64,000 nucleotides of DNA from Azolla caroliniana (Eukaryota; Plantae; Polypodiophyta). The first letter of the stretch is position 1. Each line of letters begins with the position of its first letter. Positions 1 to 64,000 of the stretch are shown piece by piece. A program made the translations under genes and the position numbers. A model generated the notes under the pieces. That model searched no databases. It was not told the origin of the DNA and saw only the letters and a list, made by a program, of their open reading frames with translations. Where the stretch lies: NCBI GenBank assembly GCA_043228905.1, contig JBHGNT010000007.1, positions 13,082,001 to 13,146,000 on the forward strand, read 5' to 3'.

Positions 1-326
1 TGCTTGGCAGTCCATGGCTTCGTAGAGGTCAGTGAGCACTGGTGAGGGTTGTGTGTGAGGAGTCTCTGTGTGCGTGGGCTCGCGTCTGCTGATCTTCAAT
101 CGTCTGTTTGCGTTTGTGCTCCTCTGTTCGCGAAATGTGAGGGTTTCTATGTGGCGGGGGTTTTCTTGTTGCATCGTGTACTAAAATAGAATGTCGTGCC
201 ATCTGGCGGCGGTTTAATAGCCCACTACGTACCTTTTCAAAGTGCCTGTTCACTCCTTTTGTTTGCATGATTTACTTTGATTTGATCTGATTCGTTTTTT
301 TTTAAAAATTTATAAAAATGGTTTTG

Positions 327-3300
327 CTAATTCACAACCGGTCCCACTGGACCCCTATCCGAATCGTGGTCCTTGCCGGCCGCTGGACTGCTTGCCGTCG
401 CTTCCGACTTACCGGTGTCTGGTTCTGTGTCGCCCTTCACTTGTTCAAATGGGTTTCTTGGCATGGGTCCATTGTATGGTTTGAGTCGGAACCCATTGGA
501 AAACGAGTACCGACTTACCAATTCCGAACATCTTTTCGTTCCCTTTTCGATGATGATCCACGAACGCTTTCCTTCGCCGCTGCTCTAGTTCTAGGTGGTG
601 CATGATGCTGGCTAGCCGGTGTTCTTCCAATTCGCACAACGCGCTTAACCAAATAGCTTCCGATTCCTTCTCATTTAGGCATTCCCGAATCTGTATTCGT
701 AAACTCAGTACCTGGAATTCTACCGGCATCACTGCTTCCAATCTGAATGCTAGGTGGAACGGTGTTGTGTGAATACTTGTCTTATATGCCGTTCGGTAGG
801 TCGAGAGTGCATTGTGCAGCTTTGTATCCCAATCCGTCTGGTTCTCATTGACGATTTTTTGCAGGATATTTTGTAGTGTTTTATTTGTGGACTCTGCTAA
901 TCTGTTGGCTTGCGGATAATAGGGAGTGCTCTGTTTATGCCGCACCGCTTAAAATGTCGTCAAACATTCCACCACTTGCCCTAAGTAGTGCCCACCTTGG
1001 TCACTTATGAGCTCTATCGGACATCCATACCGGCTCCAGATGCATTCATATAAACATTTTGCCGTGGATGTCGTGGTGTTGTCACATAGTGCTTTCGCTT
1101 CCACCCATTTCGTGCAGTAATCTGTAGCGATGATCACGTATCGGTTGCTGGTTCTCATTGCCATTGGTTTCAATGGACCGACAAAATGTAGCCCCCATTT
1201 CTGAAATGGTTCTAACAGTAGCACGGACTGATGAGGCATTCTGGCATGTTCGGTTGGTTGGCCCATTCATTGACATAGGTCGCATTCTTTAGCATACCGG
1301 ACTGCATCCTTCAATGTTGTCGGCCACCATAGTCCACTATGCCATATTTTCGTTGCCAGAGCATCTTCGGCATAATGTCCTCTAGCCATGTAGCAGTGTG
1401 CTTCACGCAATATTATTTCCTTTTCGTCGTTGCGCACTACACGCCGCCATATGCCATTTGCGCCTTTGTGGTATAGTGTGTCCTGTGATAGACAGATGTG
1501 CCGGCTTTGAATCGCTAAGCGTTTCCTTTCGTCTCTGTTCATCTCCTCCGGAGGTAAGCCGGTGCTCAGAAATTGGTGCATGTTGGTGAGCCACTTGTCT
1601 TCCTTTGCGACCGTACTATCCGATGTCGTTTCTGTTGTGACTCTAAACAGCTCTGCATCCGGAAAGTCGTCTGGGACTCCGTCACCGGTTTCGCCGGAAT
1701 CCAACCGGCTTAAATAGTTTGCTACCACATGTTGTATGCCGGGTCGGTGGAATATCTTGAACTCGAATTCTTGCAATAGTAACATCCATCGGGCCAGCTT
1801 ATCAGTGAGTGATGCTTTGGACACCAAATAGAGGAGCGCCGAATAATCTACGTGAAAGGAAAATTTCCTTCCCAACAGATAGTGTCTAAACTTGTTGACA
1901 CTGTAGATCATACCCAAGGCCTCCCTTTCCGTTGTGGAATAATTCTGTTCTACTTGGGACTGGCCGGTACCATTTCGGTTCTGTCAGTTGCATCAGGGCG
2001 CTCCCGATTGCGATGTCGGACGCGTCAACGAACACATGGAACTCTTTGGACCAATCCGGTGATTGCACCACCGACGCTTGTGACAACAATACTTTTAGTG
2101 CCCGGTAAGCCTGGTCTTCTATGTCCGTCCATCGGAACGGTGTCCGAAGTACCGCGGCGTGCAATGGTGTAGCTAGGTCTGCCAGATACCGGAGCATTCG
2201 GCTATGCCACCGAATTTGTCCTAAGAACCAGCTTAGTGCCTTTGCCGTGGCTAGTGCCGGTGCCTCCAAGATTGCTTTTACTTTGTCTGGATCCATTGCG
2301 ATACCGTCCTTGCTCCTATGTTGCCCAGTATTGCTCCGCTGGTTACTCCGAACACGCATTTTGCCAGGTTCAGGCTTAGTCGGTAAACCCTTCATTTCTC
2401 CAGACATAGTCAGAGGTGCTGAAGGTGATCTCCTTCCTGGCTATAAACAGCGAAGTCGTCCAAGAACACCTGCATGAATGCTAGAATGAATTCTCCGAAA
2501 ATCGCCATGATGATCCGCTGGAAGGTTGCCGACGCCGTTTTCAGTCCGAACGTCATCACTACGGCAACAAAGACTCCCTATTCGGTGACAGAAGTGATTT
2601 TCTCCTGGTTGGTGGGGTGCATCCGGATCTGGGGATAGCCGCTGAAATCGTCCAGAAAACTGTACACCTTATGACTGGCGACCGCATCCAGGACTCCATC
2701 CGTGAATGGAAGTGGGAAGGCGTCCGTTGTCGTAGCCGCATTCAATTTTCGGTAGTCGGCGCACACTCTAATCTTACTGTTCTTTTTGGGTACTACCACT
2801 ATCGGGTTGAGCCATGTGGCTTTCTTTACCAATCGGATGAAGCCCACTCTTAGCAACTTGTTGATTTCTTCTTTGACTTTTGCTGCGTAATTCGGGTTCA
2901 TTCGGTAACGTCGTTGCGCTACCTGTTTGGCGTCTTTACTCAAATGTATCTAGTGTTGATACAACTGAGGATCGAGTCCCGGAATGTCCTCGTAGGACCA
3001 GGCAAACACATTGCAAAATTCTTTTAGGAGTGTGATCATTGTCGTTTTGTTCTCCGAGGTCATTTCCTTGGCAATGTGCACCGGTCTTGTGTCGTCCGTG
3101 GTACCTAGGTTTACCTCTTCTAGTTGGGATGCTTTCATGCGCTGCGATACTACCATTTCTTTTTCCAGTGCCTCCTGTGCTTGCCGTAATTCCTGGATTG
3201 CTTCTTTATCCGGTTCCTCATCGGTCCCGTCCGGTTGCAATATGTATGGTGATACTCCTTCGGCTACATCAATCTCGAACAGAGGTACGATCTTCGGATT

Positions 3301-4054
3301 TTCCTGTTAGTATTGATCGACCTCTTCGTCCGCCAATCCTTCCAGCATGTTGACACAGTCTGCATATAGTGGCGTTGACTCCGTGCCGGTACCGGATTGT
3401 GGTTGAGTCGGTACTCGTACTTTCGCTTTTCCACGCCGAAACATAATTATATTCTTCCTCCGGTTTTGCTTTATGTGTGTTGTTTTTAACCAAGGGCATC
3501 CCAACAATAGTGGGTAAGCTCCCTAAGCCTGTATCTAGAGAACTACTGCGGAAATGCGAAAATGCGTGACCCCCGATGGTCACTTCCAAATCATGTATTA
3601 ATCCAGTCAGCCGTACTGAGCTTGTGTCCGCCATTCGAAGCCAAAACGAGCACGGTTCCCAGTCATGGATTCCTAGAGTGTTACATGTCCGGAGGCTGAT
3701 CACGTTCACGCCGGATCCTCCATCGATAATCATGCCCGGTAGCTCCTTTCCCTTCACGATGGCTGTGATTGCCGGACTGCTTGTGTCCACCACTGATGGT
3801 CCTTCCTCCGGATTTGAAAAGAATGCCAGAGCCGGTGGTGTGTCAGCTGTCGTCCTTCGGGTCTTCAGCCCTTCCATGAAGCGTGGTACCAGTTGCAATA
3901 GCCGACCTAACGGCAACGTTATTTGGCATTCTTATAACGCCTGCCAGGTTGGGTTTTCGGGCTGCCCTAGGCCGGTGAGCTCTTCGGCATTCTCCTTTTG
4001 TTGTTCGAGCACTGCCGCATTCCGCTCATTTGCTTTCTTCACCCATTCGGTTGC
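327..4054 (-). pseudogene. Gypsy A pol (protease, RT, RNase H, integrase) with stops and frameshifts
   Basis: ORF fragments 3269-3916 (protease), 2578-2943 and 1886-2407 (RT: NPIVVVPKK, FLGQIRWH, FVDASD), 1267-1917 (RNase H to integrase Zn finger), 445-1266 (integrase core). Confidence 0.92.
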
Positions 4055-4498
4055 TGTCAAGAATAGTACTAAAGCAGAGATGGAATTAGTACTAAAGAAG
4101 AGCAGTACTATTAGTACTAAGAGGACGGGACTGCGTAAGATTCCCGAGAGAGGAAGAGCGAAGAGGAGAGAGAGAGATAGCGAGAATGAGAGAGAGAGAG
4201 AGATGATGACAACAACTAATATATTATGTGAAAAGATAAGTACAAGCGGCTAAGAGGCTTAAGACTGGCGTTGAACCCATTTGGTTCAAAACAATGCCTT
4301 GTGCCTCCTTTTATAGTGTTTTTAGGAATAATCCTGAAGCTTCTAGAATGTTCCAGAGAGATCTAGAATATACATCAATTTTCTATGATAAAACATAAAT
4401 GAAAATAATATCCTACAAATTACAATTCATAGTCTAATGGTAAGAGCTCGACCCACATAGCATAAGGTCATGGGTTCGAGTCTTGCCATATCATGACA
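4055..4498 (-). repeat. 3' LTR of chromovirus B
   Basis: Near-identical to 9311-9735; adjacent to PPT (minus strand AAGGGGGAGATAG). Confidence 0.95.
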
Positions 4499-4509
4499 CT
4501 ATCTCCCCC

Positions 4510-7500
4510 TTAAAGACGACGAGTGGAACAAGTCGGTGCTGATTGCGGATTGGGTTTGTCCGGATACTTTCGGTGGAAATCAGCAAGAAGATCCTGAGCA
4601 TTGGCAACATGCTCGACGGGTTCCCAAGTACGTTTGCTCGGACTATAACCGAGCCAATTGGCCAAATAATAAAGTTTGTTGCAAACAAGTTTGGAATCGA
4701 GGATGGCAGCAACTTCATACTCTGGGCCAACGCCCAACTCCAGCGGGGGCGGCGGTGGTGTCACACGATCGGGAATGGTGTTTGCTTTGTAAGGTTCAAG
4801 AAGAGAACAATGGAAAACCGGATGTATCTGAAGCTGCGGAGGGAGATCAAGGCAGAATGTGACATCATTAATGTTACCCGTAATACGGAAAGGATCGAGT
4901 CGTCGGTAATCCAACTTGTTGCACGGTCGAGTAGTCTTGATGTGACGACGTAAGAGCCATACTCGATCTCCGATGGCCAAAAAGGAGGGAATCTGATGAC
5001 AATCCGCATAAGCTTTCTGTGTGTGTTGAACATGATGAAGGTGAGTAGAGAGATCCATCTGGATCTTGCGTAGCCTCTCCAGATGATCCTCGGCACGAGG
5101 GTTGGTAGGTAGCTCTGGGGTGTCGATCACTGACCAACGAGGATGGAAACCGGTATAAGCGAAAAATGGGGAGACTTGAGTCGAGGAGTGAATAGCATTA
5201 TTATATGCAAACTCCGCAAAGTGGAGAATCTCGGCCCAATCATCCTGTTGATAACTCAGGAAACACCGGAGATATTGCTCTAACGTTTGGTTTGTTCGTT
5301 CCGCCTTCCCATCGGTTTGAGGATGGTAGCCGGAGGAGAGGTTACAGGAGACCTTGAGCATCTTGAAGAGATGTTGCCAAAATTTGGAGACAAATTGCGG
5401 TCCTCATTCACTGATGATATTGTCTGGGAGGCCATGATACCGAAATACCTCACGCATGACAAGGACAGCAGTTTCCTCACTAGTGATGGCTTTAGTACAC
5501 GGCACAAAATGTGCCATTTTCGTATATCGATCGGCGACGGTTAGGATAGCATCGAACCCCTTCGAGACCGGCAGATCTGTGATAAAATCAAGACAAATAG
5601 ACTGCCATGGCTTACTTGGAATCGGTAAGGGTTCCAACAAGCCATATGGATGGTGTCGTGGCATCTTTGCTCGACAGCAAGCATCACAAGTCCAAACGTA
5701 GTCGTCGACAAAATGGTGCATGTGGGGCCACCAAAAAGATCGCTGCACTAGCTCCAACATCTTAGTACTACCGAAATGTCCTGCCGTATGGGTGTCGTGA
5801 CAATGCTGGACGATTTAAAGGCGACCGGAGCAATCGGGGACATATATGTGCTTTTTAAAGAATAACAAACCATCATGATATTCGAATTGTCAGTAGTCAA
5901 TACCTGGTTGTTGAGACTGAGAACAGGATGCCCGAGAAGTATCAATGTGCACCAGGATTTCTTGAGCAAAACTATTCGTCTTCAAGGTTGCACGTATGTC
6001 ATCGGTAATCCATGAATCCATCGAGGTGTGAAAAATCCGCGCCGTGTGCAATCGTGTTGGTCCCAAGATTACTTCCTTTTGATTATCAATTGTTGCATCA
6101 CTAGGACGAGGTGCAAGATATGAACACCGTGATAGTGCATCTGCTTTTCCTGGCTACTTCCCCGGTCGATATGTAATTTTGAAGACAAAACGCATGAGGA
6201 ATTGTGCCCACCGAGCATGCTGTCGATTTAGTACGCGAGCGTTCTGGAAATAAGCAAGATTTTTATGATCGCTAAAGACAATGACCTGATGTGGAGAGCC
6301 CTCTAAGAAATGCCGCCATTGCACAAATGAATCCACAATGGCTAATAACTCCTTGTCATGTATTTCGTAGTTGATTTCCGCGACATCGAATTTGCGTGAA
6401 TGGAAAGCCACATGATGCAACTCTTCTTTATCTCCTTGTTGAGAAAGGATGCTACCGAGGGCGAAATCGGATGCGTCGGCCTCCATGATGAATGGTTTGC
6501 TTGTATCCACATGAGCTAGAATCGGTGCTGGTGTAAAGGCTTTCTTAAGATGCCGAAAAGCCATATCTGCTTCGCTGGACCAAACAAATGCTTGGCCCTT
6601 CTTCGTAAGTTGTGTGAGAGGTAAAATAATCTTTGAGTAATCTTGTATAAACTTACGGTAGAAGTTAGCAAAACCTAAAAAGCATTGTACATCTCGCACC
6701 GACCGTGGAATTTGCCACTCTAGTACAGTTTGGATTTTAGCTGGATCCATGGCGATGCCCTTTGAGGAGATGATGTAGCTTAGAAATTCCCCTTGCTTGT
6801 AGTCAAAGCTACAGTTTTCTAGCTTGGTATAAAGACCATTCTCGCGGAGTCGCTTTAGTACTAATAGTGCATGAGAATCGTGCTCTTCCTGGGTCTTCGA
6901 ATAAATCAATAGATCATCTAGATAGATGATCAAATAGATATCCAAGAGGTCTCTGAATATATCATTTGCCATGTGTTGGAAGACTGCGGGTGCATTGGTT
7001 AGGCCGAACGGCATAACAGTATACTCGAAATGCCCATACTGCGTGCGAAAGGCGGTCTTCCATTAATCTCCCGGTCGGATCCGTACAAGGTTATACGCCC
7101 CTCGTAGATCGATTTTAGTAAAAAACTTGGCACCATTAACTCGCTCTAAAAGACTTGATATAAGAGGAAGTGCATACCTATTCCGGATGGTGACTTTATT
7201 CAATCCGCGGTAATCAACGACGAGACGAAGTGAGCCATCTTTCTTCTTAACAAAGAAGATGGGTGCACCGGCCGGAGATTTCGAATGACAGATGAACCCG
7301 CTTGCCAAGTTCTCCTCTATGTAGGCTCGAAGGACTTCTAACTCAGTGGGTGACAAGTTGTAAATTGGTCCCCATGGTGGCTCGGTTCCTGGTTGTAAGT
7401 CGATGGGACAGTCATAGGGACGGTGATGAGGAAGGGTACCGGCTTTTACCTTGTCAAATACATCGGCATAAGGATGATATTTTGCCAGAAGTTGTACTGA

Positions 7501-8052
7501 GGAGTCCTTCTTAATAGTGTTGGAAGGATGTACTTATATTGCAAATAGGAACATTGCCTCCTTGGGTCCTTCTTCGCATAGTTGATGGAGTGAAATGGTT
7601 GAAACTCGGTGAGTAGATTCTTGGGGTGGTCAATATCGGACTTCTCTTGTTCTCCAATCTATAGCTGGATTATGTAATTCAAACCAAGGTAATCCTAGGA
7701 CAATGGGATGCTCTGGACTACTAATTATATTAAATGATCTTACACACACAAAACTACCTAGGACAACTTGAATGGGTTCTGATTCTTCTACAATATGCCC
7801 GGAAGCAATGCGACGACCATCAATGACTACTACAGATGCGGGACAAGGAAGTTTTCTTAAGGATATCTGAGAAGCTTGGGCAAAATTTCGATCCATGAAA
7901 CAGGAATTAGCTCCAGAATCTAAAAGTGCTAGGACGGGTACTGGGAGAGTACTTTTAGTACTAACAATGACTTGGGCTAGGAACACATTGCTAACTTGCT
8001 TGGAAGGAATGGAACCACTAATGGGCTCTACAGATCTAGGGTTGTTGTCCAA
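4510..8052 (-). pseudogene. Chromovirus B pol: protease, RT (YLDD), RNase H, integrase, C-terminal chromodomain
   Basis: LLDSGA (7630-8052); PIFFVKKKDGSLRLVVDYRGLN; MPFGLTNAPAVFQ..YLDDLLI; EADASD; GYHPQTDGKAER; EYEVAAILDS..YYLANWLGY..RTWEP chromodomain. In-frame stops split the ORF. Confidence 0.94.
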
Positions 8053-8269
8053 CTAAACGTCTCCTATTTTGGCTGGACTCAATCGTTTAACTCTTCGTCT
8101 AAGTGACTAAGGATTTCAAATTTATTTGAGATACTTGGGCTATTAGTACTATGAATACTATCTGACACTCTATTAGTACTATTAATACTATCAGACACTC
8201 CGAAGGGAAGAATTGACTCGGGTTTAGTACAGGCGACGATTTGATTTACCTGTCTTCTTGGCCTATGGG

Positions 8270-9239
8270 GACAATTGATGGCGATATGCCCTGGTCCACC
8301 GCAACAAAGACATAATCGATTGGCACGTCGTCGTTGTTTTTCTTCTTCTTATAATGGGCCATGTCGACGCATGGTGTCGATCTCCATCGGTGTCGGAATA
8401 TTGGCTTGAGGTACATCGCGTGCAAACGGTTTAGCCGTGACTAAGGCGTATGTGGGTTCCGGCCGAGAGCGTGGTATTTGTAACTGACGTTCCAAACGCC
8501 GTTCGAAAAGGCGGTTGTCGCATCAGACCGCTCGACTGATTGCCTCCGTAAGAGACTTTGGTTCTTCGGGGAAGGTTAATAAAAGCAAGTCTTTGACATC
8601 GTTGCGCAAGCCGTAGCGAAACTGCTCCATGAGGACCTGATCATCCCAGGGGGTATCTGAGGCGAGTACACGGAAATCTGTTGCGTAGGCAGAGGCTGGA
8701 TGATCGCCTTGACGCAATCTTCGGATCTTGTTGATCGCCGTCCTGATGTTGTCGGTATCTCCAAAGCAGGCTTTAAACTCACCAATAAAATCTTCAAAGT
8801 TATTAAGCAAGGGCGATTGTTTTTCTAGAAGCGGAGCGAACCATGCCAAGGCTGAGTCGCTAAGTAGCGTGCCTATTAGGTCGACTCGAGATGCATCAGT
8901 GGGATATCGGGAAGGATGCATCTAGATGACTAAGCGTACCTGATTAAGGAATCCCCGGAATTGCGAACGCGTTCCATCAAATTTCACAGGAAGTCCAATC
9001 TTGGGCTTTTTATGAAATCCTTGGGGACTTGATCCTTGTTGTTGCGACGCAGCTTCGAGTTGTTGTACCCATAACGCTAACTCCCCATGTTGTTGTTGCA
9101 TTTGTTGTTTTTCTAGAGCGATTTGTTGCAGATCCCCTATCAACTGTTGGTTTTCTTGTTCCAGGGCAACAAACTTTTCTTTTAGGCACTGTAGCTCGGA
9201 GAAAACAGATTGGTATTCTTGGGCGCTAACAGTAGCCAT
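8270..9239 (-). pseudogene. Chromovirus B gag (coiled-coil N-terminus, retrotransposon gag domain, Zn-knuckle-like end)
   Basis: ORFs 8922-9239 and 8523-8921 (KFDGTRSQFRGF; QFRYGLRNDVKD), separated by one stop. Confidence 0.85.
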
Positions 9240-9310
9240 AGTATAGGGAAAAGGGTAGGATGATGAGGGAGAGTGACAAGTAGGCTAGAGGAGACCAAAT
9301 TGGTTCAAAC

Positions 9311-9735
9311 TGTCAGGAATAGTACTAAAGAAGAGCAGTACTATTAGTACTAAGAGGACGGAACTGCGTAAGATTCCCGAGAGAGGAAGTGCGAAGAGGA
9401 GAGAGAAAGAGATAGCGTGAATGAGAGAGAGAGAGAGAGATGATGATAGCAGCTAATATATTATGTGAAAAGATAAGTACAAGCGGCTAAGAGGCTTAAG
9501 ACTGGCGTTGAACCAATTTGGTTCAAAACAATGCCTTGTGCCTCCTTTTATAGTGTTTTTAGGAATAATCCTGAAGCTTCTAGAATGTTCCAGAGAGATC
9601 TGGAATATACATCAATTTTCTATGATAAAACATAAATGAAAATAATATCCTACAAATTACAATTCATAGTCTAATGGTAAGAGCTCGACCTATGTAGCAT
9701 AAGGTCATGAGTTTGAGTCTTGCCATATCATGACA
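9311..9735 (-). repeat. 5' LTR of chromovirus B, with TATA box (minus TATAAAA at 9552-9546)
   Basis: Direct repeat of 4055-4498; followed by TSD GTTGC. Confidence 0.95.
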
Positions 9736-11316
9736 GTTGCCTGCTTCCGGATGGCTTCTTGAGTTTCCCACTCTGTGGCTTTGCCTTTTGATCTTGTAGT
9801 GACTTGTTGTATGTCCGCGACTTCCACGTCTACCATGTTCACCGCCGGTCGCTTGTTGTAGCTCTTCGTCGGACATTGATTACTATAGTCGCCTTCTTGC
9901 CATCAATAATAGTAGTACGGCTTCCGGGTGTTGCTGGATTCAGCGTGTGTGCTTGGTGCAGGTCCGGTGGTAACTGCTTGGTTTTGGTCCGGTTGGTTGC
10001 TTGGAGCACCCTTTTCCGGTTCCCGTGGATGAACCCCCTTTTTGTTGAAATGACGTTTCTTGAAATTCTTTTTGTTTTGGTAACCTTGATGGTGTTGGTC
10101 GTCATACTTGCCATAGTCGTCTTGTCGGTGGTTGTAACCAAGGGAGTGCTCCTAGTTGTATCTCTCGTACCATCCATTATAGTCCCGGTATCTATCCTGT
10201 TTGTCATACCGGTCATAAGCGTCTCTTCAATCGCTATACCGAACATCTTGTGCCAATCGGTAGCGTTCCTCTCGCCGCCAGCAATCTTCTTCTTCCTCCT
10301 GGTTGCTCCGTGGTTCAATTTGCCGGACCGGTGGTGCTTGTTGATTTAACAAGTTATACTCACACCGTTCCATTGTGTAACTTCTGGAGTGGCAGAGCAA
10401 GCATTGGGAATGCATGGTGCATTCCAACGCCGAATGTCCGTCATTCAAGCATGTCCTACATTGAACTGCTTGCCGGAAATGAAGGTCCTCTTCCGTTTGT
10501 AGGGCATGCTGAAGTGCGCCCATGGTTAGCCATGAACTTGAGGTTTCCATTTCCCGAACTCAGTCGATCACTTGATCTATGGTGCTGGTGCGGAAATCAA
10601 TAACGGTGCACACCGTACGTAAGGGTTCCCGAAGGGCTGCTAAGAATATGGCCTTTGTTTCTTCCACCGGTGGTGTTCGGCTGAGCTGACTGTGGATCCG
10701 CTGGAACCGGATGACAAATTGTTGAATGTTCTCTGTTGGTTCCTGTCGGATACTGTAAAATAAGCCTACCATTTCCCGCTGGTCCATCTCCTTGTAAAAG
10801 AAATGTAGAAAATTTGTCTTTAATGTTTCAAACATGGGGATGGTGTTGGGATCTTGTGTTCGGTGCCATCTGGCAGTCGATCCCTCCAAGGTCATGCCGA
10901 ACTCTGCTCTTTTTGAGCGTTCCTCTTCGGTTGCATTTAAGCGTTGGGACACATGGTTCGCCTCCCAGGTCTGCTGAAACGCATGGACGTGAGCTTCCGT
11001 GTCCGGATCATCCCGATATTTGGGATATTGGAACGGCATATTGTCGTCTAGTGTCGATACACAGGCTGGAGGTGTCGGACGTTTTTCCCGATCTTCTATC
11101 GCCGTCAGAGGTCTTTCCTGCTCCTCTTTCGGTGTCAAAGGCTTCTCCTCCTCGACTTCCGGTGTCGGAGGTCTTTCATCCTCGACTTCTGGTTCCGGAG
11201 TGTGGTCGACTTCCGGTATCGGAGGTTCCAACCTTGTCAATTCTAGTTCCGGTGTCGGCAAGGCATTCGACTCCTCGTCCTCTGGTCCCCCTAGGGTGTC
11301 GTTACTACTGCCGTAG
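9736..11316 (-). pseudogene. Gypsy A gag, central and C-terminal part (Pro/Glu-rich spacer, capsid-like domain, CCHC knuckles, Arg/Asp-rich repeats)
   Basis: ORF 10560-11261 (YPKYRDDPDTEAHV..IRQEPTENIQQFVIRF) and ORF 10227-10550 (CRTCLNDGHSALEC, CLLCHSRSYTMERC); homologous to gypsy C gag. Confidence 0.85.
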
Positions 11317-11967
11317 TGTTGGGATTTCGGTCCCTCTGGATGGGATGTCCGGAGATGAATGACGGCAAGCTCGGTTGCGGTTACGGAACCGGAGGATGAA
11401 GAGTACCCGGCATGAAGCCGGATGAAGAGTACCCGGCTACGGAGCCGGATGATGAAGACCCCGGCTACAGAGCCGGATGACGAATGTACCCGGAGAGAGA
11501 TCCGGATGCGGGAACATATTTGTGAATATGTTTACCAAGAGCCCTTGAGGCTATACTTGTAAATAGCCCGAAAGTCATATGTGTATAAATATGACTTAGG
11601 GCAAACAGTTTTGTTGTTGCTACTTATTTTTCTGTTTTTCCACTCAAGAGGAGTGAGGAGAGAGCAGCCGTGAGAGAGACAGAGCGTGAGAGAGGAAGAG
11701 GTCGACGCCTCTGTGTAATACCGCCGCCTGTGGCGAGGATAGCGAGCTCAGGGTCGTCGCCTTGCAGCTCGCCATTGTATATTTCTCTGTGCATAGTTTT
11801 GGTTTGGAGTCTTGCACTCCCGTGGTTTTTCCCGTATAGGGTTTTCCACGTTAATCCCTGTGTTATCGTGTCTTTCTCGGTATTTCCTATTTTCTGCAAC
11901 AACGATTCGTGTGTTTCCTCGGTTGTGGCCGAGAGGTGAAGGTGAATCGGAGCGTCGATTCCCAACA
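11317..11967 (+). repeat. 5' LTR of copia D, with CCGG-rich tandem motifs in U3
   Basis: TG...CA termini; direct repeat of 16078-16728. Confidence 0.97.
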
Positions 11968-11969
11968 AG

Positions 11970-11981
11970 TGGTATCAGAGC
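11970..11981 (+). promoter_or_regulatory. Primer-binding site, tRNA-iMet
   Basis: TGGTATCAGAGC, 2 nt after the LTR. Confidence 0.95.
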
Positions 11982-11996
11982 GAGTTGCTGCAGAAA

Positions 11997-14900
11997 ATGG
12001 AAGCCGGCGGCAGCGGGCAGCCGGGGATGATGGTGCTGAATGCGCAGAATTACGCCGACTGGAAGATCAAGATGGAGGATCTTCTGATTGTTCGGGACCT
12101 GTACGAACCGATTGACAGGTCGGAAATACCGAAGGGGGTACTTGAGTCGGAATGGAGACTTCTGAACCGGGAAGCCGTTGCAACCATTCGGCAATACGTT
12201 GACGTGAGCGTTCTACAACATGTGGCGAACGACACCAACGCATATGAGATGTGGCGGAAGCTGTCGGGCCTCTACGAGAGGAAGAATGCGTTGAACCGGA
12301 CCTCCCTGATGAGGAAGATAGTGAACCTCAAGTACCGGGACGGCGAGAGTATGGTGGAACACGTAAGCACGTTCATGGGATTCGTGAACCAGCTTGCGGC
12401 GATCAAGTTCCCGTTGGAGGATGCAATGCAAGCCATCATATTGATGTGTACATTGCCGGAAAGCTGGGAGAACTTGGTGGTGACTCTCAGCACCTCCTGC
12501 ACCGAAGATAACTTGTCCCTACAAACGGTAAAGACAAGTATCTTGAACGAAGAAGCGCGTCGGAGAGATAAAGAACCGGCCTCCGATTCCAAGGCGCTGC
12601 TTACCGAATCGGAACGGGGAAGACAATGGAACCGGAGTCCACAAAGACGGGAGAAGTCGGGGACCCGGTCGCAATCAAGAGGAAGGCCCACATGCTTCCA
12701 CTGTGGGAAGCCGGGGCACTTCCGGAAGAATTGTCGGCATTACCGAAAAGACAACGGAGCCGACGACACCGATTCGAAGAAGTCACTGGAGCGAAACGGT
12801 GCACACCGGGGAGCCACGGACCGGAGAGGTCCGGATCGGCGAGGGCAGGACCGGAGAGGAACGACGGCACTCGCGGCAAGTGAAGAAGAGATAATGCTCA
12901 TTACCGAAGAGAGGGAGCTGAACCTTGCCGGCGATGAGACGACCTGGGTGGTCGACTCCGGAGCGTCGTTCCACTTGACCCCGGAGAAGAAATACTTCTC
13001 ATCCTACACAGCCGGTGAGCACGGCTGTGTCCGGATGGGAAATGAAGGTACATGCCGGATTGCCGGCATAGGAGACGTGTCGCTGATGACATCAACCGGA
13101 TGCAAGATGCTGCTGAAGGATGTCCGACACGTTCCGGAGGTTCGATTGAACCTGATTTCGGCCGGGAGGCTAGACGATGAAGGCTACACGGGTAGCATCC
13201 GGAACGGTGTCATGAAGTTCAGCAAAGGGAGCCTGATAGTGGCTCGGGCCCGGAAAGTCAACACACTGTACCTTATGAATGCCCGGTTGTGTCTGGAGGA
13301 GCTGAACGTGGCAGCCGACACTGCCGGTGAGCTGTGGCACAAGAGACTGTGCCACATGAGTGAGAAGGGGATGAAGAGGCTTGCAGAAGACAACCTCATT
13401 CCAGTGAAGCATGTGCACCTGGAGAAGTGCACCGATTGCCTGGCCGGTAAGCAGAACCGAGCCTCCTTCCACTCAAGGCCACCGACGAGACGTAGTACAC
13501 CATTGGAGTTGGTGCACACTGATGTGTGTCAAGTAGAAACGAAGTCACATGGCGGAGCCCAGTACTTCGTGACATTCATTGATGACCACAGCCGGAAGCT
13601 GTGGTCGGCACCGTTAAAGACAAAGGACCAAGTATTGTCCGTCTTCAAAGAACTCCACGCGAGAGTGGAAAGAGAATCCGGCAAGAAGCTGAAAGCGATA
13701 CGAGCGGATAACGGAGGGGAATACCGGGGGCAGTTCGCGGAGTACTGTCGCTCGAAGGGAATCCGGCTCGAGTTTACTGTGCCGAAGACGCCGGAACTGA
13801 ACGGGCTGGCCGAGAGGATGAACCGGACCATAATGGAGAGGGTCCGGAGTATGCTGGCACATGCGAAATTACCCAAGGGGTTTTGGGCTGAGGCAATGTC
13901 GACGGCGACATACGTGATTAACAGATCACCCTCAGTACCTTTGGACGGAGACACGCCGCAGAGAGTGTGGACCGGTAGGGAAGTGTCCTACCGGCATCTG
14001 AAGGTGTTCGGGTGTCTCGCATACGTGCATGTGGCAAAGGACCGGAGAGGAAAGCTAGATCCAAAGACCCGGCCATGCATATTCCTCGGTTACGGCGACG
14101 ACGAGTTCGGCTACCGAGTATGGGACCCGGTCGACAAGAAGATAGTCAGGAGTCGAGATATCATCTTCATGGAGGACAAGACACTCGCCGACTGGGAGTC
14201 GGCGAAGAAGATGAAGAGCTCCAAGTCGACCGGTGAGAATCAACTCTACGACCAGCAGTCCCGACCGGCAAGGGACCGGTTAACACTCGAAGATCCGGCC
14301 GAAGACGGTGAAGAAACAGAACCGGCCGAAGAAGATGAAAATGATACCGGAACCGGCCCCGATCCCGAAATGGATTCGGATGAAGAAACGGAGGAGCCGG
14401 TTACCGAAGCTCCGGAACGGAGATATCCTCTAAGAGAGAGAAGGGCCCCCCGGAGATTTCCGGAACCAGAGCACGTGCTGCTAACCGACGAGGGGGAGCC
14501 GAAGAGTTTTGAAGAAGCAAAGCTTGACACCCATAGCCGCAGGTGGTTAAGTGCCATGCAGGAGGAGATGGATTCCCTGCATGAGAACCACACATATGAA
14601 CTTGTGGAGTTGCCGAAAGGAAAACAGGCACTCCGTAACAAGTGGGTATTCAAGCTGAAACCGGGAGATGCCGGAAACCCCCCGAGATACAAAGCCAGGA
14701 TCGTGGTGAAGGGGTTTCAGCAGAAGAAGGGCGTCGACTTCGACGAGATATTTGCCCCGGTAGTGAAGATGACCTCCATCCGGACGGTGCTGAGCATAGC
14801 GGCAAGCATGGACCTCGAGGTAGAACAGTTGGACGTGAAGACGGCATTCCTTCACGGTGACCTCGAAGAAGAGATCTACATGCAGCAACCGGAAGGATTC

Positions 14901-16067
14901 GAGAAGAAAGGGAAGGAGCACCTGGTATGCCGGCTGAAGAAGAGCCTTTACGGACTGAAGCAGGCTCCCCGGCAGTGGTACCGGAAGTTCGACTCCTTCA
15001 TGACCGACGAAGGGTACCACAAAACGCAGTCTGATCATTGCGTGTTTGTGAAGGAGTTCGAAGGAGGAGATTTTCTAATACTCCTCCTGTACGTGGACGA
15101 CATGTTGATCGTCGGACAGGACCAGGTCAAGATACGGATGCTGAAGAAGGCTCTTCACCGAACCTTCTCAATGAAGGACTTGGGTCCGGCGAGGCAAATA
15201 CTAGGGATGCACATCATCCGGGACCGGAAGAAGAAGCAGTTGTGGCTGTCACAGGAGAAGTACGTGACAAAGGTGCTTCACCGGTTCAACATGTCGGAAG
15301 CAAGACCGGTCGGGTCAACACTCCCGACAAACTGCAAGCTGTCCAGCAAGCAAAGCCCCAAGACAAAGGCTGAGAAGGAGGACATGATGAAAGTACCATA
15401 TGCCTCTGCCGTCGGGAGCTTGATGTACGCAATGGTGTGTACCCGACCGGACATAGGATATGCAGTCGGAGTGGTGAGTCGGTACATGAGCAATCCCGGC
15501 AAAGAGCACTGGAACGCGGTCAAATGGATACTCCGATACTTAAAGGGCACTTCGAACATGTGCCTCCGATTCGGCTCCGGTGAGCCCGAACTCGATGGAT
15601 TTACCGATTCGGACATGTCGGCTGATGCGGATACCAGCCGGTCCACATCCGGGTATGTGATGACCTATGCAGGGGGAGCTGTTTCATGGCAGTCGAGGCT
15701 GCAGAAGACGGTTGCGTTGTCAACCACGGAGGCGGAGTACATGGCGGCTGTTGAAGCCGGCAAGGAAATAATATGGATGAAGGACTTCATTAGAGAGCTC
15801 GGTATCCGGCAGGAGGAGTACCGAATCTACTGCGACAGTCAGAGTGCCATCCACCTTGCGAAGAACGCTGCCTATCATTCCCGGACGAAACACATCCAGC
15901 GTAGATACCACTGGATCCGGGAAAGGATAGAAGACAAGGAGTTCGTGCTGACGAAGATCCACACGGACGAGAACGGGTCGGATATGCTGACCAAGGTGCT
16001 CACACCCGACAAGCTGGAAGCATGCCGGAAGAGGATCGGATTGGAGAGACATCCCATGCCGAAGTGA
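11997..16067 (+). CDS. Copia Gag-Pol polyprotein (gag, CCHC knuckle, protease, GAG-pre-integrase, integrase, RT, RNase H), 1356 aa from the first ATG
   Basis: CFHCGKPGHFRKNC; WVVDSGAS; LWHKRLCH; HTDVC..RADNGGEY..GLAER; QLDVKTAFLHG; LLYVDDML; FTDSD; RTKHI. No stops. Confidence 0.97.
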   Translation: MEAGGSGQPGMMVLNAQNYADWKIKMEDLLIVRDLYEPIDRSEIPKGVLESEWRLLNREAVATIRQYVDVSVLQHVANDTNAYEMWRKLSGLYERKNALNRTSLMRKIVNLKYRDGESMVEHVSTFMGFVNQLAAIKFPLEDAMQAIILMCTLPESWENLVVTLSTSCTEDNLSLQTVKTSILNEEARRRDKEPASDSKALLTESERGRQWNRSPQRREKSGTRSQSRGRPTCFHCGKPGHFRKNCRHYRKDNGADDTDSKKSLERNGAHRGATDRRGPDRRGQDRRGTTALAASEEEIMLITEERELNLAGDETTWVVDSGASFHLTPEKKYFSSYTAGEHGCVRMGNEGTCRIAGIGDVSLMTSTGCKMLLKDVRHVPEVRLNLISAGRLDDEGYTGSIRNGVMKFSKGSLIVARARKVNTLYLMNARLCLEELNVAADTAGELWHKRLCHMSEKGMKRLAEDNLIPVKHVHLEKCTDCLAGKQNRASFHSRPPTRRSTPLELVHTDVCQVETKSHGGAQYFVTFIDDHSRKLWSAPLKTKDQVLSVFKELHARVERESGKKLKAIRADNGGEYRGQFAEYCRSKGIRLEFTVPKTPELNGLAERMNRTIMERVRSMLAHAKLPKGFWAEAMSTATYVINRSPSVPLDGDTPQRVWTGREVSYRHLKVFGCLAYVHVAKDRRGKLDPKTRPCIFLGYGDDEFGYRVWDPVDKKIVRSRDIIFMEDKTLADWESAKKMKSSKSTGENQLYDQQSRPARDRLTLEDPAEDGEETEPAEEDENDTGTGPDPEMDSDEETEEPVTEAPERRYPLRERRAPRRFPEPEHVLLTDEGEPKSFEEAKLDTHSRRWLSAMQEEMDSLHENHTYELVELPKGKQALRNKWVFKLKPGDAGNPPRYKARIVVKGFQQKKGVDFDEIFAPVVKMTSIRTVLSIAASMDLEVEQLDVKTAFLHGDLEEEIYMQQPEGFEKKGKEHLVCRLKKSLYGLKQAPRQWYRKFDSFMTDEGYHKTQSDHCVFVKEFEGGDFLILLLYVDDMLIVGQDQVKIRMLKKALHRTFSMKDLGPARQILGMHIIRDRKKKQLWLSQEKYVTKVLHRFNMSEARPVGSTLPTNCKLSSKQSPKTKAEKEDMMKVPYASAVGSLMYAMVCTRPDIGYAVGVVSRYMSNPGKEHWNAVKWILRYLKGTSNMCLRFGSGEPELDGFTDSDMSADADTSRSTSGYVMTYAGGAVSWQSRLQKTVALSTTEAEYMAAVEAGKEIIWMKDFIRELGIRQEEYRIYCDSQSAIHLAKNAAYHSRTKHIQRRYHWIRERIEDKEFVLTKIHTDENGSDMLTKVLTPDKLEACRKRIGLERHPMPK

Positions 16068-16077
16068 AGGGGGAGTT

Positions 16078-16728
16078 TGTTGGGATTTCGGTCCCTCCGG
16101 ATGGGATGTCCGGAGATGAATGACGGCAAGCCCGGTTGCGGTTACGGAACCGGAGGATGAAGAGTACCCGGCATGAAGCCGGATGAAGAGTACCCGGCTA
16201 CGGAGCCGGATGATGAAGACCCCGGCTACGGAGCCGGATGACGAATGTACCCGGAGAGAGATCCGGATGCGGGAACATATTTGTGAATATGTTTACCAAG
16301 AGCCCTTGAGGCTATACTTGTAAATAGCCCGAAAGTCATATGTGTATAAATATGACTTAGGGCAAACAGTTTTGTTGTTGCTACTTATTTTTCTGTTTTT
16401 CCACTCAAGAGGAGTGAGGAGAGAGCAGCCGTGAGAGAGACAGAGCGTGAGAGAGGAAGAGGTCGACACCTCTGTGTAATACCGCCGCCTGTGGCGAGGA
16501 TAGCGAGCTCAGGGTCGTCGCCTTGCAGCTCGCCATTGTATATTTCTCTGTGCATAGTTTTGGTTTGGAGTCTTGCACTCCCGTGGTTTTTCCCGTATAG
16601 GGTTTTCCACGTTAATCCCTGTGTTATCGTGTCTTTCTCGGTATTTCCTATTTTCTGCAACAACGATTCGTGTGTTTCCTCGGTTGTGGCCGAGAGGTGA
16701 AGGTGAATCGGAGCGTCGATTCCCAACA
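16078..16728 (+). repeat. 3' LTR of copia D
   Basis: Preceded by PPT GAAGGGGGAG (16066-16075); followed by TSD CGTAG. Confidence 0.97.
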
Positions 16729-17035
16729 CGTAGTTCTTCTGCGCGTTGTATTCCCCGTCCGAACCCGATTCAAATGCCGAAAATGCTTCGGATTCGCCTT
16801 CCCCCACTGCCAATGCTTGGAGAAGGGATTCCACTTCCCGGAGGCTGCTTCCTTCGTCTGGGTAGGCATTTTGTGGTAACCGAAGTGACTCCTTGGCCAC
16901 TCTCCGGATCACCTTGGAAAATGAGCGATCCGCTCTGATTTCTTCTGCCGCTTGCTGGAAAGCCTCTCGCTTCCTTAGCCATTCAGCAAGTCTCCTTGCT
17001 CGCTCCGTAACCGGGTCGTTCATTGGTCGCGTCAT
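16729..17035 (-). pseudogene. Gypsy A gag N-terminus
   Basis: ATG at 17035 just downstream of the PBS (MTRPMNDPVTERARRLAEWL...); host sequence continues at 11316 after removing D. Confidence 0.7.
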
Positions 17036-17070
17036 CCATTCCTGCCGATGTTCGGTGCAATTGTGCAGGA

Positions 17071-17083
17071 TTCGTGGTCGCCA
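17071..17083 (-). promoter_or_regulatory. PBS of gypsy A, probably tRNA-Arg
   Basis: Minus strand TGGCGACCACGAA after a short T-rich spacer; complementary to ...GTGGTCGCCA tRNA-Arg(UCG)-type 3' ends (recalled, not searched). Confidence 0.75.
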
Positions 17084-17090
17084 AAAACTG

Positions 17091-17480
17091 TGTTAATCCT
17101 TAGGGCCGGACAATGGCCTAACACAGGGTGTCTCCGGAAGACACTTCACCAAAGGGGTGTTACGGCGAGATAAGTTAAGACACAACGATTAATCTGACTT
17201 AATTGACTACTTAGCAATAAGGCATTCACTTAATACACGCGTAAGATATAACAATTAGTATAGAACGGTAATCAATACGTGAAGATAAAACAAGAAGCTT
17301 ATATTAATTCTCCGTTAAAGTTATACATTGTAACCGGGCCTTTATATAGGTCACCGGTGCTGCGTACAAAACGGTGCCAACCGGCACCTATTCGGAACCG
17401 GTCCGGATCCAGATCGGCATACTGATTCCAGTCCGTCCATTCACTACATAATTATAATCTATTCTACTTAATTAAAACAT
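17091..17480 (-). repeat. 5' LTR of gypsy A (outer boundary uncertain)
   Basis: Adjacent to PBS; minus-strand TATA (CCTATATAAAG at ~17340-17350); partner LTR is not in the window. Confidence 0.6.
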
Positions 17481-17500
17481 ATTCCGAATAACCATCCCTT

Positions 17501-17951
17501 TCACATTCTTGTCTTTAATCCTTTGCCGGCCAGAAACAAGGCAACACTTCGTAGGCTAACATTCCGAGTACAAAAGTTCCGTTTTCGGCATCCGTTATCC
17601 AATATGGTCTTGTCTACCGGCATCAGAGCTTTGCCGATTTCGAATGCCTTTTCATTCCCTTGACAATGCATGTCAACAAATGCTTTCCGCCGTCGTTGTT
17701 CCTGTTCCAATATGGCCATGTTACGGATCTGATTTTCTCCGAGTGAATGCCTTTTCATTCCCTTGATGATGCATGTCGACAAATGCTTTCCGCCGTCATT
17801 GTTCCTGTTCCAATATGGCCATGTTATGGATCCGATTTTCTCCAAGTTCTAAGATTTGTTGGAGCCGCACCTATTTGAACTCTCTTTCCTTGAGATGTTC
17901 TCGAACTTGGACGCATAGACTTAGGAATTGAAATTCGACTAGCATGACCGT
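17501..17951 (-). pseudogene. Gypsy integrase C-terminal fragment with an internal ~100-bp tandem duplication
   Basis: EQEQRRRKAFVD motif as in gypsy A integrase; 17642-17741 is repeated at 17745-17843. Confidence 0.75.
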
Positions 17952-20464
17952 TGTTGAGATACAAGCTCAACATTGTGTGCGTAAACCAGTGCATAGACTA
18001 GGTGCGTAAACCGGGTGTGCAACGAGAGCCGGTAGCGATGCGTAAACCGAGAGGCCATTGGATAGATATTCCCGCAGAGGAGTATATTTTGGGAGTTAGT
18101 GTATGGGCTCATGGATGAGCATTGAAGTACGAGTCAATACTTCTGTGAGTTCGTATGGACTTGTATAAAAGTGCTCTCTAAAAACATCCTATGTACAAAA
18201 TTTTAGAGTATTGTTTTGGGATAGAGTTTTCTGTGTTCTGCTCTCTCTGTCTCTCCCATTTACACTATGTTGATTAAGCTTTCCATTAAACCTTCCTCAT
18301 CTTCCTTGCCTCTTTGTCTTTAGTCTGTTGTTACCCGGTTGTGGTTGTTAAGCTTCCGCTCGTATTCTTTTACATGGTATCAGAGTGCGAGGGTTCGGAT
18401 CCTCTGCTACCGACAAACAGACAAACCCTAATCATGGTGAAGAACAGAAGAAGGAGACATCGGAGCTCTTGAAGAGAGTCCAATCTCATTCATGCTAAGT
18501 GGGTCGAATGAGTGACTGAGTCGGCATGACCAATCAGATGCACAGCCGAGGAGTAGTGGTGACTTGGGTGTGCATTCCCCACGCATGAAGCCAAGGAGAA
18601 AGTTTACACACAAAGAGAAGGGAAAGGAGAAGATGTTGAGGTACGGGATTGATAAAGATGAATCGGATCGAGGCAAATCGGACTCCAAGAAGAATGATGA
18701 CGGACCTTCGGAAACGAAGTATGCGTCGGCCAAGAGAGCCTCAAAATCGGCTAATGAGCAATTACCCCAATCTATCCACCCAAAGAACCCTATGGTGCAG
18801 TTCGGATACAACGAGTACATGGCACATTATTATGCATACATGACGCGAGTGGCGGAAGTGTGTGAGCCGGAGAGCTACGCAGAAGCGGAGAAGGACGAAA
18901 TTTGGCATGTCGCAATGGAGGAAGAGATGCACGCATTAGCAGAAAATGAAACTTGGGACCTGGTTGACCCCCAAAGGGTGTAAAGCTGATTGGATGCAGG
19001 TGGGTGTACAAGGTCAAGTACAACTCCGATGTCTTTGTCAACCGCAACAAGACCCGATTAGTGGGGAAGGGATACGCATAGCAACACAGCATCGACTACG
19101 ATGAGACCTTTGTGCCTTTTGTGAAGATGACAACCATCTGGGTTCTGCTTGCGGTAGCTGCAGTAAGGGGTGGCATTTACATCAGATGTATGTAAAGAAT
19201 GCATTCCACCAAGGAGAATTTCAGGAGAAAGTGTACATGGTACAACCCCCCGGATTTCAATCTAGAAAGAACACTTCGGCACTATGTTGACTGAAGAAGG
19301 CCCTCTACGGACTAAAACAAGCCCCGCACGCGTGGAACGCGAAGATCACGCAACACCTGCATCGGATGGGTTTTGCGATGTCGAAATCAGACTCTTCATT
19401 GTTCGTCAGGCAAGGTCGACATGGACCGGCTAGTATTTTACTTTATGTTGATTTAGTCATCACCGGCACCAACCTAGATGAAATCAGCCGCATAAAGTCC
19501 AAGCTCACGGCATCATTGAACATGAAGGACCTAGGGCACCTTCATTACTTCCTAGCGATCAAAGTGATCTACACCCTCGAAGGCATATAGTTGATTAGCC
19601 AACGACATTACGTGCTGAGTATGCTCTTCAAATTCAAGATGGTAGACTATAAGTCCATCTCAACTCCTCTCTACCGAAAGGTCAAGCTTCGCCAAGATTC
19701 GGGAAAGGTGTGCGACCCGACACGGTTCCGATAGATTGTCGGAAGCCTAATTTATTTGACGATGCTCGGCCGAATCTTAGTTACCCAGTCGGCCTGGTCA
19801 GTCAATTTATGTCGCAGCCCACAGCCGAAAACCTTTAGTGCGGCGTGCAAAGGATATATTGCATTGTCCACAACACTAAGGATAGGGCACTACTATATCG
19901 GACTGCTATTACCGAATAGCTTGTCGGCTACTCGGATTCACATCTGGGTTCGCTTTCTCGCTTGGGAGCGCCGCGATCGCCTGGAGTAGCAAGAAACAGC
20001 CGACAGTTGCATAATCGAGCACAGAGTGGACAGAATCTCAAGTTGAGCTTGAGGGGGAGTGTTGAGTGACAAGCTCAACATTTGGTGCGTAACCCAGTGC
20101 GTAGACTGGGTGCGTAAAACAGTACGCATAACATAAGTAGTAGTGGTGCGTAAACCGCGAGGCCGTTGGAAAGATATTCCGCATAGGAATATATTTTGAG
20201 AGTTAGTGTACAGCTCAGTTATGAGCATTGAAGTACATGTCAATACTTTTGTCAGTCCGTATGGACTTGTATAAAAGTGCTCACTGAGCACATCCTATGT
20301 ACAGAGTGTCATTATTTTGAAATAGAACTGAGTTGTCTGCTCTCTCTCTCTGTCTCTCCATCTCCATCTCCATCTCTGTGTTTTCTACGTTTACCGAACT
20401 GTCTTATTTCCGAACTGTGTACTCTGTGTTTACGCACACGCTTCCGCACACGTATTCTTCTACA
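17952..20464 (+). mobile_element. Internally deleted, chimeric Ty1/copia element E (LTR, PBS, RT, RNase H, PPT, LTR; no gag/PR/INT)
   Basis: LTRs 17952-18374 and 20060-20464; PBS TGGTATCAGAG at 18375; ENETWDLVD and LLYVD motifs; PPT GAGGGGGAG; no TSD; LTR 3' halves differ. Confidence 0.85.
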
Positions 20465-23400
20465 CGCACCTCAATATGCGTCGGCTTCGCATGATAGACG
20501 GGATTGTTGATGAGGTGTATTGTGCTTTGTGAGTCACAATAGATAATCAGCGTTGGTCGGTCTATTCGGTTTGCAGTTCCGAAGTCGGTAGTTAGTCGGT
20601 GTAGCCAGATCACTTCCTTCGTTGCTTCCAATGTTGTTATATACTCAGCTTCTATGGTAGACAGAGTCGTTCACTCTTGAAGTTTCGACCTCCATGATAT
20701 CGCAGCGCCACCATAGGTGAAGATGTAGCATGATGTCGATTTCCCATTGTCCATGTTTCCGGCATAGTTGGAGTCGGTGTAGCCTTCGATTTCGGCTGAG
20801 ATTGTCAGTCTGAAAGTCAATTGTGCATCCGTGGTTCCTCTTAGATACCTAAGGATGTGCTTGACGGCCTCCCAATGCTTCTTTCCTGGTTTTGACATGT
20901 ATCGGTTGACCACCCCTACAACATATATGGGCTAGGTCGGGTCGGGTCGCCACTATTGCGTACATGATACTTCCTATTGCCGATGCTTAGGTTATTTTTC
21001 CATTAAGCTCTCCCTCCTTGTCCGTTGCAGGAGAGTCTCTCTCCAATATTCCGATCGATTTCAGAAGCGGTGTCGGTGCTAGCTTCGCGTTCTCCATGTT
21101 GAAGCGCTTCAGCACCTTGCGGATGTATTCGGACTAGGAGAGTCAAAGAGTTTTGGTCATCCGATTTCACTCTATTCTCATGTCTAGTATGTGTCGGGCT
21201 TGTCCGAGTTCCTTCATCGCAAACTTTGCGTGAAGGCTCCGCTTTAGCTTACCGATCTCTTCTTGATTGCTCCCTGCAATCACCATGTCGTCGATGTATA
21301 GGATCAGATAGATCCTTCACTCGTCGGCCAATTGCCGAACATACATGCATGGGTCAGAGTCTGATCTGTTGTATCCAAGCTGTCTTATGTAGGAGTCAAA
21401 CTTTTGGTACCACATTCTCGGCGCTTGTTTTAGGCCATATAGACTTTTCTTTTGTCGACATACGAGGTGACTGTCATCCTCCGTCGCCGTGAAGCCTGCT
21501 GGTTGAGACATGTATATGTCTTCTTCCAGATCTCCGTGTAGGAATGTCATCTTTACGTCCATCTGCTCAAGCTCTAGATCTTCTGTCTCCACGACTCCTA
21601 GTAGGAGTTGGAAGGTGGTCATCTTGACTACTGGTGAGAATATAGTGTCGTAGTCGACCCCGTATTCCTATTTGAATCCTTTCACAACAAGCCGACCTTT
21701 ATACTTGGGTTTCTCTGAGTTGGATACATACTTGTATCGGAACACCCATTTGCAAGGTAGCAGCTTTCTTCCTACTGGTGGTTCGACTAGCTCCCATGTT
21801 TGATTCTGATGAATCGAGTCCATTTCGGATTTCAAGGCCTGTAGCCATGTTTCGGCATCTGGTGCGGCCATAACTTCGTTATAGGTGTGTGGTTCACCTA
21901 CATCCGTGTAGTGGACATAGTCGAGGCCTGGTTAATAAAACTCGGTTTGCCTTCGAGCTCGTCCAAATCTCCTGGGTGCCTTAATATCTGGTTCAGATTC
22001 TTCGATCGGTTCAAATTGACAATTGGTATTTGTTGAACCAGTTGTATCAGGAGTCTTGTTAGGTGTCCCACCCTTGGTTTGGGATTTCGGCGCTGACTGG
22101 TTGTTCTCCCCTATGGTTGTTGTCGACTTCGTTCTGACTGGCCTCTTAGCGACTCTGCCTTTGTCAACTCTTGTCGATTCAGTTGTTTCTTTGATTGCTT
22201 GATCTTTGAGTTTGATGTTAGGACTTGTTGTCGATTCAGTGTCGGCAGGGAAGTTAGCAGTTTATTGGAGTTTGATTGTTTGTCAAGTCTCTAATTCGGC
22301 CCGTTGGGTCGGTCCTTCTACGACAATGTTGTCATCTTTGAAGGATACCTTCTTACCAACTGTTTTCTGTTGGTTCTATTGAGAGAAGATAGAGTCTTCA
22401 TTGAAGACTACGTCGCTGCTCCGGATCAATTTCTGGTTCTCAAGGTCCCATAGCCGGTAGCTGAAGTCCCCATCAGTTCCATAACCGAGAAATATGCGCT
22501 TTGTTGCATGGGGTGCCAACATCATCCTTTTGTTCCTAGGGATGAACACGGCTTCGCATCCGAATATATGGAGCCTATTGTAGGTCGGTTGTTTGCCTGA
22601 CCATAGTGCCCGTGGCACTTTGAGCTTGATTGCTCTTGACAACGCTAGATTTATAAGGTACACTATCGTCTGCAATGCCTCGGCCCAGAATTCCAGGTTT
22701 AGTCCAGCTTGTTGGAGCATTGTCGTCACCCTATCCTGGATCGTTCGGTTGATCCGTTCAGCCACCCCATTCTACATGGGTGTGTGAGGAACGGTCTTTT
22801 GATGCCGGAACCCTTTTTCGGACAGGTATTGTTTGAAGGCTCTAGAGGTGTACTCACCTCCGTTGTCAGATCGGAGTGTCTTCACTATGTGTCCCGACTG
22901 GTTCTCCACTTCAAATATCAATCCAGTGAAGACCTCGAGTGCTTCATCTTTAGACTTGATGGAGTATGCCCAAACTTTCCATGTACAGTCATCTACAAAT
23001 GTGATGAAGTATCGGGAGCCTCCTAGTGATCGCTCCGGCATGGGCCCACATATGTCTGTGTGCACGAGCTCTAGGGGTTATCGTACCACTCGTAGTGGAG
23101 AGAGTGTGGACTTCGGGTCTGTTTCCCATATCGACAATGCTCACAAAAGTTCTTCTTTGTCTGGAGTTTCGGGATGTAGGCAACCGACATCGGCCAATCA
23201 AGTCCGGCGTGAGACATATGGCCAAATCGGCCATGCCATAAGTTCGGGTCGGTTTTCTCGACTACGTTCACGGCCCCTTCAGGGTTGATAGTTATGCCCA
23301 CAACCAATTTTGAGATTTCCTCAACTGATCACCCATGTCGACTCATGTAGAGTCGTTCGATACTTGTCTTCGGCTAACATGCCGATGGAGACCAAACTCC

Positions 23401-23640
23401 TCTTTAGATCGGGTATGTGCCGAACTCAGTGCAGGGTTATTGTGTTGCCATTTGGCAATATGATGGGAACCTCCCCGATTCCGGCTATCTTGCACTCCTG
23501 CCCGTTCCCCAGTCGGACTATGCCATTGGCGTCGTCTGAATAGTTCGAGAACCATTCAATGTTTCTGTCGGCTTGTTCTTTCATTCGACTCTGTCGGTCG
23601 AACGACTCAGTCGAGTGATGGGCTTTCTGCCGACTCATCG
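20465..23640 (-). mobile_element. Degenerate Ty1/copia internal region F (PR, INT, RT, RNase H), no LTRs seen
   Basis: HTDICGPM..RSDNGGEY; QMDVKMTFLHGDLEE; YGLKQAPR; GYTDSNYAG; YCDSQSTIHL. Confidence 0.9.
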
Positions 23641-24561
23641 ATGGTTAGTCCCATCGATTTTCGCCTGATGTCCTCTGTGAGGACTTGGCCAGTTGTTTCA
23701 TCCAAATTTAGGATCTGGCTTATATACTAAGCCCTAACTTATTAACGAGTTCACACTCGGATGGATACAATTTGGAAGGAGTCGGCCTTTTATGCCAACA
23801 TGAACGAGGTAACACCGGAGCGAGTAGAGTTCTTTACTGCCTCATGTCATGTGTGCATGACCAGATGCTCGGCTACATCAAAGATGCAAAAACACTGGAG
23901 GCTTGGGAAAATATCCGAAAGATTTCCGCTGCAAGTACCACAACCCGTAAGTTCTAGCTCCAGCAAGAGCTGAACATCCGGCAGAGAGATATGTCGGTTA
24001 TGTAGTACACCACCAAAATAAAAGAGATTTGTGACGCGCTCAGGTCCATCAATGTGACGGTGGATGAAGAGAAATGGTCACAATCGGCCTTGGTTGTCTA
24101 GCATAATGGTACGGGCCAATCCAAACGGCAATTTGCACTCAGGAGAAGCCATCGTCCTTTCTCAACCTGCAATCTATGTTGATGGTTGAAGCAAAACCAC
24201 GTGAGTGGGTCTAGGACCACTCAGCTGAACAACCGGATGTTGTACACGGAGGCAGATCGGCCCCGTGGTCGTGGAGGACGACGTGGGTCGGCACACAATG
24301 GAGGCGGCCGGCAAGAGCAAAACTAGACACACAGAGACAGTGTCGACAGCAGTTCCAGACACTCCACAAGTAGGAGGAGTCAAAACAGTGCAGGAAACTG
24401 GCAATCGAAGGCTGACACGGAATGCTAGTACTGTGGCAAGAAAGGCCACGCAGAGAGTGAGTGCTGGAAGAAGCGTGCCAATTCGGATAACTCCGGATTC
24501 GGCAAGGCCGGAGAAGGGAACTGACAAAGCTCGCACTACGCAAGAGGATCGGAAGGATCCG

Positions 24562-25107
24562 TGTTGTGTGTGGGCCAATTTTGTAAATTAAGTATCAAAC
24601 GAACCCAAAGGGAAGAGAAGTAGGTAACGGCAACCAAAATCAGGAAGTTAACAAAGAACACAACTAGCCATAATACGTGTAGCCGAAAACGAGGGAAGAA
24701 TAAAGCACACCGGGCAAGAAGAAGAAAAGAACTATAAAAACGTGGAGCAAAACGTAGACAAGGGGAGGAGGAGAAGATAGTTAGCTGAGATAGGAGATTC
24801 TGATACATAACTATATTTACTTCTATCATAATTCTGGCCATGAGCCGTGTACTATGTTTTCTTTTCAATCATAATCCATATACAATTTTGGGTCAATACT
24901 CTTCTTTGTGTTAAGATCATGATTCATTACATAATTATACATTCTTGAATTAAGGTCTTGTCTATGACTGAGTACACTAGGCGTTCGTTACACCAACGGG
25001 TTGCAGAGCAACCCTACACATATTGTGTTGTGTCCACCACGTACCACAACCCCCCTTGGTCCGATTTCACTGAGAAATTGGAGTTGCTTCCGAAGAGGGA
25101 GCCAACA
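24562..25107 (+). repeat. 5' LTR of gypsy C
   Basis: TG...CA; matches the split 3' LTR. Confidence 0.9.
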
Positions 25108-25112
25108 CAATT

Positions 25113-25125
25113 TGGCACGCCCGGT
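25113..25125 (+). promoter_or_regulatory. PBS of gypsy C, probably tRNA-Arg(UCU)
   Basis: TGGCACGCCCGGT, 5 nt after the LTR; complementary to ...ACCGGGCGTGCCA (tRNA identity recalled, not searched). Confidence 0.8.
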
Positions 25126-25259
25126 TCACATTGTGCATCACAACGAACAAACATCGGTGGACGCCCCTAGTCGCCAGTACGACGCCCAATCTCCTTACCT
25201 GCTCTCGGCCCTACTCCCGTCCTGCTAAGTTAGCTGAAGATACTACTGGCTCTGTGATC

Positions 25260-28200
25260 ACTCAACACTCATCACCCGAAACCTCAGAATCACAACCTTC
25301 ACAAATCATCCCCGATACACAATCACGCACTGGCCCCGAACTCGCCACTCCTTGAGTCCACCAATAGTCTCTCAGAAAGCCGAGTTCAACCCCTTCCCGG
25401 CCCTTCTGGACGATTCAGATCTTGACGCAATTCCAAACCACTCCTATTCCCGCTATACGGATGGTCTCGATGCGGAAGCTCACATCCGCTCTTTTCTCTC
25501 CACATGGAAAGACAATCATTCCAAGCAATGCCTCACCACTGAGGAGGTGCACGCCTCCAAAATCACAGAATTTACCCTGCCCCGCTGCATGGTGGTACTC
25601 TCACCACGATCTGGGGGAATTTACGAGACTCCACAATGTCCGTACACAGTTTCTGGAGTTATTCCAGTGGGAAATCCCTAAGCGCGATTTGCTCTGTCAA
25701 TTCTATACCATTGCTCAGGGACCCAATGAAACGGTTTCTTAGTTTACCATCTGTTTACAAGCCCTCTACTGGCAACTCACACAGGATGTGTCCGCTAGTC
25801 ATTTAAAAGATATGTTCCTTGCTGAACTTTGGGAGCCGTTGAGCACGACGTTGGCCCTCACAAATTTTTCCCAAGACACTATCAAGCAAGTGGTCGCTCA
25901 TGCTCTTGCTTTAGATAAGGGTCATCACAATAAATCTTTCTCCATGGGCACGCTCCAAACCACCTAGCCAACAACCGAGGAGACCCAGTTTCGGCAAGCG
26001 CTGCAATGCACAACTTGTGCCAAGTCCGGTCACTCGACGATCGATTGCCCTCTCCGACCACACTGCCCCATCTGCCATTCTAGAGCACATACGATGGAGC
26101 AATGTGAGTATAACATGCTGAATTGTATGAACTCGGTCCCAATACAACAAATCGAACCGTGCCACGATCGTTCACAACTGGAGGAGTGACCCCACCATGG
26201 AACAGAGACGTTGAACGATCCTAGGAGGATGATCGACTTCAACACCACGATGACTATCACCCGGAACCGGATCGCTATCACCGGGAACCACCATACTATC
26301 GGCCACGCTATTACCGTGATGAACGCTATTATCCGGAGGACCCCTATTACTGTGCGGACTATGATCAAGGAGACTATCACGAGCCCCGGTACCCCAGGCA
26401 TAATCGACGGCCTCCACCTCATCATCGCGGCATCTAGCATTCGGGGAATAACCGACGACCCTTCGACAATTGTCGTCACGAAAATCTGCACAATGATAAT
26501 CGGTGGCCTCCCCAAGCCGAGTCTCGTAACAACCCTCCATAGTCCTATCCCCTGCCGGCTCGAGAAGATCTACCCCGCAACCTAGCGCAAGCTCAATTCA
26601 AGCAAGGAGAGCCCAGCAACTCCGCCATTGTAACCTGCATCATTTGTAATCAACCAGACCAGTACGTTACGCAATGTGCGATGAACAATCGAGGCAAAGC
26701 ACCAGCCGTGAATATGATTGTGATTGATGTTCAACATGTTACTACCCAAAGTAAGGCCCACTAGTCACACTGGGAGATTTAGGACGAGGTTCGCCAAACC
26801 ACTAATCACTGTATCGAAGCGGCCAATCAAGCCAACGTTGATCGGATGCAGACTGCACGAACCGACAATGACCTGGTTTGGCAAGCCCTAACCAACTACC
26901 AAATTTCCATGCCCTGCATAAACTATTGCGGTTGCAGCCATGCTTCAAAGAAACCGTCCAGTTCCGTACTGCTAGTCTGGAACCAATTACCTCCTTCATA
27001 CATGTCACGGCACCGGAACCCGGACCACCACTCATGGATTCCCAAATTTCAGCGGTAAAAATCGTCATTAAAGGCCACGAGGTTCATGGGTGCATTATCG
27101 ATGGTGGCTCAGGAGTTAATGTAATTAGTGAGGCGACATGTCAGAATCTGGGTCTCACTCAATGGGAGTTGTGTCCGTTTTGGCTTCACATGGCGGATAC
27201 ACGATTAGTTCGACCGATAGGTTTAATACGAAACCTTAATTTTATCCTTGGAGGGCATACCTTTACGGTCTCTGCGCTAGTATTACGACTGGATGCACCG
27301 GGAGCATACCCGTTGCGATTGGGATGGTCGTGGCTACGCACATCTAAGATAAGGCAACATTTTCGTCGGGGAAAGACAAAAGTCTGAATTGTCACAGAAG
27401 AATGAATCATGACGCCCCCCGAAAACAACCTGTTGTATGCTAAAGGATTTCATATGCTCAACGGTCTCGCCGACGACGAGATGGATTCTTTTTTGGATGA
27501 GCACCCCACGATCGTGCCTCTATTCGAAATAGATGTTCTTACGGTTGTGGAACCATACCTTGCCAACACCAACACGGCCGACCATGAAGCTCCACATGAA
27601 CAAGATCCCGAAGCCGTGAAGGAGTTAGGACACACCCGTGACACGCTCGATCGGGAATTGGCAATTTCTCAGCGCGTCAAAGCCACAACACTAGAGGAAG
27701 TCAATCTTGGTTCCTCTACCGAGCCACGGACATTAAAAATAGTGAAGGATCTGGTGCCCAAGGAACGATAAGCTCTACTGGGGCTATTGACCATCTATCA
27801 CGACGTATTCGCGTGATCATACAGTGACATGAAGAGGTTGGACGCCCAATACTATCAACACCACATCCACCTCCCAACGGATGCACGAGTCCAATAGCGG
27901 CGACACCAGATGAATCCAAATTATACAGCAAAGGTAAAAGAAGAGATTGACAAATTTTTACAAGTAGGGTTCATCCGACTAGTCAAATGAGCAACTTGGT
28001 TAAGTCCCATTGTAGTTGTGCCGAAAAAGAATGGGCATATCCGAGTGTGCATCGAGTACTGTAAACTCAACAAGGCCACAATCACGGATACATTTCCGCT
28101 TCCATTCACGGATGGCATTGTGGATGCGGTCGCGGGCCACGAATGCTACAACTTTTTAGATGGGTTTAGTGGCTACAATCAGATCCGGATGCACCTTGAA

Positions 28201-30580
28201 GACCAAGAGAAAACAACCTTTGTCACCGAATGGGGAGTGTTCGTCATAGTCGTGATGATGTTCGACTTGAAAACGACACTGGCCACTTTCCAACATATAA
28301 TTGCCAAAATTTTTGAGGACTATATCCTAGCATTCATGCAAGTCTTCCTCGATGATTTTGTTGTATATGTACAACAAATCGAGCACCTCGAATATTTACG
28401 CATGTGCCTCACACGATGCCGACAGGCACGATTCAGCTTAATCCAGTGAAATGCGCCTTCTACGTAACTAGCGGTACCTTGCTCAATCATATCGTCAGTC
28501 GGGAGGGCATAGCCATGGATTTCGACAAGGTGCACGCTATCTTGAATGTTCCAGCCCCAGCATGGCGAAAGCTCTTAGTCGATTTTTCGGACAGTTTCGG
28601 TGGCATAGTTGCGTGCTCTGCTACCTGGCCGATTTGGCAACTCCTCTGCATGCTGCAATGCACACGATTCCATTTTGGTGGACGGATCGGGAAGACGAAC
28701 CTTATCGCTCCCTCAAAGTGATGCTTTCACATGCCCCAGTTGTACAACCACGAAATTGGTTGCAGCCTTTCCACGTGTTCGTGGATGCTTCTGACATCGC
28801 CATCGGAAGCGTACTAATGCAGAAAACGTCTCCGAACTGGTATCGTCCAGTATACTACGCTAGTTGACGACTGTCCATGGCCAGAAAAAACTACTCTACC
28901 ATGGAACACGAAGCGCTCGGAATGATATACAGTATTATGAAATTTCATCATTACCTACTTGGCCGAAAATTTACATTTCACGTGGATCATTCGACACTTC
29001 TTTACCTGGTTAACAAATAGGCCTTTGGCCGGTCGATTGGCATGGTGGATGCTCCTTCTGCAAGAATTCAACTTTGACATCCAAGATCGACCAGGGGTCT
29101 AGCATGCAGTTGTAGATTACCTTAGCCATCTCGAATCCAAAGAACACGCCGAAACGGAATATGATGACTTACTTGACAATAGCTTGTTCACCGTTGACAC
29201 TACAACCCTGCTTGCAGATCATGAAGACGCCTGAATTATGGACATGACACATTTCCTCAACACTGGCCTCCCACCTGAACATCTAACGTTAGATGCCAAG
29301 AAACGATTAGTGATCCGAACCCGTAATTTTTGCCTGTTTACGAGCACTCTGTATCACAAAGGCTCAGACGGTATTTGGAGACGCGTGGTATGACAATTTG
29401 AGAAAGATGCAGTTCTACGCAAAGCCCACCACGGCGTTCTCGGCAGTCGCTACGTGGGTGATGCCACAACTCGGAAGATTTGGTAAAGCGGACTATGGTC
29501 GCCTACAACGAAAAAAGACGCTCACAAATGTTGCAAGCAAGGTGATCTCTATCACCGGATGGGCCAACCGAGCAAACAAGACTGAATGCCCCACCAACCA
29601 ATCCTGCTTTTGGAAACTATCCAAAAACAGGGATTGGATTTCATAGGGCCATTCAAACCACCCGCAATAAGTACAGGCAACAAGTATATAATCGTGGAAA
29701 CCAATTATTGCACAAAATGGGTCGAAGCGAAAGCACTCTGCAACAACACGGCCACGTCAACAGCCAAATTCGTGTACGAATATTTGTGGTTTCATTTGGA
29801 TGCCCAATCGAACTGGTGAACAATCAAGGAGGACATTTCGTCAATCGGCTTATTCACGATTTAACTTCTCATTACGCGCTCGTACACCAGAAAAGCACTC
29901 CATATTATCCTCAAGCCAACGGATTGGCGAAATCCACAAATAAAACCCTACAAACCATTCTCAAGAAAATCGTGAATGAGCATCGAACAGATTGGGACGA
30001 TAAATTGCATAGCACACAGTGGGCTTACCGCACTACGTTCAAGAGCAGCATCGAGTCCACACCCTTTTGAATGGCGTCTGACGTGGAAGCCGTAATGCCG
30101 ATCGAGTTCCAAATTCCAAGTCTTCGGGTGAAAATAACTGAATGATTGCCCGAATCCGAGTCAGAACAACAACGACTGGAACAACTACTCGAACTTGGGG
30201 AAGAGCACATCACTAGTTTCTTTCAATTGGAACACAACCAACAAAGATGGAAAGCTTTCGTAGATCGACATAGCCGTGATCCCGCAAAATCCTTCATAAT
30301 CGGCCAACCTTTCCTAGTGTTTCAAACACAACTCGGGACAATGCCGGGAAAACTTCGATTTCGATGGATGGGACCGTTTTGGATCATCGACACATACAAC
30401 GGCACATTCCAGATCGGCACACTAGCCGAGGAAGCAGTCAAGAATTGGGTCAACGAATTTTTGTTGAAATCGTACCGTGGCCCAACACCACCAAACCCCT
30501 TCGCAGAACAACAGCACGGCCAGGACCAAACCGTGGTAGGTGACATCGAAGATTTCGGGGGCACCATGCCCCAATCATAG
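25260..30580 (+). pseudogene. Gypsy C gag-pol, degenerate
   Basis: YSRYTDGLDAEAHI (gag); IIDGGSG (protease); FLDGFSGYNQI and VFLDDF (RT); FVDASD (RNase H); STPYYPQANG and GKLRFRWMGPF (integrase). Confidence 0.92.
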
Positions 30581-31018
30581 TAATTTGTCACCTACCGGCC
30601 ATGTGTATACTATTATTAAAATAAATAAATAAAAAGACCCATGTGTACACTATTTAAAGACGAGGAACGCCACACGAGAAAAGAAAGTACAAACGGTTCA
30701 AACGGCGCGTGGTCCTTAACTTCTAGTATGGCAGGCAAGATTCTGAATCTAGGGCACAAGGGCACGTCTCACGAATCAAGGCACTTGCATAAAAGCAGCA
30801 CCTATAGGCAAAGTGCTCGCTCTTCCAGAAACAATCAAGCTCTCGCTCCTCCTGCTCAAACTCTCTCTTGCTCACACCCTCTTGGCAATGAAGCTCTTTC
30901 TCGCTCTCCATCTCCATCTAGCGCACTCTCTTGCTCTTCGGAATCCTACATGCCGATCGACGTATCACAAGAGCTCCGCACTTGGCTCACCAGGCACAGC
31001 CTGGGAGGTTATCTCAAT

Positions 31019-34000
31019 TGAAAAGAATTGCGTGTGGAAGCAATACAGGAAACCAAACAACAGAAAATGCAGGTTTAATGGAAAGCTTAGGTTTGCATAG
31101 TACGCACGGGAGAGACACAAAGAGAGAGTGAAACACAAGAACTTAATTCAAAAATAATACTCAATCTGTACATAGGATGTGCTCAGTGAGCACTTTTATA
31201 CAAGCCCTGACAATCGAGCTGACACAAGTACTGACAGTACTTGACTGCTCATAAATGAGCTTCGACTCTTACTCCCAAAACTATTCCTTACGAGGAATAT
31301 CTCTCTAACGGCCTTTTGGTTTACGCACCGATACGGCCTTCCTATGCACCGGTCTACATACCGGTTTACACACCCATTTTACGCACCGGTCCGGCCTAAC
31401 CGATCGGTACCAACCGATCCGGTCCTCAGCTTGCTCAACCGATCCTGCCGATGTTTAGCTTGTCTCTCAACACTCCCCCTCAAGCTCAACTTGAGGTTCC
31501 GCCTACTCCGTCGGATCTACGCTTCGGCTTCTCCCGGCTCCACGCCTTGCTCGCACTTCTCGGCCTGTTCGACTCCGCACGCTTCAACCTTTCCGGTCAG
31601 CTTGTCTGCTCCCACGACCCTTCTCAACTTCCTTGTTGTGGTGTTGGCACCTCTTATGCCGCCTTCTCTTCCGCTTGGCCCTTGGTTGATTCAGCATATC
31701 CGAATCAAACATTTGAACCGACTCGGCTACCTCCGATCGGTTTTCGCTCTCATCCGAGTTGGTTGTCTCCAACTCTTCTTCGGTCTTCTCGCCCTTGACG
31801 GCTTCATCTCCCCCATGCTTGGTTGACTTCGGCTCTTTCTTCCAGCTGCTCCCTTTGTGTCCGCTTTTGGACTCTTCCGCAGGTCCGCCCTCGGCTTCTT
31901 CATCCGATCCAAAATCGAATTCATCATCCGACTCGGCGTCGCGGTCTTCTCTCCCCCTCAAGTTCGGCACATCGAGGTGACGCAACCCAAGCGCACCTGA
32001 GAATTGCCGCAACTTGTCCAGACCAAGAGGCTTGGTGAAGATGTTGGTGGGTTGCCGATCCGTCGGAACATACTGAAGTTCGACTTCACCGGAGAGAACA
32101 CGCTCACGGACGAAATGGCAGTGCACCTCAATGTGCTTAGTCCATGCATGGAAAACAAGGTTCTTGGCAAGTTGGATGTTGCTGACATTGTCGCAGTAGA
32201 TCGTCCTCGGATCGGACACCTCCTCTTGCAGGTCCTTAAGTAGCCGTTTCAACCATATGGCTTCGCATTTCGCGACAACCGCTCCTCGGTACTAAGGTTC
32301 GGTGCTCGACAGTGCAACTGTCGACTGCTTCTTACTACTCCACGTGATCACGGCAATCCCAAGAGAGAATGTGTATCCGGACGTGGATCGGCGATCGGCG
32401 GCGTTGCCAGCCCAATTAGCGTCGGTGTAGCCAACCAGCGGCGAGGCTGTACCAGTCCGATATAGCAGTCCCCGATCCTTAGTGCCGCTTATGTACCGCA
32501 GTACGCGTTGCGCACACTGAAGGTGCTCCTCGATAGGTCGCGCCATGAACTGACTGAGCACTCCAATGGGATAACTGAGATCGGGTCAGGTGATTATCAA
32601 GTAAATAAGGCTTCCGACAATTTGTCGGAACCTCGTCGGGTCGCACACCTTTCCGGAATTGGGGTGAAGCTTGACAGTTCTATCAAGAGGAGTCAAGACG
32701 GGCTTACAGTCTGCCATCCCGAATTTGAAGAGCATATTCAGCGCATAATGACGTTAGCTAATCAGTATGCCTTCGGGGGTGCAGATCACTTCGATCCCAA
32801 GGAAGTAATGAAGGTCCCCTAGATCCTGCATGTCGAATGATGCCGCAAGCTGGAGCTTCACGCGGTTTGATTTCACCTAGGTCGGCGTCGGTGATGACCA
32901 AGTCATCAACATATAGTAAAATACTAACCGGCCTGAGTCGACCTTTCCGGACGTTGCAAAGCCCATCTGACGCAGTTCTTACGTGATCTTCGCATTCCAG
33001 GCACGCAAGGCTTGCTTCAGTCCGTAAAGGGACTTCTTCAATTGGCACACTTGTTCCATGTACACCTGTTCCTCAAGCTCACCTTGCAAGAACTCATTCT
33101 TTACATCCATCTGATGTAAGTGCCACCCCTTTGCCGCAACTACCGCGACCAAAACACGGACGGTCGTCATCTTCGCGACGGGCGCAAACGTCTCATCGTA
33201 GTCGATGTTGTGTTTCTGCGCGTAGCCTTTTGCCACTAACCGGGCCTTGTATCAGTTGATCGAGCCGTCGGTGTTGTACTTGACCTTGTACACCCACCTA
33301 TTGATAGGAATACGCCTCCCTAAGCTATGCTCGGCCACAACCGAGACGTCGGATCAATCACAAAAAACAGGAATGTTGAGAGATGTATCTAAACACGAAA
33401 CAGTAAAGAAGAGAGTGCACTGGATGTTAACATGGAAAACCCTGAGAGGGAAAAACCATGGGAGTCCACAGACTCCAAACTATCACACTGTAAAGTAATA
33501 CAACAGGGAGCACAGAGGCAATGACCTCTTGCTCACAATCTTCACTTAGCGGCGGTTACAAAAGAGACATACTCTGTATCGCTCTCTCTGTCTCTCTCTC
33601 TGTATAGTCGTTACACAAATGACTCTATCATCATAACTATTAAGTTTGCCCTAGGTCATATTTATACTAATATGACTTTTAGGCTATTTACAAATATAGC
33701 CCCAATGGGCTCTCTGGAACATATTTACATATATGTCCCTTAATCCAGTGAGAGGTTCTCACCGGGCCTGCAACATCCGGTTCTCACCAGGTCTTCCTTG
33801 CCAGGTACTCGTCATCCAGTTCTCACCGGGTCTTCCGTTGTCGGGTGCTCCACATCTGGATTCGGCCTCGGCCGAGTTTGCTCATCAACACTGTTCTTCT
33901 CACTTACCATCCAGAGGAACCTATTTCCTAACAAACTCCCCCTTCACTGTGGCATGGGATGTCTTACTAGCTCGATCCACACCCAACATGCATCCAGCTT

Positions 34001-37000
34001 GTTGGGTATTAATACTTTGGGCAGCATATCTGACCCGTTCTCGGCCGTGTGGATCTTCGTCAGCGCGAACTCTCGATCTTCTACTCGCTACCGGATCCAG
34101 TGATACCTACGCTGGATGTGCTTCATCCTGGAATGGTGCGCTGCGTTCTTAGCAAGGTGGATGGCACTTTGACTATCGCAATAGAGCCAGTATTCACCTT
34201 GCTAGATACCGAGCTCTCCGATGAAGTCCTTCATCCATAATATTTCCTTGCCTGCTTCCACAGCCGCCATGTACTCCACCTCCGTGGTTGACAATGCAAC
34301 CGTCTTCTACAGCCTCGACTGTCACGAAACAGCTCCCCCTGCATATGTTATTACATACCCGGATGTAGACCGGCTGGTATCCACATCAGCCGACATGTCC
34401 GAATCTGTAAAACCGTCAAGTTGAGGTTTACCGGAGCCGAATCAGAGACACACATTCGAAGTGCCCTTTAGGTACCGAAGTATCCATTTGACCGTGTTCC
34501 AGTGCTCCTTGTCGGGATTGCTCATAAACCGGCTCACCACTCCGACTGCGTATCCAATATCAGGCTAAGTACACACCATTGCGTACATCAAGCTCCCGAC
34601 GTCAAAGGCATATGGAACCTTCATCATATCAGCCTTCTCTGCTTTCGTCTTTGGGCTTTGCTTAACGGATAGTCTACAGTTTGTTGGGAGTGTCGATCCG
34701 ACCAGTTTTGCTTCTAACATGTTGAACCGCTGAAGCACCTTTGTCACGTATTTCTCCTGTGACAACCACTATTGCTTCTTTGACCGGTCCTGGACGATGT
34801 GCATCCCCAGCATTTGTCTTGCCAGACCCAAGTCTTTAATTGCAAAAGTTCGGTTAAGAGCCTTCTTCAGCATCCGTATTGTTCTTCTCACTTCCCATCC
34901 GGAGGGACCTGATTCCTAACACCTACATCCGATCGGCTTCACACCCTTCGGTGCGTCAACCAGGTCCCAGGTCTCATTTTCCGCCAATGCGTGCATCTCT
35001 TCCTCCATCGCGGCACGCCAATTCGCGTCCTTAGCCACTTCTACATAGCTCTCCGGCTCACGCACTTCTGCTACATAGGTCATGTACGCATAATGATGCG
35101 CCATGTACTCGTTGTATCTGAACCACACAATTGGGTTCTTCTGGCGGGTAGATCGGCATAATCGGTCTTTAGCCGATGTCGAGGTCTTCTCGGCTGACGC
35201 GGACTTCGCTCCATCACGGCTTCCCTCGGAGTCGGACTCACATTGATCCGACTCATTCCTATCCGTGCCGTAATCCGACACCTTCTTCTTCCCTTTTTCT
35301 TTACGCGTGAGCCGTCTCCTCGGCTTCCTGCGCAAGGAATGTACGTCCGAGTCTCCACTACTCGCCGACTCTTCATCGGACTGGTCGAAACGACTTAGTC
35401 GTCCATTCGGTCCACTTAACCGAAACGAAATCAGACTCTCTTCGGGGGTCCCGATTTCAGGCTCAACCGGAGGCACCTCGGCCTCGCTATCCTCATTGTC
35501 AGAACTCGGATTGGTGGTGAGGTCCGGAGTCGGAGGCAAGTACCAGGACGCGGACTCATCAAACACAACGTCGCGGCTCACGCGCGCTTGTTTGGTGCGC
35601 AAGTTATAACACTTATAACCCTTTTGCTCGTCCGAATGGCCGACCAAGATACACTTCTCGGCTTTCGTGTCCAACTTCCTCCTTTTCTCCTTCGGCACAT
35701 GCATATACGCAATACTACCGAAAACTCATAAGTGTCACAAGTTCGGCTTCATTCCGAAATATAGTTCATGCGCCGACACTTTGTCTCTGATCCAGTTCTA
35801 GATGTATACTGCGGTCCTTACCGCCTCGGCCCAATAGAACTTGGGCAAACTCTTCTCCTCCAGCATTGCCCGTGCCGCTTCCACCACCGACCGATTTTTC
35901 CTCTCGGCCACGCCGTTTTGCTCTGGTGTGTATCTACAACTGAATTCGCGCCGAATTCCCATCTGTTGTAAATAACCGTTGAATTGATCGGAAAAGCATT
36001 CTTTTCCGCCATCCAACCACAGGCACTTGATCTTTCTTCCTGTTTCCGTTTCCATGAACCCTTTGAGGTCCCGAAAACAGTCGAAGACTTCGCTCTTCCT
36101 CTCAATGAGGTAGATCCACGTGTGCCGCGTGTAGTCGTCGATGAAGGAGACGAAATATCAGCTCCCGCCAAGTCTAATGTTTTGTGCCGGCCCCACACAT
36201 CGGAGTGTATCAAGTCGAGCTTGTTCCAGCTCCGGTTACGCTCGTTGGGGAAGGGAAGTTGGTGTTTCTTCCCAAGTTGGCAGGCTTCACAAATTTGTGC
36301 CTTCCGGCCACTAAATTTGGGCAATCCGAACACCACCTGTTTCGATTGCAGGTCCTGAAGCCGCTGGTAGTTGACGTTGCCTATCCGCTTGTGCCATAAG
36401 TCGATGTTCGACTCGACTTTTTGTCCCTTCGCGAACATTGCGGTGCCACCATCAGTAGAGTCGAGGATGAACATCCTCCCATCTCTGCACCCTTGCGCAA
36501 TAATACGGCCTTCTTCCTCAATGAAGCACCCGAGATGCGTAAACCGAACCTGCATCCCCTGGTCGACGATCTGCCCGACCGACACCAGGTTCTCTGTGAT
36601 TGTCGAGACGTGTAACACGTTCATGAGTTTCCCATTCTGTCTGACATGGCTCAAGGGAACTTCACCGACATTCACAATCGGATGCGGAGTGTCGTCTCCG
36701 GTTACGTCGGTTTCGCAAGATATGAGAACCACTCCTCGTGGCATGTCATGTGGTTTGATGCGCCGGAGTCTACATACCACACCTCGTTCAATTTCAGGGC
36801 AGACCCTTTTCCAGCTTCTCCGGATCCTTCGGCGTAGTGCAATCGCTGCCAGTTTCCTTTGTTCGTATGTCCGGAACCAGATCCGGAACCAATCCTCTCC
36901 AACTCGGCGCGCTTTTTCCAGCACTCGCTCTCCCTATGCCCTTTCTTGCCACAATACCAGCATTCCGCGGCAGATTTCCCTTGCCGGTTCTCGTCGCCCC

Positions 37001-38330
37001 AACTCCCCCTGTTTCTAGAGGGTCCAGAATTGCTGTCAGCATCACTTCGGTGCCTTCTTCCTTGATCCCATCAACCACCTCCATTGCGTACCGACTTGCC
37101 TCGTCCGCCACGACCACGGGGCCTATCTCCCTCCCTGTACATCATCTTGTTGTCGCCATGCGTGCTTGTCGACGCACCCGCGTGGTTCTCCTCTATAAGG
37201 AGCATCAATTGTAAGTCAAAAAAGGACGGCATATTCTCCCGGGTACACACAGCAGTTCGAAACGCCCCGAACTTCGACGCCAAACCCTCGAGACAAACCT
37301 GGACCATCTCGCTTTCCTCGATGTTCACATCGATGGAAGCTAAGGAGTCGCATATGTCCTTAATCCTCGAGGTATAGTCAGCCACCGACAAATCACGTTG
37401 TCATAGGTTGCTCAACTCCTGTCGGAGCTAAAGCTTCCTAGCTGTGGTGCTCGTGGTGAAGATCTTCTTCACATTTTCCCATGCACCCTTCAGCGTTTTT
37501 GCATCCCGAATGTAGCTTAATAGTTGTTCACCCACACAAGATGCGAAGCAGTACAGCACTCTGCTCGCCGATTGTTCCCACGCCGGGAAGTCCTTTGTGT
37601 GTCGAATCGGGTGTTGTGTCATTTGCACCATCGACATAGCTCCAGTAACCGTGACCGAGCTAGTATTGGTGCATCTTGTAAGACCAAGACACGTAGTTGT
37701 TTCTGTCGAGCTTCTCCGTCGGAAGCGAGCTAGCCATTCCTCTATCCATCGGTTTTCTTGTTCTTTTGCATTGGTTTTTCCTTCAAGCAAAGTCCGCTGC
37801 AGAGGTTCTCAACCCTCGCGTATCACAAGAGCTCCGCACTTGGCTCACTAGGCACAACCTGGGAGGTTATCTCAATTGAAAAGAATTGTGTGCGGAAGCA
37901 ATACAAGAAATCAAACAACAGAAAACGCAGGTTTAATGGAAAGCTTAGGTTTGCATAGTACGCACGGGAGAGACACAAAGAGAGAGTGAAACACAAGAAC
38001 TTAATTCAAAAATAATACTCAATCTGTACATAGGATGTACTCAGTGAGCACTTTTATACAAGCCCTGACAATTGAGCTAACACAAGTACTGACAGTACTT
38101 GACTGCTCATAAATGAGCTTCGACTCTTACTCCCAAAACTATTCCTTACGAGGAATATCTCTGTAACGGCCTTTCAATTTACGCCCCGATACGACATTCC
38201 TACGCATCGGTCTGCGTACCGGTTTACACACCTGTTTTACGCACCGGTCCGGCCTAACTGATCGGTACCAACTAATCCGGTCCTCGGCTTGCTCAGCCGA
38301 TCCGGCCGATGTTGAGCTTGTCTGTCAACA
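31019..38330 (-). mobile_element. Ty1/copia element H, inserted in the gypsy C extra ORF
   Basis: 454-bp LTRs at 31019-31472 and 37877-38330; TSD TCAAT (31014-31018, 38331-38335); gag, PR, INT, RT and RNase H fragments. Confidence 0.95.
33302..34921 (-). mobile_element. Deleted Tto1-like copia I (relative of D), inserted in the RT of H
   Basis: 3' LTR 33302-33933; PPT; RT/RNase H end (MSQEKYVTKVL, YAMVCT); ~41 bp of 5' LTR (34881-34921); TSD CCTAT/CCTAC. Confidence 0.88.
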
Positions 38331-41300
38331 TCAATGTTCTCGATGTTGCTCCTCACCCCGAAGCACATGCCATAGCAAAGAAACTACACCCAAACACCAT
38401 TACAAACAACATGATTCGCTCAACGCTTCGTTTACAGCAAGGGGGCGAGCACGACATCGACACACCGCCCCAACACATCTTGGAGCAGCATTTCGGCGAG
38501 TATTCGGTCTCAGGTAAAGCCCACTGCACCGATGGAGGACCCAATGATTTTTTTGGAAACTTGGCCCACATCCTCCTGGAGTTAACCTGTGTCCATGCCA
38601 ACCCCTATAGTATGTCTAAGAAAAAGGTGGGACTGATCATTACAGCCTATCGAGACGGAGCCATCGATTCGGGGATCATCACCAGAGAAGGAGTTTGAGC
38701 CGCCATCGCCTCCTTCCAATCAGGAAAAACGTTCTTACCGATACTTGCACAATACATCGTTGTGCTCTATCCTCCCCAAACGCCGACGCCACACCAAACA
38801 TTGGCACTTCCCACTTCCCCCACTCAGGCCAAACGACAACGCACCTTGCAGTTGTCACACAATGAATGGTAGGACAACACACCAAACCCAACCTCCACTT
38901 CAGCACAGGCGGAGAAAACTACAAAGGACACGGATGACATTACGATCCACGGCCGCGATAGGCCCCTCAGCCCCGCACCTCAACTAACTTTGCCTCATTC
39001 TACCCCTAGCCCACGATCAGCCAAAAAAACAGAAAGCCAGAAACTTGCTCCATTCCGATCAACAGGACCCCAATTGAAAAGAAGTCGTGAGGAACGGACC
39101 GCTCCAAAGAGCCTGGTTGCGAAACGCTGCCAAATCAACCGTCGCAGCGACGAACAAACAACAGAAAGCACAGCTAACGATAGGCAAGTGATCGTCATCC
39201 CGGTAGTTCCGGACACCACATTGGCTCTCAACAAACCAATCGAACAGGGCCAACAATCACGATTTTCGGAAAATGAAGTGCTAACCTTCAAGGATCTTCC
39301 TAGGGAAGCATACAAGCTCGGTGCCATTTTGTAGCGTACGAACTCATCAACTTCCTAGCTCGTCTCCAAGTTGTTGTTGTAGCCCGCATGGCCCAAAAAC
39401 ACGTCGAGCAAAAGGGCATTAGATAACGCGCCGGCTTCGGACGATGAGCCAAAATTACAAAAGGTGTGGTGTACAAGAGCCACGAAGAAACGACGCACCC
39501 ACATTGAGCTTCCAGAGCTTAACACGGCACTTGTGGAAACATATCGGGAACTGGAGAGGACAATGTGCGCGGCAAAAGACATGGCCGCCAGTTGTAACTT
39601 AGCGCAGCAGCAAGCAAAGACCACCACCGACTTGTGGAATGCCTTCGAGACCCAAAAGACCGAACTCAAGCAATAGCTCCGAGCAATTGGTCAGACCTCA
39701 ACGCTCACTCTGCCTCTTCTCACTTCCAACCCACCAGAAGCATTGACCCAAACGGAGCTAACAAATTGCGTCAAACTGGTTGCGATTGCCACTCAAACCG
39801 ACTCAACCAACCCTCGCGACCAAACAATGGTATCAACTCAAACTGAAGAAGATTTCAACATGACCATCTGCAACTATGAAGAAGACATTGCCCTGCACAA
39901 GGCAGTTGCGGACAAGAATAAAGAACGCAACGAGCAAGCTAGATAGGAGGCTGAGAGAATAAAGGAGCAAGCTGTAAAAAGGGAAGCCGAACTACAGAAA
40001 CTACTCCACGATCAAACGATCCAGCTCGAAGAGGTCGAATACAGCACTATAGTATCCCTTAAGTCCATATAGAACATCGCTCCTGCACAAATTGCCTCTC
40101 TCAACAAGGAGATCAGGGAATTGTAGGAACACTCCAGTCAATTCATGGAGAAATTGGACCGAACCGAGCAGGAGCGATGCCAATTGGCAAATTCCCTCCA
40201 TAAACATAAAATAAACGCAACTTTGGAACTCGAACGACAATGTGAGGAGTGTACGAAGGAAGCAGATGAACACACAGACCGCCTCCTCAAACGTTTTGAG
40301 CACTTCACGCAAGAGTTAGAAGCACGGGTTGTTGCCCTCAACACGTCCTGTGAATTAATCACGGCAAAAACGGAATGTTGTAGGAGGACAAAGCTAAAAA
40401 AGAGACGATCGCGCTCCAAGCCAAATACGACAGTTGTGAGGAACGACTCCGCACCCTCATGGTCAAACAACGACAAAAGCTCAATCGGAAGGTCAAGGAG
40501 ATGCTCACTAATGGCTGGAGGGCATGGTCGGCTCAAGCGGCCGAACTCCATGTATTACGGGCCGACGCCGAGAATCGGAAGAAAGAGGGTCGCGGCTTCT
40601 ACAAAATGGATGAAAACAACATCCAAATGGTCTGGGAAGACCTCACCGAGGACTTCCAAGCCCTGGCGAAAATACACACCACGGAAATTGGAAACCTTCT
40701 GAAAGAATTCAATGACGACCAATTGTTGTTACTGATTGAAACGGAACAAGCTTTTGAAGAAACCCTTTCTGCCAAGGCTGAGGATAACGAAATGAAGACA
40801 GCACCAGACCAAGAAGAGAAAGCCCCCACTCCACCAGCAACGAGGCTAGATAACGAACACAAGCCCAATTTTTTGGCCAAACAAAACATACAACCCGAGT
40901 CGCAACCAACCATCTCCATAGCATCAAAAGAGGACACAACCGTGCAAACTACCCCTAAGGGCATCCTTGACATTTTGACAAAAGACTGAGAGTACCATAA
41001 CCATTTTGACAGAAGACTAAGAGTACCAAACAATTCGACGTGCTAAGGCACTGTCCCACAGGCGTGCCAAGTGTTGTCTATGGGCCAATTTTGTAAATTA
41101 AGTATAAAATGAACCAAAGGTAAGCGAAGTAGGTAAAGGCAACAAAAATCAAGAAGTTAACAAAGAACACAGCCAGCCGTAATACATGCAGCCGAAAAAT
41201 GTAAAAGAATACGTGTGCATGTGTGTGTGGAAGCGTATCCGTAAGACATTGACTATGCAGTTCGGGAATACGACAATTCGGTAGATGCAGAGAACACAGA

Positions 41301-42242
41301 GAGAATGAGTGAGAGAGACAAAGAAAGAATAACACTCTGTACATACTTCGTGCTCAGTGAGCACCTTTTATACAAGCCCTAACTATTGGGCTGACACAAG
41401 TACTTACAATACATGACTGCTCATAAATGAGCATCCTACACTTACTCCCAAAATTATTCCTTATGAGGAATAACATTCTAACGGCCTCTCGGTTTACGCA
41501 CCGCTACGGCCATGTTGTGCATACAGTTTTACGCACCCAGTCTATGCACTAGGTTATTGCACCCGTTTATGCACCCAATGTTGACCTTGTCTCTCAACGC
41601 TCCCCCTCAAGCTGAACTTGAGGTTCCATCTACTCTTCCGGATCTTCGCTCCGGCCTCTCCTGGTTGCACGCCTCACTAGCGCTCCTCCACCCGTTCGAT
41701 TCCGCGCACTTCGACCCTTCCGGTTGGCTTGTCTGCTCATGTGGCCCTTCTCAGCTCCATTGATGTCGCGGTGTTGGCGCCTCTTTCACTACCCTTTCTT
41801 CCACTTGGCCCTCAGTCAATTCGTAATGTCTGAATCGAACATTTCGATTGAGTCGGTCACTTCCGATTCAATTCCACTTGTCAAGACCAAGGGGCTTGGT
41901 GAAGATGCCAGCAATCTGCCGACCCGTCGGAACATATGCAAGTTCATCTTCACCGGAAAGGACCTGCTCGCGGACAAAATGATAATGCAACTCAATGTGC
42001 TTGGTCCGGGCATGGAATATGGGGTTTTTCGCAAGGTGGATACTGTTGAGGTTGTCGCAATAGCACATCGTAGGATCAAACACCTCCATATGCAGATCTC
42101 GTAACAGCCGTTTTAGCCAAATGACTTCGCATGTAGCGACAATCGCCCCTCAATATTCGGCCTCCATGAGCAATAGTGCTACTATCGGCTACTTCTTACT
42201 GCACCATGCGATCGCCGCACTTCCCAACAAGAATGTGTATCC

Positions 42243-42888
42243 TGTTGTGAACTCGACTTTCCTTATGTCCGACGCTCGGCCACAACCGAGATTCTTTTCA
42301 TACACAGAAAAAAAACACGTAATGAAAAACGCGACACCAAGGGGAGAAATGGTACACAGGAGGTTTACGTGGAAAACCCCAAAATAAGGGAAAAACCACG
42401 GCAGCCCACAGGCTGCAAACTGTCACTATGTAGGAATATACAACAGTGAGTTTACTGAGGCAACGACCTCGTGCTCTCAGATCTTCGCCACAGGCGGCGG
42501 TTACAATAGAGGCAACGACCTCGTCTCTCTCTCCCTCTCTCTGTACAGATACGCGCTCTCGCTTCTTCTTGCACCAACAAGGAAGAAGAACGATAACAAA
42601 AACAACACACTAAAAGTTTGCCCTAAGTCATATTTGTACTAATATGACTTTTCGGCTATTTACAAATGTAGCCTCGATGGGCTCTCAGAAACATATTTAC
42701 GAATATGTCTCTTCCTCCGGTTCATACCGGGCCTACACCATCCGGCTCTCCGCAGTCGGGTACTCCCCATCCGGTTCATACCAGGCCTACACCATCCGGC
42801 TCTCCGCAGTCGGGTACTCCCCATCCCGTTCATACCGTTTCGGCACTGTTCTTCTCCCTTCCCATCCAGAGGGATCTGTCTCCCAACA
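42243..42888 (-). mobile_element. Solo LTR of the Tto1-like (D/I) family, inside the RNase H of J
   Basis: TG...CA; TSD TATCC (42238-42242, 42889-42893); shares motifs with the D LTR; contains ~54-bp CCGG-rich tandem units. Confidence 0.9.
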
Positions 42889-42985
42889 TATCCGGATGTG
42901 GATCTATGATCGTGGGCATTTCCAGCCCAATCGGCATCCGTGTAGCCAACTAATTGTTCTGCTACGCCTGTACGATACAACAATG

Positions 42986-43035
42986 TGTAAAAATGAAGGT
43001 GCGGAAGCGTTAGACAACTAGTTTAGCCGGATAGC

Positions 43036-43078
<43 letters not shown>

Positions 43079-46000
43079 ACACACAAAAGGTATGCAAGAA
43101 AGACAGAGAAAGAGCAGAACAACTTAAATCTATTATCAACAACTTTGTAAAATCCTCTGTACATACAACGTGCTCAACAGCAGTATTTATACAAGTCCTA
43201 AGAGGACTGCTAGAAGTACAGTGTACTTCAATGCTCACACGAGTGTTTGACACTAGCTACGAGACATTAACTACCTAGTAGTCTAGGTTGCTACTAGGCT
43301 TCTGGTTATTGCTTGATCCGGCTAACCGGCTCCCCAGCTCACCGGTTTGCTTGCTCACCGGCTCATCCTTCTAGATGCCGATCCAGATCCAGTTGAGCTT
43401 GCCTCTCAACATTCCCCCTCAAGCTCAACTTGAAGTCGGATCGTACTGTCAGTCTCCATGGCAGCCGATCCTTCCACCCGGCTCCTTCTAGCATCACTCC
43501 ACCTTGCTCACGTTCCTCGTCCAGTCCGATCCCGTTTGCCATGACCCTTCTGATTTTGCGCACCTTGACTTCCTCGGTCAGCTTGTCTACTGAACATGCC
43601 CAATTCAGCTCCCTCGTTGTTGTAACTTCGGCACTTGCCGATTCGCCGATTCCTTCGTGTTGGCATCGACTTTCGCTGCCATCTCGTCCTCTTGGCCATG
43701 AATTGATCTGGTTCTTCCAAATCTATCTGTTCAACCGAATCGGCTGTCTCCGATTCATTCCAGCTCTTGTCCGAATCGGTTGCTCCCGATTCGTCTTACG
43801 GTTCCAGGCCCTTCACCACTTCGAACCATGTCTGGGTCTTGGCCTTCTTCTTTCGGTCGGCTCTGTCCTTCGTGACTCTGTCGCCACTACCACTTGTTCC
43901 GACTTGTTCGGATGTGTCAACTTCCTTTGTCAACTCGGCTCCTTTCTTCTTCTTGTCTCTCCCTTTGTCGGTTCCTCCCTCATCGGCGCAATCGGCAGTT
44001 TCTTTGGCTTTTTCCCTTTCCGGTGTCTTTGACCGTTCTCCCCCTCAAGTGTGGCACATCGAGATGCTGAACACCAAGCATTTCAGTGAAGTGTTACAAC
44101 TTGTCCGATCCGAGCGGATTGGTGAAGATGTCGGCAACTTGTCGATTCGTATGAACATACCGAAGTTCGACTTCACCGCTCAGGACACGCTCACTCACGA
44201 AGTGGTAGTGCACTTCTATGTGCTTTGTGCGAGCATGGAATACGGGGTTCTTGGCAAGCTGCATGCTGCTTATGTTGTCGCAGTAGAGAAGGATCAGGGT
44301 CGGCACCTCGTCAAAGCCAAATGGCTTCACAGGTGGCAACGGTAGTGCCTCGATATTCAGCCTCAGTGCTCGAAAGGGTCATTGTTGGCTACTTTTTGCT
44401 GCTCCACGCAACAGCCGCGCTACCAAGGGAAAACATATAACCGAAGGTGGATCAGCGATATGATGCATCGCCATCCCAGTCGGCATCGGTGTAGCCGACT
44501 AGCTCTTCAGTTATACCATGCCGGTATAACAGTCCCCGGTCCTTAGTGTTGCTCACATATCACAAAATTAGATGCGCGCACAGAAGGTGCTCCACGGTCG
44601 GCTTCTGCATATATTGGCTGATCACGCCGACCGGATAACTGATGTCGGGTCGGGTAATTGTCAAATATATAAGGCTTCCGACGATTTGTCGGAACCGCTT
44701 CTCATCGCAGGCCGGTCTGGAGTCGGGACGGAGCTTCTGGTTTCAGTCCTATATGCATAGTGATGCGCCATGTACTCGTTGTATCTGAACCGCACAACAT
44801 GGTTCTTTTGGCAGTTAGATCGGCATAATTGCTCATTAGCCAATGTTGAGACCATTTTGACCAACGCAGGCTTCGTTCTTGAAGGCCCGTCATCGCTCTT
44901 CTCGGAGTCAGATTTACGTCGATCCGACTCATGCCTATTCGTGCCGTAGTCCATCATCTTCTTCTTTCCCTTTTCTTTGCACGTAAGCTGTCTCTTCTAC
45001 TCGTCGAGTCTCCACTACTCGCCGACTCTTCATCTGACTGGTCAACCTGACTCAGTCGCTCATTCGGTCCACTTAGCCGAAATGAGATCGGACTCTCTTC
45101 AAGAGTTCTAACTTCGCATTCATCATGACACATCTGAGCCTCGCTGACCTCATCTTCAGAACTCGAATTGGAGTTGAGGTCCAGAGTCGGAGGCAAATAC
45201 CAAGACACAAACTCATCGAACACGAAATCGCGACTTACGCGACCTTGTTTTGTTCGGGGGTTATAACACTTATAACCCTTTTGTTCGTCCAAATAACCGA
45301 CCAAGATACACTTCTCGGCTTTCAGGTCCAGCTTCCTCTACTTCTCCTTTAGCACATGCACATACGCGATGCTACCGAAAACCCTCAAGTGTCTTAGATT
45401 CAGCGTCCTTCCGAAATACAGCTCATGTGCCGACACTTTTTCACCAATCCGATTCTGGATGTAGACCGCGGTTCGGACCACTTCGACACTTGATTTTCCT
45501 CTCTGTTTCCCTTCCGACAAGATTTTTGAGGTTCCGGAAACAGTCGAAGACTTCACTCTTCTTTTCGATGAGGTAGATCCATGTGTGTCGGATGTAGTCG
45601 TCGATGAAGGAGACGAAATATTCACTCCTACCAAGACTCACGTTATGTGTCGATCCCCATACATCTGAATGTATCAATTCGAGCTTATTTCGGCTTCGAT
45701 TACGCTCGTTGGGGAAAAGAAGTCGGTGTTGCTTCCTTAGTTGGTAGGCTTCACAAATTTGGGCCTTTCGACCACTGAATTTCGGCAATCCAAACACAAC
45801 TTGTTTCGATTGCCGTTCCTGAAGCCTTTGGTAGTTCACATAGCCTATCCGCTTATGCCACAAGTCGATATCTGACTCGACTTTTTTCCCTTTTGTGAAC
45901 ATGGTGGTGCCTACGTCATTGGTGTCGAAGAAGAACATCCTGTCATCTCTACGCCCTTGCGCAATAACTTGGCCTTCTTCCTCGATGAAGCACCCAAGAT

Positions 46001-47742
46001 GTGTGAACTAGACTTGCATCCCCTGGTCGATGATCTGTCTGACCAACACCAAATTCTATGTAATTGTCGGGACGTGTAACACGTTCATTAGCTTCCCTTT
46101 TTGCCCGACGTGGCTAAGGGGAACTTCACCGACATGTACGATCAGATGCGGACTGTAGTCTCCTGTTGTGACTACACCTGGTTGTTCCGGTTTTTCCAGA
46201 TATGAAAACCACTCTTTATGGTTCGTCATATGGTTTGACACTCTAGAGTCAACGTACCGATTTCGAGGTGGTCTTCTTCATCAAGTTCTCTTCGTGTCTT
46301 GTCACGAAGGTTGCCCCCTTTTCGAATTTTTCGGATCCTTCGGCATAGTGCGTCTGCTGTCGATTTCCTTGTTCGGTCCGTCCGGATCCTGATCCGGTTT
46401 TCTCCGAATCGGTGCACTTCTTCCAGCACTCGCTCTCCTTGTGGCCTTTCTTGCCACAATACGAGTATTCCGTGGCGTGTTTCCCTTGCCGGTTCTCGTC
46501 GCCTCCTCGACTCCCCCTGCTTTCGGAGGGTTAGGAATTGCTGTCGGCATCACCATGATGCCTTCTTCCTTTCTCTTGTCGGCCGCCTCCATTTTGTGCC
46601 AACTCGCCTTGTCCACCATGACCATGAGGCCTATCGCCCTCCGAGTACAACATCTTGTTGTCGGCGTGCATACTCGTCAACGCACCCACATGATTCTCCT
46701 CTACAACGGGCATCGACTGCAAGTCGAAAAACGACGGCATATTCTCCCTTATACAAATAGCAGTTCGGAATGCTCCGAACTTCGACGCCAATCCTCCGAG
46801 GCAGATCTGCACCATTTCGCCCTCCTCAACGTTCACATCGATGGAGGCGAGGGAGTCACATATATCCTTTATCTTGGAGGTGTAGTCAGCCACCGTCATG
46901 TCGCGTTGATGCACATTGCTCAACTCCTGTTGGATTTGGAGCTTCCTGGCTATGGTGCTTGCAGTGAAAATCTTTTTTAGATTTCCCCAAGCATCCTTCG
47001 GCGTTCTTGCATCCCGAATGTAGCTCAAGAGCTGTTTGCTCACACAGGATGTGAAGCAGTAGAGAACTTTGTTTGCCGACTGTTCCCAAGCTGGGAAGTC
47101 TCTGTGTGTCGATTCGAGTGTTGCATCATTCGCTCCATTGACATAGCTCCAGTATCCATGTCTGAGCAAGTACTGGTGCATCTTGCACGACCAAGATGCA
47201 CAGTTACTTCTGTCGAGCTTCTCAGTTGGAAGCAAACTAGCCATACCTCTATCCTTTTTTTTCTTTTCTGTTCTTCACCAAGATTAGTTTTTTTTTTTGT
47301 TTCGAGCTGAAGTCGGTTGCAGAGGTTCTCAACCCTCGCTCTCTGATACTATGGGAAATGTTACGTGCAGAAGCTATACAAAACACAGAATACCGACAGA
47401 GAAAAAACAGGTTTAATGGAGAGCTTAAGATACAATGTACGCGGCAGAGACAAAGAGGGAAAAAACACACAGAAAAACTAAATTCAAACTAATGTCTAAA
47501 ACTCTGTACATAGGATGTGCTTAGAGAGCACTTTTATACAAGTCCATACGAACCGACAAAAATACTAACACATACTTAAATGCTCATAACTTAGCTCCTA
47601 CACTAACTCCCAAATATATTTCCTCGTAGAATATCTGTTCAACGGCCTCCTAGTTTCCGCATTGATCCGGCCTCTTGTTGCACACCGGTTTGCACACCAA
47701 TTTACGCACCGATCTGGCCTATGTTGAGCTTGTATCTCAACA
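42986..47742 (-). mobile_element. Ty1/copia element K, nested in J; internally deleted and chimeric
   Basis: LTRs 42986-43411 and 47352-47742 (dissimilar); PBS at 47340-47351; gag ORF 46531-47244; integrase and RNase H fragments; no TSD. Confidence 0.82.
43039..43074. repeat. (AG)n microsatellite within an LTR
   Basis: Pure AG run of about 18 units. Confidence 0.9.
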
Positions 47743-50700
47743 AGAGTCCGACTTGGACGTTGTAAACCCCATTCTACGCAACCGTTGTGTAATCTTCGCA
47801 TTCCAAGCTCATGGGGCTTGCTTAAGTCCGTATAGTGTCTTCTTCAATTGGCAAACGGCCGAAGTGTTCTGTTCGGATAGAAATCTGGGGGGTTGTACCA
47901 TGTACACCTGTTCCTCAAGATCACCTTGCAAGAACGCATTTTTTACATCCATCTGATGTAGATGCCACTCCTTCGCCGCTGCTACGGCTAGCAAGATATG
48001 TACGGTAGTCATCTTCACGACAAGCGCGAAGGTCTTGTCATAATCGACGTCGTGTTTCTACACGTAGCCTTTTCATTACTAGTCGGGCCTTATATTGATT
48101 GACGGAGCCGTCAGTGTTGTATTTCAACATCCATCTACATCCAATCGGCTTTACACCCTTCGGTGCATCAATCAGGTCCCAAGTCTCATTGTTCGTTAAA
48201 GCGTGCATCTCTTTCTCGATCGCGGCATGCCAATTTGTGTCTTTTGCCACTTCTGCGTAGCTCTCCGACTCATGCACTTCCTCCATGCGCGATATGTACG
48301 CATAATGATGCACCATGTACTCCTTATACTCGTACCTCTGTATGGGGTTCTTCAGGAGGGTAGATCGGCGTAATTCGTGATTACCCGATTTCACGGCCTT
48401 TTCGGCCAATTTCGACCTGTTCCGTGGAGGTTCCTTTTTTATTGGCCCGAAATCTGACTCGCTCCGATCTGACTCGGCACAGCCGAACTTGTATTCTAGC
48501 ATTTTCTTTTTCCCTTTTTCTTTACGCGTAAACCGTCTCCTCAATTCTTTACGCGAGGACAACATGGCCGAATCTCCACTATTCGCCGACTCTTCATTTG
48601 GTTGGCCATATCAGCTCAACCCCTCATTCGGCCCGCTTAGCCGAATTGAGATCGGACTCTCTCTCAGAGCTCCGATGTCCTAATCACGCAAAGGCATCTC
48701 AGCCCCACTAACCTCTTCTTCAGAATTCAGAATGGATTCATCAGGGATTGGAGACGAAAGCAAGTACCACGAAGCGGACTCGTCAAACACGACATCTCAG
48801 CTTACGCAAAGTTCCTTCATTCGGGGGTTATAGAATTTATACCCCTTTTGTTCGTCTAAATAGCCGACTAAGATGCATTTTTCGGCTTTGGCGTCCAGCT
48901 TCCTCCATTACTCCTTCAGCACATGCACATATGCGATGCTACCGAAAATCCTCAAGTGTGCCAAGTTCGGCTTCTTTCCGACGTACAGCTCATGTGGTGA
49001 CACTACTCCATTAGAAGAAGTCTGATTCTGCAAGTAAACAACCGTCCTCACGGCTTCAACCCAGTAAAACTTTGGCATATGCTTCTCTTCAAGCATTTCC
49101 CTGGCCGCTTCTTCAATTGTCCGATTCTTCTGATTGACCATGTTGTTCTGTTGTGGCATGTATCTACACGAGAATTAACGTCGAATTCCTTCCTTCTGTA
49201 GATAACTTGTGAACTCGTCAGAGAAGTACTCCTTCCCACCATCGGACCACAGGCACTTGATCTTACGCCCTATTTCCCTTTCCGCAAGGCTTTTCACCAT
49301 CAGGAAACATGCGAAGACTTCGCTCTTCTTCGCGATCAAGCATGCCCAAGTGTGCCGAGTGAAGTCATCGATAAAGGTTATGAAGTAACGGCTTCCTCTG
49401 ATGCTCATGTTCTGTGCCAGCTCCCACACGTTCGAATGACTACGATTATGCTCATTGGAAAATGGAAGTCGGTGTTGCTTCCCTAGTTGGCAGGCTTCGT
49501 AGACCTCGCCATTCTGGCCACGAAATTTCGGCAAACCGAAAACAATGTTCTTTGTCTGCATTCCACGAAGTCGTGGGCCAAACCGCTTGTGCCATAGGTT
49601 GATATCTTATTCAACCTTCTGTCCTTTCGCAAACAACGTGATTCCGGCTTGGTTGATGTCGAGGATGAACATCCTCCCTTCACGGCGCCCTTGCGCGATT
49701 ACTTTGCCTGCTTCTTCGATGTAGCACCCAAGGTGTGTGAATTGAACTTGCATTACCTGGTTGATGATCTGTCCAACTGACACCAGGTTCTTGGTTATTG
49801 TTGGGACATGCAACACTTTCATAAGTTTCCCTTTTTGCCTGACGTGGCTGAGGGGAACTTCTGCAACATGTTCAATGGTATGCGGAGTGTCGTCTTCGGT
49901 TTCGACCACTCCTTGCTTTTCCGGTTTCTCCAAGTACGAGAACCATTCCTCATGGCTCGTCATATGATTTGACACTCCGGAATCAACATACCACATCTCG
50001 CTCGATTTCAAGGTGTTCATGGCCATTGAATTGGCTTGTGCTTCATTACGAAGGCTGGGCCCGCTCCATTTCCAGCTCGTTCAAAGCCCTCAGTGTAGTG
50101 CGACCTTTGACGCCTCTTTGTGTCTCTTCCACTCGATCTGGCTTTGTTTGAATCGGCTCTCTTCTTCCAGCACTCCCTCTCCTTATGGCCTTTCTTACCA
50201 CAGTACCAGCATTCCGTAACGGCCTTCTCTTGCTGGCTTCCGACGACGCCATGACTCCTACTTCTGGAGCGTTCGGAACTGCTTCCGGCATTTCTATCAT
50301 GTCGCATGTTCTACTCTTTTCAACCACCTGCATTGCGCATCGATTCTCCTCATCCGCCACGACCACGGGGCCTATCTTCCTCCGTGTACAACATCTTGTT
50401 GTTGGTGTGGTACTCGTCAACGCACTCGCGTGATTTTCCTCCACGAGCAACATCGACTGAAGCTCGAAGAAGGAAGGCGTATTCTCCCTCATGCAGATCG
50501 CCGTTCGGAACACTTCGAACTTTGACGCTGGCCCACCAAGACAAACCTGCACTATTTCATCTTCCTCGACATTCACGTTGACGGAGCCGAGATAGTCGCA
50601 GATTTCCTTGATTCGGGCCGTGTAATCAGCCATAAACATATCCTTCTGCCAGACATTGTTGAGCTCCTGCCTGAGCTATAGCTTCCTGGCCATTTTAGTA

Positions 50701-53700
50701 GCGGCAAAAATCTTCTTGAGATTCTCCCACGCACCCCGAATGTAGCTCAAGAGCTGGTCTCTCACAGAGGACGCGAAGCTATAACGAACTTTGCTTGCCG
50801 CTTGTTCTCAAGCCGAAAAATCCCTGTGTCAATTCGGGTGTTATATCATTAGCTCCTTCGACATAACTCTAGTAGCCATGACCAAGCAGGTACTGGTGCA
50901 TCTTGTACGACCAAGATGCATAGTTGCTCCTGTCGAGGTTCTCAGTCGGTAGCGAGCTTCCCATTCCTCTGTCCATATTGTTGTCTTATCCTTTTCGAAA
51001 GCAAGAAGGAAGACTCAACTCTATCTTTATCGCAAGCTTTTTTGTCGGTTGTAGAGGACTTCAACCCTCGCACTCTAATACCATGTAAAAGAATACGTGT
51101 GCGTGTGTGTGCGAAAGCGTATGCGTAAGACATTGAGTATGCAGTTCGGGAATACGACAATTCGGTAGACGCAGAGAACATAGAGAGAATGAGTGAGAGA
51201 GAGAGAGCAGACAACGATTCTATACGAGAAAGAATAACACTCTATACATACCTCGTGCTCAGTGAGCACCTTTTATACAAGCCATGACTATTGGGCTGAC
51301 ACAAGTACTGACAGTACTGGACCGCTCATAAATGAGCATCCTACACTTACTCCCAAAATTATTCCTTACGAGGAATAACATTCTAACGGCCTCTCGGTTT
51401 ATGCACCGCTACGGCCATGTTGTGTGTACGGTTTTACACACCCAGTCTATGCATTGGGTTACGCACCCGTTTACGCACCCAACGTTGAGCTAGTCTCTCA
51501 ACAAAAATGAGGGAAGAATAAAGCACGTCGAGCAAGAAGAAGAAAAGACCTATAAAAACATGGAGCAAAACGTAGACAAGGGGAGGAGGAGAAGATTGTT
51601 AGATGAGATAGCAAATTCTGATACATAACTATATTTACTTCTATCATAATTCCAGTCGTGAGCCGTTTTTCTTTTCAATCATAATACATATACAATTTTG
51701 GGTCAATACTCTACTTTGTGTTAAGATCGTTACGTAATTCTACATTCTTGAATTAAGGTCTTGTCTACAACAGAGCAACCCTACATGTATTGTGTTGTGT
51801 CCATCACATTCCATAGCCCCCCTTGGTCCGATTTCGCTAAGAAATCGAAGGTGTTGCTTCCGAAGAGGGAGCGAACAATCCGGAACCGGGAAGACCGGAA
51901 AAGGGTCAGTCTTCCTGATGAAACACGAGGCGAACTTGATGAAGAAGACCACTTCCAGATCCGAGGAAGTGTGGTACATTGACTCTTGAGCATCTAACCA
52001 CATGACCAGCCATGAAGAGTGGTTCTCGTTCTTAGAGAAACTGGAACAACCAAGAGTTGTCGAAACCGGAGACGACACTCCTCACCCAATCATGCATGTC
52101 AGAGAGGTTCACTTGAGCCATGTTGGACAGAAAGGGAAGCTTATGAACGTGCTACATGTTCCAACAATCACAAAGAACCGGGTGTCAGTTGGGCAAATCG
52201 TCGACCACGGAATGCAAATGTGGTTTACGCACCTCGGGTGCTTCATTGACGAAGAAGGCCGGATAATCACACAAGGGTGCAGAGATGGGAGGATGTTTAT
52301 CCTCAACACCAATGACGTCGGCACCACCTTGTTTGCCAAAGGATAGAAGATTGAATTAGACATCGATCTTTGGCACAAGTGGATCGGCCACGTTAACTAT
52401 GGAGGCTTCAAGATCTGTAATCGAAACAAGTTGTGTCCGAATTGCCAAAGTTTAGTGGCTAGAAGGCTCAAATTTGTGAAGCCTGCCAACTTGGGAAGCA
52501 ACACCGGCTTCCATTCCCCATCGAACGAAACCAGAGCCGTAACAAGCTCATCTTAATCCATTCAGATGTATGGGGACCGGCACAGAACGTTAGTCTTGGC
52601 GGGAGTCGATATTTCGTCTCCTTCATCGACGACTACAGCCAGCACCCTTGGATGTATCTCATCGAGAGGAAAAGTGAAGTTTTTGAATGCTTCCGGAACC
52701 TTCAAAACTTAGTTGAACACGAAACCGGAAGAAAGATCAAGTGCCTGCGGTCGGATGACACTATGTGTTGAATATGTTGCACAAGTTCGTCTTGATTGAA
52801 TGACAACCAATCTCCGCACCCCTGGACCGGAACTTGAAGCTACGTCCCGACTCCAGACCGGCCTGCAATGAGAAACGGTTCCAACAAATTGTCGGAAGCC
52901 TTCTTTACTTGACAATCACTCGACCCGACATCAGTTACCCGGTCAGAATGATTAGCCAATTCATGCAAAAGCCGACCATGGAGCACCTTTAGTGCGCTCA
53001 TGGGATACTCCGGTACGTCTTAAGACAAGTTGCAGCACTTTTCGGAGATGCTCGGATTACAGCCTCTCGCCATGCCGCACTTGAGGGGGAGAGTTGGAAA
53101 GGAAACAGGTATTGGCATTGGACAAGGGGCCGGAGAGGAAAGAACCAAGACAGGGGGAGATAAGAAGAAAAAGGAAGCTGAGTTGACTGGAAGAGTCGGC
53201 ATATCCGAACAAGTCGAAACAAGCGGCGGCGGTAGAGTCAAAGAGGACAAAGCCAACCAGAAGGAGAAGGCCAAGACCCGGACATGGTCCGATGTTGTGC
53301 AAGGCCGAAAAACGGGAGACAAATTGGAGACAGCCAATCCAGACAAGAGTTGGAACGAATCGGATGCACCCGATTCGAAAGAGGTGGTTGATTCGGATGA
53401 GCCGGATCAACTCGAAGCCAGACGGACGAGGAGGCAGCAGAAGTCGACGCCGATACGGAGGAGACGATGGGTTGACAAGCGTTGTACTCACGGAAACAAA
53501 GGAGTTGAGGTGGTCCTATGGAGCAAACAAGACGACTAAGGAGGTCGTGGTACGCAGAACTAGAAGGGTCACGGGAAGGGGAACCGGACCAGACCGGACG
53601 AGGAGCACGAGCAAGGCAGGAGGATGCCAGAAAAAGTCGAACGAAAGAACCGTCCAGCACAAATACTGACACCATGATCCAACCTCAAGTTGAACTTGAG

Positions 53701-54429
53701 GGGGAGTGTTGAGCGAGCAAGCTCAACCAGATCCAGATCGGTTGAATAAGCCATAGCTAGATCGGTATCCGGAACCAGGATTCAAATTGGATTGAAACCA
53801 GTAGGCCGTTAGAGGCCTATGGATCTAGCCTAGTACGTAGGCATATTTTTGGGAGTGAGTATCAATCGCTCGTATGAGCATTGAAGTACCTGTCAGTCCT
53901 TTATGGACTTGTATAGAAGTGCTCTCTGAGCACATTCTATGTACAGAGTGTTATTATGTTGAATTAATTTGTTGCTTTCTGCTTTCTCTGTCTCTCCCTT
54001 GCGTAAGGCCTCCATTAAACCTTTCTTCTATATATTCTGTTGTTACTCGGTACAGTCGGTTTGGTCTCATAAGTTTCCGCACGTTTACTTTAACACTTCT
54101 TTCATCATGTGAGTTATGTTTTCAAAATTTCATGATTTATACCCCTTGGTTTTAGAAATTCTCGTTTTTTTACCGTCAAGTTTTTGAAATATTATTATGT
54201 AACCTTATGAAATTTAGTCATATGTCCTCCTCTTTTCGAAATCCTAATGGATACCTTTGACCTTGTGAAATTCTCCTCTCTGCCCCTCTTCCCTTTCTTA
54301 TTTCTTTTTCTTCTTTGTCACTTTCTTCTTTCTTTCACCTATATGCTTTCTTCTTCCTCAAGTGCTACGTCTTCCTCCTCCTCTCTCTCTCTTCTTCTTC
54401 TTCTTTTTTCTTCTTTTTCTTGTCCTATT

Positions 54430-56135
54430 TTGCGTAGCCTCATCCGAATGCAATGGACATCGGCTCCAAGATCAACATCGACACTATCACCAACGCCATG
54501 ATCCATAAGAAGCTCGCTCAGGGACCGATGCTTGGAGATTCCGCCCATCATAGTGCTCAAAAAATATTTCCGCCAGTACTCAGTTTCCGCCAAGGCCTAC
54601 AAAATCCAGCAGGAACTTGATGTATCCTTCCGAGATGTCACCAAGTTCATGCTAATAGTCATCCGCGTGGACCCGAAATCGTACAGGATGTTGAAGCATA
54701 AAGTGGTGGTATCTAGAGGAGCGAACAAAACAGGGAGGAGTCCCCACGAAGCCCGAAGTTGAAACGTCACCGGTTCAACCGAAAAAATGGCCAAGGACTA
54801 ATAAAGGATGCAATGGCGAAGCCGACCACCGAGACGCCGGTCAAAGGATCAACAACGATCATTCCGGACACAACCAAGGGAACAACACTCACCAGAAAGC
54901 TAGAACAAGGCAAAGGATCCCTGATCTCGGGGACGAAGTCCTTGCTTACATAGAGATTTCAACCGTTGCACATGAATTCGCGGCAGTTTTATAGTTCCGC
55001 ACGTCGTTCGAACTCGTCGAATTCTTGGCGACGTAGCAAGTTGCAGCAGCTAGGCACATGGCCGAAGAGCATACCAAGAGAGAAATGATCCAGTGCGCAA
55101 TCACTAGACTCATAGAGCCGGAAGAGGAAAACCCCTTAAGCAAAATTGGTAGGAAACAGCACACATACGGCGGGGCGGGCACATGGCAATCGAATTGCCA
55201 ACCCTGAATATGGCTCTGGTCGAAGTTCACAAGGAATTGGCCCAGGTCTGCCTCGGAGCCAAGGATATGGCTTACAAAAACAACCATGTGAGGAAAACAA
55301 AGAAGAAGCACAAGCGACAGCTGCAAGAGTTGCAAGACAAGGTGGCCGAACTACAACTCCAATTACAACATGACACGGTTGCGACTACCGCTCAAGACTC
55401 CTCCACAGATGAAGGTTGCACATTGCGGGAAGAGGTCGAAGCACAACAAGCAATAGCGACCAAAGCTAAGACAGCAGTCGCATTGGTAGAATCAAAAATT
55501 GAGCAGCTCTGATAGAAGCTTTGACAGTCCTCGGATCGTGAGAAAGGGGTTTGGGCCACGGCTCAGAAAAATGCGAAAGCCCTATAGGTCAAGCTTGACG
55601 CATTCATGATCGCGCACAACCAAACCCTCGCAGCACTTGATGAAGAAAGGGAGGCCACCTCACGCGCAGAACAATTGGTTCAGGAACTACAGGAGGCGGA
55701 GGAAAAGCAAACAGAGTGGTTTGAGGAGCAGATGATGGCAGAGAACAAATTAGCAGAGGAAATCCAATTTCGATTGAGATGCGAAATGGATCGGATGCAG
55801 GAGCAGTATACCAAGGAATTGGACATCCTACATACGAATATGGATCTCATCCACAACCACTACACATTGCAATCCGGACGCGTGGCGAACACAATCAAAC
55901 AGCTCGAAACCACCATCGAGCACATGCACGCGAAAACCGCAATCTCGGAGGAATGGATCCAAACATTGCTCGCAATACGCAAAGAAAGCGACCTCCAGAT
56001 GATCATCGAATGGCTACAAAGGAGCTGGGAAGACTAGTCCGCACAAGCTGCCGAACTCCACACCTTCCAAGCGGACCAAGAGAATTGAAGGAAGGAAGGT
56101 CACAGCTTTTACAAGCTCGACGAAGACAGTGTGGG
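54430..56135 (+). pseudogene. Diverged homolog of the gypsy C extra ORF
   Basis: PHPNAMDIGSKINIDTITNAMI vs PHPEAHAIAKKLHPNTITNNMI; IELPTLNMALVEVHKEL..AKDMA vs IELPELNTALVETYREL..AKDMA; FYKLDED vs FYKMDEN. Confidence 0.75.
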
Positions 56136-56149
56136 CACCGTTCAGCCCA

Positions 56150-57360
56150 ACAAAATGGTATGTACCAAGTTGGACATCGGATATGTAGTCGGAGTCATGA
56201 TCCGGTATATGAGCAATCTAGGAAGAGAGCATTTGGTTGGAGTAAAGTGGATTGTCCAGTACTTGAGAGTCACCTCAAGCGTGTGTCTCCGATTCGGCTA
56301 AGGTAACCCCATGTTAGATGGTTTTACTAACTCGAACATGTCAGTTGATGTGGATACCAGTCAGTCCACGTCCGGGTATGTATGATCCAGTTGTTTTGGA
56401 GCCAGAAGATGTGGACAACAAGATAAGGATCTAAGCGGAATATGCAGCCAAATAATAATGTTGAAAATGGTGCTAAAAATAATAATGCTGAAAAAAATGA
56501 TGAGGATCCTAAGCGGAATATGCAGCCAAATAATAATGGTGAAATTGGTGATGATTTAGACTTACCACCTTATGTACACCCATTACCTAACAATGTGGAT
56601 CATTGGGTGAGACGTTCTACTCGTATTAGACGAAATGTGATTAGATTTGACCCCTCGCTACACTACATAATGTTGACTGATGAGGGATAACCTCTTACAT
56701 TTAAAGAGGCAAAGGCATGTGAGCACAACAATAAGTGGGAGGTTCCTATGCAACAAGAGATTAAGGTTTTGCACTCAAATAATACGTGGGACTTGGTTGA
56801 ATTGCCCAAAGGAAGGAAAGCTTTCAATGTAGGTTTTCATATTTGATATAAGAGGGGTAGGTATGCATTAAATGCAAAATGAGGCATCCCTCTCCCTATA
56901 AAAGGAAGGGAAGAGGACTCATTTAGGGGTTGGTCATTTTTGTATTTTTGGGAAGCTTGGATTGGGAGATTTTGGACGTTAAGGTAAACTTTGGTTTGTT
57001 GTACTTCTTTTCAAACTCCTCTTCTACTTTTAAAGACTTCAAGAGAAGTTTTGCCTAGCTCACATCGATCGTTGAGGGGAGCATAAAGTGGCGTGCAAAC
57101 ACTTCTCTGACATCTAGGCATTGTTGTTATCGGTGGTAGTCACGATCTCAGTAGTTCTCTAGACTCCCCTTCACTGGAAGCCCAAAGGCTAACATCGTTC
57201 TTCTTTTCTAACCTCGTTAATCCTTGTAAAAGCAACTGCTTTCGTGGCAATATTTTGTGAACCCCCTTTTTTTGTTATAAGCAAGAACAATATTCTCTAT
57301 CTAATGGTATAGATTCAGTCATTCTTGTGTTAAAGTGTTAATCTTGTTTGATTAACAATA
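56150..57360 (+). mobile_element. Copia fragments (RT/RNase H piece; pre-RT piece LTDEG..NNTWDLVELPKGRKA) followed by an LTR-like segment
   Basis: Similarity to the D polyprotein; TATA-like CCTATAAAAGG at ~56896; boundaries approximate. Confidence 0.6.
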
Positions 57361-59374
57361 ATCACATGTTAATTACTCCACCATTTTCTATTCGAGTGTG
57401 AGAGCGTGAAGGGTTAAGTGCCAATTAGCAGGCAATTGTGTGCCTCTATGTTCACCTCGGGAAGATTTTCCTACCTCCTTTATTCTCCTCCACCCAATAT
57501 TCTCCTACTTCGGTTTCCTCTTTTACTCTCATTCTTGATTCACCTCCTTTGATTCACCTTCTAAGCATTCGCCTCAAGCTTTGAGCACCAGTCATATAAA
57601 GGGATTGTGGAGTTTACATAGAGATCTAGAAGGCATTCTTAAGAATCACCTCACATGGCCTCTCCAGTCCAAGTCCTTCGTGGACCCACTCGAGTAGCAC
57701 ACACATACATATTTACGCAACACCATACCACCAAAGCAAAGATTGTGGAGAGTTTCAAATGCCTTATGCCAAAATTATCTTTATTTTTTAGGGAATTGTG
57801 TCCACACATCAAAGGCAAGAAGGACATTAGAGATGAACTTTGGCCACAAAGGAATGAAGCGGCTCATGGAGGAAGTCGAGAGAAGAAATGTCCAAGTCAT
57901 CAACAACTTTGCGTCAACCAAAATTCGAGTATCAACGATAGAAATCAAATCCCCAACCTCCCATGTCATAAACAAGGCTCATAGCCAATGCATCTTGACA
58001 CATCATATGGTCATTCAAAAATGCGTGTACATTTAGAGCAATTTCATCATTCTAGAAATTTCTACATGGAAGAAAAAACTTCTAGCCCATGAAAGCATAT
58101 TTTCAAAATATTCTTTGCCTACACGCAATTCTTAGGAGCATGTATTAATATGATTGTTCATCTTGATCTCAATCAAGAAGACCAACACCATAAGTATAAT
58201 TCATTCTTTTTCTCTCAATATCTTGTCTCGTCTCGTACTCCTTGTCTTCTTTCTTCTCTAATCTAACTATCCGTAACAAATTATTCACCTTCCACCTTAA
58301 GCCCCATCATGTCTAACTCAATCAATAACCCAAACCATAAGATGGTAGCAATACAATAACTCCAAATAAAAAATGAAACATTTGAGAATCCTTGCAAAAA
58401 ATTCAAGATTCTACTCCGATGGATCTCAAGGCTATGAAACCCTACATCAACATCAATGGCATTCAACCTACAAATCAAAATTCTTCGTTGACAATTTCTT
58501 TGACACCTAATGTTCTAGAGCACCAACAAAATTCGATGGCACGAGGATGCTCTATTGAGGTTTAATCAATCAAACCAAATGTATATCTAATTACAACCCC
58601 AATGTTATACTAATGATTTTTGAGGAACTTTCACTATTATCATCACCAAGAAATGTGACAAATACTACCATGTCATAACTATTATTTAATTATGATAGAT
58701 GATGCCTGTATAGAAGTGGAATGGTGTATTGAGGCCCAATGCATTTTGTAACTACTCATAAAATTGGTTTCTTGATCTGCTTAGAGTACAGATGATCTAT
58801 TCAAAATGCCTTCATATAAATGATAGGGTAAGTAACCTTCCATCTTGCAATCACCTAAACCTTATGTAATTTTCATCCGTAGATTATCTTGTCCCCAAAC
58901 AATCAAATATAGACAAAATGTTCAAAATGATCAAACACAAACAATATCTCAAGTGCAAAGTGGACTGAGAGCATGGACAAGAGGATGTTGCAAATACAAG
59001 TGGAGGGGAAACAACAATAGTAAGAGATTAGAAATTTACTTAATTACTCATTTAATTAAGTAGATCCATGTAGATAGCTATTACAAAGTTCTTTTACATA
59101 AGAGGGGAAAAGTGACAAAGCTTCTAATATACATTACCTTACATGTCATTCATTTCTAGATTAGTTTAAATTAATGCGATGAGTTTAAATCTAAAAATGA
59201 TCAATTTGATATTTCAAAACCCACTATTTATGTTACAGACCAACTAACTAAGTTGCTTAACCCTCTTGCAAGTACATTCAAGCTTCTACTACTTAAAAAG
59301 ACTTTGATTCAATTGATTATCACCATCTTGTTAGGATGGATACTAATTTGCTTCTTGTAATTTCCTCACGCAGC

Positions 59375-59758
59375 TAACAATTGGCAACAGTTTGGTTCAG
59401 TCCAAGAGGGCCCAAACCAAACCGTTTAATTTTTTTGAAACGTGGAACTGAACCAAACCGAACCATTAAAAAAAATCAAACCGTTAAGCCATTAATCCGG
59501 TAAAACCGGGGTTTTGTGGTTCGGTTTCAATTTTTAGCTTAGGTCAAAGTTTAAAATTTTTAAAATTTAAAATATTTCATTATTTAAATCTTTTAAATTT
59601 TAAAGATTTTCCTAAAATGTGAGAATAAAGCATGAAAATGAAAAGATTGTTTAAAAACTTTTTTTTTTTTAATTTCAAAATTTTAAAAAAAATAATAAAC
59701 CATTAAGCCACAATTTCGCGGTTAGGTTCGGTTCAAACCGAACCATTGCCTATTGTTA
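59375..59758. mobile_element. MITE / non-autonomous DNA transposon, hAT-like
   Basis: Imperfect TIRs: TAACAATTGGCAACAGTTTGGTT vs reverse complement TAACAATAGGCAATGGTTCGGTT; subterminal AACCG/CGGTT repeats; degenerate 8-bp TSD CACGCAGC/CACACAAC. Confidence 0.75.
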
Positions 59759-60586
59759 CACACAACTAGGACTTTTCTTTTATTCTTCTTGTCCAACTAG
59801 CTTTAATTCCACAACATGTTCATGTGAGTTGTGTCCAACATTATGTCAACAATGGCACAAGAATTGTACAACAAATTAGACTGGCAATGAACAGCTATAT
59901 TATCACCTTTCAACGAAGAGAAAGCATACAAGAAAAAATCAAGTCCAAGTTATCAAAGAATATGAAACAGTGTACAATGAATTCATGCTTAAATATAGCT
60001 CTCCTAAATAAGAGATGGCGATCTACTATGGCACACTGCTCTTATACACCATTTGGATTGACATGAAACCAGAGCATAAAGTTATCTGTAGAATTAATAA
60101 AATTGACACTCTTGTTACCTCTACAATTCCTTATGAACAGGACTCTAATTCCAGATGTGAGGGCATCTCTGATGAGTAGAGAATTACCATTCAATGGCGC
60201 ACCATTTCCAACATCTCCGTCCTCTGGTACTGTGTCTTGGACAGTCTGAAGAAGATCATGAGTGTCCATTCTGGTTATGTATTAATGCAACCTTTTATTG
60301 AGCGGAAAAAGAGAAACATAGTATCCTCACATGTCCAGTAATAAATCAAAAATACAGTAATGCATGTAATCAATCACAATGATGATGGTCGAAATGTGTG
60401 ATCCTATATGACATATGATGAAGAAACATTATATATGTAGGCTTGTAGCAGTAAGTCTACCTCCATCCTCAAGTCATGGTGGCATGCATGAAATAGGGCA
60501 CATCACTCTGTATATCAGAAAACGCAACAATTTTCTCCAAGATGCAAGATTTAAAAATGAACTGGTGTCCCGTTCAGAATGACTTA

Positions 60587-62795
60587 CTAGTTATATGTCG
60601 GATCTCTGTATTTATTGAAGATTTCATTGATCCCAGATACAATTTCAGCAGAAAGTGGCCTTTCTACTGTATATGCAGACAAATCTTCTTTGAGTTGCTC
60701 AATTGTTGTTGCACCAATGATTGAACTTGTAACAAAAGGTTGGTCCCTAACAAAAGCTAAAGCGAGCTGTGCTGGAGTCAAACCATGTCGTTGGGCCAAG
60801 TCCATGTACTTCTTTGTCGCCTCCTGTATACATATTTCAGCTTAAGAATTCCCCAATGACCAAAAGACAAGATAATAGGATGGATTTTATATTATGAGAG
60901 CTTACAAATGCCAAGGACTTCAAGTACCGGTTCATATAGCCTGGAAAGAGGTTGAGTCTACCATTCTTTGCTGCTTGACTGTCTGGATCACAGTATTTTC
61001 CACTAAGTACACCCCCAGCCAGTGGAGAATATGCTAGAAGGCCCACATTGCAATTTTGAGGAATGCACACCTCCACCAAGTTTACTGTTTGAAAATCAAC
61101 ACAATACAGAAAATTTCATATCCATGTATAACTCCGTAGTTGGCAACAGCACATATTCTAAGTAATAATCAAACAAGAAAGTCTACCTTCAAATGGACAG
61201 CGTACTAAGAGGCTGTAGCTGTTCTGTATACTGATAATTTTAGGTAATCCCATTGTTTTTGCCAAATGTACAAACTCCATAACACCAAATGATGTTTCAT
61301 TTGAAACACCAATATAACGAACCTGATGCAATGCCATTAATCTCCACCAAATAATTGAGATCAGTTTTAAGAAATTAAAAAACACTTATTATCAGATTGT
61401 ACATCTTATGTTAAAGGTTGGAGATCGGGTTTCTACTAGTGTTATAACTCGTATTAGCTGTCAGATTCTTATTTAGGTACAGCTTAGCCAGCATCAATTC
61501 TAGCTGTGCTCAAGCGTTTGTAACTACGAAAGGAACCAATCTGCTCATTTACGAGGACTCAATCTTGAACCTATCATCCAAAGGCCAATGGAGTGCAAAC
61601 TGAATTTGGATAGGAAGCTCAGTGATATATGGTATCACTATAATGGTCGGGAAATTCTCCCTATAATGGTATCACTAAAATGGTATAACTATAATGGTTA
61701 GAATTCTGCCATTCACAAGTTTTAGCTAGCATCCAAATGCCTAAATATATAGTTACCTAAGATTTGGTACCGCACCAGCAAATAACACTGAATCTAACTA
61801 TTCAGTGAACAACAGGTTGACATGGTCTATACTCCATCTAATTTGGTAGAGGGAATCAATAATAAGGTGAGGCAGAAAGGAGCAAAATGAATTAGAAGCA
61901 CAAATTTGTTAATAAATCAAGAGAAAAGCATTTTGCATAAGAAATTTAAAAGAAGTGAGAAGAGTCTTGGTAGAAGAAGGGAAGAAGGGAGGTCTATTTT
62001 TCGTTTAGAGTCATAGAAAGAAAAAAAGGTCTATGTAATTGAGTTTTTAGTTAGGGTCTAAGAAGCTTGTATTGTTCTCCTAATGGTATAATATAACATT
62101 CCTTTCGCTTCCTCTTCTCTTCTCTATCTTTTCTCGATCTCACTTCATCATTTACATTCTAGTCTTCCTCACCCATCCCCAAATGGCTAAGAATACCCTC
62201 TTATTTATAGGTTTTTGGCTGCGTTATTCTTGCTTTCTTTTCTTTGCCTTTGAAATATCCTCGAGTTTATGTGAGGTGTTTTTATATATCACTATTTCTC
62301 CTCTATAATCCCAAATTTTTCATACAAGATATTTTTGGAAAGCTCTCGTTGTTAGCTTTTCTATGAATCTTTTCTTTTGAAATTTGGATATCGAATGAAA
62401 ACGTTATGATCTTTTTCTCTACCTAAATATTCATATCCACGCCTTTGCTTTTTTTCCTTTCGAAAAACGTCTCTAACTTTATATCCCTTCAAGTTCCTTT
62501 CTCCTTTAATATTTGATCCTTTATATCGCACTTTATTCTTAGACATCTTAGCATCCAACGTGTTTGAAATTGTCTTTTCTTACGAACAAAAACTGACTTC
62601 ACATAGAGCAAACTCTATGTCCTCTCATTCTTAAGTCAATAATGAAAACATACCATAAGGAGAAGATTAGGGACTACCTTTCCTTCTTTAATAAGGTCTT
62701 GCATAGCTTGTAACTGTTCTATAAAAGGTACCGCATCTCTCCACTTTGATAAATCATAGAAGTACTCCCCAAACAAAGGAACATAACGATCTGGC
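60587..62795 (-). CDS. Tas-like aldo-keto reductase, last four exons (62795-62678, 61322-61187, 61084-60906, 60823-60587); 5' exons lie beyond the window
   Basis: GT-AG introns with consistent phases; PDRYVPLFG, EGK|VRYIGVSNET, SIQNSYSLL, LLAYSPLAGGVLSGKY, AQLALAFV..SSIIGATT are AKR motifs; stop at 60587. Confidence 0.93.
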
Positions 62796-63235
62796 CTGCA
62801 CAAACATAGGACGCAGACATTCATAGTACCTAATTATATATCATACTCAACAATCTCAAATTAACTCCTAAAAAAATAAATGCAAATCCAATGTACAATG
62901 GTTGTGTGCAGAGAGGCACAATGCAGACAAAAGGATTCCCTAAGAAAGCTTTTTATCTATCATATATGAGATCAGCTATAAGAAATACAGATATGATATT
63001 ACCGAAGTATGAACCAGACTACAGGTACAAAGAACTAATAATCATGGAAAATTTCCAAAGATGGAAGAAAGAAATAGATATCATATAACACTTCAATGGC
63101 AGGGCCAGCAGCTCAGAAATAGAAGAATTAGAATTAGAATTAGAATTTTTTTTATCATCCATAAAGAGGCCAATTTCAACCTATGGGACCAAAGTATACA
63201 TGTGTTCTTGATATGTGTCTCCTTCCTAAGAAGGG

Positions 63236-63387
63236 GTATTCATACATTGAAGCACAAAGTCTCTATGTGTGAATAAAGCATACACATATGAGCTCAACCT
63301 TCTAGGTGGTGGTATTCATACATTGAAGCACAAAGTTTCTATGTGTGAATAAAGTATACACATATGAGCTCAACCTTCTAGGTGGTG
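63236..63387. repeat. Intronic tandem duplication, 2 x ~76 bp
   Basis: GTATTCATACATTGAAGCACAAAG...CTTCTAGGTGGTG occurs twice. Confidence 0.85.
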
Positions 63388-64000
63388 TCTTAAGTATGGC
63401 ACTTAAGTTATCACTCCCTCTTAGTATGTCAGCATAGCTTGACTGAATTGCACTATATGTCGAGCATGTGAAGAAAGGTACAGTGCATTTCTATTGTACT
63501 AGAAGAAAGGTATATTTCAAAACTGTTGCATTTACACAAACAAGTATTTGACCTGATGAAACAATTACTGTATTTTTGCTTAAGACTTTCACATCCAAGA
63601 AAGTAAAAAAAATCGATATCATACACCACTTCAATGTGATGGCAAAGCTAGTGCTAAGAAATACAAAGAAACAGTGCCTTGCTGATGTACTATAAGAAAG
63701 TCCAATGGTAGATTTCAAAACTGCTGTATTCACTCAGAAATATTTTTATCCTGATGAAACCATTACAGCATTTTTGCTTAAGATTTTCACTGTTAAGAAA
63801 GTATTATACTAATCATATTTGTGTCACAGAGTTTTTTACATTACAAATTGTACTATTTTAGAACTTACATGGTAGCTCTAGGTAAACTTATGCATTTAAT
63901 CAAACATTACATCCAAGGGAAATTAAAAAGGGTTCAATTTGTAACAAGTTGAAACAATTCATATTATTTAATCTTATATTTCAACCAATGATATTCTTTA

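Follow-up and report, generated by a model that had tools for sequence, protein, structure and literature searches.

In the accessible part of PMC5371799, priming of the plus strand from a polypurine tract (PPT) is described as the general rule in retroviruses and LTR retrotransposons. The same text describes for Ty1 and Ty3 of S. cerevisiae a primer-binding site (PBS) of two parts, in which the acceptor end and the T-arm of the tRNA pair with separate segments, a small loop lying between them in Ty1. The non-chromovirus OTA group Athila combines a 5-bp target duplication, the lack of aRH, an AT-rich LTR-PBS spacer of 3-6 bp and a long extra ORF after pol, according to the available portions of PMC6317226, 10.64898/2026.03.20.713144 and PMC1142308. 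Tat elements possess an additional archaeal-type RNase H, and Phygy and Selgy are characterized by a 4-bp duplication, a tRNA-Trp or tRNA-Ala PBS and no extra ORF (PMC6317226, as far as its available text goes).

The window studied here, i.e. the whole stretch of 64,000 nt of DNA, is a nest of plant LTR retrotransposons. One of them, element C, carries a tRNA-like motif directly before its 3' LTR. The motif is real and conserved, and throughout the family a mirror-image tRNA site takes the place of the PPT.

Element C and the junction before its 3' LTR

Element C is a single unit with LTRs at 24562-25107 and 41072-51877 and the target duplication ATCCG at both ends. The LTR pair with its target duplication, the order Gag-PR-RT-RH-IN seen in the intact relatives L045, L054 and L015, and the tRNA-complementary PBS after the 5' LTR are those of a Ty3/gypsy element. 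The two LTRs differ by 45 mismatches in 493 ungapped columns, which indicates that this copy is old. The following features were recognized:

24557..24561, no strand: left target-site duplication ATCCG, second copy at 51878-51882
24562..25107, plus strand: 5' LTR of element C (TG...CA), with a TATA-like box in the sense direction
25108..25112, plus strand: AT-rich LTR-PBS spacer of 5 nt, Athila-like by the accessible part of 10.64898/2026.03.20.713144
25113..25125, plus strand: first-strand PBS, complementary to the tRNA-Arg 3' end over 10-13 nt
25131..25148, plus strand: hairpin with a 5-bp stem, then a CGAAC box complementary to the T-loop; build kept in relatives
25400..30580 (limits approximate), plus strand: gag-pol of non-chromovirus Ty3/gypsy type, with stops and frameshifts
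30961..38330, minus strand: copia element nested inside the extra ORF of element C
38331..40989, plus strand: 3' extra ORF, broken here and open in relatives
41034..41038, plus strand: remnant of a T-loop copy, tRNA positions 54-58; relatives retain the full 49-58
41039..41052, plus strand: 14-nt insert between tRNA positions 58 and 59, a 4-bp hairpin with arms 41040-41043 and 41048-41051
41053..41069, plus strand: copy of tRNA-Arg positions 59-76 ending in CCA, one base absent at the T-stem/acceptor junction
41070..41071, plus strand: NG extension, 2 nt from CCA to the LTR
41072..41199, plus strand: 3' LTR, part one
41200..51503, minus strand: copia element nested inside the 3' LTR of element C
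51504..51877, plus strand: 3' LTR, part two, then ATCCG

The sequence GTCCCACAGGCGTGCCA occupies 41053-41069 and is followed by AG and by the TG of the 3' LTR at 41072. The first-pass annotation had reported a CCA 2 nt from the LTR, the identity of 10 of 11 nt with the reverse complement of the element's own PBS (start 25113), and the absence of a purine run before the 3' LTR. All three observations were reproduced: CCA ends at 41069, and purine runs reach at most 3 nt in the last 20 nt and 6 nt in 100 nt. The conserved unit is longer than that description, which had the 3' half only; it comprises about 41 nt including the T-loop copy and the hairpin. The motif at 41034-41069 is a copy of the last 28 nt of a tRNA-Arg, minus one base and plus a hairpin insert of 13-14 nt (13 nt in 12/12 relatives, 14 nt in the window copy). 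The window copy is without the first five bases, tRNA positions 49-53, which read GTGGG in relatives; where these bases lie in the relatives, a local 31-nt tandem duplication (window 40972-41033) adjoins the motif upstream. The depth of this duplication in run X1 is almost nil, and part of it is matched by one contig of organism B.

The reference tRNA was a phage gene, L093 (148-241, minus strand, 94 nt, CCA encoded), which was found by pattern search and called tRNA-Arg(TCT) by ARAGORN; its 3' 28 nt match the motif. Compared with it, the layout of the motif is 49-58, insert, 59-65, base 66 absent, 67-76, the host base at position 66 possibly being different from that of this phage proxy. When CCA-ending 17-mers on both strands of the window were scanned against the last 18 nt of tRNA-Arg(TCT) less one base, two sites had at least 14 matches, namely the motif (17/17) and the PBS (14). 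Neither a tRNA gene nor an RNA family was found at the motif by ARAGORN and Rfam. An exact 20-mer and an exact 18-mer from the hairpin region of the window copy gave no match in metagenome and viral contigs, and the hairpin varies among families. The nine viral loci returned by a looser motif pattern were attributed to chance, none having RT/integrase similarity or a tRNA at the match.

Four controls inside the window (one chromovirus, three copia) all show purine runs of 9-10 nt before the 3' LTR. At the junctions of the element C type the purine run is 3 nt in 15/15 full cases (window copy and 14 relatives), and in every one of them CCA lies 2 nt from the LTR. The first-pass annotation had allowed for other copies with an ordinary PPT; none was present in the 14 relatives with a full junction.

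Other parts of the nest were also noted. The chromovirus gypsy B (4082-9735, minus strand) has an ordinary PPT and a 5' LTR without a following TGG-type PBS, as expected for the self-priming Tcn1 type. A young copia (11317-16734, plus strand), with LTRs 99% alike and an open polyprotein of 1373 codons, lies inside the gag of gypsy A. At about 60000-63000 (minus strand) there is what we take, by eye, to be an intron-containing host gene of aldo-keto reductase type.

Relatives of element C and the build of the two internal ends

An integrase search of metagenome contigs yielded 312 relatives, of which the best 80 were analysed. Among these 80, the complete motif precedes an LTR in 13 loci, 2 loci break off within the motif, 1 (L077) is without it and 64 stop before the junction. 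The motif is thus present in 15/16 of the junction-reaching loci, a count that overstates independence, since several motif-bearing loci are near-identical and fall into about three subgroups. In L077 the LTR without motif lies downstream of a break in the extra ORF. Integrase searches of viral contigs gave no relative. A full-length relative with 60% integrase identity, L010 (G001:C10), was present in a genome contig and has a diverged motif (hairpin, tRNA-like tail, CCA, AG, TG). This element has an open frame of 2444 codons and is of plant type. Its 79-kb contig comes from a bacterial MAG, the GC being higher and the genes bacterial-like in the other parts; the contig is probably chimeric or misbinned. 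The remainder of it contains no tRNA gene and no second motif.

Contigs of four runs were aligned to 40850-41198 at 80% likeness. The summed depth over the motif was 31,688, 107,412, 21,655 and 971, a measure not equal to copy number, in which loose ends represent many differing sequences flanking one common core. In run X1 the depth is 45-158 over the internal region and 165-977 over the LTR. The motif core was also found in two further organisms nearly devoid of element C words, with 9 and 24 contigs aligned. The last 19 nt of the motif are 95% alike in seven divergent copies, compared with 58% upstream, 56% in the LTR and a random baseline of 53%.

An RT tree was built from 51 unclassified rows, namely a selection out of 120 proteins, together with loci and three window pieces. 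Elements A and C fall into one clade (100/100) with those motif-bearing metagenome loci that include RT. L010 and two fern (Adiantum) proteins fall just outside this clade. Judged by these relatives, the host is likely a seed-free plant. L030 and L031 are about 85% identical to gypsy A. The extra ORF after pol is open in relatives, with 917-1194 codons and no membrane helix, at the following positions:

L030, 3319-6327
L045, 7515-11096
L046, 3301-6123
L054, 6958-9885
L015, 6247-8997

Its N-terminal domain gave weak Atlas leads to Transposase_32 (0.85) and ATHILA (0.82) clusters. Pfam returned no family of note; isolated matches to VP30 and DUF724 fell in low-complexity or coiled stretches and were disregarded. 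In L010 a domain related to the extra ORF (E 1e-5) is fused in frame with pol.

Fifteen first-strand sites (elements A and C and 13 loci) were surveyed for the build of the PBS. In 14/15 a hairpin begins 16-19 nt from the PBS start, and in 13/15 a CG(A/G)AC box complementary to the T-loop lies at 30-34; L015 has a variant box, and L010 neither box nor hairpin. Box and hairpin occur together in 2% of random windows, and the hairpin sequence differs by subgroup. The build was located at 25131-25148 and 17039-17083 (minus strand) of the window and in L015, L026, L030, L031, L040, L045, L047, L054, L059, L062, L064 and L075. Read on the minus strand, the 3' motif repeats this order and spacing, with the hairpin at 19. 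As judged from the sequences, one putative tRNA-docking design, consisting of acceptor match, hairpin and T-loop box, is present at both internal ends in mirror image, which points to the same machinery as that of first-strand priming. The combination of a short PBS, hairpin and T-loop box in this clade resembles the extended PBS of Ty1, and none was seen described for plant elements.

The tail of the motif does not follow the PBS. It had been predicted in the first-pass annotation that the tail of gypsy A relatives would match their own PBS, and this failed, as L030 and L031 combine the gypsy A PBS with a tail of element C type, alike at 6/10 positions. The agreement is 5/10 in L010, 10/10 in L040, L045 and L047, and 8/10 in five other loci, where the changes are uncompensated. 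The other PBS types presumably correspond to the isoacceptors UCG, CCU and ACG. The tail stays tRNA-like and keeps its tRNA identity when the PBS switches tRNA, which suggests an invariant partner outside the element.

The minus strand of the motif is predicted to pair with 26-27 of the 28 nt of the L093 tRNA end in 13/13 full metagenome sites; a single tRNA base would bulge, and the hairpin of the DNA would be looped out. Energies predicted for the 13 metagenome loci lie between -21 and -35 kcal/mol, while shuffles average -6 to -8; RNA parameters were applied here to an RNA-DNA hybrid with the phage proxy tRNA, and the pairing follows by construction from sequence identity. In the window copy only 17 nt are predicted to pair with this tRNA, and in L010 the predicted pairing is weak (-14.6; shuffle minimum -15.0), its C-to-T differences breaking pairs.

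The changes in the motif are mainly G-to-A and T-to-C. With L010 left aside, transitions were found at 6/16 G/T positions, where wobble pairing of the minus strand with the tRNA is kept, and at 1/11 C/A positions, a difference that is not significant (Fisher p = 0.11). Transversions were also found at 55 and 59, and single bases are inserted three times in the T-loop part. At both the PBS and the 3' motif the variants mostly appear to keep G-U/G-T pairing with the tRNA. The hairpin stem of the motif survives double changes in 11 cells versus 5.0 +/- 1.5 (0/500 shuffles), a result inflated by related rows and obtained from an alignment that includes the tRNA row and three rows of another register. 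When either strand of the motif was folded by itself, the result did not surpass that of shuffles.

Proposed plus-strand priming by tRNA and the alternatives

The motif is a conserved mirror of the tRNA primer site in the place of the PPT, and host tRNA-Arg probably anneals there to the minus-strand cDNA and primes the plus strand. This second priming by tRNA-Arg is proposed because of the conservation, the predicted pairing and the mirror-image build of the PBS. A first tRNA-Arg would prime the minus strand from the ordinary PBS; after strand transfer the motif would be copied by RT and the RNA cleared by RNase H. A second tRNA-Arg, of the UCU/CCU type, could then use up to 27 of its last 28 bases to pair with the exposed DNA, one tRNA base being bulged and the DNA hairpin looped out. 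Extension of the CCA end by RT would give a left end of NG plus the LTR, from which integrase would trim 2 nt. Given the position of the motif, the left cDNA end would begin with the base that follows CCA, and 2 nt would remain for integrase, which usually trims 2 nt. Finally RNase H would remove the tRNA, and the site of this cut may be determined by the bulge, which would lie 10 bp from the junction. In Ty3 a local distortion shifts RNase H cleavage 10-12 bp downstream, according to the available part of PMC5371799. One might speculate that the bulge, which would exist only in a tRNA-DNA hybrid, is linked to a cleavage distance like that of Ty3. Against priming by tRNA it counts that a tRNA within an RNA-DNA hybrid should be accessible to RNase H before extension.

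On the wider scale, there is a good probability that element C belongs to an Athila-like Ty3/gypsy lineage of seed-free plants which has dropped the PPT and in which both strands would be primed by tRNA-Arg at two mirror sites, one on the RNA and one on the minus-strand DNA, some families packaging two different tRNAs. Fold-back of the first-strand primer in cis was rejected, as the PBS and the 3' site fit different tRNAs in L030, L031 and L010.

It is possible, but unlikely, that the genomic RNA itself is the primer, the tRNA-like stretch refolding or resisting RNase H and being cut after CCA as a structural stand-in for the PPT without any host tRNA. A primer at this position is the textbook arrangement, and the sense RNA of L030, L046 and L054 can form a T-arm-like stem with a free CCA tail. 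Moreover, the catalytic motifs of RNase H read as intact in the related polyproteins. However, genomic RNA matches its cDNA regardless of its sequence, which leaves the tRNA identity unexplained, and the mirror-image build of the PBS has no explanation either. The G-to-A changes at 49 and 53 break the sense stem with no C-to-T in the partner strand, and the folding is not above that of shuffles (z -0.92 to 1.29).

A role of the motif as tRNA mimic or small-RNA target in packaging, RNA processing or RT loading, with the plus strand started from an unrecognised primer, is distinctly improbable. It has a parallel in Helenus LTR elements, which carry tRNA-derived pieces with non-priming roles (PMC10886601, in the portion available), but the motif is tied to the left cDNA end by its exact spacing of 2 nt from the LTR and by the lack of any PPT; furthermore, its place is outside the LTR, and no tRNA gene is detected in it by Rfam and ARAGORN.

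Less likely again is an exchange of the strands, by which the packaged genome would be the antisense transcript, the 3' site its first-strand PBS and the sense PBS the primer site of the second strand. On the minus strand the 3' site does match the tRNA over the greater length and with a spacer of 2 nt, G-U wobble suits RNA, and the arrangement resembles the two-segment PBS of Ty1 divided by a small loop (PMC5371799, accessible part). The 5' PBS and its AT-rich spacer follow the Athila pattern, however, and the sense PBS of L010 is long and canonical-looking. Sense TATA-like boxes occur at 140-193 nt in 4/4 LTRs, although antisense matches were also found in 3/4. The fixed G-to-A changes in the last 10 nt would be corrected by recopying from the tRNA, an argument tempered by Ty1 and Ty3, which do not recopy their PBS from tRNA (PMC5371799, same part).

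Pairing of the RNA tail with the element's own PBS, either closing the RNA into a circle or, after cleavage at CCA, self-priming the minus strand, had been raised in the first-pass annotation and is very improbable: the energies allow it in the window copy and in 5/7 relatives tested (-20 to -26 kcal/mol) and suits the loci with 10/10 agreement, but it leaves the plus strand without a primer and is contradicted for gypsy-A-type families by the lack of co-variation (-9.4 kcal/mol in L030/L031), and it cannot be the general function, since the tail does not follow the PBS there or in L010. A one-off rearrangement is ruled out by the motif in related loci and in the read data of four organisms.

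Significance and comparison with known systems

A start of both strands by tRNA-Arg is likely and would be an undescribed mode of copying for such elements. The first-pass annotation knew of no description, and a full-text literature search, with subscription journals mostly outside its coverage, likewise found no tRNA copy or inverted PBS replacing the PPT; no such site is described in the available portions of PMC7466625, PMC11963269, PMC2864245 and PMC12220202. If the proposed priming is true, this successful lineage of several families would show that RT can start on a tRNA-DNA hybrid, spare this hybrid from RNase H long enough and remove the tRNA precisely, which would give a handle on the choice of RT between extending and cutting a primer. 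Both strands might then be open to blocking by 3' tRNA fragments. Annotation filters based on the PPT can miss these elements, and the short junction can serve as a diagnostic in the search for them. Some relatives are intact and have open reading frames.

The four intact relatives have no chromodomain after the integrase; gypsy B has one and falls far off in the RT tree. The additional RNase H of the Tat group (TatI-III, Ogre, Retand) was not seen in L010, L015, L045 and L054, for which Pfam gives one RNase H of RT type only. The 5-bp duplication, the Arg-type PBS and the long extra ORF separate the element C group from Phygy and Selgy. With Athila it has in common the 5-bp duplication, the lack of aRH, the AT-rich spacer and the long extra ORF after pol. 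Athila has a PPT and an 18-nt PBS for tRNA-Asp/Asn, whereas the element C group has no PPT, a short tRNA-Arg PBS with hairpin and T-loop box, and an inverted second site. The group is therefore Athila-like by the features compared, but lacks the PBS type and the PPT of Athila.

Helenus TRIMs share with element C the tRNA-derived sequence in an LTR element (Kojima 2024, PMC10886601); there, as far as the available text goes, the tRNA piece is a Pol III promoter within the LTR, the elements have a PBS as well as a PPT, and no part in priming was found by the author. Unlike Helenus/TRIMp3, element C codes for protein and its motif lies outside the LTR. The self-priming of Tf1 and Tcn1 is a like case of altered priming rules in Ty3/gypsy elements (10.1101/2022.12.06.519325, part available). 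It differs in that the minus strand is concerned and the PPT is retained.

The bipartite PBS of Ty1 and Ty3 is alike in the pairing of acceptor end and T-arm with separate segments, but these are first-strand sites on RNA, and both elements are PPT-primed for the plus strand. The 3' segment of Ty3 is tRNA-complementary in the sense RNA, whereas the motif here is tRNA-identical. In the primer translocation of hepadnaviruses, RNA annealed to a complementary site on minus-strand DNA starts the plus strand; the primer there is a capped piece of viral RNA and not a host tRNA, in viruses having neither LTRs nor integrase.
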